Below are positions 1-64,000 of a DNA stretch of 64,000 nucleotides, piece after piece (position 1 is the stretch's first letter; the number at the start of each line of letters is the position of its first letter). A model generated the notes under the pieces. That model had not been told where the DNA came from. It did no database searches and saw nothing but the letters and a program-made list of their open reading frames with translations. The translations under genes and the position numbers were made by a program. Origin of the DNA: Octopus vulgaris (lineage: Eukaryota); contig OX597818.1 in NCBI GenBank assembly GCA_951406725.2, positions 121,024,001 to 121,088,000 on the forward strand, given 5' to 3'.

Positions 1-290
1 TCGCAAAGTGTGTTTCGTAAAAGATGGAAGTCTATAGCAAGTATGTTGCGAGTGAAAGAACCTGTTTAATCGAGAATGTGAAAAAGGAGAAAGCAAAGTC
101 TTCAGTGTGAGTATGTGGTTTGTGGGGTCAACCACGTCCTCCGCTTCATTTTTTGTTATTCACTCATTATCATTTAATTGTATATATTTTAATTATTTGT
201 TTATTCATATGTTTCGTCTCATTCGATACCCTGACCCCAACGTTTGTTTTGTCCCCTCTTTTTCTCAACCTTATGGTGAATAAAGAAATA
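1..290 (+). mobile_element. 3' end of Tx1/L1-like LINE
   Basis: Matches 23810-24099; ends GGTGAATAAAGAAATA followed by (CT)n. Confidence 0.8.
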
Positions 291-1119
291 CTCTCTCTCT
301 TTCTCGGCATCTCTCTCTCTTTCTCAGCGTCTCTATCACTCCCTCTCTCTTTCTCGACATCTCTCTCTCTTTCTCAGCATCTCTCTCCTTTTCTCGGCGT
401 CTCTCTCTCTCTCTCTCTCTCTTTCTGGTAATGTAACTGATTGTTGGATGTCAAATATACGAGTGACAGAGTAAGATGATTAAATATTTTACTGATGACG
501 AATTGGATGCTGTTTACATGATTTATGACAAAATGATTGATGGTAGGATGCCTGATATAGAAGGAGTGATAGATTGTAGGATCGATGAATATTGTTTTAT
601 TGACTATTGATCTGATTATGATTAGGTGATGTAGGTATTACGAATGATGGCAAAGGAACTGATAGAATAGAATGGCGGTATGCATAGATAACAAATGATA
701 AGATCGCCAATAAGATTGATTGGTGAGTGGTCTATTATTTGACGTTTTATCTGTTTAATTGTCAAATATTACATGATCTAATATTTGTTAGTCGACTTTA
801 TATGATGGTTTAATATTTACTAATTAAGTATTTTGTGGGTGAATAGTATCTTGTGGTCTAATAATTACGTCTCAACTCTTTGCTGCTTTAATCTTTAGCC
901 ATCCGTTGACTTACTGTTGATGCTTTTACTATCATTATGAGTATTCTGATTTTAGAATTTGTATACTCTGTCTCTGCAAAAGACGATAACAGGATTGGCG
1001 CAAGGAAGATCATCAAATTAAACACTGTATCATAAAATTAGTAAAAGCATTTGAAAGAGCCTTAGATCACAATACCGAAGTGTATAACATTTATTATGTC
1101 TTAAGTGTATATATTAATT

Positions 1120-1680
1120 GAAATCAAAATCAAATTCCATGACTGGCATCCGTGCTAGCGGGGTGCAAAGAGCACCATACAAGTGTGATCGTTGACAGAG
1201 CAGCTAACCGGCCTCCGTGCCAGTGGCACATAAAAGGCACCATTCGAATATGATCGTTACCAGCGTCGCCTTACTGGAACTTGTGCCCGTGCTAGTAGGG
1301 TGCCAAGAGCACCATCCGAGCGTGATCGTTGCCAGAGCAGCCAACTGGCTTCCGTGCCGGTGGCACATAAAAGGGCACCATTCGAGCGGGATCGTTACCA
1401 ACGTCGCCTCACTGGCACCCGTGCCGGTGGCATGTGTAAAAAGATTCGAGCGAGGTCATTACCAGTACCGCCTGACTGGCCCCCGAGCCGGTGGCACGTA
1501 AAAAGCACCCACTACACTCTCGGAGTGGTTGGTGTTAAGAAGGGCATCCAACTGTAGAAACTCTGCCAGATCAGATTGGAGCCTGGTGCAGCCATCTGGT
1601 TCGCCAGCCCTCAGTCAAAATCGTCCAACCCATGCTAACATTAAAAGCGGACGTTAAACGATGATGATGAGGAGGAGGAT
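1120..1680 (+). mobile_element. Interspersed repeat with internal ~65-bp subrepeats and a (GAT)n retroposon-like tail (copies ~24969-25529, ~48893-49453)
   Basis: Repeated CCGTGCCGGTGGCAC..AAAAG..CACCATTCGAGCG.GATCGTT modules; ends CCAACCCATGCT...GGACGTTAAACGATGATGATGA. Confidence 0.65.
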
Positions 1681-1748
1681 TCTAGCCTGGTTAGCTTTAG
1701 CACAGATCAGTAAATGTTTTGTTTACTGATTTATATATCTGAACAAGT

Positions 1749-1908
1749 CAGAGACTGACTGAGAGTATTAAGGGCCCTCGGGCATAACTGTTTACCGGGC
1801 CCCTTTGAATGTGTGTTTTAGTAGAGTGAACATGTAGAGTGCAGGCCCCTCAGAGCTCCGGGGGCCCTCAGGCAGTGCCCGATTTACCGACGGCTCAGTT
1901 CGCCTTTG
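1749..1908. mobile_element. hAT-like MITE (copies 25598-25757, 49522-49681)
   Basis: Perfect 8-bp TSD GAACAAGT (1741-1748, 1909-1916); imperfect 15-bp TIRs CAGAGACTGACTGAG / CTCAGTTCGCCTTTG. Confidence 0.75.
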
Positions 1909-3779
1909 GAACAAGTATTCTCAGCTTGGCTCAGATCGCCTGGGGTTTTCGTCAAATGAGGTTGAAACATCGTGCCAGGTGATTCTTTGGCATTTTCATT
2001 TTGAAATACATCTCTAAGATGAATTACTACAATTAGTACCATTCCACATTTGTATATACATTATAAATGTACACACCTCAGTACTTTTAATGAAGGTTAC
2101 TTCAGTTAATTTTTTATTCCTATTCATTATTTTGTTTTATTTTCTAACTGATTTGTCTGTCATACTGATCTTCCCGTCATGATAAAAAGTGTTTTTAAAT
2201 AAAATTTAACATCAGTTCGTAAAATGTGACGAAGAAGGACTCACCTTAGGTATGAATATAGCAGATTGAGTAAATAAAGCAAATAGCCAAATTATGACTG
2301 TAAGACCAGAATTCACCACAACAGGCTTTTCTCGAAACAGGTGCCAAAGAGCAATGCTACTGCTGCACAAGATGAAGACCGTCAGAATTATCAGTATCAT
2401 AGGTTTAGCATCGTCCATTGAAGGTAAAGTAATGTTACGAATTTGCCAGGCTACATATAAGCCGAATGACAAAACGCTTCCTTTATAGATAAACAATAAT
2501 GACATCCATATGTATTCGAACTCACAACAACATCTGGGTACATTGATGACGCTGGATGCATTCATGTTAGATCTGGATGTTAAGTTTTCCTGTAAGTATA
2601 GGAATATCACTGAACAATTTTACTCAAAATTGTTCGGTTAAAGAGCGGTTGAGTTATTTCTCGTAATGTTAATAAATTTAATGATTATTTGGCAATTAGA
2701 TAAAAGAGAAACATTTATTGGAAAATTTAATAAAATAGAATGCTTATTTGTCAATTTAAATATAGAAAAACTATTATTTGGTAATTTAAGTAAAAATGAT
2801 TTTTATCAATTTAATCAACTGTAACTGTAGACTATATTGCGAATTTATTCATCTGTATAATATAATATACACATAACGCACACTCACACACACACCGACA
2901 CACTATAAGAGCGAAGTATTTGAAGCATCAAAATTGGCGTCAATAGATTAGATTAAGAAAGTAGATATACTTTCATGTACCTCGAGGTTATATTGTATTT
3001 AATAAGACCATAAAATTATCATAATACTTTTTCTGGCTTAATCAGAGAAAAGTGCCGCTCTTATAGCAAAGCAATGAAGCTGAATGCTCTAGTTAACTCT
3101 AGTTAACTAAAACAAAGACAGATATCTGAGCTGACAACTATAGTTACATAAAATCATTTTTTAATAGAAATCATCGTAACATGTTAACTGGAGCCAGATG
3201 AAATTAACTTCGCGTCATATACGAACTCAGGGCTAATCGCTTGTTATTTTATATGTACTCTAACAAGCTTTTTCTTTGCAAATAAGAATTTACTCGACAG
3301 CCATTGAAGCTGATACTTAATTCTATATACTGGATTCTCCCTGATATCAGTAAACTATGGAATTTTGGCAGCCGCCTTTATATCTTAGGAATATGAAAAG
3401 TACCACACATTAGAAGTAGGTTTCTACTTGGCAATAAAGGGCCCTCTGTGGTTGCTCGGCTTACGAGAAATAGCAGCCAAGTATCTCCCCCCCCTCTCTC
3501 TCTTTCTCTCTCTCTCAGCCGTCGTAAAGAAAAGACAAAATGGGCGATGTAGACCTTGGCATACAAAATAACAAGATGTTCGCGACTGGAATATCATTGA
3601 CCCTCGGTTTGTTTTTTTAGAGCTTATATGAGAATAAAAGTAACTTCAAGAGTATTGAGTTCCCAGAGTTAAACTTGCGATACAGTCTCAGTTTTCAATT
3701 GTTGTTATATATCTTGTTTTCTAAATCGGGAATGGGAAGAATGCCATGTAATCTCATATCTATAAACATTATAAATCTA

Positions 3780-4218
3780 GGATTCTTTTCAGTTTGAACG
3801 GCAGTTTTTTCTAGCGGTGTCATATGAAATTGTCACCCATAATTATGACCCTAGTATCGATCTGTTACATTTCAATCTGTTTTAGGGTTAGGGTTAGTTA
3901 GGATTAGGGTTTGGGTTAGGGGTGAGGGGAAGGGTATCTTTTTTTCTTCAGAAATGTAAATAAACCCAATCTGTTTCTTAAACGAGGGACATATGCATAC
4001 GGCACAGAATGTTTTCACCTCAATGGACGTCATTGATTGGTTGAAATTGCAGAAATTGAAGAAAAAAACAACAAATATCTTACAAACTATAGAATTTTCT
4101 CAATAAAGCCAAGAGAAAAAGATGTTTTATAAACACATTCTACCAGTATACGAAGTTTAAAAGTGTTTAGTTACGTGGAAATTATTTTTAAAAACTGCCG
4201 GTCAAACCGGAATGATCC
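3780..4218. mobile_element. Non-autonomous TIR element with internal TTAGGG-like tract (copies 27629-28067, 51556-51994)
   Basis: ~29-bp imperfect TIRs GGAT(T/C)CTTTTCAGTTTGAACGGCAGTTTTT / AAAAACTGCCGGTCAAACCGGAA(T/A)GATCC; AAATCTA repeated on both flanks. Confidence 0.75.
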
Positions 4219-4422
4219 GAAATCTAATAAACATATATAAATCTCACTTACTTTGGTAATTATTGGAATAAATCGATGCTTTAATGGATCCAGAGCTTGC
4301 CAGAACGTCATAAAAAACATGTCTACAGATAGATTTGCTCCAATGAATATAAACAACCGCAAATCTTTAATAACCTGTCAAATCACATGTGCAAAATTAA
4401 ATCAAATTTTACTGAAATTTCA

Positions 4423-4476
4423 ATCATTATTATTATCATTATTATTATTATTATCATCATCATTATTATTATTATC

Positions 4477-4513
<37 letters not shown>

Positions 4514-4572
4514 ATAGTAGTAGTAGTGGTGGTGGTGGTGGTGGTGGTGGTGGTGGTGGTGGTGGTGGTGGT
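4423..4572. repeat. Compound microsatellite (ATT/ATC)n-(AGT)n-(GGT)n
   Basis: Direct reading; length differs between units. Confidence 0.95.
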
Positions 4573-5288
4573 GCGGCTAAGTTTTCTTTAAAATTTGTTG
4601 TTTCATTAGTTGGTTTAGTAGACATTAGCTATGGAGGAAAAAATCCAAAATTATTATTTAATGCGGCCAATATTAGTCGAATCAACTTCTAGTTGATGGT
4701 ATTTCTGGCGGACCGTTTCTATTTAATAACTCAACTGAATAATCCTTCATTATTTCTTTCTCTGCGACGTTAATGCTATCAACACGTCTATATGATATAG
4801 TATTTCTTGGCATAAGATGAAGATGTCATTGTTTGTTGGTTTCAAAACATGTGTGAAAAGTCTGGCTGCATCCGAAAAAATATATATTATGAAACAAAAG
4901 TAAACACAAAATTTATTACACGAATCTGTTACCACCACGACAGTCAACTATTTAACGCTGAACACGAGTTTGATGTTGAATACATCCACGAATTTTCTGC
5001 TCAGATAGCTCTTCCCAAGACTGCAAGACGGCTTCGTGCAATTCATGCCACGCTGTAGGGTTTTTCAGTTCAACTTTATCGACCAAAGTTAATAATGATT
5101 CTGCTAATTCCACGTGTAAACATATGCTGAATGAAACTCACTGAATAAATCTTAATTAACTGTGTTGTCAATTGTATGCGCCTGACATATGCTAACGTGT
5201 ATGCAGCCAGACTTTTCACACAGAGGATACATTTTAAGAGTTATTGTTATGATTATCTATCTTTGAGATGACAGACTTACAATTTACG

Positions 5289-5743
5289 TTTCAACAACAA
5301 CTATCGGCGGTGTATTTTTCGTTTGTCACTGTTATTTATGACATCGTTCGTGCGTTTGTACTGGTTTTAAGGTTTTAGGGTTATGGTTAGGGTTTTAGGG
5401 TTTTAGGGTTAGGGTTTTAGAGTTAGGGTTAGGGTTAGGGTTTTAGAGTTAGGGTTAGGATTTTACGGTTAGGGTTAGGGTTGTCATAAATAACAGTGGC
5501 AAACGAAATATACACCGCTGGAAGTTCTTGTTGAGAAACAACAGCAGTAATTTTATTCAGCTGAATACACGTCATTGATTGGTTGAAATTACCGAAATAG
5601 GACAACTTTAATGTTAAATTTTCTCAAAAATGCTAAGAGTAAAAGATGTTTCATATGACACACTCTACCAGTGTCCAAAGTTTGAAAGTGTTTCGTTACA
5701 AAAAAATGATTTTAAAAATCTGTAGGTCAAAAGGTAAATATCC
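5289..5743. mobile_element. Related element: ~55-bp inverted arms around a telomere-like tract, plus shared terminal module (copies 29111-29565, 53081-53535)
   Basis: Arms 5289-5343 and 5482-5538; TTAGGG/TTTTAGGG tract 5364-5481; 5570-5743 resembles 4027-4218. Confidence 0.65.
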
Positions 5744-7699
5744 AAAAATCTTTGAATAACGTATAGCCTATGCCTGGAAAAAGGCATAATTGTCACAGCT
5801 GGAATGTGCTTAAACACTGTACTGCTCAATCAATGCTGACCTGGAACTAAACCACAATTACCCACTGCGCTGACACCCAGAAAGCCATTGGATGAAAATG
5901 TAGAGATGTGTATGTGTGTGTGTGGTTATTACTTAGCACACTCTTGAAAGCTGCCTTCTTGAAGATTTGGTTGACACGCCAACATTTCGCTAAAATTGGC
6001 ACCAAAATCAGTGTAAAAGAACAAACCAGAAACCAAGCACGTATCTGAAATGGAAGGCAGAGTTAAATGAGGAAAAAACTGTCTCGAATATGAGATCAAG
6101 TGAATGGAAATTATTTTGTTATTTACGAGCTCAAAACCTACTGCAAATGTGGCTATAGCACCTACTTACTGCAAGAGAACTGCTAGGAGTTTTAAGAAAA
6201 GACGACAGACATAGGTAAAATGCACGTGCAAAGGGCCCCAAATAAATGCATAAATAAATATGAATTTATTTCGACCAAAACCAGTGAAAAAACATGTAAA
6301 GAATGTGGACCGCATCACCTTTCGTTTTTTTGTTTTTTTTTTACAGAATTCCCCATTTTCGTGTTTGTCTCCACCATCACCACTTGACAGCCGGTGTTGG
6401 TGTGTTTATGTCCCTGTAACTTAGCGGTTCGGCAAAAGACACCGATAGAATAAGTACTAGGCTTTAAAACAAAATAAGTCGTGGGGTCAAGTTCTTTGAT
6501 TAAAACCCTTCAAGGTGGTGTTCCAGCATGGCCGCGGTGAAATGACTGAAACAAATAAAAGATTAAAAGTGTGTGTGCGTTCTTGTGTATGTGTGTGTGT
6601 GTGTGTTAGCACTATCTCCGCCAACGTAAATTAAACTTGATCAAATATTCATCAAATACTTTTTTACTTTCTAATTTCACTGTTGTTAAATGCTTTTTTT
6701 TAATTTTCAGGAAAATTTCAATAAAACATTTGCATTCTCCATTTCCCAAGAGACATAAGCGTGTTTTTCACGCATTCAAGCCATTAAAAGTTTTCATGTT
6801 ATACGTCATCTGTACGTTCTATTTGGTCACATGATAAAGTATGTCGTCTGCTCGCTGTATTTGCTCCTCCTTAGTTAAAACACATCGCAGCTTCCTTGAA
6901 TTTTCAAGGAATTTCTTCCACCCACGGACCTGAGAGTAACTATGTACCACCTTGCAAAATTTTTCTAAGAAGCCCTGAAAGTTTATATAATTTTTTTTTT
7001 TTTGTAGGAGTGGCTTACTTACGAACCACATGGTTCCGGTTCTGTCCCACTGCGTGGCACCTTGGGCAAGTGTCTTCTACTATAGACTCGGGTCGACCAA
7101 AGCCTTGTGAGTGGATTTGGTAGATGGAAACTGAAAGAAGCCCGTCGTATGACATGCTTTCATGACATGAAAGTATATGTGCATGAATGAGAAATAGGAA
7201 GAGAGCGACTGAGAGATAAGGGGGAGACAGACAGACAATCACATACACAGAGAAAGGCACAAAGACAGACAGGCACACAGGCAGACAGGCATACACAGAC
7301 AGATGCACACACACACACACACAGGCTAACAGATACAGACAGACAGACACACAGAGAAAGGCACAAAGACAGACAGGTACACAGGCAGACAAGCACACAG
7401 ACAGACAGTCACACAGGCTGACCGATACACAGACAGACAGAGATTCAGAAATAGAGGCAGGTCAATGAAAGCTCAGTAAGAGTTCTGATAATAACAGCAA
7501 CAATAGTTTACCTGGCATAGCAATGTTGCTGCAAAGCTGTGATATTGAGTATAGACTTGGAGACCATAAATGAGACAACAGCTATTTGATAGCATACTTC
7601 CAGTGCAAGTCACTGCATTCAGATGTGGGCTTGACATTTTGATTAATCTATATGTGAGTAAAAAAAAAAGAGTCATGTAATTAGAAAGGAAAGGAAGCT

Positions 7700-7810
7700 A
7701 AAGAAGAAGAAGAAGAAGAAGAAGAAGAAGAAGAAGAAGAAGAAGAAGAAGAAGAAGAAGAAGAAGAAGAAGAAGAAGAAGAAGAAGAAGAAGAAGAAGA
7801 AAGAAAGAAA
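7700..7810. repeat. (GAA)n microsatellite
   Basis: Direct reading. Confidence 0.95.
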
Positions 7811-8070
7811 ATAGAGAAATGGTGACTTTTCTAAAGTTGATTCAACATTAGACATTGTTTCTTTCCAGAAGGGTTTTAAATCAGAAATTATTTGTTTGGG
7901 GTGATTGTGTGGTAAATAGCTTCCTTACCAACCACATGGTCCCGGGTTCAGTTCCACTGCGTGGTACCTTGGGCAAGTGTCTTCTACTATAGCTTCAGGC
8001 CAACCAAAGCCTTGTGAGTGGATTTGGTAGACGGAAGCTGAAAGAAGCCCGTTGTATATATGTGTATATA

Positions 8071-8125
<55 letters not shown>

Positions 8126-8230
8126 GAGTGTATTTTTACCTTGTTAACAATTAACACGGAAAATATAAATAAATAGTTACCAGGGCAGCAAAAATATTTG
8201 ATTACACCGGCGTTAACTCCATTTTTTTTA

Positions 8231-8267
<37 letters not shown>

Positions 8268-11214
8268 GTATATGTATATGTGTATATATATATATGTATA
8301 TATATGTCTGCTCAGAAATCAAGCAAACTTCAAGAATAATAGTTAAGGTGCTGGCATAGCCATGTAGTTAAGCAGTTAGCTTCACAAACACAAGCGTCTG
8401 GGTTTGATCCTATTATGTTATACCTTGGTAAAGTGTCTTCTACTGGGATGTGTAAGGTTTAGTTAACAGAAACTATACTGAAGCTCATCATATATGTGCA
8501 TGTGTATATGTGTAGTTGTGCTGAAGTATTCTGGTGTAGAACAGTACATCAAGTTGTAGCTCAGTCTACCAAAGGAGATCAAATTCATCTATTTGATAAA
8601 CAAGGATCAATAAAGTTGAAAGAAGTACATGGGTGGGTGTGATCCATTGAAATTATCTTGTTGTTGTTGTTAAGCAACAAGACTGGTAAGGATGATTAGG
8701 TGATGGTCTAGGGCTTAGGGGCGAGAGACCCCAGACCTTGGAGAAAAAAAAAAACTTTGGTCATCATGTTGTAGTTGAGGGCTCTTCGTTGACACCCGAC
8801 ACCACTGGGTGGTGGCCCTCGAAGTCGTTGGAAATGGAAATCTCCAGGTCCAAATTCTTGAACGGCTTGAAATTCTCTTGAAAGCAATGTCCCAGCATTT
8901 TGCATTGTGGTAGACTTAATCCATCACCCAGTTTAACATCTCCACCTGGCTCTAAAGTGTCTTTTCATGAGTCCTTTCTGTTACAAGAATTTGAACAGGG
9001 TCTCCAATTTGAGGATAACTTCCATGCTTCTTAACTTCCAGTTATCATTCCCACCACTACCACCACCACCATCACCATCAAAATCATCAACCATGATAAT
9101 TGTTCTTTCGCCACTCAGTCAGTCATGATAAATATAAAACCAGAAACCTGATGAATGAAATTGACAGGAAAAATTAAAAGCATAAAAAGAGAAAATAATT
9201 TACCTGTGTTTTCTATAAAAGATATTGAAAGCCAAGAAGTATATAGACACAATGGTACCCGTGGTGGCCAGAAAGATTGAGAGCCAAAATAGTTCCTGAG
9301 TTAAAGGTTTGTCCATTTTATTTCAAACATCCATTGAGTATGTTCCACTTCGCTACAAGACAAAAAAAAACTAAATCAAGAAATTTATAGAATGTGATTT
9401 ATTAATATTATCGCTACTGCTATTATTATTACTACTCTTCATAGGCTGTTACTGACAACCAATCAGTATCCTCGTTAGCAGCTGCAGTGCCGTTTTCATT
9501 ATCATCACCATCATAGTCGTTGTCATCATCTTCATCAACATCAACATCATCGTTGTCATGGTCAGCATCTCTAACAACACAATCTGCACAATCATTACTG
9601 ACATTAATATTGATTTCTAACAGACACAACACAGCTTGTCAAATTTTGGACAGGTTTGAAATTGATCCCAGTAATTCACTGGTACTTTATTTTATCGATC
9701 AGCAGAATAGTGAAAGATTATGTTGACCTTGGGGGGATTTGAACCTAAAACATACTGAGCTGTAACTAAATACCATAAGGTGCTTTGTCTGACACTCTAA
9801 TGATTCTGCCAAACCACCATCCCTAACTATCATCAATATCACTGATCCACAAGGCAGCAAGTTAGCCGAACCATAAGCAAACTCAGCAAAATGCTTAATG
9901 GCATTTTGTCTGTCTATACATTCTGAGTTCAAATTCTACCAAGGTCGACTTTGCCTTTCATCCTTTCAGGGTTGATGAAAATAAGTACCAGTTGAACACT
10001 GGGGTCGATGTAATTCACTAACCCCTCGCTTGATATTGCTGGCCTTATGCCAAAATTTGAAACCAATATTACTAGTCCACTATATTACTATCATCAGACC
10101 AGCATTACCAAAATTAATGTCAGCTAGAAGTCACCTTTGTCTTCGACAAAAACCAGTAACAATAATAACAAAGCCTGCAGTTTTTCACGGGAAGGAGTTA
10201 GCTCCAAGGACTTGAATGGTACTTAATTTTATTGACCCTAGATGAAAGCAAAGTTGACCTCAATTAGATCTGAACTCAGAATATCAAGAGCCAGAACTAA
10301 TATGGCAAGTTTTTTTCCAACACTTAAGCAATTTTATCAGCTCACTGTCTTAACAATAATGATTACTGCAGTAGCAACAACAATATCAAGCACTTAGGAC
10401 ATGTAAGAGAGAGGCAACATACTCTGATTGCCACACCACAGACTACACAACAAGTCTTCGTTCATACGTAGATCACATAACATTTCACAATGAAAATAAA
10501 CCTCATACACCATGCATTCACTATCTCTTACAAACCACAAATTAGTTTTCTTCTATCTCACTTACAAACCACAAAACAGTTTTCATTATGACATTACAGG
10601 TCTCATAACGTCTTCATTTCTATTCTATAAACCACCCAACATAACTTTGCTATCACACTGCAGGCCAGACATGTCTTCACTCCCATGCAACACTTCACAA
10701 AGCATGCCTTCACTCCTGTACTTCGCACCACATAATATCTTCATACTACACCACACATCACACATATCTTAACTACCTCACAACAAGCCACACATCTTCA
10801 CTCTGCACTATACACCGCACAATATGCCTTCTCTCTGAACTACATGCTTCACAACATGGTTTCACTATCACACTACATGTCACACAATAGCTCCATGATT
10901 TTCAGTGTCTTAGTCAAAAAAGGACAAGGTTCCTTGTCCACTTCGAACACTTCCAAAATTAGTAGGAGGAAAGTACTGAGACTTTAGTTTCAATACTTAA
11001 GGCAACCACAGACCAGACAGTGGTATTAAATAGGGAAGGGATGGATTAAAAGTAGCACACTTCACATTGCACATGTCCTCATTAACATACTACAACTTAT
11101 ATGATGTTCTCCATTCCACACTACATCCCATGCAGCATATCTTCACTGCCATATTATTTGCTACAGTGCTACACAATCTTCTATCACATTAAACAATTAC
11201 ACATGTTCTCAATA

Positions 11215-11545
11215 GGTGCAGGAGTGGCTGTGTGGTAAGTAGCTTGCTTACCAACCTCATGGTCCCGTGTTCATTCCCACTGCATGGCACCTTAGGCAAG
11301 TGTCTACTACTATGGCCTCGGGCTGACCAAAGCCTTCTGAGTGGATTTGGTAGACGGAAACTGAAAGAAGCCCATTGTATATATGTATATATATATGTGT
11401 GTGTGTGTTTGTGTATCTGTGTTTGTCCCCCCAACATCGTTTGACAACTGATGCTGATGTGTCTATGTCCCCGTAACTTAGCGGTTCAGCAAAAGAGACC
11501 AATAGAATAAATACTAGGCTTACAAAGAATAAGTCCTGGGGGTTA
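11215..11545 (+). mobile_element. SINE family A (3' 76 bp deleted in this unit only)
   Basis: Same consensus as 12257-12660; intact at ~35069-35472 and ~59036-59440. Confidence 0.85.
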
Positions 11546-12256
11546 TACTGCCTCTCATGCAACCAACTACTACATCAGAGGGTGTATACTGTAGGGTCAA
11601 TACACATTGAAGTTATTATGTGACTGTAAACTATGAAAACAAGAACAGCAGTAATAGCTGACAACTTGGTCTTGTCTTACCATCATGTGAAGTCCGGATT
11701 GCTAGAAATGGTAGTCAAAGTCTCAAAGTTTTAGCAACACCAACATTTTCTTCAGACTATGAAACATAATATAAAGTGAGATATTAACCTGCTGATGTTG
11801 ATAACAAAGGCACTGCAGAGTGGCTGAATTTTTCATTGGTGCTCATTGCTGATCGTTTAAGCTTAATGTGGACAATTCCTGTATAGGTATGATTATTGTT
11901 ACAGAAGTGTCAAGTAGCTTAATTTTCAAGCCACCAGATTCTCGAGTGTAGAGTGGGGATTTGTTATTCCTGTAATCTGTCATGACTTGTATATGTACAT
12001 TCAAAGTGACATGTATTGATGTTGTAGTCTAGCAACTAGCAAATCTGAAGTACATGGTCAGCTGCTTTAAAGAAATAACAATAACATCAATGGCAATAGT
12101 AGTAACACCAACAAAAGTAACAATAGTAAGAACTATATCAGTAACAATAACAAAAAGTTGACTAAGAAGCCATTACTACATGCTCTCTCTACTATCGCTG
12201 CACTTCAACTCGCAAGAAATAACTGCTAAATCAAAGTACAAATTGTTTAAGATATA

Positions 12257-12660
12257 GGCGCAGGAGTGGCTGTGTGGTAAGTAGCTTGCTTACCAACCAC
12301 ATGGTCCCAGGTTCAGTCCCACTGCGTGGCATCTTGGGCAAGTGTCTTCCGCTATAGCCCCGGGCTGACCAAAGCCTTGTGAAACTGAAAGAAACTGAAA
12401 GAAGCCTGTCGTATATATGTATATATATATATGTATGTGTGTGTTTGTGTGTCTGTGTTTGTCCCCCTAGCATTGCTTGACAACCGATGCTGGTGTGTTT
12501 ACGTCCTCGTCACTTAGCGGTTCGGCAAAAGAGACCAATAGAATAAGTACTGGGCTTACAAAGAATAAGTCTGAGGTCGATTTGCTCGACTAAAGGCGGT
12601 GCTCCAGCATGGCCACAGTCAAATGACTGAAAGAAGTAAAAGAGTAAAAGAGTAAAGAGT
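12257..12660 (+). mobile_element. tRNA-derived SINE family A, near full length
   Basis: A/B-box-like head GTGGCTGTGTGG...GGTTCAGTCCC, ...TTGGGCAAG core, internal (TA)/(TG) tract, (AAAGAGT)n tail. Other copies or fragments at ~6362-6570, 7003-7150, 7898-8055, 8345-8490, 21075-21220 and equivalents in the other units. Confidence 0.85.
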
Positions 12661-12829
12661 ATACCAACTACATGACAGAACAATACATAACCTGGTGTCG
12701 ACATATTTAATGCAAAAAGAATTAAAAGCTAACAAGAAAAGTGTTGAAACTCCTATTTGTTCGCTGTAGTGGTAGCTCTCTTTAGGCAAATTTTATGTTT
12801 AGTTTTTTTAAATTTTATTTATGGCCAAT

Positions 12830-13380
12830 ACATAATGTTACATGACATGTCGGGGATTTTGCCAGAGAGGCAGGGCCAATCCATAAAGTTACATTACATA
12901 TTGGGGATTTCGCCAGAGGGGCAGGCCCAACCGATAATGTTACATGACATGTCAGCGAATGCACCAGAGGGGCTGGATCAAGCAATCACGTTACATGACA
13001 TGTTGGGGATTCACCAGCGGGGCAGACCCTACCTATAACGTTACATGACATGTCGGGCAATTTGCCACGGGGGCAGTGCCAATCCGTACTGTTACATGAC
13101 ATGCCAATGTTACATGACATGTCAGAGATTTCACCAGGGGAGCAGGCGCATGCCATAACATTACATGACATGTCAAGGGATTTGCCAGAGGGGCAAGCGC
13201 AACCCATAACATTACATGACATGTCTGGATTCACCACAGGAACAGGGCCAATCCGTAATGTTACATGACATTTTGCTGATTTCGCCAAAGGGGCAGGGCC
13301 CATAATGTTAGATGACATGTTGGGAAATTCGCCAGATGGGCAGGACCAATTCAAAACTTTAGATGACATGTCGGGGATTT
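12830..13380. repeat. 51-bp minisatellite, ~12 GTTACATGACATGTC cores (copies 36758-37308, 60726-61276)
   Basis: Cores at 12837, 12888, 12939, 12990, 13040, 13091, 13109, 13160, 13211, 13260, 13307, ~13358. Confidence 0.9.
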
Positions 13381-13807
13381 TTCTCAACAATGCCAAGAGT
13401 AAACGATGTTTTATGTGACACATTCTACCAATATACGAAGTTTGAAAGTGTTTTGTTATAAAAAATTATTTTTTAAATCTGTAGGTCAAAAGGTAAAGAT
13501 CCGAAGATTTATCAGTTATTTTTGTTATGTCAAGCAACTACATAGAGGGTTCCTCAGTAGCTCATAATACTCATAATTTTAAAAGCTGGAAATGTATTTT
13601 CTCTTTTATTTGTTTATTATTTACAGCGCTTTCATACTATGGCTGTGCTGGGGTTCTGCCTTCCAAACCTTTACTCATTTGATTCCAATACTCTGTCTGG
13701 TACATATATTTTTTTTTTTACTGATCTGTACATGACTAAGTTTACCTTAGGTATTTTTGTTTGCTTAATTGATTTATTCCTTGCTAATAAACATGTGCAT
13801 ATGCAAG

Positions 13808-13815
13808 CACACACA

Positions 13816-13863
<48 letters not shown>

Positions 13864-13953
13864 TGCATACTGGAAGAGCTTCTGACCCTAGAAAAACCTG
13901 TCTCAACAAAGATTTGTCTGATCCATGTAAGCATGGAATGGTGAATGTTAAAG

Positions 13954-14007
<54 letters not shown>

Positions 14008-14053
14008 CGATGATGATGATGATGATGTTGATGATGATGATGATGTTGATGAT
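13808..14053. repeat. (CA)n and (GAT)n microsatellites
   Basis: Direct reading. Confidence 0.95.
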
Positions 14054-14098
14054 GGCAAAGGTGCATATATGACAGACTTCCCCGTAGTTTCTTTGAAT

Positions 14099-14311
14099 GA
14101 GCGAAACACCTAAGCCCCACGCGGCTCCGGCAGAAGGTAATGGCGAACTTCTGCTGACTCTTTCGCCACAACTTTCTCTCACTCTTTACTCCTGCATCTT
14201 GCAGCTCACCTGCTACGGACCGGCGTCCCATCCAGGTGGGGAACCTATACGCCAAGGAAACTGGGAAACCGGCCCTTATGAGCCAGGCGTGGCTCGAGAA
14301 GGAACAAACAA
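14099..14311 (+). mobile_element. Headless family-B-related SINE at the duplication junction (duplicate 38023-38235)
   Basis: GAGCGAAACAC...CTGCTACGGACCGGCGTCCCATCCAG...GAAACTGGGAAACCGG parallels 15849-15970; tRNA head is missing. Confidence 0.75.
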
Positions 14312-15129
14312 TGATTGGTTAGGATAAATTTAGAGTTGGTGAAACGATAGCAGTTTAATGATATCTACAATGCTATTTTACTAATATTTAGCAGCGAAGT
14401 ATCCTCATTGTTTACAAATGTCCACTGTATTATTAGTCGAATAAGAAATGTACAGGAGACTAATATCTGCTGTCCATGTAAAATTTCGAACCAACTGGAA
14501 CAGCCCTATGTAGACACTCTACCTTCTAGAAATAACATCCTAATCTCCTTCAAATCACATCCTACCATTCTAAAACGGGTAGAACATTTACATTGGGTAG
14601 CATTGTCCCCGGTACATTCTTCGTTCTCAATGATTAAGTTCAGCAGAATAAGTTTTAGAGTAATATCCTAAATTTATTTAATTATGTTATTCTTTTTCAA
14701 TCACTTAAGTACATCTATCCTCGTGTATCACAGATGTTTGGTTCCAAAATAAGAACGTGTTAAATGAATAAATGATAAATGAATAATAAAACGTGGAGAA
14801 AATAGATTTCATTCTGAGACCCAAAGTTGTCCTGGTTACTGTGTATAATCGCTGGAGGGCACCCTTGACTGACCTAACTATTGAATGTACTATGTTACCT
14901 CGTATCGGTGAGAAATGAATTAGTGATAAACGAGGATAGAAGTATATTTATTTTTGTTTCAGATATTTAAAGCTTCCATTTAAAATAATTTAAAATTAAC
15001 CAGTAGAATTAATATTCTACTGGTTACTTTTAATCATTTGAAAACGATCATTTTACTCGTTACAGTAAAATATTATTTGCTTGCATCTTTGCAAACTTAT
15101 GACTATTTTTATTTTGTTTAATTGCTTAG

Positions 15130-15302
15130 GTCCTGTAGATGTATGCAAAGGTAAATCTGGAAGTTATCCAGACCCAGTCTCATGTAAGAGCTTTTACATA
15201 TGCACGAATGGAAAAGGGTTTACTGCCTTCTGTCCTCCTAATCAGTTATTCGATCATGTTTCAAATAGTTGTGTTGAATCATCTCGGGCCAAATGTTCAT
15301 GA
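15130..15302 (+). CDS. Terminal exon encoding a chitin-binding type-2 (CBM14/peritrophin-A) domain
   Basis: Acceptor TTGCTTAG, phase 1; C-x12-C-x5-C-x9-C-x12-C-x7-C with YPDP..C..FY.C and CP..LFD motifs; TGA; AATAAA at 15340 and 15419. No upstream exons recognised in the unit. Confidence 0.85.
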
Positions 15303-15756
15303 GTTTCTCCAAGAAGACCACGAATCAATCTTGGAAATTAATAAATTTGAGAGTTTTTATCAAGGATTACCCATAGCAGGAAATTTTATTTCCAGTCTGT
15401 TGGTAAAATATTGTATTTAATAAAATATAGTATTAAATTTTATGAATATTTAAAATGCATTAAGTTTAATTTGTTTAAACTTGATTAAAAATCATTTTGT
15501 ATTATCTTAAAATGCTTTTGTTTTTCTTGCAAGTTGCTGTTACTTGAGTTAGTATAAATAAGACTGGGGTGTAAGTGTCCAATATCCAAACTTTATATTC
15601 AACCAATACCACTGTGAAGTCAATGGTCAAAATTTTTTTGTTAAAGGATCCAGTTAACCTGGCTATAAATAGGCAAAACAGTTCACCTAATATATTGATG
15701 TAATAGCTCTGATGAATTAAAATTTCCCAGTATTTAAATTCTGTAATACTTCATGA

Positions 15757-16017
15757 GTGGAGGCGCGTGGCTTAGTGGTTAGGGTGTTGAACTCATGATC
15801 GTAAGGTTGTAGTTTCGATTCCTGGACCAGGCGATGCGTTGTGTTCTTGAGCAAAACACTTCATTTCACGTTACTCCAGTCCACTCAGCTGGCAAAAATG
15901 AGTAATCCTGCGACGGACCGGCGTCCCGTCCAGCTGGGGAACACATACGCCATTGAAACCGGGAAACCGGGCCCATGAACCTGGCTAGGCTTTAAAAAGG
16001 TGCATTTATTTTTTATT
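15757..16017 (+). mobile_element. tRNA-derived SINE family B with 13-bp TSD (duplicate 39681-39941)
   Basis: tRNA-like head GGCGCGTGGCTTAGTGG...GTTTCGATTCC; TSD TAATACTTCATGA at 15744-15756 and 16018-16030. Confidence 0.85.
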
Positions 16018-16146
16018 TAATACTTCATGAAGGTAAAGAATATAATTTTGTGGCCATTTGAAATAAAAAAAATTTAAGTGAAAAAATTGGTGGATTTTTT
16101 TCTCTTACTACTTGATAAATACTTATAAAGATTTTATCCTATTTTT

Positions 16147-16149
<3 letters not shown>

Positions 16150-16200
<51 letters not shown>

Positions 16201-16283
16201 CATACACAGATATATATATATGCACATATATATATATACATATGTAAATATATATATATACATATATACATATATATACATAT

Positions 16284-16340
<57 letters not shown>

Positions 16341-16341
16341 G

Positions 16342-16425
<84 letters not shown>
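16150..16425. repeat. (TA)n-(GA)n compound microsatellite
   Basis: Direct reading. Confidence 0.95.
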
Positions 16426-16429
<4 letters not shown>

Positions 16430-16726
16430 CTTCCATGCAGTTTTTGTCCATCATGTTCAGTCACAAGGCATTGTTGTCCCGCGGGTATTAGTAGAAGACC
16501 TATACTTATGGTCTTATGGTGCTGCATAGGAGGACCGAAACCATGTAGTTGCAAAGTTAGTTTCTTGTTTTAAACAAGAAATATTGGTAGAACATTCTCA
16601 TCAAAAGTGTCGTAAAATACAAACATAACCACCTGACATGTTTATCTGGTATGGTTATTTACAGGTAGAGCAGTTAGTTCTTTATGTGTGAACGTTCAGT
16701 GAGAAAGGGAATATTTATGAACACTT

Positions 16727-16887
16727 GGCGCAGATGCAGCTGTGTGGTAAGCAGCTTCCTTCCCAACCACTTGGTTCCGGGTTCAGTCTCACTACGTGGC
16801 ACCTTGGGCAAGTGTCTTCTACTATAACTTCGGGCCGACCAAATCCTTGTGAGTGGATTTGGTAGACGGAAACTGAAAGAAGCCCGT

Positions 16888-16922
<35 letters not shown>

Positions 16923-17145
16923 ATTTGTTATTTGTGTCTGTGTTTATCCCTCATACCGTTGCTTGACAACCGATATTGGTGTTTACGTCCCCGTCACTTA
17001 GTGGTTCAGCAATAAGTGATTGATAGAATAAGTTCTAAGCTTACAAAGAATAATTCCTGGGATAGATTTGTTCGACTAAAGGTGGTGCTCCGGCATGGCC
17101 GCACTCAAATGACTGAAACATGCGAAAGAAAAGAATAAAAGAATA
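16727..17145 (+). mobile_element. SINE family A (duplicate ~40654-41074)
   Basis: Same consensus as 12257-12660. Confidence 0.85.
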
Positions 17146-18680
17146 ATTGATTCAAAATCCAAATTACAAGTTGTATTTGTACTCACAGTAATGGATACTC
17201 TTGCTTGTGTTACTAAACCTCTACGTGATAATCTGCAAAAGCTGGTATTTTCAGAAAAAGAAAATGTCCAGCTGACACGCCCGTAACACACTTAATGTAT
17301 ACAAGCAGTAAGTAGAACAATAAAGATATGCAAGACTGTTTAAAAGATTTAACATGTAGCTCTTTACCCATGTTTTATTTCAATTCCAGTAATGGAGATT
17401 TATTTCTTTGTTAGAAACCCACTCCATTTTTATGGGGGGAAAGGTAAATAATTAATCAAAAACTGAGACTCACACAGACACAGTCATATATGATAAATAC
17501 AGCAGGCAATGTATTTGACTTATAATTCTGGTTTAACTACACCATTATGTCGTGGTTATTCATTTCTTCAAGTGTATCTTTACTTTCGTCAAAGTATTTT
17601 GACGGACTTTGCGATGCTTGAATAGTATATACAGTTTTTTGCTTATCTTTTTTGCTTGTCTTACATTGCTTCTTTCGTTTCGTTCTGTGTCTAGGAATTT
17701 TACTATTTACAGCAGGGTATAATTTATCATTTGCAAGAGTAATAATATTTTCTGGTGATGTAGCACAGTCTTTTTTCACGTAATGTTTTTGTTGGTTAAA
17801 TGTTAAAGTAGGTGTCCATGTGGGTATATAACTACTGACGTAAGAATACGTATCAGAATCATCAGAGAGGTCATATGATTGGGTTATTGACCCAGCAATA
17901 TCGTTCTTTTGGAAAGGAATAGAGTCTTGTACCCATGAGTTTTCCGTATGAGATATATTCAGGTCTTTTGAGATGGAATCCTTCAGGGTAGAACTTAAAT
18001 CGTGAGCTTGTGTGAGATCATTCGCAATAGAATCTCGCAAGTATGACAACTTTTTGCTCACTGGCGATACTTTATAAGAAGCTTGTCCATTTCTAAAGTT
18101 TGTGTCTTGACATTGTTCTTCCTTCGTCCACTTGTCTGTAATATCTCCAACTGAAGGTTGACGTATGAATATATCCAACATTCCTCTAGGGAGCTCTTTG
18201 TTGTATTCGTTCAAGTTTTCTGCTGATTCAGTCCCTTCCTCTGTTGGAATATTGCCACTTATTTTATCATGACAACATCTTATTGAGGAAGAACTATCAA
18301 TTTCACCGGAATGTTTGCCACCGTCTTCAGAGGAAATCTGCATCAGTTTTCCAGTCGCTGTTGCTAAATGTTGCTGCAAACTGTGAATCAGAAGTTCTTT
18401 CTAAAAATATAACAAGAGAAACTAATAAACAAAATTTTAGCTACATATTTATTGTCATTGACATAGTTATAGAAAAGTTAGCAATAGATAAGGTTAGTTG
18501 GGACACGATAAAATTTTAGCTTTGTACCTGTACGTGAAACAGATACCAAGCCAATGAGAGACACTCTACACGGTAGTACAGCTGCAAAGGTTCTACGGAT
18601 ATACTCTGCTGTCTTAAAGACGGAAAGGATGCATTCGATAATTGCAATCCTTAAAAAGGATAAAATAATCACATTTCGAA

Positions 18681-18760
18681 TCATAGACCTTCGGTAGTCA
18701 TAGACCTTCGGTAGTCATAGACCTTCGGTAGTCATAGACCTTCTGTGATCATAGACCTAT
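18681..18760. repeat. 17-bp tandem repeat TCATAGACCTTCGGTAG (3 perfect plus decayed copies)
   Basis: Direct reading. Confidence 0.9.
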
Positions 18761-18825
18761 GACCTTCTCTGATCTTCTGTGGAAAGGTTGATCGGTAACT
18801 AAACAACTACAAAAAGCAACCATAA

Positions 18826-19057
18826 TACCTATTTCTTTACTACCCACAAGTGGGTAAACACAGAGAGGAAAAACAAGGACAGACAAACGGATTAAGTCGA
18901 TTATATCGACCCCAGGACGTAACTGGTACTTAATTTATCAACCTCGAAAGGATGAAAGGTAAAGTCGACCTCGGCAGAATTTGAACTCAGAATGTAACGG
19001 CAGACGAAATACGGCGACGCATTTCGTCCGGTGTGTTAACGTTTCTGCCAGCTCGCC
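18826..19057 (-). mobile_element. SINE family C
   Basis: Reverse complement of 20086-20320. Degenerate copies at ~9660-9820(-), 9852-10070(+), 10210-10350(-), 19320-19490(-), 62160-62345(-), 63437-63560(+), 63878-64000(-). Confidence 0.85.
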
Positions 19058-19249
19058 TAACCCTAACCTTAACCATAATACCAACACAGAGACAGTAACT
19101 GAGTATTTATATTACATACCAGCATGGTGGGAAGAGTTGTGGTTGATAGGTATTGAAGTGAGTTGGACTTCATGGAGATACAATGAAGTGCATGTGAGCG
19201 AGTTCATCGGTGTATAGATTGATTATTGGAAAGGAAACAGATGGTGTTT

Positions 19250-20990
19250 TTAGGTGAAGGCAATTTGATTGTTAATCCCTGCTGGATTAGTAGTGATTAA
19301 TCAGAAAGCAAAATGTGGCCAGCAATTTCGGGAGAAGGAGTAAGACGATTATATCGACCCCAATATTCAGTTGGTACTTATATTATTTTTTCGAGCTCGA
19401 ATGTATGAAAGGCAAAGTCAACCTCGGCAGAATTTCAAATCAGAATGCGAAGCATTTCACCCGGCGTGCCAGCAATTCCGCTCGCTCGTCGCTGTGATGT
19501 AGTTTATAGTATTAGCAAGAGACTGGAATTAGACGTATACAATACCATGAATAGTGACATGCAAGTAGGCGGAGCCGATGGGCCAACTGAAAGTGATTAC
19601 CTTGTGGATCTTGGAGAGGTAGTAGGTACGAAGATGATGGGAAAATATGATGTACAGACGATGTGTTCAATGGATATGTGAGGAAGTATTCTTATTCATG
19701 GTTCTGGCGTTGCTTTTCTCTTACCCCTATTTCGATATTCTATTATTAAGATGATAAAGAAAGCAATGTAACTGTAATAACGTGATGAGATAAAGATATG
19801 TGAAGATATATGGAAGAATCTACAGTGTTCCCCAGGAGAGAGGTCGAGGAATTGTTTGAGGTTGTGCTGCAAACCACAGATGCTTTTCTGATACATACAA
19901 GAGTTGAAACGGTCGGTCATATGGAAAGGCAAACTAGATTCGTGTTGCGTAGAGAGGTGATGTCCTGGATGAATGTATTGGCATTGTCTGGGGAACGAGA
20001 TCAGGCATAGCATCCAGGTTTGGTGTGGTGAGGGGTGTTGAAGAAACTGTAGAACAGTCAGTCATATAATTTATGGTCTTCATAAGGTGGCGAGCTGGCA
20101 GAAACGTTAGCACGCCGGGCGAAATGTTTAGCGGTACTTCGTCTGCCGCTACGTTCTGAGTTCAAATTTCCACCGAGGTCGACTTTGCCTTTCATCCTTT
20201 CAGGATCGATAAATTAAGTACCAGTTACGCACTGGAGTCGATATAATCCACTTACTCCGTCTGTCTGTCCTTGTTTGTCTCCTCTGTGTTTAGCCCCTTC
20301 TGGACAGTAAAGAAATAGGTATTTCGTTTGCCGCTACGTTCTGAGTTCAAATTCCGCCGAGGTCGACTTTGCCTTTCATCCTTTCGGGGTTGATTAAATA
20401 AGTACCAGTTACGCACTGGGGTCGATGTAATCGACTTAATCCGCTTATCTGTCCTTGTTTGTCCCCTCTGTGTGTAGCCCACAAGGGGCTACACACAGAG
20501 GGGACAAATAGGTATTTCGGTGTCGATAAATTAAGTACCAGTTGCGTCCTGGAGTCGATCTAATCGACTGCACCCCAACTCACTTCTCTAAACATTTCGG
20601 GCTTTATGCATAGAGTAGAAAAGAATTTATGGTCTTCATAGTCTGATTGCCATCAAAAGGTGATTAGGAAAGCTGTGAGAAGTGATGGGGTCGGATTTGA
20701 AAAGACTAATGATCCAGATATGGAAGTAAGGTGGTGTGATGCTAGTGAGGGTGAAGGGTAATTTGTTAGTGAGCAATAAAAATGGAGATATCCAGAAAGT
20801 TAACAGGTGCTAAGTATGATACATGTTAGTTCTAGAACAAGTGGGAGAAGTTCTTCGAAGAATATCATCAATTGTATAAAATGATAAACCTGGAGCTTCT
20901 TCTATACCGGAAAAGCTGGTCGGTTGAAAGTTGATCATTTGGGGGAAGGAGGCGTTGGACATCTTACACAATAAACATAATCCCAAAGGC
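19250..20990 (-). mobile_element. Highly decayed Penelope-like retroelement, interrupted by SINEs (duplicate ~43180-44920)
   Basis: Ordered minus-strand remnants FYTIDDI (~20870), VNFLDISI (~20790), CQYIHP...[10 protein letters not shown]...EH (19980-19820), [12 protein letters not shown] (19300-19265). Confidence 0.4.
20085..20623 (+). mobile_element. Compound SINE family C insertion with 17-bp TSD (duplicate 44015-44553)
   Basis: Three tandem partial units sharing (GAGGTCGACTTTGCCTTTCATCCTTTC)...AAGTACCAGTT; TSD AATTTATGGTCTTCATA at 20068-20084 and 20624-20640. Confidence 0.85.
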
Positions 20991-21015
20991 CTGTATCTTC
21001 AATTCTGTGTGGGAA

Positions 21016-21062
<47 letters not shown>

Positions 21063-21621
21063 TGTACCGTTGTGTGTGTGCCTTTTGTAATTCCCCCCCT
21101 ACACCTTTTGACAACCAGTGTTGGTTTGTTTACGTCCCCATCACTTAGCAGTCCGGCAAAAGATATCAATAGAATAGGTACCAGACGTGGCCACAGTCCA
21201 ATGACCAAACCAAGGATAAAAGAGATAAATAAATAAAAAAACAAAAGGTAGATCAATGAAATACTAACTGCTTGCATGGATCTTTTCAGGGCCGAGTTTT
21301 CTACAACTAAATGACACAGTTCTTCATAATTAGGTTCTCTTTTGCAATATGTTAAACGCTTAACAGCGGTAACAGCAGCTGGGGAATCTAATTTGTCGCT
21401 TTTACTTTTTCTCCACAATAAAATCTGAAAACATTAAAAACATTTAGAAATACAATTTGAAATTCAGGTCTGACAAGGTTACTGCTTCGAATGTGATAAT
21501 ATATGACCCCGTAGATATTCTATGGTTTAATTAAAAACAACTGTTAAGTATCGACGACTAATGTGACAGGTGCGCGCACATATACGAACACCCTCACTCT
21601 CTCACACACACGCAGCTAATT

Positions 21622-21677
<56 letters not shown>

Positions 21678-21772
21678 AGCCAGTAGTGTTTGTATGTATG
21701 AGTGGTTATATATACCATTAGCGTCAATTTGAATCACTTTTTTCCCACGCACTTTATTTTTCTCACTCTTAC

Positions 21773-22088
21773 CTCTCTCTCTCTCTCTTTCTCGGCATCT
21801 CTCTCTCTCTTTCTCAGCGTCTCGCTTTCTCGGTATCTCTCTCTCTCTCTCTTCCTCAGCGTCTCTCTTTCTCTCTTTCTTAGCATTTCTCTCTCTTTCT
21901 CGGCATCTCTCTCTCTCTCTCTTTCTCAGCGCCTCTCTTTCTTAGCATTTCTCTCTCTTTCTCGGCGTTTCTCTCTCTCTCTCTCTCTCTCTCGGAGTCT
22001 CTCTCTCTCTCTCTCTTTCTCGGCATCTCTCCCTCTCTTTCTCAGCGTCTCTCTCTCTTTCTCGGCATCTCTCCCTCTCTTTCTCAGC

Positions 22089-22130
<42 letters not shown>
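21773..22130. repeat. CT-rich satellite, ~18-20-bp units CTCTCTCTTTCTC(G/A)GC(A/G)T
   Basis: Direct reading; continues between and after the LINE insertions (22720-22820, 24100-24275, 291-426). Confidence 0.9.
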
Positions 22131-22132
<2 letters not shown>

Positions 22133-22719
22133 CTGCACGCGATTGTGCAATGCCCGAAGGTGACTGAACTCTGGGCTTATGTCGAACACCTGCTGTCGCA
22201 TTCGAGAAGTGTACAACTGTCGAGCGAATCTGTAATGAAGATAGTTCCGCCGACCTTCCTGAATAGGGAGGAGCGAGCCTGTTTCCTCTCGGTAGTTGCT
22301 ATGGCGAAAGAAGTAGTGTGGAAGACGAGAGTAAAAGGAATTGCAACAGGCATGTTTATCTCCAGTCTCGAGCTAATCGACTTTTTCGTTTTCCACATGA
22401 AACGGAAAATAAGGCTGGAGAAGAAATGCCTGTCGCAAAGTGTGTTTCGTAAAAGATGGAAGTCTATAGCAAGTATGTTGCGAGTGAAAGAACCTGTTTA
22501 ATCAAGAATGTGAAAAAGGAGAAAGCAAAGTCTTCAGTGTGAGTATGTGGTTTGTGGGGTCAACCACGTCCTCCGCTTCATTTTTTGTTATTCACTCATT
22601 ATCATTTAATTGTATATATTTTAATTATTTGTTTATTCATGTTTCGTCTCATTCGATACCCTGACCCAACGTTTGTTTTGTCCCCTCTTTTTCTCAACTT
22701 TATGGTGAATAAAGAAATA
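22133..22719 (+). mobile_element. 5'-truncated Tx1/L1-like LINE, short insertion
   Basis: ORF2 C-terminus (LHAIVQCP...RVKEPV*) plus 3'UTR, embedded in (CT)n on both sides. Confidence 0.8.
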
Positions 22720-22788
22720 CTCTCTCTCGACGTTTCTCTTTCTCTTTGTCTTTTTCGGCGTCTCTCTCTCTTTCTCAGTGTCTCTATC

Positions 22789-22820
<32 letters not shown>

Positions 22821-22821
<1 letters not shown>

Positions 22822-24099
22822 GAAGCTGTCCTTGAAAGGGAGGGCGGAGGTTGCAGAAGTGTTTATCGCCTCTGTAATCACTTACCGCCTAACCGTAGTG
22901 CCTTGCCCCGATTCGTGGCTGAACAAACTGGAACGCATGCTCTTTCGCTTTTTGTGGAGGGGCAGCAGACCTCTTGTAAGGCGCTCTATTTGCTGCCAAA
23001 AGCCGCTGGAGGGTGGGTTAGGGATGCCGTGGCTAAAAATGCGCAGACATGCGCTCAGGCTTAGGCACCTCTGGATTTACCTGGACGGTTAGCAGGTGTG
23101 GTCTCCGTTTGTCAAGCTGTTATTTCCACAGTTCACATCGTTTAACGAACTGAACCCATGAATCAAGTGTAGACCGAGGTTGGGCATGTAGCATGCAGAG
23201 TGCTATCAGGCACTCGTGCTTCTCTCCCAGTCGGGCAACGCCGGTGGCGGGGGTACTACCTCGTTCTTCTATAGAGGGTTAGTAGAGTTTAAGTGAGACG
23301 ACGTCCTAGGAGAAACTCTGGGCTTCGACGAAAATCAACTGGCCAGCCTGTTCCAAAGAACATTCCGTCCGGGGCCTATGGATAATTACCAAAAGTCCCT
23401 GGCCTGGCAATGTTACAGAGGAGCTTTACCGGTTCGAGATAAGCTCTTTAGACATGGGTGTGCACCTTCGCCGGTTTGTGCAAGATGTAAGAGGGACAGG
23501 GAAACTGTCCTGCACGCGATTGTGCAATGCCCGAAGGTGACTGAACTCTGGGCTTATGTCGAACACTTGCTGTCGCATTCGAGAAGTGTACAACTGTCGA
23601 GCGAATCTGTAATTAAGATAGTTCCGCCGACCTTCCTGAATAGGGAGGAGCGGGCCTGTTTTCTTTCGGTAGTTGCTATGGCGAAAGAAGTAGTGTGGAA
23701 GACGAGAGTAAAAGGAATTGCAACAGGCATGTTTATCTCCAGTCTCGAGCTAATCGACTTTTACGTTTTCCACATGAAACGGAAAATAAGGCTGGAGAAG
23801 AAATGCCTGTCGCAAAGTGTGTTTCGTAAAAGATGGAAGTCTATAGCAAGTATGTTGCGAGTGAAAGAACCTGTTTAATCGAGAATGTGAAAAAGGAGAA
23901 AGCAAAGTCTTCAGTGTGAGTATGTGGTTTGTGGGGTCAACCACGTCCTCCGCTTCATTTTTTGTTATTCACTCATTATCATTTAATTGTATATATTTTA
24001 ATTATTTGTTTATTCATATGTTTCGTCTCATTCGATACCCTGACCCCAACGTTTGTTTTGTCCCCTCTTTTTCTCAACCTTATGGTGAATAAAGAAATA
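22821..24099 (+). mobile_element. 5'-truncated, dead Tx1/L1-like LINE, longer insertion
   Basis: FRFLW, PLEGGLG and CCHC knuckle CARC...[10 protein letters not shown] typical of L1/Tx1 ORF2 C-termini; several in-frame stops between 23090 and 23300; flanked by (CT)n. Confidence 0.85.
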
Positions 24100-24207
24100 C
24101 TCTCTCTCTTTCTCAGCATCTCTCTCTCTTTCTCAGCGTCTCTATCACTCCCTCTCCCTTTCTCGACATCTCTCTCTCTTTCTCAGCATCTCTCTCCTTT
24201 TCTCGGC

Positions 24208-24275
<68 letters not shown>

Positions 24276-27200
24276 GGTAATGTAACTGATAGTTGGATGT
24301 CAAATATACGAGTGACAGAGTAAGATGATTAAATATTTTACTGATGACGAATTGGATGCTGTTTACATGATTTATGACAAAATGATTGATGGTAGGATGC
24401 CTGATATAGAAGGAGTGATAGATTGTAGGATCGATGAATATTGTTTTATTGACTATTGATCTGATTATGATTAGGTGATGTAGGTATTACGAATGATGGC
24501 AAAGGAACTGATAGAATAGAATGGCGGTATGCATAGATAACAAATGATAAGATCGCCAATAAGATTGATTGGTGAGTGGTCTATTATTTGACGTTTTATC
24601 TGTTTAATTGTCAAATATTACATGATCTAATATTTGTTAGTCGACTTTATATGATGGTTTAATATTTACTAATTAAGTATTTTGTGGGTGAATAGTATCT
24701 TGTGGTCTAATAATTACGTCTCAACTCTTTGCTGCTTTAATCTTTAGCCATCCGTTGACTTACTGTTGATGCTTTTACTATCATTATGAGTATTCTGATT
24801 TTAGAATTTGTATACTCTGTCTCTGCAAAAGACGATAACAGGATTGGCGCAAGGAAGATCATCAAATTAAACACTGTATCATAAAATTAGTAAAAGCATT
24901 TGAAAGAGCCTTAGATCACAATACCGAAGTGTATAACATTTATTATGTCTTAAGTGTATATATTAATTGAAATCAAAATCAAATTCCATGACTGGCATCC
25001 GTGCTAGCGGGGTGCAAAGAGCACCATACAAGTGTGATCGTTGACAGAGCAGCTAACCGGCCTCCGTGCCAGTGGCACATAAAAGGCACCATTCGAATAT
25101 GATCGTTACCAGCGTCGCCTTACTGGAACTTGTGCCCGTGCTAGTAGGGTGCCAAGAGCACCATCCGAGCGTGATCGTTGCCAGAGCAGCCAACTGGCTT
25201 CCGTGCCGGTGGCACATAAAAGGGCACCATTCGAGCGGGATCGTTACCAACGTCGCCTCACTGGCACCCGTGCCGGTGGCATGTGTAAAAAGATTCGAGC
25301 GAGGTCATTACCAGTACCGCCTGACTGGCCCCCGAGCCGGTGGCACGTAAAAAGCACCCACTACACTCTCGGAGTGGTTGGTGTTAAGAAGGGCATCCAA
25401 CTGTAGAAACTCTGCCAGATCAGATTGGAGCCTGGTGCAGCCATCTGTTTCGCCAGCCCTCAGTCAAAATCGTCCAACCCATGCTAACATTAAAAGCAGA
25501 CGTTAAACGATGATGATGAGGAGGAGGATTCTAGCCTGGTTAGCTTTAGCACAGATCAGTAAATGTTTTGTTTACTGATTTATATATCTGAACAAGTCAG
25601 AGACTGACTGAGAGTATTAAGGGCCCTCGGGCATAACTGTTTACCGGGCCCCTTTGAATGTGTGTTTTAGTAGAGTGAACATGTAGAGTGCAGGCCCCTC
25701 AGAGCTCCGGGGGCCCTCAGGCAGTGCCCGATTTACCGACGGCTCAGTTCGCCTTTGGAACAAGTATTCTCAGCTTGGCTCAGATCGCCTGGGGTTTTCG
25801 TCAAATGAGGTTGAAACATCGTGCCAGGTGATTCTTTGGCATTTTCATTTTGAAATACATCTCTAAGATGAATTACTACAATTAGTACCATTCCACATTT
25901 GTATATACGTTATAAATGTACACACCTCAGTACTTTTAATGAAGGTTACTTCAGTTAATTTTTTATTCCTATTCATTATTTTGTTTTATTTTCTAACTGA
26001 TTTGTCTGTCATACTGATCTTCCCGTCATGATAAAAAGTGTTTTTAAATAAAATTTAACATCAGTTCGTAAAATGTGACGAAGAAGGACTCACCTTAGGT
26101 ATGAATATAGCAGATTGAGTAAATAAAGCAAATAGCCAAATTATGACTGTAAGACCAGAATTCACCACAACAGGCTTTTCTCGAAACAGGTGCCAAAGAG
26201 CAATGCTACTGCTGCACAAGATGAAGACCGTCAGAATTATCAGTATCATAGGTTTAGCATCGTCCATTGAAGGTAAAGTAATGTTACGAATTTGCCAGGC
26301 TACATATAAGCCGAATGACAAAACGCTTCCTTTATAGATAAACAATAATGACATCCATATGTATTCGAACTCACAACAACATCTGGGTACATTGATGACG
26401 CTGGATGCATTCATGTTAGATCTGGATGTTAAGTTTTCCTGTAAGTATAGGAATATCACTGAACAATTTTACTCAAAATTGTTCGGTTAAAGAGCGGTTG
26501 AGTTATTTCTCGTAATGTTAATAAATTTAATGATTATTTGGCAATTAGATAAAAGAGAAACATTTATTGGAAAATTTAATAAAATAGAATGCTTATTTGT
26601 CAATTTAAATATAGAAAAACTATTATTTGGTAATTTAAGTAAAAATGATTTTTATCAATTTAATCAACTGTAACTGTAGACTATATTGCGAATTTATTCA
26701 TCTGTATAATATAATATACACATAACGCACACTCACACACACACCGACACACTATAAGAGCGAAGTATTTGAAGCATCAAAATTGGCGTCAATAGATTAG
26801 ATTAAGAAAGTAGATATACTTTCATGTACCTCGAGGTTATATTGTATTTAATAAGACCATAAAATTATCATAATACTTTTTCTGGCTTAATCAGAGAAAA
26901 GTGCCGCTCTTATAGCAAAGCAATGAAGCTGAATGCTCTAGTTAACTCTAGTTAACTAAAACAAGGACAGATATCTGAGCTGACAACTATAGTTACATAA
27001 AATCATTTTTTAATAGAAATCATCGTAACATGTTAACTGGAGCCAGATGAAATTAACTTCGCGTCATATACGAACTCAGGGCTAATCGCTTGTTATTTTA
27101 TATGTACTCTAACAAGCTTTTTTCTTTGCAAATAAGAATTTACTCGACAGCCATTGAAGCTGATACTTAATTCTATATACTGGATTCTCCCAGATATCAG

Positions 27201-28325
27201 TAAACTATGGAATTTTGGCAGCCGCCTTTATATCTTAGGAATATGAAAAGTACCACACATTAGAAGTAGGTTTCTACTTGGCAATAAAGGGCCCTCTGTG
27301 GTTGCTCGGCTTACGAGAAATAGCAGCCAAATATCTCCCCCCCCCTCTCTCTTTCTCTCTCTCTCAGCCGTCGTAAAGAAAAGACAAAATGGGCGATGTA
27401 GACCTTGGCATACAAAATAACAAGATGTTCGCGACTGGAATATCATTGACCCTCGGTTTGTTTTTTTAGAGCTTATATGAGAATAAAAGTAACTTCAAGA
27501 GTATTGAGTTCCCAGAGTTAAACTTGCGATACAGTCTCAGTTTTCAATTGTTGTTATATATCTTGTTTTCTAGATCGGGAATGGGAAGAATGCCATGTAA
27601 TCTCATATCTATAAACATTATAAATCTAGGATCCTTTTCAGTTTGAACGGCAGTTTTTTCTAGCGGTGTCATATGAAATTGTCACCCATAATTATGACCC
27701 TAGTATCGATCTGTTACATTTCAATCTGTTTTAGGGTTAGGGTTAGTTAGGATTAGGGTTTGGGTTAGGGGTGAGGGGAAGGGTATCTTTTTTTCTTCAG
27801 AAATGTAAATAAACCCAATCTGTTTCTTAAACGAGGGACATATGCATACGGCACAGAATGTTTTCACCTCAATGGACGTCATTGATTGGTTGAAATTGCA
27901 GAAATTGAAGAAAAAAACAACAAATATCTTACAAACTATAGAATTTTCTCAATAAAGCCAAGAGAAAAAGATGTTTTATAAACACATTCTACCAGTATAC
28001 GAAGTTTAAAAGTGTTTAGTTACGTGGAAATTATTTTTAAAAACTGCCGGTCAAACCGGAAAGATCCGAAATCTAATAAACATATATAAATCTCACTTAC
28101 TTTGGTAATTATTGGAATAAATCGATGCTTTAATGGATCCAGAGCTTGCCAGAACGTCATAAAAATCATGTCTACAGATAGATTTGCTCCAATGAATATA
28201 AACAACCGCAAATCTTTAATAACCTGTCAAATCACATGTGCAAAATTAAATCAAATTTTACTGAAATTTCAATCATTATTATTATCATTATTATTATTAT
28301 TATCATCATCATTATTATTATTATC

Positions 28326-28356
<31 letters not shown>

Positions 28357-31300
28357 ATAGTAGTAGTAGTGGTGGTGGTGGTGGTGGTGGTGGTGCGGCT
28401 AAGTTTTCTTTAAAATTTGTTGTTTCATTAGTTGGTTTAGTAGACATTAGCTATGGAGGAAAAAATCCAAAATTATTATTTAATGCGGCCAATATTAGTC
28501 GAATCAACTTCTAGTTGATGGTATTTCTGGCGGACCGTTTCTATTTAATAACTCAACTGAATAATCCTTCATTATTTCTTTCTCTGCGACGTTAATGCTA
28601 TCAACACGTCTATATGATATAGTATTTCTTGGCATAAGATGAAGATGTCATTGTTTGTTGGTTTCAAAACATGTGTGAAAAGTCTGGCTGCATCCGAAAA
28701 AATATATATTATGAAACAAAAATAAACACAAAATTTATTACACGAATCTGTTGCCACCACGACAGTCAACTATTTAACGCTGAACACGAGTTTGATGTTG
28801 AATACATCCACGAATTTTCTGCTCAGATAGCTCTTCCCAAGACTGCAAGACGGCTTCGTGCAATTCATGCCACGCTGTAGGGTTTTTCAGTTCAACTTTA
28901 TCGACCAAAGTTAATAATGATTCTGCTAATTCCACGTGTAAACATATGCTGAATGAAACTCACTGAATAAATCTTAATTAACTGTGTTGTCAATTGTATG
29001 CGCCTGACATATGCTAACGTGTATGCAGCCAGACTTTTCACACAGAGGATACATTTTAAGAGTTATTGTTATGATTATCTATCTTTGAGATGACAGACTT
29101 ACAATTTACGTTTCAACAACAACTATCGGCGGTGTATTTTTCGTTTGTCACTGTTATTTATGACATCGTTCGTGCGTTTGTACTGGTTTTAAGGTTTTAG
29201 GGTTATGGTTAGGGTTTTAGGGTTTTAGGGTTAGGGTTTTAGAGTTAGGGTTAGGGTTAGGGTTTTAGAGTTAGGGTTAGGATTTTACGGTTAGGGTTAG
29301 GGTTGTCATAAATAACAGTGGCAAACGAAATATACACCGCTGGAAGTTCTTGTTGAGAAACAACAGCAGTAATTTTATTCAGCTGAATACACGTCATTGA
29401 TTGGTTGAAATTACCGAAATAGGACAACTTTAATGTTAAATTTTCTCAAAAATGCTAAGAGTAAAAGATGTTTCATATGACACACTCTACCAGTGTCCAA
29501 AGTTTGAAAGTGTTTCGTTACAAAAAAATGATTTTAAAAATCTGTAGGTCAAAAGGTAAATATCCAAAAATCTTTGAATAACGTATAGCCTATGCCTGGA
29601 AAAAGGCATAATTGTCACAGCTGGAATGTGCTTAAACACTGTACTGCTCAATCAATGCTGACCTGGAACTAAACCACAATTACCCACTGCGCTGACACCC
29701 AGAAAGCCATTGGATGAAAATGTAGAGATGTGTATGTGTGTGTGTGGTTATTACTTAGCACACTCTTGAAAGCTGCCTTCTTGAAGATTTGGTTGACACG
29801 CCAACATTTCGCTAAAATTGGCACCAAAATCAGTGTAAAAGAACAAACCAGAAACCAAGCACGTATCTGAAATGGAAGGCAGAGTTAAATGAGGAAAAAA
29901 CTGTCTCGAATATGAGATCAAGTGAATGGAAATTATTTTGTTATTTACGTGTTGGTTCTCGAGCTCAAAACCTACTGCAAATGTGGCTATAGCACCTACT
30001 TACTGCAAGAGAACTGCTAGGAGTTTTAAGAAAAGACGACAGACATAGGTAAAATGCACGTGCAAAGGGCCCCAAATAAATGCATAAATAAATATGAATT
30101 TAATTCGACCAAAACCAGTGAAAAAACATGTAAAGAATGTGGACCGCATCACCTTTCGTTTTTTTGTTTTTTTTTACAGAATTCCCCATTTTCGTGTTTG
30201 TCTCCACCATCACCACTTGACAGCCGGTGTTGGTGTGTTTATGTCCCTGTAACTTAGCGGTTCGGCAAAAGACACCGATAGAATAAGTACTAGGCTTTAA
30301 AACAAAATAAGTCGTGGGGTCAAGTTCTTTGATTAAAACCCTTCAAGGTGGTGTTCCAGCATGGCCGCGGTGAAATGACTGAAACAAATAAAAGATTAAA
30401 AGTGTGTGTGCGTGTGTGTGTGTGCGTTCTTGTGTATGTGTGTGTGTGTGTGTGTTAGCACTATCTCCGCCAACGTAAATTAAACTTGATCAAATATTCA
30501 TCAAATACTTTTTTACTTTCTAATTTCACTGTTGTTAAATGCTTTTTTTTAATTTTCAGGAAAATTTCAATAAAACATTTGCATTCTCCATTTCCCAAGA
30601 GACATAAGCGTGTTTTTCACGCATTCAAGCCATTAAAAGTTTTCATGTTATACGTCATCTGTACGTTCTATTTGGTCACATGATAAAGTATGTCGTCTGC
30701 TCGCTGTATTTGCTCCTCCTTAGTTAAAACACATCGCAGCTTCCTTGAATTTTCAAGGAATTTCTTCCACCCACGGACCTGAGAGTAACTATGTACCACC
30801 TTGCAAAATTTTTCTAAGAAGCCCTGAAAGTTTATATAATTTTTTTTTTTTGTAGGAGTGGCTTACTTACGAACCACATGGTTCCGGGTTCTGTCCCACT
30901 GCGTGGCACCTTGGGCAAGTGTCTTCTACTATAGACTCGGGTCGACCAAAGCCTTGTGAGTGGATTTGGTAGATGGAAACTGAAAGAAGCCCGTCGTATG
31001 ACATGCTTTCATGACATGAAAGTATATGTGCATGAATGAGAAATAGGAAGAGAGCGACTGAGAGATAAGGGGGGAGACAGACAGACAATCACATACACAG
31101 AGAAAGGCACAAAGACAGACAGGCACACAGGCAGACAGGCAGACACAGACAGATGCACACACACACACACACAGGCTAACAGATACAGACAGACAGACAC
31201 ACAGAGAAAGGCACAAAGACAGACAGGTACACAGGCAGACAAGCACACAGACAGACAGTCACACAGGCTGACCTATACACAGACAGACAGAGATTCAGAA

Positions 31301-31924
31301 ATAGAGGCAGGTCAATGAAAGCTCAGTAAGAGTTCTGATAATAACAGCAACAATAGTTTACCTGGCATAGCAATGTTGCTGCAAAGCTGTGATATTGAGT
31401 ATAGACTTGGAGACCATAAATGAGACAACAGCTATTTGATAGCATACTTCCAGTGCAAGTCACTGCATTCAGATGTGGGCTTGACATTTTGATTAATCTA
31501 TATGTGAGTAAAAAAAAAGAGTCATGTAATTAGAAAGGAAAGGAAGCTAAAGAAGAAGAAGAAGAAGAAGAAGAAGAAGAAGAAGAAGAAGAAGAAGAAG
31601 AAGAAGAAGAAGAAGAAGAAGAAGAAGAAGAAGAAGAAGAAGAAGAAGAAAGAAAAGAAAGAAAATAGAGAAATGGTGACTTTTCTAAAGTTGATTCAAC
31701 ATTAGACATTGTTTCTTTCCAGAAGGGTTTTAAATCAGAAATTATTTGTTTGGGGTGATTGTGTGGTAAATAGCTTCCTTACCAACCACATGGTCCCGGG
31801 TTCAGTTCCACTGCGTGGTACCTTGGGCAAGTGTCTTCTACTATAGCTTCAGGCCAACCAAAGCCTTGTGAGTGGATTTGGTAGACGGAAGCTGAAAGAA
31901 GCCCGTTGTATATATGTGTATATA

Positions 31925-31977
<53 letters not shown>

Positions 31978-32085
31978 GATGAGTGTATTTTTACCTTGTT
32001 AACAATTAACACGGAAAATATAAATAAATAGTTACCAGGGCAGCAAAAATATTTGATTACACCGGCGTTAACTCCATTTTTTTTA

Positions 32086-32122
<37 letters not shown>

Positions 32123-35100
32123 GTATATGTATATGTGTATATATATATATGTATATATATGTCTGCTCAGAAATCAAGCAAACTTCAAGAATAATAGTTA
32201 AGGTGCTGGCATAGCCATGTAGTTAAGCAGTTAGCTTCACAAACACAAGCGTCTGGGTTTGATCCTATTATGTTATACCTTGGTAAAGTGTCTTCTACTG
32301 GGATGTGTAAGGTTTAGTTAACAGAAACTATACTGAAGCTCATCATATATGTGCATGTGTATATGTGTAGTTGTGCTGAAGTATTCTGGTGTAGAACAGT
32401 ACATCAAGTTGTAGCTCAGTCTACCAAAGGAGATCAAATTCATCTATTTGATAAACAAGGATCAATAAAGTTGAAAGAAGTACATGGGTGGGTGTGATCC
32501 ATTGAAATTATCTTGTTGTTGTTGTTAAGCAACAAGACTGGTAAGGATGATTAGGTGATGGTCTAGGGCTTAGGGGCGAGAGACCCCAGACCTTGGAGAA
32601 AAAAAAAAACTTTGGTCATCATGTTGTAGTTGAGGGCTCTTCGTTGACACCCGACACCACTGGGTGGTGGCCCTCGAAGTCGTTGGAAATGGAAATCTCC
32701 AGGTCCAAATTCTTGAACGGCTTGAAATTCTCTTGAAAGCAATGTCCCAGCATTTTGCATTGTGGTAGACTTAATCCATCACCCAGTTTAACATCTCCAC
32801 CTGGCTCTAAAGTGTCTTTTCATGAGTCCTTTCTGTTACAAGAATTTGAACAGGGTCTCCAATTTGAGGATAACTTCCATGCTTCTTAACTTCCAGTTAT
32901 CATTCCCACCACTACCACCACCACCATCACCATCAAAATCATCAACCATGATAATTGTTCTTTCGCCACTCAGTCAGTCATGATAAATATAAAACCAGAA
33001 ACCTGATGAATGAAATTGACAGGAAAAATTAAAAGCATAAAAAGAGAAAATAATTTACCTGTGTTTTCTATAAAAGATATTGAAAGCCAAGAAGTATATA
33101 GACACAATGGTACCCGTGGTGGCCAGAAAGATTGAGAGCCAAAATAGTTCCTGAGTTAAAGGTTTGTCCATTTTATTTCAAACATCCATTGAGTATGTTC
33201 CACTTCACTACAAGACAAAAAAAAACTAAATCAAGAAATTTATAGAATGTGATTTATTAATATTATCGCTACTGCTATTATTATTACTACTCTTCATAGG
33301 CTGTTACTGACAACCAATCAGTATCCTCGTTAGCAGCTGCAGTGCCGTTTTCATTATCATCACCATCATAGTCGTTGTCATCATCTTCATCAACATCAAC
33401 ATCATCGTTGTCATGGTCAGCATCTCTAACAACACAATCTGCACAATCATTACTGACATTAATATTGATTTCTAACAGACACAACACAGCTTGTCAAATT
33501 TTGGACAGGTTTGAAATTGATCCCAGTAATTCACTGGTACTTTATTTTATCGATCAGCAGAATAGTGAAAGATTATGTTGACCTTGGGGAATTTGAACCT
33601 AAAACATACTGAGCTGTAACTAAATACCATAAGGTGCTTTGTCTGACACTCTAATGATTCTACCAAACCACCATCCCTAACTATCATCAATATCACTGAT
33701 CCACAAGGCAGCAAGTTAGCCGAACCATAAGCAAACTCAGCAAAATGCTTAATGGCATTTTGTCTGTCTATACATTCTGAGTTCAAATTCTACCAAGGTC
33801 GACTTTGCCTTTCATCCTTTCAGGGTTGATGAAAATAAGTACCAGTTGAACACTGGGGTCGATGTAATTCACTAACCCCTCGCTTGATATTGCTGGCCTT
33901 ATGCCAAAATTTGAAACCAATATTACTGGTCCACTATATTACTATCATCAGACCAGCATTACCAAAATTAATGTCAGCTAGAAGTCACCTCTGTCTTCGA
34001 CAAAAACCAGTAACAATAATAACAAAGCCTGCAGTTTTTCACGGGAAGGAGTTAGCTCCAAGGACTTGAATGGTACTTAATTTTATTGACCCTAGATGAA
34101 AGCAAAGTTGACCTCAATTAGATCTGAACTCAGAATATCAAGAGCCAGAACTAATATGGCAAGTTTTTTTCCAACACTTAAGCAATTTTATCAGCTCACT
34201 GTCTTAACAATAATGATTACTGCAGTAGCAACAACAATATCAAGCACTTAGGACATGTAAGAGAGAGGCAACATACTCTGATTGCCACACCACAGACTAC
34301 ACAACAAGTCTTTGTTCATACGTAGATCACATAACATTTCACAATGAAAATAAACCTCATACACCATGCATTCACTATCTCTTACAAACCACAAATTAGT
34401 TTTCTTCTATCTCACTTACAAACCACAAAACAGTTTTCATTATGACATTACAGGTCTCATAACGTCTTCATTTCTATTCTATAAACCACCCAACATAACT
34501 TTGCTATCACACTGCAGGCCAGACATGTCTTCACTCCCATGCAACACTTCACAAAGCATGCCTTCACTCCTGTACTTCGCACCACATAATATCTTCATAC
34601 TACACCACACATCACACATATCTTAACTACCTCACAACAAGCCACACATCTTCACTCTGCACTATACACCGCACAATATGCCTTCTCTCTGAACTACATG
34701 CTTCACAACATGGTTTCACTATCACACTACATGTCACACAATAGCTCCATGATTTTCAGTGTCTTAGTCAAAAAAGGACAAGGTTCCTTGTCCACTTCGA
34801 ACACTTCCAAAATTAGTAGGAGGAAAGTACTGAGACTTTAGTTTCAATACTTAAGGCAACCACAGACCAGACAGTGGTATTAAATAGGGAAGGGATGGAT
34901 TAAAAGTAGCACACTTCACATTGCACATGTCCTCATTAACATACTACAACTTATATGATGTTCTCCATTCCACACTACATCCCATGCAGCATATCTTCAC
35001 TGCCATATTATTTGCTACAGTGCTACACAATCTTCTATCACATTAAACAATTACACATGTTCTCAATAGGTGCAGGAGTGGCTGTGTGGTAAGTAGCTTG

Positions 35101-37743
35101 CTTACCAACCTCATGGTCCCGTGTTCATTCCCACTGCATGGCACCTTAGGCAAGTGTCTACTACTATGGCCTCGGGCTGACCAAAGCCTTCTGAGTGGAT
35201 TTGGTAGATGGAAACTGAAAGAAGCCCATTGTATATATGTATATATATGTGTGTGTGTGTTTGTGTATCTGTGTTTGTCCCCCCAACATCGTTTGACAAC
35301 TGATGCTGATGTGTCTATGTCCCCGTAACTTAGCGGTTCAGCAAAAGAGACCAATAGAATAAATACTAGGCTTACAAAGAATAAGTCCTGGGGGTTGATT
35401 TCCTCGACTAAAGGCGGTGCTCCAGCATGGCCGTAGTCAAATGACTGAAACAAGTAAAAGAGTAAAAGAGTTATACTGCCTCTCATGCAACCAACTACTA
35501 CATCAGAGGGTGTATACTGTAGGGTCAATACACATTGAAGTTATTATGTGACTGTAAACTATGAAAACAAGAACAGCAGTAATAGCTGACAACTTGGTCT
35601 TGTCTTACCATCATGTGAAGTCCGGATTGCTAGAAATGGTAGTCAAAGTCTCAAAGTTTTAGCAACACCAACATTTTCTTCAGACTATGAAACATAATAT
35701 AAAGTGAGATATTAACCTGCTGATGTTGATAACAAAGGCACTGCAGAGTGGCTGAATTTTTCATTGGTGCTCATTGCTGATCGTTTAAGCTTAATGTGGA
35801 CAATTCCTGTATAGGTATGATTATTGTTACAGAAGTGTCAAGTAGCTTAATTTTCAAGCCACCAGATTCTCGAGTGTAGAGTGGGGATTTGTTATTCCTG
35901 TAATCTGTCATGACTTGTATATGTACATTCAAAGTGACATGTATTGATGTTGTAGTCTAGCAACTAGCAAATCTGAAGTACATGGTCAGCTGCTTTAAAG
36001 AAATAACAATAACATCAATGGCAATAGTAGTAACACCAACAAAAGTAACAATAGTAAGAACTATATCAGTAACAATAACAAAAAGTTGACTAAGAAGCCA
36101 TTACTACATGCTCTCTCTACTATCGCTGCACTTCAACTCGCAAGAAATAACTGCTAAATCAAAGTACAAATTGTTTAAGATATAGGCGCAGGAGTGGCTG
36201 TGTGGTAAGTAGCTTGCTTACCAACCACATGGTCCCAGGTTCAGTCCCACTGCGTGGCATCTTGGGCAAGTGTCTTCCGCTATAGCCCCGGGCTGACCAA
36301 AGCCTTGTGAAACTGAAAGAAACTGAAAGAAGCCTGTCGTATATATGTATATATATATATGTATGTGTGTGTTTGTGTGTCTGTGTTTGTCCCCCTAGCA
36401 TTGCTTGACAACCGATGCTGGTGTGTTTACGTCCTCGTCACTTAGCGGTTCGGCAAAAGAGACCAATAGAATAAGTACTGGGCTTACAAAGAATAAGTCT
36501 GAGGTCGATTTGCTCGACTAAAGGCGGTGCTCCAGCATGGCCACAGTCAAATGACTGAAAGAAGTAAAAGAGTAAAAGAGTAAAGAGTATACCAACTACA
36601 TGACAGAACAATACATAACCTGGTGTCGACATATTTAATGCAAAAAGAATTAAAAGCTAACAAGAAAAGTGTTGAAACTCCTATTTGTTCGCTGTAGTGG
36701 TAGCTCTCTTTAGGCAAATTTTATGTTTAGTTTTTTTAAATTTTATTTATGGCCAATACATAATGTTACATGACATGTCGGGGATTTTGCCAGAGAGGCA
36801 GGGCCAATCCATAAAGTTACATTACATATTGGGGATTTCGCCAGAGGGGCAGGCCCAACCGATAATGTTACATGACATGTCAGCGAATGCACCAGAGGGG
36901 CTGGATCAAGCAATCACGTTACATGACATGTTGGGGATTCACCAGCGGGGCAGACCCTACCTATAACGTTACATGACATGTCGGGCAATTTGCCACGGGG
37001 GCAGTGCCAATCCGTACTGTTACATGACATGCCAATGTTACATGACATGTCAGAGATTTCACCAGGGGAGCAGGCGCATGCCATAACATTACATGACATG
37101 TCAAGGGATTTGCCAGAGGGGCAAGCGCAACCCATAACATTACATGACATGTCTGGATTCACCACAGGAACAGGGCCAATCCGTAATGTTACATGACATT
37201 TTGCTGATTTCGCCAAAGGGGCAGGGCCCATAATGTTAGATGACATGTTGGGAAATTCGCCAGATGGGCAGGACCAATTCAAAACTTTAGATGACATGTC
37301 GGGGATTTTTCTCAACAATGCCAAGAGTAAACGATGTTTTATGTGACACATTCTACCAATATACGAAGTTTGAAAGTGTTTTGTTATAAAAAATTATTTT
37401 TTAAATCTGTAGGTCAAAAGGTAAAGATCCGAAGATTTATCAGTTATTTTTGTTATGTCAAGCAACTACATAGAGGGTTCCTCAGTAGCTCATAATACTC
37501 ATAATTTTAAAAGCTGGAAATGTATTTTCTCTTTTATTTGTTTATTATTTACAGCGCTTTCATACTATGGCTGTGCTGGGGTTCTGCCTTCCAAACCTTT
37601 ACTCATTTGATTCCAATACTCTGTCTGGTACATATATTTTTTTTTTTACTGATCTGTACATGACTAAGTTTACCTTAGGTATTTTTGTTTGCTTAATTGA
37701 TTTATTCCTTGCTAATAAACATGTGCATATGCAAGCACACACA

Positions 37744-37787
<44 letters not shown>

Positions 37788-37877
37788 TGCATACTGGAAG
37801 AGCTTCTGACCCTAGAAAAACCTGTCTCAACAAAGATTTGTCTGATCCATGTAAGCATGGAATGGTGAATGTTAAAG

Positions 37878-37931
<54 letters not shown>

Positions 37932-39053
37932 CGATGATGATGATGATGATGTTGATGATGATGATGATGTTGATGATGGCAAAGGTGCATATATGACAGA
38001 CTTCCCCGTAGTTTCTTTGAATGAGCGAAACACCTAAGCCCCACGCGGCTCCGGCAGAAGGTAATGGCGAACTTCTGCTGACTCTTTCGCCACAACTTTC
38101 TCTCACTCTTTACTCCTGCATCTTGCAGCTCACCTGCTACGGACCGGCGTCCCATCCAGGTGGGGAACCTATACGCCAAGGAAACTGGGAAACCGGCCCT
38201 TATGAGCCAGGCGTGGCTCGAGAAGGAACAAACAATGATTGGTTAGGATAAATTTAGAGTTGGTGAAACGATAGCAGTTTAATGATATCTACAATGCTAT
38301 TTTACTAATATTTAGCAGCGAAGTATCCTCATTGTTTACAAATGTCCACTGTATTATTAGTCGAATAAGAAATGTACAGGAGACTAATATCTGCTGTCCA
38401 TGTAAAATTTCGAACCAACTGGAACAGCCCTATGTAGACACTCTACCTTCTAGAAATAACATCCTAATCTCCTTCAAATCACATCCTACCATTCTAAAAC
38501 GGGTAGAACATTTACATTGGGTAGCATTGTCCCCGGTACATTCTTCGTTCTCAATGATTAAGTTCAGCAGAATAAGTTTTAGAGTAATATCCTAAATTTA
38601 TTTAATTATGTTATTCTTTTTCAATCACTTAAGTACATCTATCCTCGTGTATCACAGATGTTTGGTTCCAAAATAAGAACGTGTTAAATGAATAAATGAT
38701 AAATGAATAATAAAACGTGGAGAAAATAGATTTCATTCTGAGACCCAAAGTTGTCCTGGTTACTGTGTATAATCGCTGGAGGGCACCCTTGACTGACCTA
38801 ACTATTGAATGTACTATGTTACCTCGTATCGGTGAGAAATGAATTAGTGATAAACGAGGATAGAAGTATATTTATTTTTGTTTCAGATATTTAAAGCTTC
38901 CATTTAAAATAATTTAAAATTAACCAGTAGAATTAATATTCTACTGGTTACTTTTAATCATTTGAAAACGATCATTTTACTCGTTACAGTAAAATATTAT
39001 TTGCTTGCATCTTTGCAAACTTATGACTATTTTTATTTTGTTTAATTGCTTAG

Positions 39054-39226
39054 GTCCTGTAGATGTATGCAAAGGTAAATCTGGAAGTTATCCAGACCCA
39101 GTCTCATGTAAGAGCTTTTACATATGCACGAATGGAAAAGGGTTTACTGCCTTCTGTCCTCCTAATCAGTTATTCGATCATGTTTCAAATAGTTGTGTTG
39201 AATCATCTCGGGCCAAATGTTCATGA
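39054..39226 (+). CDS. Second copy of the CBM14 terminal exon
   Basis: Same translation as 15130-15302. Confidence 0.85.
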
Positions 39227-40070
39227 GTTTCTCCAAGAAGACCACGAATCAATCTTGGAAATTAATAAATTTGAGAGTTTTTATCAAGGATTACCCATAG
39301 CAGGAAATTTTATTTCCAGTCTGTTGGTAAAATATTGTATTTAATAAAATATAGTATTAAATTTTATGAATATTTAAAATGCATTAAGTTTAATTTGTTT
39401 AAACTTGATTAAAAATCATTTTGTATTATCTTAAAATGCTTTTGTTTTTCTTGCAATTTGCTGTTACTTGAGTTAGTATAAATAAGACTGGGGTGTAAGT
39501 GTCCAATATCCAAACTTTATATTCAACCAATACCACTGTGAAGTCAATGGTCAAAATTTTTTTGTTAAAGGATCCAGTTAACCTGGCTATAAATAGGCAA
39601 AACAGTTCACCTAATATATTGATGTAATAGCTCTGATGAATTAAAATTTCCCAGTATTTAAATTCTGTAATACTTCATGAGTGGAGGCGCGTGGCTTAGT
39701 GGTTAGGGTGTTGAACTCATGATCGTAAGGTTGTAGTTTCGATTCCTGGACCAGGCGATGCGTTGTGTTCTTGAGCAAAACACTTCATTTCACGTTACTC
39801 CAGTCCACTCAGCTGGCAAAAATGAGTAATCCTGCGACGGACCGGCGTCCCGTCCAGCTGGGGAACACATACGCCATTGAAACCGGGAAACCGGGCCCAT
39901 GAACCTGGCTAGGCTTTAAAAAGGTGCATTTATTTTTTATTTAATACTTCATGAAGGTAAAGAATATAATTTTGTGGCCATTTGAAATAAAAAAAATTTA
40001 AGTGAAAAAATTGGTGGATTTTTTTCTCTTACTACTTGATAAATACTTATAAAGATTTTATCCTATTTTT

Positions 40071-40126
<56 letters not shown>

Positions 40127-40209
40127 CATACACAGATATATATATATGCACATATATATATATACATATGTAAATATATATATATACATATATACATATA
40201 TATACATAT

Positions 40210-40356
<147 letters not shown>

Positions 40357-40814
40357 CTTCCATGCAGTTTTTGTCCATCATGTTCAGTCACAAGGCATTG
40401 TTGTCCCGCGGGTATTAGTAGAAGACCTATACTTATGGTCTTATGGTGCTGCATAGGAGGACCGAAACCATGTAGTTGCAAAGTTAGTTTCTTGTTTTAA
40501 ACAAGAAATATTGGTAGAACATTCTCATCAAAAGTGTCGTAAAATACAAACATAACCACCTGACATGTTTATCTGGTATGGTTATTTACAGGTAGAGCAG
40601 TTAGTTCTTTATGTGTGAACGTTCAGTGAGAAAGGGAATATTTATGAACACTTGGCGCAGATGCAGCTGTGTGGTAAGCAGCTTCCTTCCCAACCACTTG
40701 GTTCCGGGTTCAGTCTCACTACGTGGCACCTTGGGCAAGTGTCTTCTACTATAACTTCGGGCCGACCAAATCCTTGTGAGTGGATTTGGTAGACGGAAAC
40801 TGAAAGAAGCCCGT

Positions 40815-40851
<37 letters not shown>

Positions 40852-41465
40852 ATTTGTTATTTGTGTCTGTGTTTATCCCTCATACCGTTGCTTGACAACC
40901 GATATTGGTGTTTACGTCCCCGTCACTTAGTGGTTCAGCAATAAGTGATTGATAGAATAAGTTCTAAGCTTACAAAGAATAATTCCTGGGATAGATTTGT
41001 TCGACTAAAGGTGGTGCTCCGGCATGGCCGCACTCAAATGACTGAAACATGCGAAAGAAAAGAATAAAAGAATAATTGATTCAAAATCCAAATTACAAGT
41101 TGTATTTGTACTCACAGTAATGGATACTCTTGCTTGTGTTACTAAACCTCTACGTGATAATCTGCAAAAGCTGGTATTTTCAGAAAAAGAAAATGTCCAG
41201 CTGACACGCCCGTAACACACTTAATGTATACAAGCAGTAAGTAGAACAATAAAGATATGCAAGACTGTTTAAAAGATTTAACATGTAGCTCTTTACCCAT
41301 GTTTTATTTCAATTCCAGTAATGGAGATTTATTTCTTTGTTAGAAACCCACTCCATTTTTATGGGGGGAAAGGTAAATAATTAATCAAAAACTGAGACTC
41401 ACACAGACACAGTCATATATGATAAATACAGCAGGCAATGTATTTGACTTATAATTCTGGTTTAA

Positions 41466-42329
41466 CTACACCATTATGTCGTGGTTATTCATTTCTTCAA
41501 GTGTATCTTTACTTTCGTCAAAGTATTTTGACGGACTTTGCGATGCTTGAATAGTATATACAGTTTTTTGCTTATCTTTTTTGCTTGTCTTACATTGCTT
41601 CTTTCGTTTCGTTCTGTGTCTAGGAATTTTACTATTTACAGCAGGGTATAATTTATCATTTGCAAGAGTAATAATATTTTCTGGTGATGTAGCACAGTCT
41701 TTTTTCACGTAATGTTTTTGTTGGTTAAATGTTAAAGTAGGTGTCCATGTGGGTATATAACTACTGACGTAAGAATACGTATCAGAATCATCAGAGAGGT
41801 CATATGATTGGGTTATTGACCCAGCAATATCGTTCTTTTGGAAAGGAATAGAGTCTTGTACCCATGAGTTTTCCGTATGAGATATATTCAGGTCTTTTGA
41901 GATGGAATCCTTCAGGGTAGAACTTAAATCGTGAGCTTGTGTGAGATCATTCGCAATAGAATCTCGCAAGTATGACAACTTTTTGCTCACTGGCGATACT
42001 TTATAAGAAGCTTGTCCATTTCTAAAGTTTGTGTCTTGACATTGTTCTTCCTTCGTCCACTTGTCTGTAATATCTCCAACTGAAGGTTGACGTATGAATA
42101 TATCCAACATTCCTCTAGGGAGCTCTTTGTTGTATTCGTTCAAGTTTTCTGCTGATTCAGTCCCTTCCTCTGTTGGAATATTGCCACTTATTTTATCATG
42201 ACAACATCTTATTGAGGAAGAACTATCAATTTCACCGGAATGTTTGCCACCGTCTTCAGAGGAAATCTGCATCAGTTTTCCAGTCGCTGTTGCTAAATGT
42301 TGCTGCAAACTGTGAATCAGAAGTTCTTT
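41466..42329 (-). CDS. GPR156-like terminal exon 7 ([12 protein letters not shown]...HDIMV*, long cytoplasmic tail)
   Basis: 864-nt open exon after acceptor TTTTTAG; continues the coiled coil; TAG stop. Confidence 0.82.
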   Translation of the reverse strand, partial: KELLIHSLQQHLATATGKLMQISSEDGGKHSGEIDSSSSIRCCHDKISGNIPTEEGTESAENLNEYNKELPRGMLDIFIRQPSVGDITDKWTKEEQCQDTNFRNGQASYKVSPVSKKLSYLRDSIANDLTQAHDLSSTLKDSISKDLNISHTENSWVQDSIPFQKNDIAGSITQSYDLSDDSDTYSYVSSYIPTWTPTLTFNQQKHYVKKDCATSPENIITLANDKLYPAVNSKIPRHRTKRKKQCKTSKKDKQKTVYTIQASQSPSKYFDESKDTLEEMNNHDIMV

Positions 42330-44945
42330 CTAAAAATATAACAAGAGAAACTAATAAACAAAATTTTAGCTACATATTTATTGTCATTGACATAGTTATA
42401 GAAAAGTTAGCAATAGATAAGGTTAGTTGGGACACGATAAAATTTTAGCTTTGTACCTGTACGTGAAACAGATACCAAGCCAATGAGAGACACTCTACAC
42501 GGTAGTACAGCTGCAAAGGTTCTACGGATATACTTCTGCTGTCTTAAAGACGGAAAGGATGCATTCGATAATTGCAATCCTTAAAAAGGATAAAATAATC
42601 ACATTTCGAATCATAGACCTTCGGTAGTCATAGACCTTCGGTAGTCATAGACCTTCGGTAGTCATAGACCTTCTGTGATCATAGACCTATGACCTTCTCT
42701 GATCTTCTGTGGAAAGGTTGATCGGTAACTAAACAACTACAAAAAGCAACCATAATACCTATTTCTTTACTACCCACAAGTGGGTAAACACAGAGAGGAA
42801 AAACAAGGACAGACAAACGGATTAAGTCGATTATATCGACCCCAGGACGTAACTGGTACTTAATTTATCAACCTCGAAAGGATGAAAGGTAAAGTCGACC
42901 TCGGCAGAATTTGAACTCAGAATGTAACGGCAGACGAAATACGGCGACGCATTTCGTCCGGTGTGTTAACGTTTCTGCCAGCTCGCCTAACCCTAACCTT
43001 AACCATAATACCAACACAGAGACAGTAACTGAGTATTTATATTACATACCAGCATGGTGGGAAGAGTTGTGGTTGATAGGTATTGAAGTGAGTTGGACTT
43101 CATGGAGATACAATGAAGTGCATGTGAGCGAGTTCATCGGTGTATAGATTGATTATTGGAAAGGAAACAGATGGTGTTTTTAGGTGAAGGCAATTTGATT
43201 GTTAATCCCTGCTGGATTAGTAGTGATTAATCAGAAAGCAAAATGTGGCCAGCAATTTCGGGAGAAGGAGTAAGACGATTATATCGACCCCAATATTCAG
43301 TTGGTACTTATATTATTTTTTCGAGCTCGAATGTATGAAAGGCAAAGTCAACCTCGGCAGAATTTCAAATCAGAATGCGAAGCATTTCACCCGGCGTGCC
43401 AGCAATTCCGCTCGCTCGTCGCTGTGATGTAGTTTATAGTATTAGCAAGAGACTGGAATTAGACGTATACAATACCATGAATAGTGACATGCAAGTAGGC
43501 GGAGCCGATGGGCCAACTGAAAGTGATTACCTTGTGGATCTTGGAGAGGTAGTAGGTACGAAGATGATGGGAAAATATGATGTACAGACGATGTGTTCAA
43601 TGGATATGTGAGGAAGTATTCTTATTCATGGTTCTGGCGTTGCTTTTCTCTTACCCCTATTTCGATATTCTATTATTAAGATGATAAAGAAAGCAATGTA
43701 ACTGTAATAACGTGATGAGATAAAGATATGTGAAGATATATGGAAGAATCTACAGTGTTCCCCAGGAGAGAGGTCGAGGAATTGTTTGAGGTTGTGCTGC
43801 AAACCACAGATGCTTTTCTGATACATACAAGAGTTGAAACGGTCGGTCATATGGAAAGGCAAACTAGATTCGTGTTGCGTAGAGAGGTGATGTCCTGGAT
43901 GAATGTATTGGCATTGTCTGGGGAACGAGATCAGGCATAGCATCCAGGTTTGGTGTGGTGAGGGGTGTTGAAGAAACTGTAGAACAGTCAGTCATATAAT
44001 TTATGGTCTTCATAAGGTGGCGAGCTGGCAGAAACGTTAGCACGCCGGGCGAAATGTTTAGCGGTACTTCGTCTGCCGCTACGTTCTGAGTTCAAATTTC
44101 CACCGAGGTCGACTTTGCCTTTCATCCTTTCAGGATCGATAAATTAAGTACCAGTTACGCACTGGAGTCGATATAATCCACTTACTCCGTCTGTCTGTCC
44201 TTGTTTGTCTCCTCTGTGTTTAGCCCCTTCTGGACAGTAAAGAAATAGGTATTTCGTTTGCCGCTACGTTCTGAGTTCAAATTCCGCCGAGGTCGACTTT
44301 GCCTTTCATCCTTTCGGGGTTGATTAAATAAGTACCAGTTACGCACTGGGGTCGATGTAATCGACTTAATCCGCTTATCTGTCCTTGTTTGTCCCCTCTG
44401 TGTGTAGCCCACAAGGGGCTACACACAGAGGGGACAAATAGGTATTTCGGTGTCGATAAATTAAGTACCAGTTGCGTCCTGGAGTCGATCTAATCGACTG
44501 CACCCCAACTCACTTCTCTAAACATTTCGGGCTTTATGCATAGAGTAGAAAAGAATTTATGGTCTTCATAGTCTGATTGCCATCAAAAGGTGATTAGGAA
44601 AGCTGTGAGAAGTGATGGGGTCGGATTTGAAAAGACTAATGATCCAGATATGGAAGTAAGGTGGTGTGATGCTAGTGAGGGTGAAGGGTAATTTGTTAGT
44701 GAGCAATAAAAATGGAGATATCCAGAAAGTTAACAGGTGCTAAGTATGATACATGTTAGTTCTAGAACAAGTGGGAGAAGTTCTTCGAAGAATATCATCA
44801 ATTGTATAAAATGATAAACCTGGAGCTTCTTCTATACCGGAAAAGCTGGTCGGTTGAAAGTTGATCATTTGGGGGAAGGAGGCGTTGGACATCTTACACA
44901 ATAAACATAATCCCAAAGGCCTGTATCTTCAATTCTGTGTGGGAA

Positions 44946-44990
<45 letters not shown>

Positions 44991-45547
44991 TGTACCGTTG
45001 TGTGTGTGCCTTTTGTAATTCCCCCTACACCTTTTGACAACCAGTGTTGGTTTGTTTACGTCCCCATCACTTAGCAGTCCGGCAAAAGATATCAATAGAA
45101 TAGGTACCAGACGTGGCCACAGTCCAATGACCAAACCAAGGATAAAAGAGATAAATAAATAAAAAAACAAAAGGTAGATCAATGAAATACTAACTGCTTG
45201 CATGGATCTTTTCAGGGCCGAGTTTTCTACAACTAAATGACACAGTTCTTCATAATTAGGTTCTCTTTTGCAATATGTTAAACGCTTAACAGCGGTAACA
45301 GCAGCTGGGGAATCTAATTTGTCGCTTTTACTTTTTCTCCACAATAAAATCTGAAAACATTAAAAACATTTAGAAATACAATTTGAAATTCAGGTCTGAC
45401 AAGGTTACTGCTTCGAATGTGATAATATATGACCCCGTAGATATTCTATGGTTTAATTAAAAACAACTGTTAAGTATCGACGACTAATGTGACAGGTGCG
45501 CGCACATATACGAACACCCTCACTCTCTCACACACACGCAGCTAATT

Positions 45548-45617
<70 letters not shown>

Positions 45618-45904
45618 AGCCAGTAGTGTTTGTATGTATGAGTGGTTATATATACCATTAGCGTCAATTTGAATCACTTTTTTCCCACGCACTTTATTTT
45701 TCTCACTCTTACCTCTCTCTCTCTCTCTTTCTCGGCATCTCTCTCTCTCTTTCTCAGCGTCTCGCTTTCTCGGTATCTCTCTCTCTCTCTCTTCCTCAGC
45801 GTCTCTCTTTCTCTCTTTCTTAGCATTTCTCTCTCTTTCTCGGCATCTCTCTCTCTCTCTTTCTCAGCGCCTCTCTTTCTTAGCATTTCTCTCTCTTTCT
45901 CGGC

Positions 45905-45948
<44 letters not shown>

Positions 45949-46756
45949 GTCTCTCTCTCTCTCTCTCTCTCTCGGAGTCTCTCTCTCTCTCTCTTTCTCG
46001 GCATCTCTCCCTCTCTTTCTCAGCGTCTCTCTTTCTTTCTCGGCATCTCTCCCTCTCTTTCTCAGCGTCTCTCTCTCTCTCTCTCTCCCTCTCTCTCTCT
46101 TGCTGCACGCGATTGTGCAATGCCCGAAGGTGACTGAACTCTGGGCTTATGTCGAACACCTGCTGTCGCATTCGAGAAGTGTACAACTGTCGAGCGAATC
46201 TGTAATGAAGATAGTTCCGCCGACCTTCCTGAATAGGGAGGAGCGAGCCTGTTTCCTCTCGGTAGTTGCTATGGCGAAAGAAGTAGTGTGGGAGACGAGA
46301 GTAAAAGGAATTTCAACAGGCATGTTTATCTCCAGTCTCGAGCTAATCGACTTTTTCGTTTTCCACATGAAACGGAAAATAAGGCTGGAGAAGAAATGCC
46401 TGTCGCAAAGTGTGTTTCGTAAAAGATGGAAGTCTATAGCAAGTATGTTGCGAGTGAAAGAACCTGTTTAATCAAGAATGTGAAAAAGGAGAAAGCAAAG
46501 TCTTCAGTGTGAGTATGTGGTTTGTGGGGTCAACCACGTCCTCCGCTTCATTTTTTGTTATTCACTCATTATCATTTAATTGTATATATTTTAATTATTT
46601 GTTTATTCATGTTTCGTCTCATTCGATACCCTGACCCAACGTTTGTTTTGTCCCCTCTTTTTCTCAACTTTATGGTGAATAAAGAAATACTCTCTCTCGA
46701 CGTTTCTCTTTCTCTTTGTCTTTTTCGGCGTCTCTCTCTCTTTCTCAGTGTCTCTA

Positions 46757-46799
<43 letters not shown>

Positions 46800-49700
46800 G
46801 AAGCTGTCCTTGAAAGGGAGGGCGGAGGTTGCAGAAGTGTTTATCGCCTCTGTAATCACTTACCGCCTAACCGTAGTGCCTTGCCCCGATTCGTGGCTGA
46901 ACAAACTGGAACGCATGCTCTTTCGCTTTTTGTGGAGGGGCAGCAGACCTCTTGTAAGGCGCTCTATTTGCTGCCAAAAGCCGCTGGAGGGTGGGTTAGG
47001 GATGCCGTGGCTAAAAATGCGCAGACATGCGCTCAGGCTTAGGCACCTCTGGATTTACCTGGACGGTTAGCAGGTGTGGTCTCCGTTTGTCAAGCTGTTA
47101 TTTCCACAGTTCACATCGTTTAACGAACTGAACCCATGAATCAAGTGTAGACCGAGGTTGGGCATGTAGCATGCAGAGTGCTATCAGGCACTCGTGCTTC
47201 TCTCCCAGTCGGGCAACGCCGGTGGCGGGGGTACTACCTCGTTCTTCTATAGAGGGTTAGTAGAGTTTAAGTGAGACGACGTCCTAGGAGAAACTCTGGG
47301 CTTCGACGAAAATCAACTGGCCAGCCTGTTCCAAAGAACATTCCGTCCGGGGCCTATGGATAATTACCAAAAGTCCCTGGCCTGGCAATGTTACAGAGGA
47401 GCTTTACCGGTTCGAGATAAGCTCTTTAGACATGGGTGTGCACCTTCGCCGGTTTGTGCAAGATGTAAGAGGGACAGGGAAACTGTCCTGCACGCGATTG
47501 TGCAATGCCCGAAGGTGACTGAACTCTGGGCTTATGTCGAACACTTGCTGTCGCATTCGAGAAGTGTACAACTGTCGAGCGAAACTGTAATTAAGATAGT
47601 TCCGCCGACCTTCCTGAATAGGGAGGAGCGAGCCTGTTTTCTTTCGGTAGTTGCTATGGCGAAAGAAGTAGTGTGGAAGACGAGAGTAAAAGGAATTGCA
47701 ACAGGCATGTTTATCTCCAGTCTCGAGCTAATCGACTTTTACGTTTTCCACATGAAACGGAAAATAAGGCTGGAGAAGAAATGCCTGTCGCAAAGTGTGT
47801 TTCGTAAAAGATGGAAGTCTATAGCAAGTATGTTGCGAGTGAAAGAACCTGTTTAATCGAGAATGTGAAAAAGGAGAAAGCAAAGTCTTCAGTGTGAGTA
47901 TGTGGTTTGTGGGGTCAACCACGTCCTCCGCTTCATTTTTTGTTATTCACTCATTATCATTTAATTGTATATATTTTAATTATTTGTTTATTCATATGTT
48001 TCGTCTCATTCGATACCCTGACCCCAACGTTTGTTTTGTCCCCTCTTTTTCTCAACCTTATGGTGAATAAAGAAATACTCTCTCTCTTTCTCGGCATCTC
48101 TCTCTCTTTCTCAGCGTCTCTATCACTCCCTCTCTCTTTCTCGACATCTCTCTCTCTTTCTCAGCATCTCTCTCCTTTTCTCGGCGTCTCTCTCTCTCTC
48201 TCTCTCTTTCTGGTAATGTAACTGATTGTTGGATGTCAAATATACGAGTGACAGAGTAAGATGATTAAATATTTTACTGATGACGAATTGGATGCTGTTT
48301 ACATGATTTATGACAAAATGATTGATGGTAGGATGCCTGATATAGAAGGAGTGATAGATTGTAGGATCGATGAATATTGTTTTATTGACTATTGATCTGA
48401 TTATGATTAGGTGATGTAGGTATTATGAATGATGGCAAAGGAACTGATAGAATAGAATGGCGGTATGCATAGATAACAAATGATAAGATTGATTGGTGAG
48501 TGGTCTATTATTTGACGTTTTATCTGTTTAATTGTCAAATATTACATGATCTAATATTTGTTAGTCGACTTTATATGATGGTTTAATATTTACTAATTAA
48601 GTATTTTGTGGGTGAATAGTATCTTGTGGTCTAATAATTACGTCTCAACTCTTTGCTGCTTTAATCTTTAGCCATCCGTTGACTTACTGTTGATGCTTTT
48701 ACTATCATTATGAGTATTCTGATTTTAGAATTTGTATACTCTGTCTCTGCAAAAGACGATAACAGGATTGGCGCAAGGAAGATCATCAAATTAAACACTG
48801 TATCATAAAATTAGTAAAAGCATTTGAAAGAGCCTTAGATCACAATACCGAAGTGTATAACATTTATTATGTCTTAAGTGTATATATTAATTGAAATCAA
48901 AATCAAATTCCATGACTGGCATCCGTGCTAGCGGGGTGCAAAGAGCACCATACAAGTGTGATCGTTGACAGAGCAGCTAACCGGCCTCCGTGCCAGTGGC
49001 ACATAAAAGGCACCATTCGAATATGATCGTTACCAGCGTCGCCTTACTGGAACTTGTGCCCGTGCTAGTAGGGTGCCAAGAGCACCATCCGAGCGTGATC
49101 GTTGCCAGAGCAGCCAACTGGCTTCCGTGCCGGTGGCACATAAAAGGGCACCATTCGAGCGGGATCGTTACCAACGTCGCCTCACTGGCACCCGTGCCGG
49201 TGGCATGTGTAAAAAGATTCGAGCGAGGTCATTACCAGTACCGCCTGACTGGCCCCCGAGCCGGTGGCACGTAAAAAGCACCCACTACACTCTCGGAGTG
49301 GTTGGTGTTAAGAAGGGCATCCAACTGTAGAAACTCTGCCAGATCAGATTGGAGCCTGGTGCAGCCATCTGGTTCGCCAGCCCTCAGTCAAAATCGTCCA
49401 ACCCATGCTAACATTAAAAGCGGACGTTAAACGATGATGATGAGGAGGAGGATTCTAGCCTGGTTAGCTTTAGCACAGATCAGTAAATGTTTTGTTTACT
49501 GATTTATATATCTGAACAAGTCAGAGACTGACTGAGAGTATTAAGGGCCCTCGGGCATAACTGTTTACCGGGCCCCTTTGAATGTGTGTTTTAGTAGAGT
49601 GAACATGTAGAGTGCAGGCCCCTCAGAGCTCCGGGGGCCCTCAGGCAGTGCCCGATTTACCGACGGCTCAGTTCGCCTTTGGAACAAGTATTCTCAGCTT

Positions 49701-52252
49701 GGCTCAGATCGCCTGGGGTTTTCGTCAAATGAGGTTGAAACATCGTGCCAGGTGATTCTTTGGCATTTTCATTTTGAAATACATCTCTAAGATGAATTAC
49801 TACAATTAGTACCATTCCACATTTGTATATACGTTATAAATGTACACACCTCAGTACTTTTAATGAAGGTTACTTCAGTTAATTTTTTATTCCTATTCAT
49901 TATTTTGTTTTATTTTCTAACTGATTTGTCTGTCATACTGATCTTCCCGTCATGATAAAAAGTGTTTTTAAATAAAATTTAACATCAGTTCGTAAAATGT
50001 GACGAAGAAGGACTCACCTTAGGTATGAATATAGCAGATTGAGTAAATAAAGCAAATAGCCAAATTATGACTGTAAGACCAGAATTCACCACAACAGGCT
50101 TTTCTCGAAACAGGTGCCAAAGAGCAATGCTACTGCTGCACAAGATGAAGACCGTCAGAATTATCAGTATCATAGGTTTAGCATCGTCCATTGAAGGTAA
50201 AGTAATGTTACGAATTTGCCAGGCTACATATAAGCCGAATGACAAAACGCTTCCTTTATAGATAAACAATAATGACATCCATATGTATTCGAACTCACAA
50301 CAACATCTGGGTACATTGATGACGCTGGATGCATTCATGTTAGATCTGGATGTTAAGTTTTCCTGTAAGTATAGGAATATCACTGAACAATTTTACTCAA
50401 AATTGTTCGGTTAAAGAGCGGTTGAGTTATTTCTCGTAATGTTAATAAATTTAATGATTATTTGGCAATTAGATAAAAGAGAAACATTTATTGGAAAATT
50501 TAATAAAATAGAATGCTTATTTGTCAATTTAAATATAGAAAAACTATTATTTGGTAATTTAAGTAAAAATGATTTTTATCAATTTAATCAACTGTAACTG
50601 TAGACTATATTGCGAATTTATTCATCTGTATAATATAATATACACATAACGCACACTCACACACACACCGACACACTATAAGAGCGAAGTATTTGAAGCA
50701 TCAAAATTGGCGTCAATAGATTAGATTAAGAAAGTAGATATACTTTCATGTACCTCGAGGTTATATTGTATTTAATAAGACCATAAAATTATCATAATAC
50801 TTTTTCTGGCTTAATCAGAGAAAAGTGCCGCTCTTATAGCAAAGCAATGAAGCTGAATGCTCTAGTTAACTCTAGTTAACTAAAACAAAGACAGATATCT
50901 GAGCTGACAACTATAGTTACATAAAATCATTTTTTAATAGAAATCATCGTAACATGTTAACTGGAGCCAGATGAAATTAACTTCGCGTCATATACGAACT
51001 CAGGGCTAATCGCTTGTTATTTTATATGTACTCTAACAAGCTTTTTTCTTTGCAAATAAGAATTTACTCGACAGCCATTGAAGCTGATACTTAATTCTAT
51101 ATACTGGATTCTCCCTGATATCAGTAAACTATGGAATTTTGGCAGCCGCCTTTATATCTTAGGAATATGAAAAGTACCACACATTAGAAGTAGGTTTCTA
51201 CTTGGCAATAAAGGGCCCTCTGTGGTTGCTCGGCTTACGAGAAATAGCAGCCAAGTATCTCCCCCCCCTCTCTCTCTCTTTCTCTCTCTCTCAGCCGTCG
51301 TAAAGAAAAGACAAAATGGGCGATGTAGACCTTGGCATACAAAATAACAAGATGTTCGCGACTGGAATATCATTGACCCTCGGTTTGTTTTTTTAGAGCT
51401 TATATGAGAATAAAAGTAACTTCAAGAGTATTGAGTTCCCAGAGTTAAACTTGCGATACAGTCTCAGTTTTCAATTGTTGTTATATATCTTGTTTTCTAA
51501 ATCGGGAATGGGAAGAATGCCATGTAATCTCATATCTATAAACATTATAAATCTAGGATCCTTTTCAGTTTGAACGGCAGTTTTTTCTAGCGGTGTCATA
51601 TGAAATTGTCACCCATAATTATGACCCTAGTATCGATCTGTTACATTTCAATCTGTTTTAGGGTTAGGGTTAGTTAGGATTAGGGTTTGGGTTAGGGGTG
51701 AGGGGAAGGGTATCTTTTTTTCTTCAGAAATGTAAATAAACCCAATCTGTTTCTTAAACGAGGGACATATGCATACGGCACAGAATGTTTTCACCTCAAT
51801 GGACGTCATTGATTGGTTGAAATTGCAGAAATTGAAGAAAAAAACAACAAATATCTTACAAACTATAGAATTTTCTCAATAAAGCCAAGAGAAAAAGATG
51901 TTTTATAAACACATTCTACCAGTATACGAAGTTTAAAAGTGTTTAGTTACGTGGAAATTATTTTTAAAAACTGCCGGTCAAACCGGAATGATCCGAAATC
52001 TAATAAACATATATAAATCTCACTTACTTTGGTAATTATTGGAATAAATCGATGCTTTAATGGATCCAGAGCTTGCCAGAACGTCATAAAAAACATGTCT
52101 ACAGATAGATTTGCTCCAATGAATATAAACAACCGCAAATCTTTAATAACCTGTCAAATCACATGTGCAAAATTAAATCAAATTTTACTGAAATTTCAAT
52201 CATTATTATTATCATTATTATTATTATTATCATCATCATTATTATTATTATC

Positions 52253-52286
<34 letters not shown>

Positions 52287-55200
52287 ATAGTAGTAGTAGT
52301 GGTGGTGGTGGTGGTGGTGGTGGTGGTGGTGGTGGTGGTGCGGCTAAGTTTTCTTTAAAATTTGTTGTTTCATTAGTTGGTTTAGTAGACATTAGCTATG
52401 GAGGAAAAAATCCAAAATTATTATTTAATGCGGCCAATATTAGTCGAATCAACTTCTAGTTGATGGTATTTCTGGCGGACCGTTTCTATTTAATAACTCA
52501 ACTGAATAATCCTTCATTATTTCTTTCTCTGCGACGTTAATGCTATCAACACGTCTATATGATATAGTATTTCTTGGCATAAGATGAAGATGTCATTGTT
52601 TGTTGGTTTCAAAACATGTGTGAAAAGTCTGGCTGCATCCGAAAAAATATATATTATGAAACAAAAGTAAACACAAAATTTATTACACGAATCTGTTACC
52701 ACCACGACAGTCAACTATTTAACGCTGAACACGAGTTTGATGTTGAATACATCCACGAATTTTCTGCTCAGATAGCTCTTCCCAAGACTGCAAGACGGCT
52801 TCGTGCAATTCATGCCACGCTGTAGGGTTTTTCAGTTCAACTTTATCGACCAAAGTTAATAATGATTCTGCTAATTCCACGTGTAAACATATGCTGAATG
52901 AAACTCACTGAATAAATCTTAATTAACTGTGTTGTCAATTGTATGCACCTGACATATGCTAACGTGTATGCACCTGACATATGCTAACGTGTATGCAGCC
53001 AGACTTTTCACACATAGGATACATTTTAAGAGTTATTGTTATGATTATCTATCTTTGAGATGACAGACTTACAATTTACGTTTCAACAACAACTATCGGC
53101 GGTGTATTTTTCGTTTGTCACTGTTATTTATGACATCGTTCGTGCGTTTGTACTGGTTTTAAGGTTTTAGGGTTATGGTTAGGGTTTTAGGGTTTTAGGG
53201 TTAGGGTTTTAGAGTTAGGGTTAGGGTTAGGGTTTTAGAGTTAGGGTTAGGATTTTACGGTTAGGGTTAGGGTTGTCATAAATAACAGTGGCAAACGAAA
53301 TATACACCGCTGGAAGTTCTTGTTGAGAAACAACAGCAGTAATTTTATTCAGCTGAATACACGTCATTGATTGGTTGAAATTACCGAAATAGGACAACTT
53401 TAATGTTAAATTTTCTCAAAAATGCTAAGAGTAAAAGATGTTTCATATGACACACTCTACCAGTGTCCAAAGTTTGAAAGTGTTTCGTTACAAAAAAATG
53501 ATTTTAAAAATCTGTAGGTCAAAAGGTAAATATCCAAAAATCTTTGAATAACGTATAGCCTATGCCTGGAAAAAGGCATAATTGTCACAGCTGGAATGTG
53601 CTTAAACACTGTACTGCTCAATCAATGCTGACCTGGAACTAAACCACAATTACCCACTGCGCTGACACCCAGAAAGCCATTGGATGAAAATGTAGAGATG
53701 TGTATGTGTGTGTGTGGTTATTACTTACCACCCTCTTGAAAGCTGCCTTCTTGAAGATTTGGTTGACACGCCAACATTTCGCTAAAATTGGCACCAAAAT
53801 CAGTGTAAAAGAACAAACCAGAAACCAAGCACGTATCTGAAATGGAAGGCAGAGTTAAATGAGGAAAAAACTGTCTCGAATATGAGATCAAGTGAATGGA
53901 AATTATTTTGTTATTTACGTGTTGGTTCTCGAGCTCAAAACCTACTGCAAATGTGGCTATAGCACCTACTTACTGCAAGAGAACTGCTAGGAGTTTTAAG
54001 AAAAGACGACAGACATAGGTAAAATGCACGTGCAAAGAGCCCCAAATAAATGCATAAATAAATATGAATTTAATTCGACCAAAACCAGTGAAAAAACATG
54101 TAAAGAATGTGGACCGCATCACCTTTCGCTTTTTTTTTTTTTTTTTACAGAATTCCCCATTTTCGTGTTTGTCTCCACCATCACCACTTGACAGCCGGTG
54201 TTGGTGTGTTTATGTCCCTGTAACTTAGCGGTTCGGCAAAAGACACCGATAGAATAAGTACTAGGCTTTAAAACAAAATAAGTCGTGGGGTCAAGTTCTT
54301 TGATTAAAACCCTTCAAGGTGGTGTTCCAGCATGGCCGCGGTGAAATGACTGAAACAAATAAAAGATTAAAAGTGTGTGTGCGTGTGTGTGTGTGCGTTC
54401 TTGTGTATGTGTGTGTGTGTGTGTTAGCACTATCTCCGCCAACGTAAATTAAACTTGATCAAATATTCATCAAATACTTTTTTACTTTCTAATTTCACTG
54501 TTGTTAAATGCTTTTTTTTAATTTTCAGGAAAATTTCAATAAAACATTTGCATTCTCCATTTCCCAAGAGACATAAGCGTGTTTTTCACGCATTCAAGCC
54601 ATTAAAAGTTTTCATGTTATACGTCATCTGTACGTTCTATTTGGTCACATGATAAAGTATGTCGTCTGCTCGCTGTATTTGCTCCTCCTTAGTTAAAACA
54701 CATCGCAGCTTCCTTGAATTTTCAAGGAATTTCTTCCACCCACGGACCTGAGAGTAACTATGTACCACCTTGCAAAATTTTTCTAAGAAGCCCTGAAAGT
54801 TTATATAATTTTTTTTTTTTGTAGGAGTGGCTTACTTACGAACCACATGGTTCCGGGTTCTGTCCCACTGCGTGGCACCTTGGGCAAGTGTCTTCTACTA
54901 TAGACTCGGGTCGACCAAAGCCTTGTGAGTGGATTTGGTAGATGGAAACTGAAAGAAGCCCGTCGTATGACATGCTTTCATGACATGAAAGTATATGTGC
55001 ATGAATGAGAAATAGGAAGAGAGCGACTGAGAGATAAGGGGGAGACAGACAGACAATCACATACACAGAGAAAGGCACAAAGACAGACAGGCACACAGGC
55101 AGACAGGCATACACAGACAGATGCACACACACACACACACAGGCTAACAGATACAGACAGACAGACACACAGAGAAAGGCACAAAGACAGACAGGTACAC

Positions 55201-55899
55201 AGGCAGACAAGCACACAGACAGACAGTCACACAGGCTGACCGATACACAGACAGACAGAGATTCAGAAATAGAGGCAGGTCAATGAAAGCTCAGTAAGAG
55301 TTCTGATAATAACAGCAACAATAGTTTACCTGGCATAGCAATGTTGCTGCAAAGCTGTGATATTGAGTATAGACTTGGAGACCATAAATGAGACAACAGC
55401 TATTTGATAGCATACTTCCAGTGCAAGTCACTGCATTCAGATGTGGGCTTGACATTTTGATTAATCTATATGTGAGTAAAAAAAAAGAGTCATGTAATTA
55501 GAAAGGAAAGGAAGCTAAAGAAGAAGAAGAAGAAGAAGAAGAAGAAGAAGAAGAAGAAGAAGAAGAAGAAGAAGAAGAAGAAGAAGAAGAAGAAGAAGAA
55601 GAAGAAGAAGAAGAAGAAGAAAGAAAGAAAGAAAGAAAAATAGAGAAATGGTGACTTTTCTAAAGTTGATTCAACATTAGACATTGTTTCTTTCCAGAAG
55701 GGTTTTTAATCAGAAATTATTTGTTTGGGGTGATTGTGTGGTAAATAGCTTCCTTACCAACCACATGGTCCCGGGTTCAGTTCCACTGCGTGGTACCTTG
55801 GGCAAGTGTCTTCTACTATAGCTTCAGGCCAACCAAAGCCTTGTGAGTGGATTTGGTAGACGGAAGCTGAAAGAAGCCCGTTGTATATATGTGTATATA

Positions 55900-55954
<55 letters not shown>

Positions 55955-57138
55955 GAGTGTATTTTTACCTTGTTAACAATTAACACGGAAAATATAAATA
56001 AATAGTTACCAGGGCAGCAAAAATATTTGATTACACCGGCGTTAACTCCATTTTTTTTATTCATATATATATATATATATATATGTATATGTATATGTAT
56101 ATGTGTATATATATATATGTATATATATGTCTGCTCAGAAATCAAGCAAACTTCAAGAATAATAGTTAAGGTGCTGGCATAGCCATGTAGTTAAGCAGTT
56201 AGCTTCACAAACACAAGCGTCTGGGTTTGATCCTATTATGTTATACCTTGGTAAAGTGTCTTCTACTGGGATGTGTAAGGTTTAGTTAACAGAAACTATA
56301 CTGAAGCTCATCATATATGTGCATGTGTATATGTGTAGTTGTGCTGAAGTATTCTGGTGTAGAACAGTACATCAAGTTGTAGCTCAGTCTACCAAAGGAG
56401 ATCAAATTCATCTATTTGATAAACAAGGATCAATAAAGTTGAAAGAAGTACATGGGTGGGTGTGATCCATTGAAATTATCTTGTTGTTGTTGTTAAGCAA
56501 CAAGACTGGTAAGGATGATTAGGTGATGGTCTAGGGCTTAGGGGCGAGAGACCCCAGACCTTGGAGAAAAAAAAAACTTTGGTCATCATGTTGTAGTTGA
56601 GGGCTCTTCGTTGACACCCGACACCACTGGGTGGTGGCCCTCGAAGTCGTTGGAAATGGAAATCTCCAGGTCCAAATTCCTGAACGGCTTGAAATTCTCT
56701 TGAAAGCAATGTCCCAGCATTTTGCATTGTGGTAGACTTAATCCATCACCCAGTTTAACATCTCCACCTGGCTCTAAAGTGTCTTTTCATGAGTCCTTTC
56801 TGTTACAAGAATTTGAACAGGGTCTCCAATTTGAGGATAACTTCCATGCTTCTTAACTTCCAGTTATCATTCCCACCACTACCACCACCACCATCACCAT
56901 CAAAATCATCAACCATGATAATTGTTCTTTCGCCACTCAGTCAGTCATGATAAATATAAAACCAGAAACCTGATGAATGAAATTGACAGGAAAAATTAAA
57001 AGCATAAAAAGAGAAAATAATTTACCTGTGTTTTCTATAAAAGATATTGAAAGCCAAGAAGTATATAGACACAATGGTACCCGTGGTGGCCAGAAAGATT
57101 GAGAGCCAAAATAGTTCCTGAGTTAAAGGTTTGTCCAT
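41466..57138 (-). CDS. GPR156: GPR156-like (GABA-B-related, VFT-less) class C GPCR, intact copy, 7 coding exons, 614 aa
   Basis: Exons 57026-57138, 55330-55465, 53729-53836, 52028-52150, 50018-50362, 45195-45350, 41466-42329 all have AG/GT boundaries and join in frame (phases 2,0,0,0,0,0). Motifs [56 protein letters not shown] and a coiled coil [23 protein letters not shown] match the GABA-B/GPR156 7TM family as recalled. The symbol is a best match; orthology is untested. Confidence 0.85.
45195..45350 (-). CDS. GPR156-like exon 6 (ILLWRKSK...SALKRSMQA, start of coiled coil)
   Basis: 156 nt, acceptor TTTCAG, donor GCA|GTTAGT, in frame with neighbouring exons. Confidence 0.8.
46103..46689 (+). 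mobile_element. Duplicate of short Tx1/L1-like insertion
   Basis: Copy of 22133-22719. Confidence 0.8.
46799..48077 (+). mobile_element. Duplicate of longer Tx1/L1-like insertion
   Basis: Copy of 22821-24099. Confidence 0.85.
50018..50362 (-). CDS. GPR156-like exon 5 (ECL2, TM5-TM7, ends FIPK)
   Basis: 345 nt, acceptor TTACAG, donor AAG|GTGAGT; ECL2 Cys, YKG motif, FxPK TM7 motif. Confidence 0.9.
52028..52150 (-). CDS. GPR156-like exon 4 (VIKDLRLF...WQALDPL...ITK, TM4)
   Basis: 123 nt, acceptor GACAG, donor AAA|GTAAGT. Confidence 0.88.
53729..53836 (-). CDS. GPR156-like exon 3 (IRAWFLV...[23 protein letters not shown]3/ICL2)
   Basis: 108 nt, acceptor TTTCAG, canonical donor GTG|GTAAGT; KxWR class C TM3 motif; too short for the ORF track. 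Confidence 0.88.
55330..55465 (-). CDS. GPR156-like exon 2 ([10 protein letters not shown]...TLLCQ, ICL1/TM2)
   Basis: 136 nt, acceptor ATAG, donor CAG|GTAAAC, GABA-B-family IKMSSP motif. Confidence 0.88.
57026..57138 (-). CDS. GPR156-like coding exon 1 ([16 protein letters not shown]...FYRKHR, TM1)
   Basis: ATG in AAAATG context with an in-frame TGA 9 nt upstream; donor AG|GTAAAT; upstream acceptor TTTTGTCTTGTAG (exon starts 57174). Confidence 0.8.
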
Positions 57139-60100
57139 TTTATTTCAAACATCCATTGAGTATGTTCCACTTCGCTACAAGACAAAAAAAAACTAAATCA
57201 AGAAATTTATAGAATGTGATTTATTAATATTATCGCTACTGCTATTATTATTACTACTCTTCATAGGCTGTTACTGACAACCAATCAGTATCCTCGTTAG
57301 CAGCTGCAGTGCCGTTTTCATTATCATCACCATCATAGTCGTTGTCATCATCTTCATCAACATCAACATCATCGTTGTCATGGTCAGCATCTCTAACAAC
57401 ACAATCTGCACAATCATTACTGACATTAATATTGATTTCTAACAGACACAACACAGCTTGTCAAATTTTGGACAGGTTTGAAATTGATCCCAGTAATTCA
57501 CTGGTACTTTATTTTATCGATCAGCAGAATAGTGAAAGATTATGTTGACCTTGGGGGATTTGAACCTAAAACATACTGAGCTGTAACTAAATACCATAAG
57601 GTGCTTTGTCTGACACTCTAATGATTCTGCCAAACCACCATCCCTAACTATCATCAATATCACTGATCCACAAGGCAGCAAGTTAGCCGAACCATAAGCA
57701 AACTCAGCAAAATGCTTAATGGCATTTTGTCTGTCTATACATTCTGAGTTCAAATTCTACCAAGGTCGACTTTGCCTTTCATCCTTTCAGGGTTGATGAA
57801 AATAAGTACCAGTTGAACACTGGGGTCGATGTAATTCACTAACCCCTCGCTTGATATTGCTGGCCTTATGCCAAAATTTGAAACCAATATTACTAGTCCA
57901 CTATATTACTATCATCAGACCAGCATTACCAAAATTAATGTCAGCTAGAAGTCACCTCTGTCTTCGACAAAAACCAGTAACAATAATAACAAAGCCTGCA
58001 GTTTTTCACGGGAAGGAGTTAGCTCCAAGGACTTGAATGGTACTTAATTTTATTGACCCTAGATGAAAGCAAAGTTGACCTCAATTAGATCTGAACTCAG
58101 AATATCAAGAGCCAGAACTAATATGGCAAGTTTTTTTCCAACACTTAAGCAATTTTATCAGCTCACTGTCTTAACAATAATGATTACTGCAGTGGCAACA
58201 ACAATATCAAGCACTTAGGACATGTAAGAGAGAGGCAACATACTCTGATTGCCACACCACAGACTACACAACAAGTCTTCGTTCATACGTAGATCACATA
58301 ACATTTCACAATGAAAATAAACCTCATACACCATGCATTCACTATCTCTTACAAACCACAAATTAGTTTTCTTCTATCTCACTTACAAACCACAAAACAG
58401 TTTTCATTATGACATTACAGGTCTCATAACGTCTTCATTTCTATTCTATAAACCACCCAACATAACTTTGCTATCACACTGCAGGCCAGACATGTCTTCA
58501 CTCCCATGCAACACTTCACAAAGCATGCCTTCACTCCTGTACTTCGCACCACATAATATCTTCATACTACACCACACATCACACATATCTTAACTACCTC
58601 ACAACAAGCCACACATCTTCACTCTGCACTATACACCGCACAATATGCCTTCTCTCTGAACTACATGCTTCACAACATGGTTTCACTATCACACTACATG
58701 TCACACAATAGCTCCATGATTTTCAGTGTCTTAGTCAAAAAAGGACAAGGTTCCTTGTCCACTTCGAACACTTCCAAAATTAGTAGGAGGAAAGTACTGA
58801 GACTTTAGTTTCAATACTTAAGGCAACCACAGACCAGACAGTGGTATTAAATAGGGAAGGGATGGATTAAAAGTAGCACACTTCACATTGCACATGTCCT
58901 CATTAACATACTACAACTTATATGATGTTCTCCATTCCACACTACATCCCATGCAGCATATCTTCACTGCCATATTATTTGCTACAGTGCTACACAATCT
59001 TCTATCACATTAAACAATTACACATGTTCTCAATAGGTGCAGGAGTGGCTGTGTGGTAAGTAGCTTGCTTACCAACCTCATGGTCCCGTGTTCATTCCCA
59101 CTGCATGGCACCTTAGGCAAGTGTCTACTACTATGGCCTCGGGCTGACCAAAGCCTTCTGAGTGGATTTGGTAGACGGAAACTGAAAGAAGCCCATTGTA
59201 TATATGTATATATATATGTGTGTGTGTGTTTGTGTATCTGTGTTTGTCCCCCCAACATCGTTTGACAACTGATGCTGATGTGTCTATGTCCCCGTAACTT
59301 AGCAGTTCAGCAAAAGAGACCAATAGAATAAATACTAGGCTTACAAAGAATAAGTCCTGGGGTTGATTTCCTCGACTAAAGGCGGTGCTCCAGCATGGCC
59401 GTAGTCAAATGACTGAAACAAGTAAAAGAGTAAAAGAGTTATACTGCCTCTCATGCAACCAACTACTACATCAGAGGGTGTATACTGTAGGGTCAATACA
59501 CATTGAAGTTATTATGTGACTGTAAACTATGAAAACAAGAACAGCAGTAATAGCTGACAACTTGGTCTTGTCTTACCATCATGTGAAGTCCGGATTGCTA
59601 GAAATGGTAGTCAAAGTCTCAAAGTTTTAGCAACACCAACATTTTCTTCAGACTATGAAACATAATATAAAGTGAGATATTAACCTGCTGATGTTGATAA
59701 CAAAGGCACTGCAGAGTGGCTGAATTTTTCATTGGTGCTCATTGCTGATCGTTTAAGCTTAATGTGGACAATTCCTGTATAGGTATGATTATTGTTACAG
59801 AAGTGTCAAGTAGCTTAATTTTCAAGCCACCAGATTCTCGAGTGTAGAGTGGGGATTTGTTATTCCTGTAATCTGTCATGACTTGTATATGTACATTCAA
59901 AGTGACATGTATTGATGTTGTAGTCTAGCAACTAGCAAATCTGAAGTACATGGTCAGCTGCTTTAAAGAAATAACAATAACATCAATGGCAATAGTAGTA
60001 ACACCAACAAAAGTAACAATAGTAAGAACTATATCAGTAACAATAACAAAAAGTTGACTAAGAAGCCATTACTACATGCTCTCTCTACTATCGCTGCACT

Positions 60101-61713
60101 TCAACTCGCAAGAAATAACTGCTAAATCAAAGTACAAATTGTTTAAGATATAGGCGCAGGAGTGGCTGTGTGGTAAGTAGCTTGCTTACCAACCACATGG
60201 TCCCAGGTTCAGTCCCACTGCGTGGCATCTTGGGCAAGTGTCTTCTGCTATAGCCCCGGGCTGACCAAAGCCTTGTGAAACTGAAAGAAACTGAAAGAAG
60301 CCTGTCGTATATATGTATATATATATATGTATGTGTGTGTTTGTGTGTCTGTGTTTGTCCCCCTAGCATTGCTTGACAACCGATGCTGGTGTGTTTACGT
60401 CCTCGTCACTTAGCGGTTCGGCAAAAGAGACCAATAGAATAAGTACTGGGCTTACAAAGAATAAGTCTGAGGTCGATTTGCTTGACTAAAGGCGGTGCTC
60501 CAGCATGGCCACAGTCAAATGACTGAAAGAAGTAAAAGAGTAAAAGAGTAAAGAGTATACCAACTACATGACAGAACAATACATAACCTGGTGTCGACAT
60601 ATTTAATGCAAAAAGAATTAAAAGCTAACAAGAAAAGTGTTGAAACTCCTATTTGTTCGCTGTAGTGGTAGCTCTCTTTAGGCAAATTTTATGTTTAGTT
60701 TTTTTAAATTTTATTTATGGCCAATACATAATGTTACATGACATGTCGGGAATTTTGCCAGAGAGGCAGGGCCAATCCATAAAGTTACATTACATATTGG
60801 GGATTTCGCCAGAGGGGCAGGCCCAACCGATAATGTTACATGACATGTCAGCGAATGCACCAGAGGGGCTGGATCAAGCAATCACGTTACATGACATGTT
60901 GGGGATTCACCAGCGGGGCAGACCCTACCTATAACGTTACATGACATGTCGGGCAATTTGCCACGGGGGCAGTGCCAATCCGTACTGTTACATGACATGC
61001 CAATGTTACATGACATGTCAGAGATTTCACCAGGGGAGCAGGCGCATGCCATAACATTACATGACATGTCAAGGGATTTGCCAGAGGGGCAAGCGCAACC
61101 CATAACATTACATGACATGTCTGGATTCACCACAGGAACAGGGCCAATCCGTAATGTTACATGACATTTTGCTGATTTCGCCAAAGGGGCAGGGCCCATA
61201 ATGTTAGATGACATGTTGGGAAATTCGCCAGAGGGGCAGGACCAATTCAAAACTTTAGATGACATGTCGGGGATTTTTCTCAACAATGCCAAGAGTAAAC
61301 GATGTTTTATGTGACACATTCTACCAATATACGAAGTTTGAAAGTGTTTTGTTACAAAAAATTATTTTTTAAATCTGTAGGTCAAAAGGTAAAGATCCGA
61401 AGATTTATCAGTTATTTTTGTTATGTCAAGCAACTACATAGAGGGTTCCTCAGTAGCTCATAATACTCATAATTTTAAAAGCTGGAAATGTATTTTCTCT
61501 TTTATTTGTTTATTATTTACAGCGCTTTCATACTATGGCTGTGCTGGGGTTCTGCCTTCCAAACCTTTACTCATTTGATTCCAATACTCTGTCTGGTACA
61601 TATATTTTTTTTTTTTTACTTATCTGTACATGACTAAGTTTACCTTAGGTATTTTTGTTTGCTTAATTGATTTATTCCTTGCTAATAAGCATGTGCATAT
61701 GCAAGCACACACA

Positions 61714-61755
<42 letters not shown>

Positions 61756-61845
61756 TGCATACTGGAAGAGCTTCTGACCCTAGAAAAACCTGTCTCAACA
61801 AAGATTTGTCTGATCCATGTAAGCATGGAATGGTGAATGTTAAAG

Positions 61846-61887
<42 letters not shown>

Positions 61888-61949
61888 CGATGATGATGAT
61901 GATGATGTTGATGATGATGATGATGTTGATGATGGCAAAGGTGCATATA

Positions 61950-62075
61950 TGACAGACTTCCCCGTAGTTTCTTTGAATCAAATCTCCCTCACAAGACTGT
62001 GGTGAGGCCGAAGCTATGGTAAAAGACACTTATCCAAAAACCCAATATGATGTACAGTGAGCTTGAACCCTAAAA
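61950..62075 (-). mobile_element. Degenerate SINE family A spanning the array's right breakpoint
   Basis: GACAGACTTC...CAAATCTCCCTCACAAGACTGTGG...GCTATGGTAAAAGACACTT aligns by eye to the reverse complement of family A. Confidence 0.7.
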
Positions 62076-64000
62076 TAGTATATTCAAAATATCTCCGCTG
62101 ATCTGCTCTTAAAATTCTTTCATCTTTTTATATTTATTCTTTTTGTTTTGAGACAAGGCCAGTAATTTTGAGAGGAAAGTGAAGCCGATTATATCAACCT
62201 CAGCACTCACAGCTATTTATTTTATTGACCTCATAAAGATGAAAAGCAAAGTTGACCTCAGCTGCATTTGAACCCTGAATGTAAAGCTGAAATAAATGCC
62301 TCCAAGTATTTTGTTTGGCATGCTAATGATTCTGCCAGCTCAACACTTACCTTTAGCATTCAAACTAGCCATATCTGGCCAAAATATTCTGCCTCTTTTA
62401 TGTTCAACTGGTCAGATCCAGCTTTTCACACCTACTCTACAATGTTATAGAAAAAATAATCACATCATTGAAATCCCAAAGCTATGAGACAATGTGTGGT
62501 TAATTCAAGACAGTATGAATAAATAAGCATTAGATTTGACAGAGTAATCTGAATACTAAAGGATACGTAGGATTATAATAATAGATAATTTCAAAAACAA
62601 GGCACAGGGTCTTCAATTTGGTGGAAAGAGTGTGCCAGTACTTGATTGGGGTTTTTTTGGACCCTAGAAGAATGAAATGCAATGATGGCTTTAGTGAGAT
62701 TTGAACTTGGAATATAAAAGCTCTTTATATATAACAGTCAAATTTCATCAACAGAATCATTTGTTTCCCTGCATGAAACTACATTTATAACTGTTTTTTA
62801 TTGCTGGTTCAAAGACATAAAACATTCATATAAAATGATGAAAACTAGAGAGTAGCACCACTGCTAAATAGGTGATTAGTGACAGGAATTGCACATAACA
62901 ACATCTATATTACTGCTGAATTGTGTTGAGTTTTATTTAGTGCGATGCTGGAAAACAAAATCACTATTAATAGAACTTAAAAAATCATTTCATCTACTTT
63001 TTATGACCAGCTTGAAAATCATTTCGTCTTTCTTTTTGCATCAAATGAGTGATATTTAATCAATTATTCAAAATGATGAGAGTTAAGTGAGCAAAGATAC
63101 ATCCTGTTTATGAAGGAAATACTGGGAGGGTTAATCTGTAAGTACTCGTTAATTATTAATTTTAATTTCTTTATCACTATGAACAGTGATGAACTCTAAG
63201 GGGTGTCTTTATAGTAAAATGAGAAGTACATGAACACCCACCACCACCACCACCACCACCAGCAAAAAAATTTTTTTATATCTTTGTCTTTTATCTGTTT
63301 TAGTCATTGGACTACAGCCATGCTGGAGCACTATCTTGAAGGGTACAGTTGAGCATCACAATACAAGTACTTATTTTTAAGTTTGATACATATTCTATCA
63401 GCTTGAACTGATGATATGCTGTAAAGCTAAGCACTTTCGGGGTCGATTAAATAAGTAGCAGTTACACACTGAGATTGATATAATTGACTTAATCCGTTTG
63501 TCTGTTCTTGTTTGTCCCCTCTGTGTGTAGCCCCTTGTGGGAAGTAAAGAAATAGGTTTTATTTCAGCCAGAACATAAAAAAAGTAAGAGAAAAGTATCA
63601 GCTGCCTTCAAAGATTAGCCTTATTCATGATATAAATTTACAGTATCACTATTAGTACTGATAGCACACACTCATACACATACACACACGTGTGTGTGTG
63701 TTTGTGTGTATGCACATGTGTGTGTGTGTATGCATGTGTGTCCAGGTCACAATGTTGTAGAAAATAATTTAACCTCTTAACATATCATCCTGTATAATTT
63801 CATTCAGCAATGTCAAGTAAATAAATATCAGAACAAAAATATACATTCACTGTACTCAATATTCTTTTCTACTCTAGGCACAAGGTTCGAAATTTTTGAG
63901 GAGCGGGTGGGGGGCAGTAGATTAGATCGACTCCAATATGCAACTAGTACTTAATTTATCAACCTCTGGAAAGGTTGAAAAGGAAAGTCGACCTCGGCAG

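Follow-up and report, generated by a model that had tools for sequence, protein, structure and literature searches.

The loss of a splice donor in extra copies of a GPR156-like receptor gene of Octopus vulgaris is real and varies between samples. With a probability of roughly 70%, the locus is a polymorphic partial tandem duplication in which two copies, A and B, are redundant, probably promoterless and neutrally decaying next to a third, intact copy, C. Among the readings offered by the first-pass annotation of the window (the whole analysed stretch of 64,000 nucleotides), that of pseudogenes is the likeliest.

Layout and Identity of the Duplicated Gene

The tandem array consists of exactly three units of ~24 kb in the window and the 40 kb flanking it on each side. 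Seven coding exons are present in each unit, all on the minus strand and matching those of the O. sinensis protein P0002.

Unit A, starting 11,532 bases beyond the window's left edge and ending at window position 14096; its exons 6-7 lie outside the window
Unit B, 14097..38020; gene at 17537-33171, minus strand
Unit C, 38021..61977; gene at 41466-57138, minus strand, with seven coding exons and an open frame of 614 aa; promoter-proximal copy
Tandem junction, 14097..14098, with an identical junction at 38021-38022; 2-base AT microhomology between both ends

Unit C had been described as the terminal one. As the array counts exactly three units, A, which starts 11.5 kb left of the window, is terminal too. 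Copies A and B contain introns and lie, nearly identical, beside the intact gene C; the copies are >99.7% identical to each other. In the whole genome (G000), exon 3 has three matches and none further, and exon 5 has three identical matches plus one distant relative at 27%. A 1,859-base segment found in unit A only (L001:542-2400) sits within an AT repeat, is bounded by a 280-base inverted repeat, has no frame longer than 68 aa and looks like a foldback element.

P0002 carries the name [quoted passage not shown], and the 614-aa frame of copy C shows three differences from it. The class C seven-helix domain (PF00003) is matched by exon 5 (E = 1.7e-8, over the cut-off) and by exon 3 (E = 5.5e-5), the latter covering Pfam 7tm_3 positions 74-104. 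P0002 matches GABA-B/GPR156 chains with E-values down to 2e-42, and the second O. sinensis form, P0001, contains PF00003 only, without a Venus-flytrap domain. The N-terminus is short: the first hydrophobic peak spans residues 12-30, and an in-frame stop is located just upstream of the ATG. In a quick tree (157 of 169 collected proteins kept, no bootstrap, midpoint root), P0002 falls in a clade of 53 short-N-terminus rows with an SH-aLRT of 87 (97 with two more rows). Five proteins named GPR156/GP156 (fish, scallop), one GABA-B2-like protein and one unnamed/hypothetical pair belong to that clade, and two proteins named GABA-B2 fall outside it. With moderate support, the octopus gene appears to group with vertebrate GPR156, apart from GABA-B2. 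The pairwise score of P0002 is higher to GABA-B2 than to human GPR156 (148.6 vs. 119.6 bits).

According to PMC11621567, human GPR156 has constitutive Gi activity and forms a homodimer through TM5/6, which binds only one G protein. The same source names seven residues at which mutation reduces basal activity, R157 among them; R157E lowers it. The octopus R118 column aligns with human R157 (alignment through Patella P0007), and this basic residue of ICL2 is present in copy C and in O. sinensis and is S in A and B.

The O. vulgaris models P0003 and P0004 match the copies at their 3' ends, P0004 including the frameshift of A (see below). For all copies, the public O. vulgaris models start in another frame inside exon 2, jump to exon 5 and miss TM1-TM5. 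Isoform X2 of O. sinensis (P0001) is annotated as skipping exon 4. Three clade members, P0125, P0027 and P0131, have odd sequence exactly at KRV/VI (a slash marks the exon end here and below), probably gene-model errors at a shared intron position. In the literature searched, nothing was found naming GPR156 together with octopus, nor this locus, and PMC6408891 is without GPR156.

Loss of the Exon-3 Donor in Copies A and B

TM3, for the most part, and the beginning of ICL2 fall in exon 3, which covers a hydrophobic peak at residues 85-103.

Exon 3, A 5937-6044, B 29759-29866, C 53729-53836, minus strand; 108 nt, phase 0/0, amino acids 84-119
Copy C intact exon-3 donor, GTG/GTAAGT, 53727..53728, minus strand; 8 of 11 U1 matches; intact letters in run X2 and in one X14 contig
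Copy A double change, 5936..5940, minus strand; exon position -4 G>T (R118S) and donor position +1 G>C (GT>CT)
Copy B double change, 29758..29762, minus strand; identical to that of A, also in contigs of runs X1, X14 and X15
I139F in exon 4, in A (4317) and C (52093), minus strand; B keeps I, like O. sinensis

On the minus strand, copy C reads TTC AAG AGG GTG/GTAAGT, with 53729 as the last exon base and the GT at 53728-53727. Copies A and B read AAG AGT GTG/CTAAGT, with changes at 5940/5936 and 29762/29758, exactly as the first-pass annotation had described them. Across the three copies, 16 of the 18 coding donors are GT; the two exceptions, at exon 3 in A and B, read CT. The protein of O. sinensis (P0002) reads KRV/VIKD at this junction, and R occupies the column in 48 of the 53 clade rows (K in 2, S in 1, L in 1 and a gap in 1, near-identical isoforms being among the rows). 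The alleles of A and B are therefore derived, as had been proposed.

Short-read contigs of 4 of the 24 listed runs, from different studies, were compared over 29310-30190 (881 bases). X1 and X2 are DNA and X14 and X15 are guessed to be RNA; contigs of this kind drop minor alleles. The mutant allele is present in the contigs of three of the four runs (X1, X14 and X15), X14 having both forms. X1 may be the assembly's own sample and then is not independent, in which case the allele occurs in two of three independent runs. One 662-base contig of X1 shows no difference from copy B. The DNA run of a second study, X2, yielded a single contig, intact at both 29758 and 29762, and no mutant form. The mutant allele varies between samples. 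Because the short-read contigs of three runs carry the mutant letters, the donor change is real, and a two-letter assembly error is excluded; reads with GT in all copies had been named as the observation that would speak against the change, and the contigs of these three runs carry CT. Contig depth over this piece was 180.9 in X1, vs. 54.5-101.9 on seven other listed pieces, and 28.7 in X2, vs. 8.2-26.3 on other pieces, values that are no measure of copy number.

In copy B, the donor change is the sole lesion. Copy A has, in addition, a 1-base deletion in exon 7, read in the assembly, which would give a 557-aa product if splicing were normal. All three coding differences among the copies (R118S with donor loss, I139F and the 1-base deletion) alter the protein and none is silent, which, for so few events, is only consistent with relaxed selection. 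Given 74 clean substitutions, the chance of one hit on the 24 GT/AG letters is P ~0.07; the donor hit exceeds chance only mildly. Close pairs of changes are common in the array: of 14 pairs no more than 5 nt apart, 13 fall where A diverges on its left side.

A hairpin over the intact donor was considered as a template of the double change and rejected: one change extends the fold and the other breaks it, giving no clear templating. RNA editing was likewise rejected as cause or cure, the change being present in DNA. A-to-I editing cannot convert C to G or T to G.

Substitute Donors and Predicted Products

Possible substitute donors, numbered from the broken site, were scored by their matches to the 5' end of the genome's own U1, of 11; on this crude score, real donors here reach 7-8 of 11. 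More than 20 U1 snRNA genes are clustered at G000:C18:48.97-49.21 Mb.

Candidate donor +4, TAA/GTAATA, 5931..5932, minus strand; 6 of 11 U1 matches, frameshift, predicted 122-aa product
Candidate donor +60, TGG/GTGTCA, 5875..5876, minus strand; in frame, +20 aa, weak with 3 of 11 U1 matches
Candidate donor +75, TGG/GTAATT, 5860..5861, minus strand; in frame, +25 aa, 7 of 11 U1 matches, unchanged in the intact copy C
In-frame TAG, intron codon 30, 5847..5849, minus strand; retention stops after 29 codons
Candidate donor +96, CAG/GTCAGC, 5839..5840, minus strand; 9 of 11 U1 matches, past the in-frame stop, predicted 148-aa product with its stop 630 nt before the last junction

The first-pass annotation had listed three outcomes: use of +75, skipping of exon 3 and intron retention. 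Its count of 29 codons before the retention stop, the length and phase of exon 3 and the in-frame removal of TM3 that skipping would cause are all confirmed from the sequence. The list omitted the out-of-frame or post-stop sites -5, +4, +71 and +96, of which +71 and -5 also shift the frame. Site +75 is indeed in frame and adds 25 aa. As an escape route it fares less well, as it is outscored by +96, is unchanged in C, and was not seen as a joint in the contigs compared. Six in-frame open GTs precede the stop, and a score of at least 7 of 11 is reached by 58 of the 782 GT sites in gene C; an in-frame site like +75 is expected by chance in ~37% of such searches. The 9 of 11 of +96 is reached by 2 of the 782.

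Products of +96, +71, +4 and -5 would measure 119-159 aa, with stops 572-630 nt before the last junction; with retention (148 aa) included, the range is 572-2069 nt. Under the 50-nt rule, stops well before the last junction trigger decay. Transcripts using +96, +4, +71 or -5, as well as those with retention, are predicted substrates of nonsense-mediated decay. The frames of +60 and +75 are open, for predicted products of 634 and 639 aa. Two further rescues were rejected: a GC donor at the broken site has <6 of 11 U1 matches, and the in-frame GT at -3 scores 4 of 11 with the +1 change alone and 3 of 11 with both, the exonic change weakening the site.

Exons 3-6 are all of phase 0/0 and an exon-4 skip is annotated in O. 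sinensis; in-frame skipping is thus a property of the gene, not of the lesion. Loss of exon 3, and with it TM3, would probably invert the later helices. The 148-aa stub would stop short of TM4, without the TM5/6 face of the human dimer. To judge from the predicted translations, only the -3, +60, +75, +81 and +84 forms would keep the dimer face in correct topology.

The RNA-like runs were inspected for such forms. Their depths are 2-4, and introns are covered as deeply as exons. The single mutant contig of X15 (guessed RNA, third study), 29646-29899, is unspliced at both ends and runs through +60, +75 and +96. In X14 (guessed RNA, fourth study), a mutant piece covers 29698-29792 at a depth of 2.5 and an intact-allele piece 29759-29792 at a depth of 2.8 (from bin depths of 2.59, 9.17 and 4.83). 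The intact-allele piece ends at the normal exon end, and the mutant piece continues 61 nt into the intron. A piece common to both alleles, 29763-29869, is followed by 23 letters that do not match intron 2, and an intron-2 piece, at a depth of 2.4, carries the 12-base deletion of A. Since intron 2 is equally deep, the X14 reads may be unspliced RNA or DNA. X14 has no cover at 29580-29697, a gap that carries no weight as evidence. The mutant contig of X14 ends on the G of the in-frame +60 GT (copy B 29698), a hint at most, as ~1/10 of intron positions are such a G. No joint at +60 or +75 occurs among the contigs of the two RNA-like runs (depth 2.5-3.5).

Edges of the Duplication and Probable Position of the Promoter

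The left break of the duplication lies inside the last intron of a convergent GH18 chitinase gene, and its right edge lies 4.7-4.8 kb upstream of an acceptor preceding the first coding exon.

Orphan chitinase last exon (CBM_14), C 39050..39223 and B 15126-15299, plus strand; carried into units B and C
T-rich tract and TAG acceptor 36 nt before the ATG, 57175..57195 (A 9353, B 33208), minus strand

The CBM_14 exon still attached to the chitinase gene (unit A, L002:9497-9670) is 87.9% identical to O. sinensis, vs. 94.8% for the orphan copies. The differences comprise five amino-acid and three silent changes, six within 23 bases. They may reflect a chitinase that now splices to a distal copy while the proximal exon decays; alternatively, the haplotype may be divergent, the mutation complex or the assembly wrong at this point. 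The public model P0171 ends midway through this exon. In the chitinase intron, 17-23 kb left of the window (L003/L002), a reverse-transcriptase-like element of 1.3-2.9 kb is present in 99%-identical direct and inverted copies.

The acceptor suggests that the first coding exon is likely an internal exon. The observed/expected CpG ratio (unmasked) stays at 0.23-0.24 between exon 2 and 70 kb, a span that includes the breakpoint, and at 0.27-0.44 from there to 104 kb; over exons 3-7 it is 0.74. A sharp CpG step is visible inside the gene, from window position ~55000 onward, with depletion from exon 2 upstream and near-normal values between intron 2 and the stop. According to PMC9476566, octopus DNA is methylated in gene bodies and little so at the majority of promoters, and CpG-poor promoters exist (MP1). 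By analogy, the low CpG upstream resembles a methylated gene body. Between 62 and 104 kb, a search for a promoter or neighbour gene by ORF and splice-signal filters, which would miss short or weak exons, found retroelement frames only. One of these, L007:4249-7533 on the minus strand, stays open over 1,095 codons and matches endonuclease, reverse transcriptase and, weakly, PHD; it is a young LINE situated upstream of the receptor gene. By these indirect arguments from the acceptor and from CpG, the promoter probably lies outside the unit and serves C only, leaving A and B without one. The consecutive accession numbers of the chitinase and GPR156 isoforms give only a hint that the O. sinensis locus is single-copy.

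Mosaic History of the Units

When the three units are aligned, 89 of the 19,515 unmasked columns are variable, and these are unevenly distributed. In the first 3.4 kb, A differs by 1.5% from B and C, vs. 0.03% between B and C. All three units are within 0.1% over the next 5.9 kb. In the last 14.6 kb, the sites singling out A (5), B (18) and C (15) occur in blocks, with 11 runs vs. 17.4 after shuffling (P = 0.016), and the final six sites all set C apart. Along the unit's left 9 kb, B and C are the same but for 0.03-0.04%; at the right end, B is closer to A. Polarised against O. sinensis, two sites 1.6 kb apart conflict: R118S joins A and B, and I139F joins A and C. The pattern fits a two-copy array expanded by unequal crossing-over, with conversion or haplotype mixing on top. 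A LINE-like fragment is repeated within intron 5 (window 22133-24240 and 46103-48200, 94% identical, with CT-rich repeats on either side); it is there that B stops being equal to C and begins to differ from it, which makes the place a candidate crossover site.

Exon 3 lies 15.7 kb into the 24.0-kb unit, and ~65% of random crossovers would therefore double the exon 3 of the distal copy. Given this crossover mosaicism, the mutant exon could be doubled in the absence of selection. The earlier proposal that the mutant copy was the one re-amplified holds in part: the mutant exon did pass into B, but the left 9 kb of B match C, and I139F is common to A and C.

Proposed Course of Events and Alternatives

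The first duplication may have arisen through a microhomology-mediated break. Unequal crossing-over to the left of exon 3 would then have formed B from a C-type left and an A-type right part, doubling the mutant exon without selection. With the promoter and an untranslated first exon outside the unit, A and B would be transcribed by read-through or weakly. Most of their RNA is predicted either to bear stops (+96, the best U1 match, as well as +4 and retention) and be removed by nonsense-mediated decay, or to consist of exon-3 skips without TM3. Any +60 or +75 product would combine R118S with an insert of 20-25 residues in the G-protein pocket and presumably signal poorly. Several observations stand against neutral decay: a mutant allele in three of four runs is common for a dead copy; the depth of the mutant piece in X14, close to that of the intact one (2.5 vs. 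2.8), is more than a promoterless copy suggests; B bears no lesion besides its donor change; and the mutant X14 piece stops precisely at the G of the +60 GT.

The three-copy array might instead be partly a mosaic of the assembly, with fewer copies per chromosome, such as two on one homologue and a single one on the other, and with the mutant donor, though real, possibly a segregating null allele and not a lesion of spare copies alone. The unit divergence of 0.03-0.28% (1.5% over A's initial 3.4 kb) does not exceed the heterozygosity of 1.22% reported for O. vulgaris (bioRxiv 10.1101/2023.05.16.540928). A alternates between B-like and C-like blocks, the conflicting polarised sites lie close together, and run X2 has the intact form only, all of which would suit this explanation. 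Gene conversion, however, also makes block mosaics, and the new junction occurs twice in the assembly, which two ordinary single-copy haplotypes cannot yield. Moreover, B has its 18 private sites in the right 14.6 kb, and the 662-base X1 contig is identical to B, the outcome expected of a two-of-three majority. We regard an assembly mosaic as unlikely, at about one chance in five.

Far less probable is a functional role of the mutant copies, by which a stable product, in frame, with R118S and an ICL2 longer by 20 or 25 residues, would keep TM5/6, pair with the intact receptor and, acting as a decoy or silent partner, tune its constitutive Gi signal. No stop interrupts the frame before +60 or +75, +75 scores like real donors, and the RNA-like contigs of two studies carry the mutant allele. 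In X14, exon 3 continues only as the piece with the 23 non-intron-2 letters, like an exon 2-3 splice. Human GPR156 dimerises through TM5/6, and R157E, at the residue aligned with octopus R118, lowers its basal activity (PMC11621567). Against this stand the missing +60 and +75 joints in the contigs, X15 being unspliced through both, and the length of the F111-D123 loop, 13-14 residues in 49 of the 53 clade rows. The copies are probably promoterless, and the allele is absent from X2. Since a GPR156 dimer engages only one G protein, a mixed one would go on signalling via its intact half. The decoy idea of the first-pass annotation is not supported: judged by sequence, the skip and the stub would be unable to form, in normal topology, the TM5/6 dimer face described for the human protein (PMC11621567). 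In the human gene, a donor-loss allele with skipped and minor in-frame products is recessive (PMC10562426). That a segregating duplication in wild O. vulgaris is giving rise to a silent GPR156 subunit, spliced at +60 or +75, unable to couple through R118S and a longer ICL2 and taking the G-protein-free place in the dimer like GABA-B1 next to GABA-B2, with copy number tuning constitutive Gi tone in sensory cells, is a long shot. The selective re-amplification of the mutant copy, for dosage reduction or neofunctionalisation, is the least probable of all: two of the three copies are mutant and the allele occurs in several studies, but crossover geometry alone gives this outcome in about two-thirds of cases, A is a mosaic with an extra frameshift, and X2 is without the allele. 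A polymorphic partial duplication with decaying copies is preferred.

Significance and Comparison with Known Systems

The significance of the locus is modest: the type of event is ordinary, in a gene whose vertebrate counterpart orients hair cells. It carries a warning, as the public O. vulgaris models P0003 and P0004 are truncated and RNA reads are unassignable without phasing by AGG/AGT. Animals with only mutant or only intact alleles, should they exist, would offer natural variation in which the role of GPR156 in statocyst hair cells could be tested. A silent-subunit function, if true, would matter more; little supports that reading.

A polymorphic partial tandem duplication with pseudogenising copies is an ordinary copy-number variant. 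The octopus locus shares with such variants the microhomology junction, unequal crossing-over, mosaics, a truncated neighbour exon, lesions in the extra copies and variation between samples. There is no difference in kind; the gene and the species are new in the literature searched.

In the GABA-B1/GABA-B2 pair, one subunit, which is ancient, conserved and expressed, does not couple to the G protein. The pair is the model of a silent partner in this receptor family. In comparison, the octopus copies share >99.7% identity, have a broken splice site and have not reached fixation.

Like vertebrate GPR156, an orphan class C receptor without a Venus-flytrap domain (PDB 8IEB), the octopus protein has 7tm_3 only and a very short N-terminus. 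Both share the KRV(I/V)IKD loop and a match reaching the C-terminal helix (residues 15-352). The loop of the octopus protein, a mollusc member of the group, is one residue shorter than in vertebrates, and the octopus gene is triplicated. The closest parallel to the lesion is the human GPR156 variant c.600G>A, likewise a donor loss in the TM3-TM4 region of the same gene, for which PMC10562426 gives exon skipping plus a minor in-frame form in a minigene. That variant concerns the next exon of a single-copy gene and causes recessive deafness, whereas the octopus change is located in duplicates beside an intact copy.

Follow-up and report, generated by a model that had tools for sequence, protein, structure and literature searches.

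[quoted passage not shown] The reading that we consider probable, taken as a whole, is that this gene encodes an intact VFT-less receptor of the GPR156 group, which likely acts as a Gi/o-coupled dimer under lipid and trafficking control and likely has a lower basal activity than human GPR156, and that the extra copies of the gene in the same tandem array are likely non-functional. Here and below, statements taken from the literature refer to the accessible portions of the papers cited.

The gene is a real seven-exon gene for a 614-aa class C GPCR. Its open reading frame is spliced from seven minus-strand exons, every intron being GT-AG. Exon 1, the first coding exon (57026..57174), holds 36 nt of 5' UTR and encodes ~8 extracellular residues and TM1; a probable RNA contig matches it, its ATG is at 57138, and an in-frame TGA (57147-57145) lies three codons 5' within the same exon. 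Exon 2 (55330..55465, 136 nt) encodes ICL1 (KMSSP), TM2, ECL1 and C82 (position 3.29), exon 3 (53729..53836) TM3 (PILAKCWR) and ICL2, exon 4 (52028..52150) TM4, exon 5 (50018..50362) ECL2, TM5-TM7 and the ionic-lock residue D220, exon 6 (45195..45350) the end of TM7 and the first half of a coiled coil, and exon 7 (41466..42329) the remaining coiled coil, a second conserved helix (~440-480), the motifs SYxL..YSYVSS and LxNDKLYP, the C-terminus DIMV and the stop. The exon-3 donor of this copy (copy C below, the only one where its GT is intact) is confirmed by the junction in O. sinensis isoform X2, a model that omits exon 4. The protein differs at 3 of 614 residues (611/614 identical) from a 614-aa O. 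sinensis protein (P0002), listed at NCBI as 'probable G-protein coupled receptor 156 isoform X1' with four accessions (XP_036358939-42). The hand-spliced protein of the original prediction, with ~8 residues before TM1 and an in-frame stop 5' of the ATG, was thus confirmed throughout, and the 7tm_3 profile check that it had proposed returned that domain as the sole Pfam hit (residues 8-275, E 1e-32, 113.9 bits against a cut-off of 33.5). An AlphaFold model of P0002 made with a 25-sequence alignment (mean pLDDT 68, helices mostly 85-97), which superseded a poor four-sequence model (pLDDT 45), has seven helices from residue 5, a beta-hairpin in ECL2, one long helix spanning 308-352 and another at 440-480. 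A homodimer prediction for residues 1-350, run without an alignment, scored 0.13 (mark 0.32) and is weighed neither for nor against a dimer; the TM5/6 dimer-interface residues of human GPR156 differ in part from those of octopus.

The absence of a VFT is real, and the protein has no cysteine-rich ectodomain either. The acceptor at 57174, where the first coding exon starts, is strong. In a probable RNA run, one contig is identical to the genome (0 differences) over precisely 57026-57174, departs from it at the donor and runs on for 133 letters that are not intron sequence; the comparison spanned 55700-63600, and we infer that the contig is spliced to exon 2, which lies outside that span. Depth in the exon-1 bin was found in one of four runs, the other three zeros being uninformative; among the runs containing the 3' exon none is recorded as RNA, and several, which have no tissue labels, are guessed to be RNA. 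The edge of the contig at 57174 supports that acceptor, and because the TGA lies inside the spliced exon, an upstream exon joined at 57174 is non-coding for the receptor. This contig (probable RNA, one of four runs with depth) gave no sign that the internal CTCAG|GAACTA site is used. None of the 74 genome matches to ANF_receptor falls on the contig that carries the gene, and an ectodomain profile from 58 relatives found nothing in the surrounding 204 kb (best E 0.86); as a positive control, the same profile detected the exons upstream of TM1 in octopus GABBR1 (E 2.5e-5). Upstream VFT exons are therefore rejected, both scans being empty near the gene, and the claim of a VFT-less receptor stands on the in-frame stop in the spliced exon together with the lack of ectodomain sequence in those 204 kb. 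The next upstream gene found, ~60 kb off on the same strand, encodes a TLC domain.

Raw similarity favours a different relative. Against solved structures the protein scored higher with GABBR2 (148 bits) than with GPR156 (120) or GABBR1 (83-103), a four-sequence profile gave the identical ranking, and a fold search returned GABA-B and GPR156 as the best folds with GABBR2 narrowly above GPR156. In a language-model search GPR156 clusters came top (0.96-0.97), which may reflect architecture; the Atlas score of that model was 0.80 for GPR158/GPR179 vs 0.97 for GPR156, GPR158 does not occur among the 30 PDB matches of the octopus protein, and the GPR158/GPR179 ectodomain (PF22572) is absent from its Pfam scan. 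Homologue searches by word index had low sensitivity (1, 9 and 7 matches). The octopus genome has separate GABBR1-, GABBR2- and R3-like genes, as labelled by exon similarity. Since raw similarity points to GABBR2, the assignment to GPR156 rests on trees and tails.

By trees and tails the octopus protein belongs to the GPR156 orthogroup, to the exclusion of GABBR1, GABBR2 and R3. Tree input came from the best 150 profile-search matches; out of 160 proteins, 148 had TM coverage and 12 were dropped as partial; the main, site-heterogeneous tree used 76 of the 148 aligned proteins and 267 TM columns, leaving out GPR158/179 and the ascidian proteins. In it 18 invertebrate and eight vertebrate rows formed one clade (98/90), supported at 100/100 without cephalopods, outgroups and other long rows (48 rows). 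AU tests rejected two alternatives, one joining the cephalopods to GABBR2 (p 0.0225) and one joining vertebrate GPR156 to it (p 0.0236), so that nesting in GABBR2 is rejected by tests and clade support alike; GABBR1 is a separate clade (100/100), the AU tests having covered GABBR2 nesting. The original placement in the GPR156 lineage and not inside GABBR1/2 is thereby upheld. The AU p-values are moderate, ~0.02, and the vertebrate GPR156 stem is long (1.8). Sister to the clade is a pair of proteins, one from Lingula that bears a VFT and one from Capitella (93/95, not starred).

Members come from amphioxus, a hemichordate, echinoderms, a brachiopod, a nemertean, a rotifer and molluscs; 13 of the 18 invertebrate rows are named (Octopus, Argonauta, Patella, Haliotis, Pecten, Lingula, Tubulanus, Proales, Acanthaster, Diadema, Holothuria, Saccoglossus and Branchiostoma), as are two of the eight vertebrate rows (shrew and opah GPR156), the other six being assigned by clade. 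No arthropod, nematode or cnidarian is among those 13. The ANF_receptor domain was found in 0 of the 23 clade members scanned, and N-termini measure 8-60 residues in 20 of the 22 invertebrate clade rows, those with an intact start. We infer that the VFT was lost once, before the protostome-deuterostome split. Many clade members are gene predictions, and a long N-terminus is also missing in 36 of 102 other family rows, probably mostly fragments.

Tails give a second line of evidence. A profile of ten mollusc-clade tails, sequence unused by the trees, gave a median score of 37 bits for the tails of vertebrate GPR156 (n=21) vs 0.4 for other tails (n=95, max 19.7), which bears out the predicted GPR156-type coiled coil; as the tails are independent of the trees, their agreement supports the GPR156 grouping. 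A terminal T-x-V, which we take to be a class I PDZ ligand, ends 10 of 22 invertebrate clade members, 17 of 21 vertebrate GPR156 and one of 102 others; Octopus and Argonauta end in DIMV, without the T of this motif. The three motifs said at the outset to fit GPR156 better than GABA-B1/2 are indeed commoner in the GPR156 clade than in other GABA-B-family rows. In relaxed form, PILxKxWR occurs in 10/22 invertebrate clade members, 21/21 vertebrate GPR156 and 1/102 others, KRVxIKDL in 12/22, 21/21 and 3/102, and IxSLQ in 9/22, 20/21 and 2/102, respectively. The coiled coil alone matched PDB entries weakly (E ~1), GPR156 being the sole class C match; its other matches, to repeat proteins and generic coiled coils, were dismissed as chance.

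Residue states bear on activity in both directions. Human R78, M82, S84, N88, K141, R144, F149, R157 and Y241, G-protein-pocket residues that matter functionally in GPR156 (PMC11621567), correspond to octopus R38, M42, S44, N48, K103, R106, F111, R118 and Y205, and 20-22 of the 22 invertebrate clade members conserve K3.50, R3.53, F3.58 and the residues of ICL1. The pocket residues kept in octopus also occur in GABBR2 and are no proof of Gi/o coupling. The column of the GABBR2 lock residue D688 is acidic in 22/22 invertebrates (D220 in octopus) and in 102/102 others, and is Q in 20 of 21 vertebrate GPR156; C3.29 (octopus C82) is kept in 22/22 invertebrates and 0/21 vertebrate GPR156. Loss of the acidic lock and of C3.29, both highlighted as GPR156 peculiarities (PMC11621567), turn out to be confined to vertebrate GPR156 among the clade rows. 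The same paper numbers human S257 as 6.35, the D688 sequence column holding Q256; neither is acidic. Fly and human GABBR2 possess the lock yet couple when activated. Human F135, R152, D222, L237, R279, F318, Y331 and F332 have no octopus match, and mutation of each, R279 excepted, lowers human GPR156 basal activity (PMC11621567). As to the proximal tail, where vertebrate basal activity needs F318, M328, K330, Y331 and F332, the octopus protein does not have the set; K330 is matched, within a loosely aligned stretch. F3.44 is L in cephalopods. The constitutive activity originally predicted is accordingly doubtful: the core pocket residues are kept, but several linked vertebrate features are absent, and with the lock residue and the TM3 cysteine retained in 22/22 invertebrates such activity cannot be assumed.

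The mechanism that we favour is therefore a restrained one. Shared pocket residues suggest that the octopus receptor signals through Gi/o, and as a class C protein it would be expected to dimerise. Its retained K103-D220 lock and a C82-ECL2 disulfide may restrain activity, so that even a VFT-less receptor could still be held inactive. By analogy to human GPR156, membrane lipid and tail-dependent trafficking or localisation might regulate it: phospholipids bind in the 7TM pocket of the human protein and act as agonists (PMC12444479), and in hair cells what switches GPR156 is its transport to the apical surface, not its expression (PMC8558554). More tentatively, and at somewhat less than even chances, GPR156 may be ancient and pan-bilaterian, its self-activation having arisen in two steps, with the VFT lost before the protostome-deuterostome split and the lock, disulfide and tail remodelled on the vertebrate stem only. 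If so, invertebrate GPR156 would still be lockable, with a lipid, a pocket ligand or trafficking of PDZ type as its switch, and would offer a natural inactive-state model for a human deafness-related receptor.

The gene lies in an array of three head-to-tail units of ~24 kb, ~0.2-0.4% apart (99.6-99.8% identical in clean columns) and given without strand. Unit C (38023..61978, 23,956 nt) contains the intact gene and retains the native upstream flank. Unit B (14099..38022, 23,924 nt) holds a gene copy at 33207-17537 whose exon-3 donor has changed from GT to CT at 29758. The start of unit A lies 11.5 kb beyond the left edge of the window; its right part (1..14098) shows the donor loss at 5936, and a 1-nt deletion in exon 7 (a frameshift mirrored in database prediction P0004) lies outside the window. 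Each unit also carries a convergent CBM_14 (chitin-binding) gene, with its last exon at 39054..39226 on the plus strand. Exon 5 has three identical genome matches, all within the window, and no further copy was found. Comparison of 21,610 clean columns gave 40 differences between B and C and 82 between A and either of them; private variants of A, B and C number 62, 20 and 20, and the first 3.3 kb of A accounts for 55 of its 62. Both unit junctions are one identical novel join with 2-nt microhomology. These patterns would fit one duplication followed by unequal crossing over.

The exon-3 donor change is common to copies A and B, and the donor state in O. sinensis marks that of copy C as ancestral. 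Predicted products of copy B are 148 aa (intron retention), 119 aa (a cryptic site at -5), 578 aa without TM3 (exon-3 skipping) or, from a weak cryptic donor at -3, an in-frame 613 aa. Only 4.8 kb of upstream DNA was duplicated. A dosage gain is unlikely because both extra copies lack the exon-3 donor and copy A is frameshifted; the suggestion that amplification may matter did not survive this, and functional amplification is rejected on the same grounds. The two extra copies are likely non-functional, judging from these lesions, and the triplication was presumably neutral. The array is a plain case of young duplicates decaying, and one that confused automatic annotation: the tandem predictions P0003 and P0004 in the database miss most of the 7TM.

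Several other readings were weighed. It is quite unlikely that misassembly produced the array of three or, at the other extreme, that the extra copies work and increase the dose of receptor. The near identity of the copies within one assembly invites such readings; the identical novel join at both junctions and the private variants (three versions are more than two haplotypes) argue against an artefact, and the donor losses with the frameshift in A argue against dose. We give a very small probability to the VFT having been lost independently in a GABBR2-like paralogue, in which case long-branch attraction and convergent motifs would have produced the grouping with GPR156. This would account for GABBR2 having the best database scores, for several clade members being labelled 'GABA-B receptor subunit 2' by NCBI, and for P3.46, which is present in molluscs and vertebrates and not in ambulacrarians, amphioxus or Lingula and may be convergent; yet the grouping grows stronger once long rows are removed, both AU tests reject the alternative, branching within the clade roughly tracks the species tree, and the tail profile and terminal motif agree independently.

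Cephalopod statocyst hair cells are polarised, and a true orthologue as constitutively Gi-active as human GPR156 may set sensory-cell polarity in these animals. We think this somewhat unlikely. Orthology by trees, the kept core activation residues and the lack of an ectodomain to hold the receptor inactive speak for it, as does the finding that the N-terminus and ECL2 of human GPR156 have little effect on basal activity (PMC11621567); against it stand the retained lock residue and C3.29 and the eight unmatched human residues, all but R279 of which lower basal activity if mutated (PMC11621567). Orthologues in scallop, brachiopod, sea urchins and rotifer also weigh against it, and make presence in octopus uninformative on hair cells. 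There is a slender chance that the protein is a non-signalling or accessory subunit, either a partner of an octopus GABA-B subunit or a scaffold for trafficking. Its coiled coil and that of GABBR2 are homologous in position, its tail has several strongly conserved invertebrate motifs, F3.44 has become L in cephalopods, and R1, R2 and R3-like partners exist in octopus, but K3.50, R3.53, F3.58 and ICL1 are conserved as if under selection for coupling, and vertebrate GPR156 has been excluded as a GABA receptor (PMC8129141). Our preferred reading remains that of a restrained Gi/o-coupled GPR156.

The receptor family and the automatic NCBI annotation of the gene are already known; worth following are the GPR156 clade, which spans the bilaterians, and a loss of the lock confined to vertebrates. 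Research on GPR156 is almost confined to vertebrate hair cells, which it orients in the inner ear downstream of EMX2. Orthologues in molluscs, brachiopods, nemerteans, rotifers, echinoderms, hemichordates and amphioxus would date the VFT loss before the bilaterian split, and so broad a range implies a role older than ear patterning; invertebrate proteins with the lock allow a direct test of what causes constitutive activity in GPR156. We found no paper on GPR156 in cephalopods; subscription journals and supplements lay outside the search, and a prior phylogenetic mention is possible. One paper was found in which an invertebrate protein is placed with GPR156, that of an ascidian (PMC9138782). 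The accessible portions of PMC8129141 and PMC12499500 do not treat invertebrate GPR156, and that of a preprint on GABA evolution (10.64898/2026.09.08.749565) does not mention GPR156.

Among known systems the closest is vertebrate GPR156 (GABABL; human structures 8IEB, 8YJP and 8YK0), which shares with the octopus protein the lack of a VFT, the class C 7TM, membership of one clade, KRVxIxD in ICL2, the W after TM7, the coiled-coil EKxxxIxxLQ and the core pocket residues, and with the wider clade the terminal T-x-V, replaced by DIMV in octopods. The vertebrate protein differs in its N-terminus of ~45-55 residues (~8 in octopus), whereas octopus keeps C3.29, the acidic lock, AWxxR at the end of TM5 and PK in TM7, lacks F318 and the MAKYF tail motif, and has invertebrate-specific motifs in its distal tail. 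The proteins of Patella vulgata, Pecten maximus and Saccoglossus kowalevskii that NCBI names 'probable G-protein coupled receptor 156' share clade and architecture with that of octopus; we found no functional study of these. Such labels are automatic, other clade members being tagged GABBR2-like or uncharacterised. GABBR2 is alike in having the highest raw similarity, the lock (K574-D688), the TM3-ECL2 cysteines and the coiled-coil position, and unlike in its VFT of ~450 residues and its heterodimer; the octopus GABBR2-like gene is on another contig. The remaining parallel is the ascidian GABABR2-like protein (Styela clava, Ciona), which has no VFD and clusters with GPR156 (PMC9138782): like the octopus receptor it is an invertebrate protein with the VFT absent, but it belongs to a chordate and is reported near ocellus pigment cells (PMC9138782).

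The first coding exon of the receptor gene (window 57026-57174) is 149 nt long, close to the 151 nt of the exon encoding the linker and TM1 in the octopus GABBR1-like gene (L019), and the one comparison made between these two exons also showed a common phase-2 end position. Given this near-equal length and shared phase, the 36-nt UTR of the receptor exon may be a decayed linker between VFT and TM1. At the other end of the gene, the tail encoded by exon 7 (window 41466-42000) carries the motifs LRxSIAxDL, AGSIxxSYxL..YSYVSS and LxNDKLYP, none of which had a Pfam match; these are conserved from molluscs to a brachiopod and a nemertean, and in part also in echinoderms. The C-terminus reads DIMV, with the T at position -2 missing, in Octopus, Argonauta and P0017 (database proteins P0002, P0005 and P0017); this T is kept in two close relatives (P0006, P0023) and in most vertebrates, and most other invertebrates have S or T there.

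The tandem copies are matched by three successive predictions in the database that bear the label O. vulgaris (P0003 and P0004 among them). These begin within exon 2 in the wrong reading frame and are missing most of the 7TM region, and are likely misannotations. A convergent gene for a chitin-binding (CBM_14) protein also has its final exon in each tandem unit, at window 39054-39226 in unit C, window 15130-15302 in unit B and G000:C5:121013488-121013670 for the A copy. Since the B and C copies are not accompanied by upstream exons of their own within the unit, and five of their residues are not those of the A copy, they could possibly serve as alternative 3' exons.

Intron 5 of the receptor gene contains non-LTR retrotransposon fragments (zf-RVT; window 45880-48200), whose 3' end is duplicated and which are set amid CT microsatellites. 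A degenerate tandem repeat, with a unit that includes TTACATGACATGT, occupies window 60730-61280, some 4 kb to the 5' side of the first coding exon. Further out, L012-L013 (window-relative -22400 to -15800) hold clustered fragments in both orientations, which we take, from their ORFs, to be of Penelope-like reverse transcriptase and GIY-YIG type. A TLC-domain gene (L006:3933-4430) shares the strand of the receptor gene and lies ~60 kb upstream of it.

This octopus also has a GABBR2-like gene (L020, G000:C7 near 125414800), in contrast to a 2026 GABA preprint (10.64898/2026.09.08.749565), where GABBR2 is reported as undetected in Spiralia.
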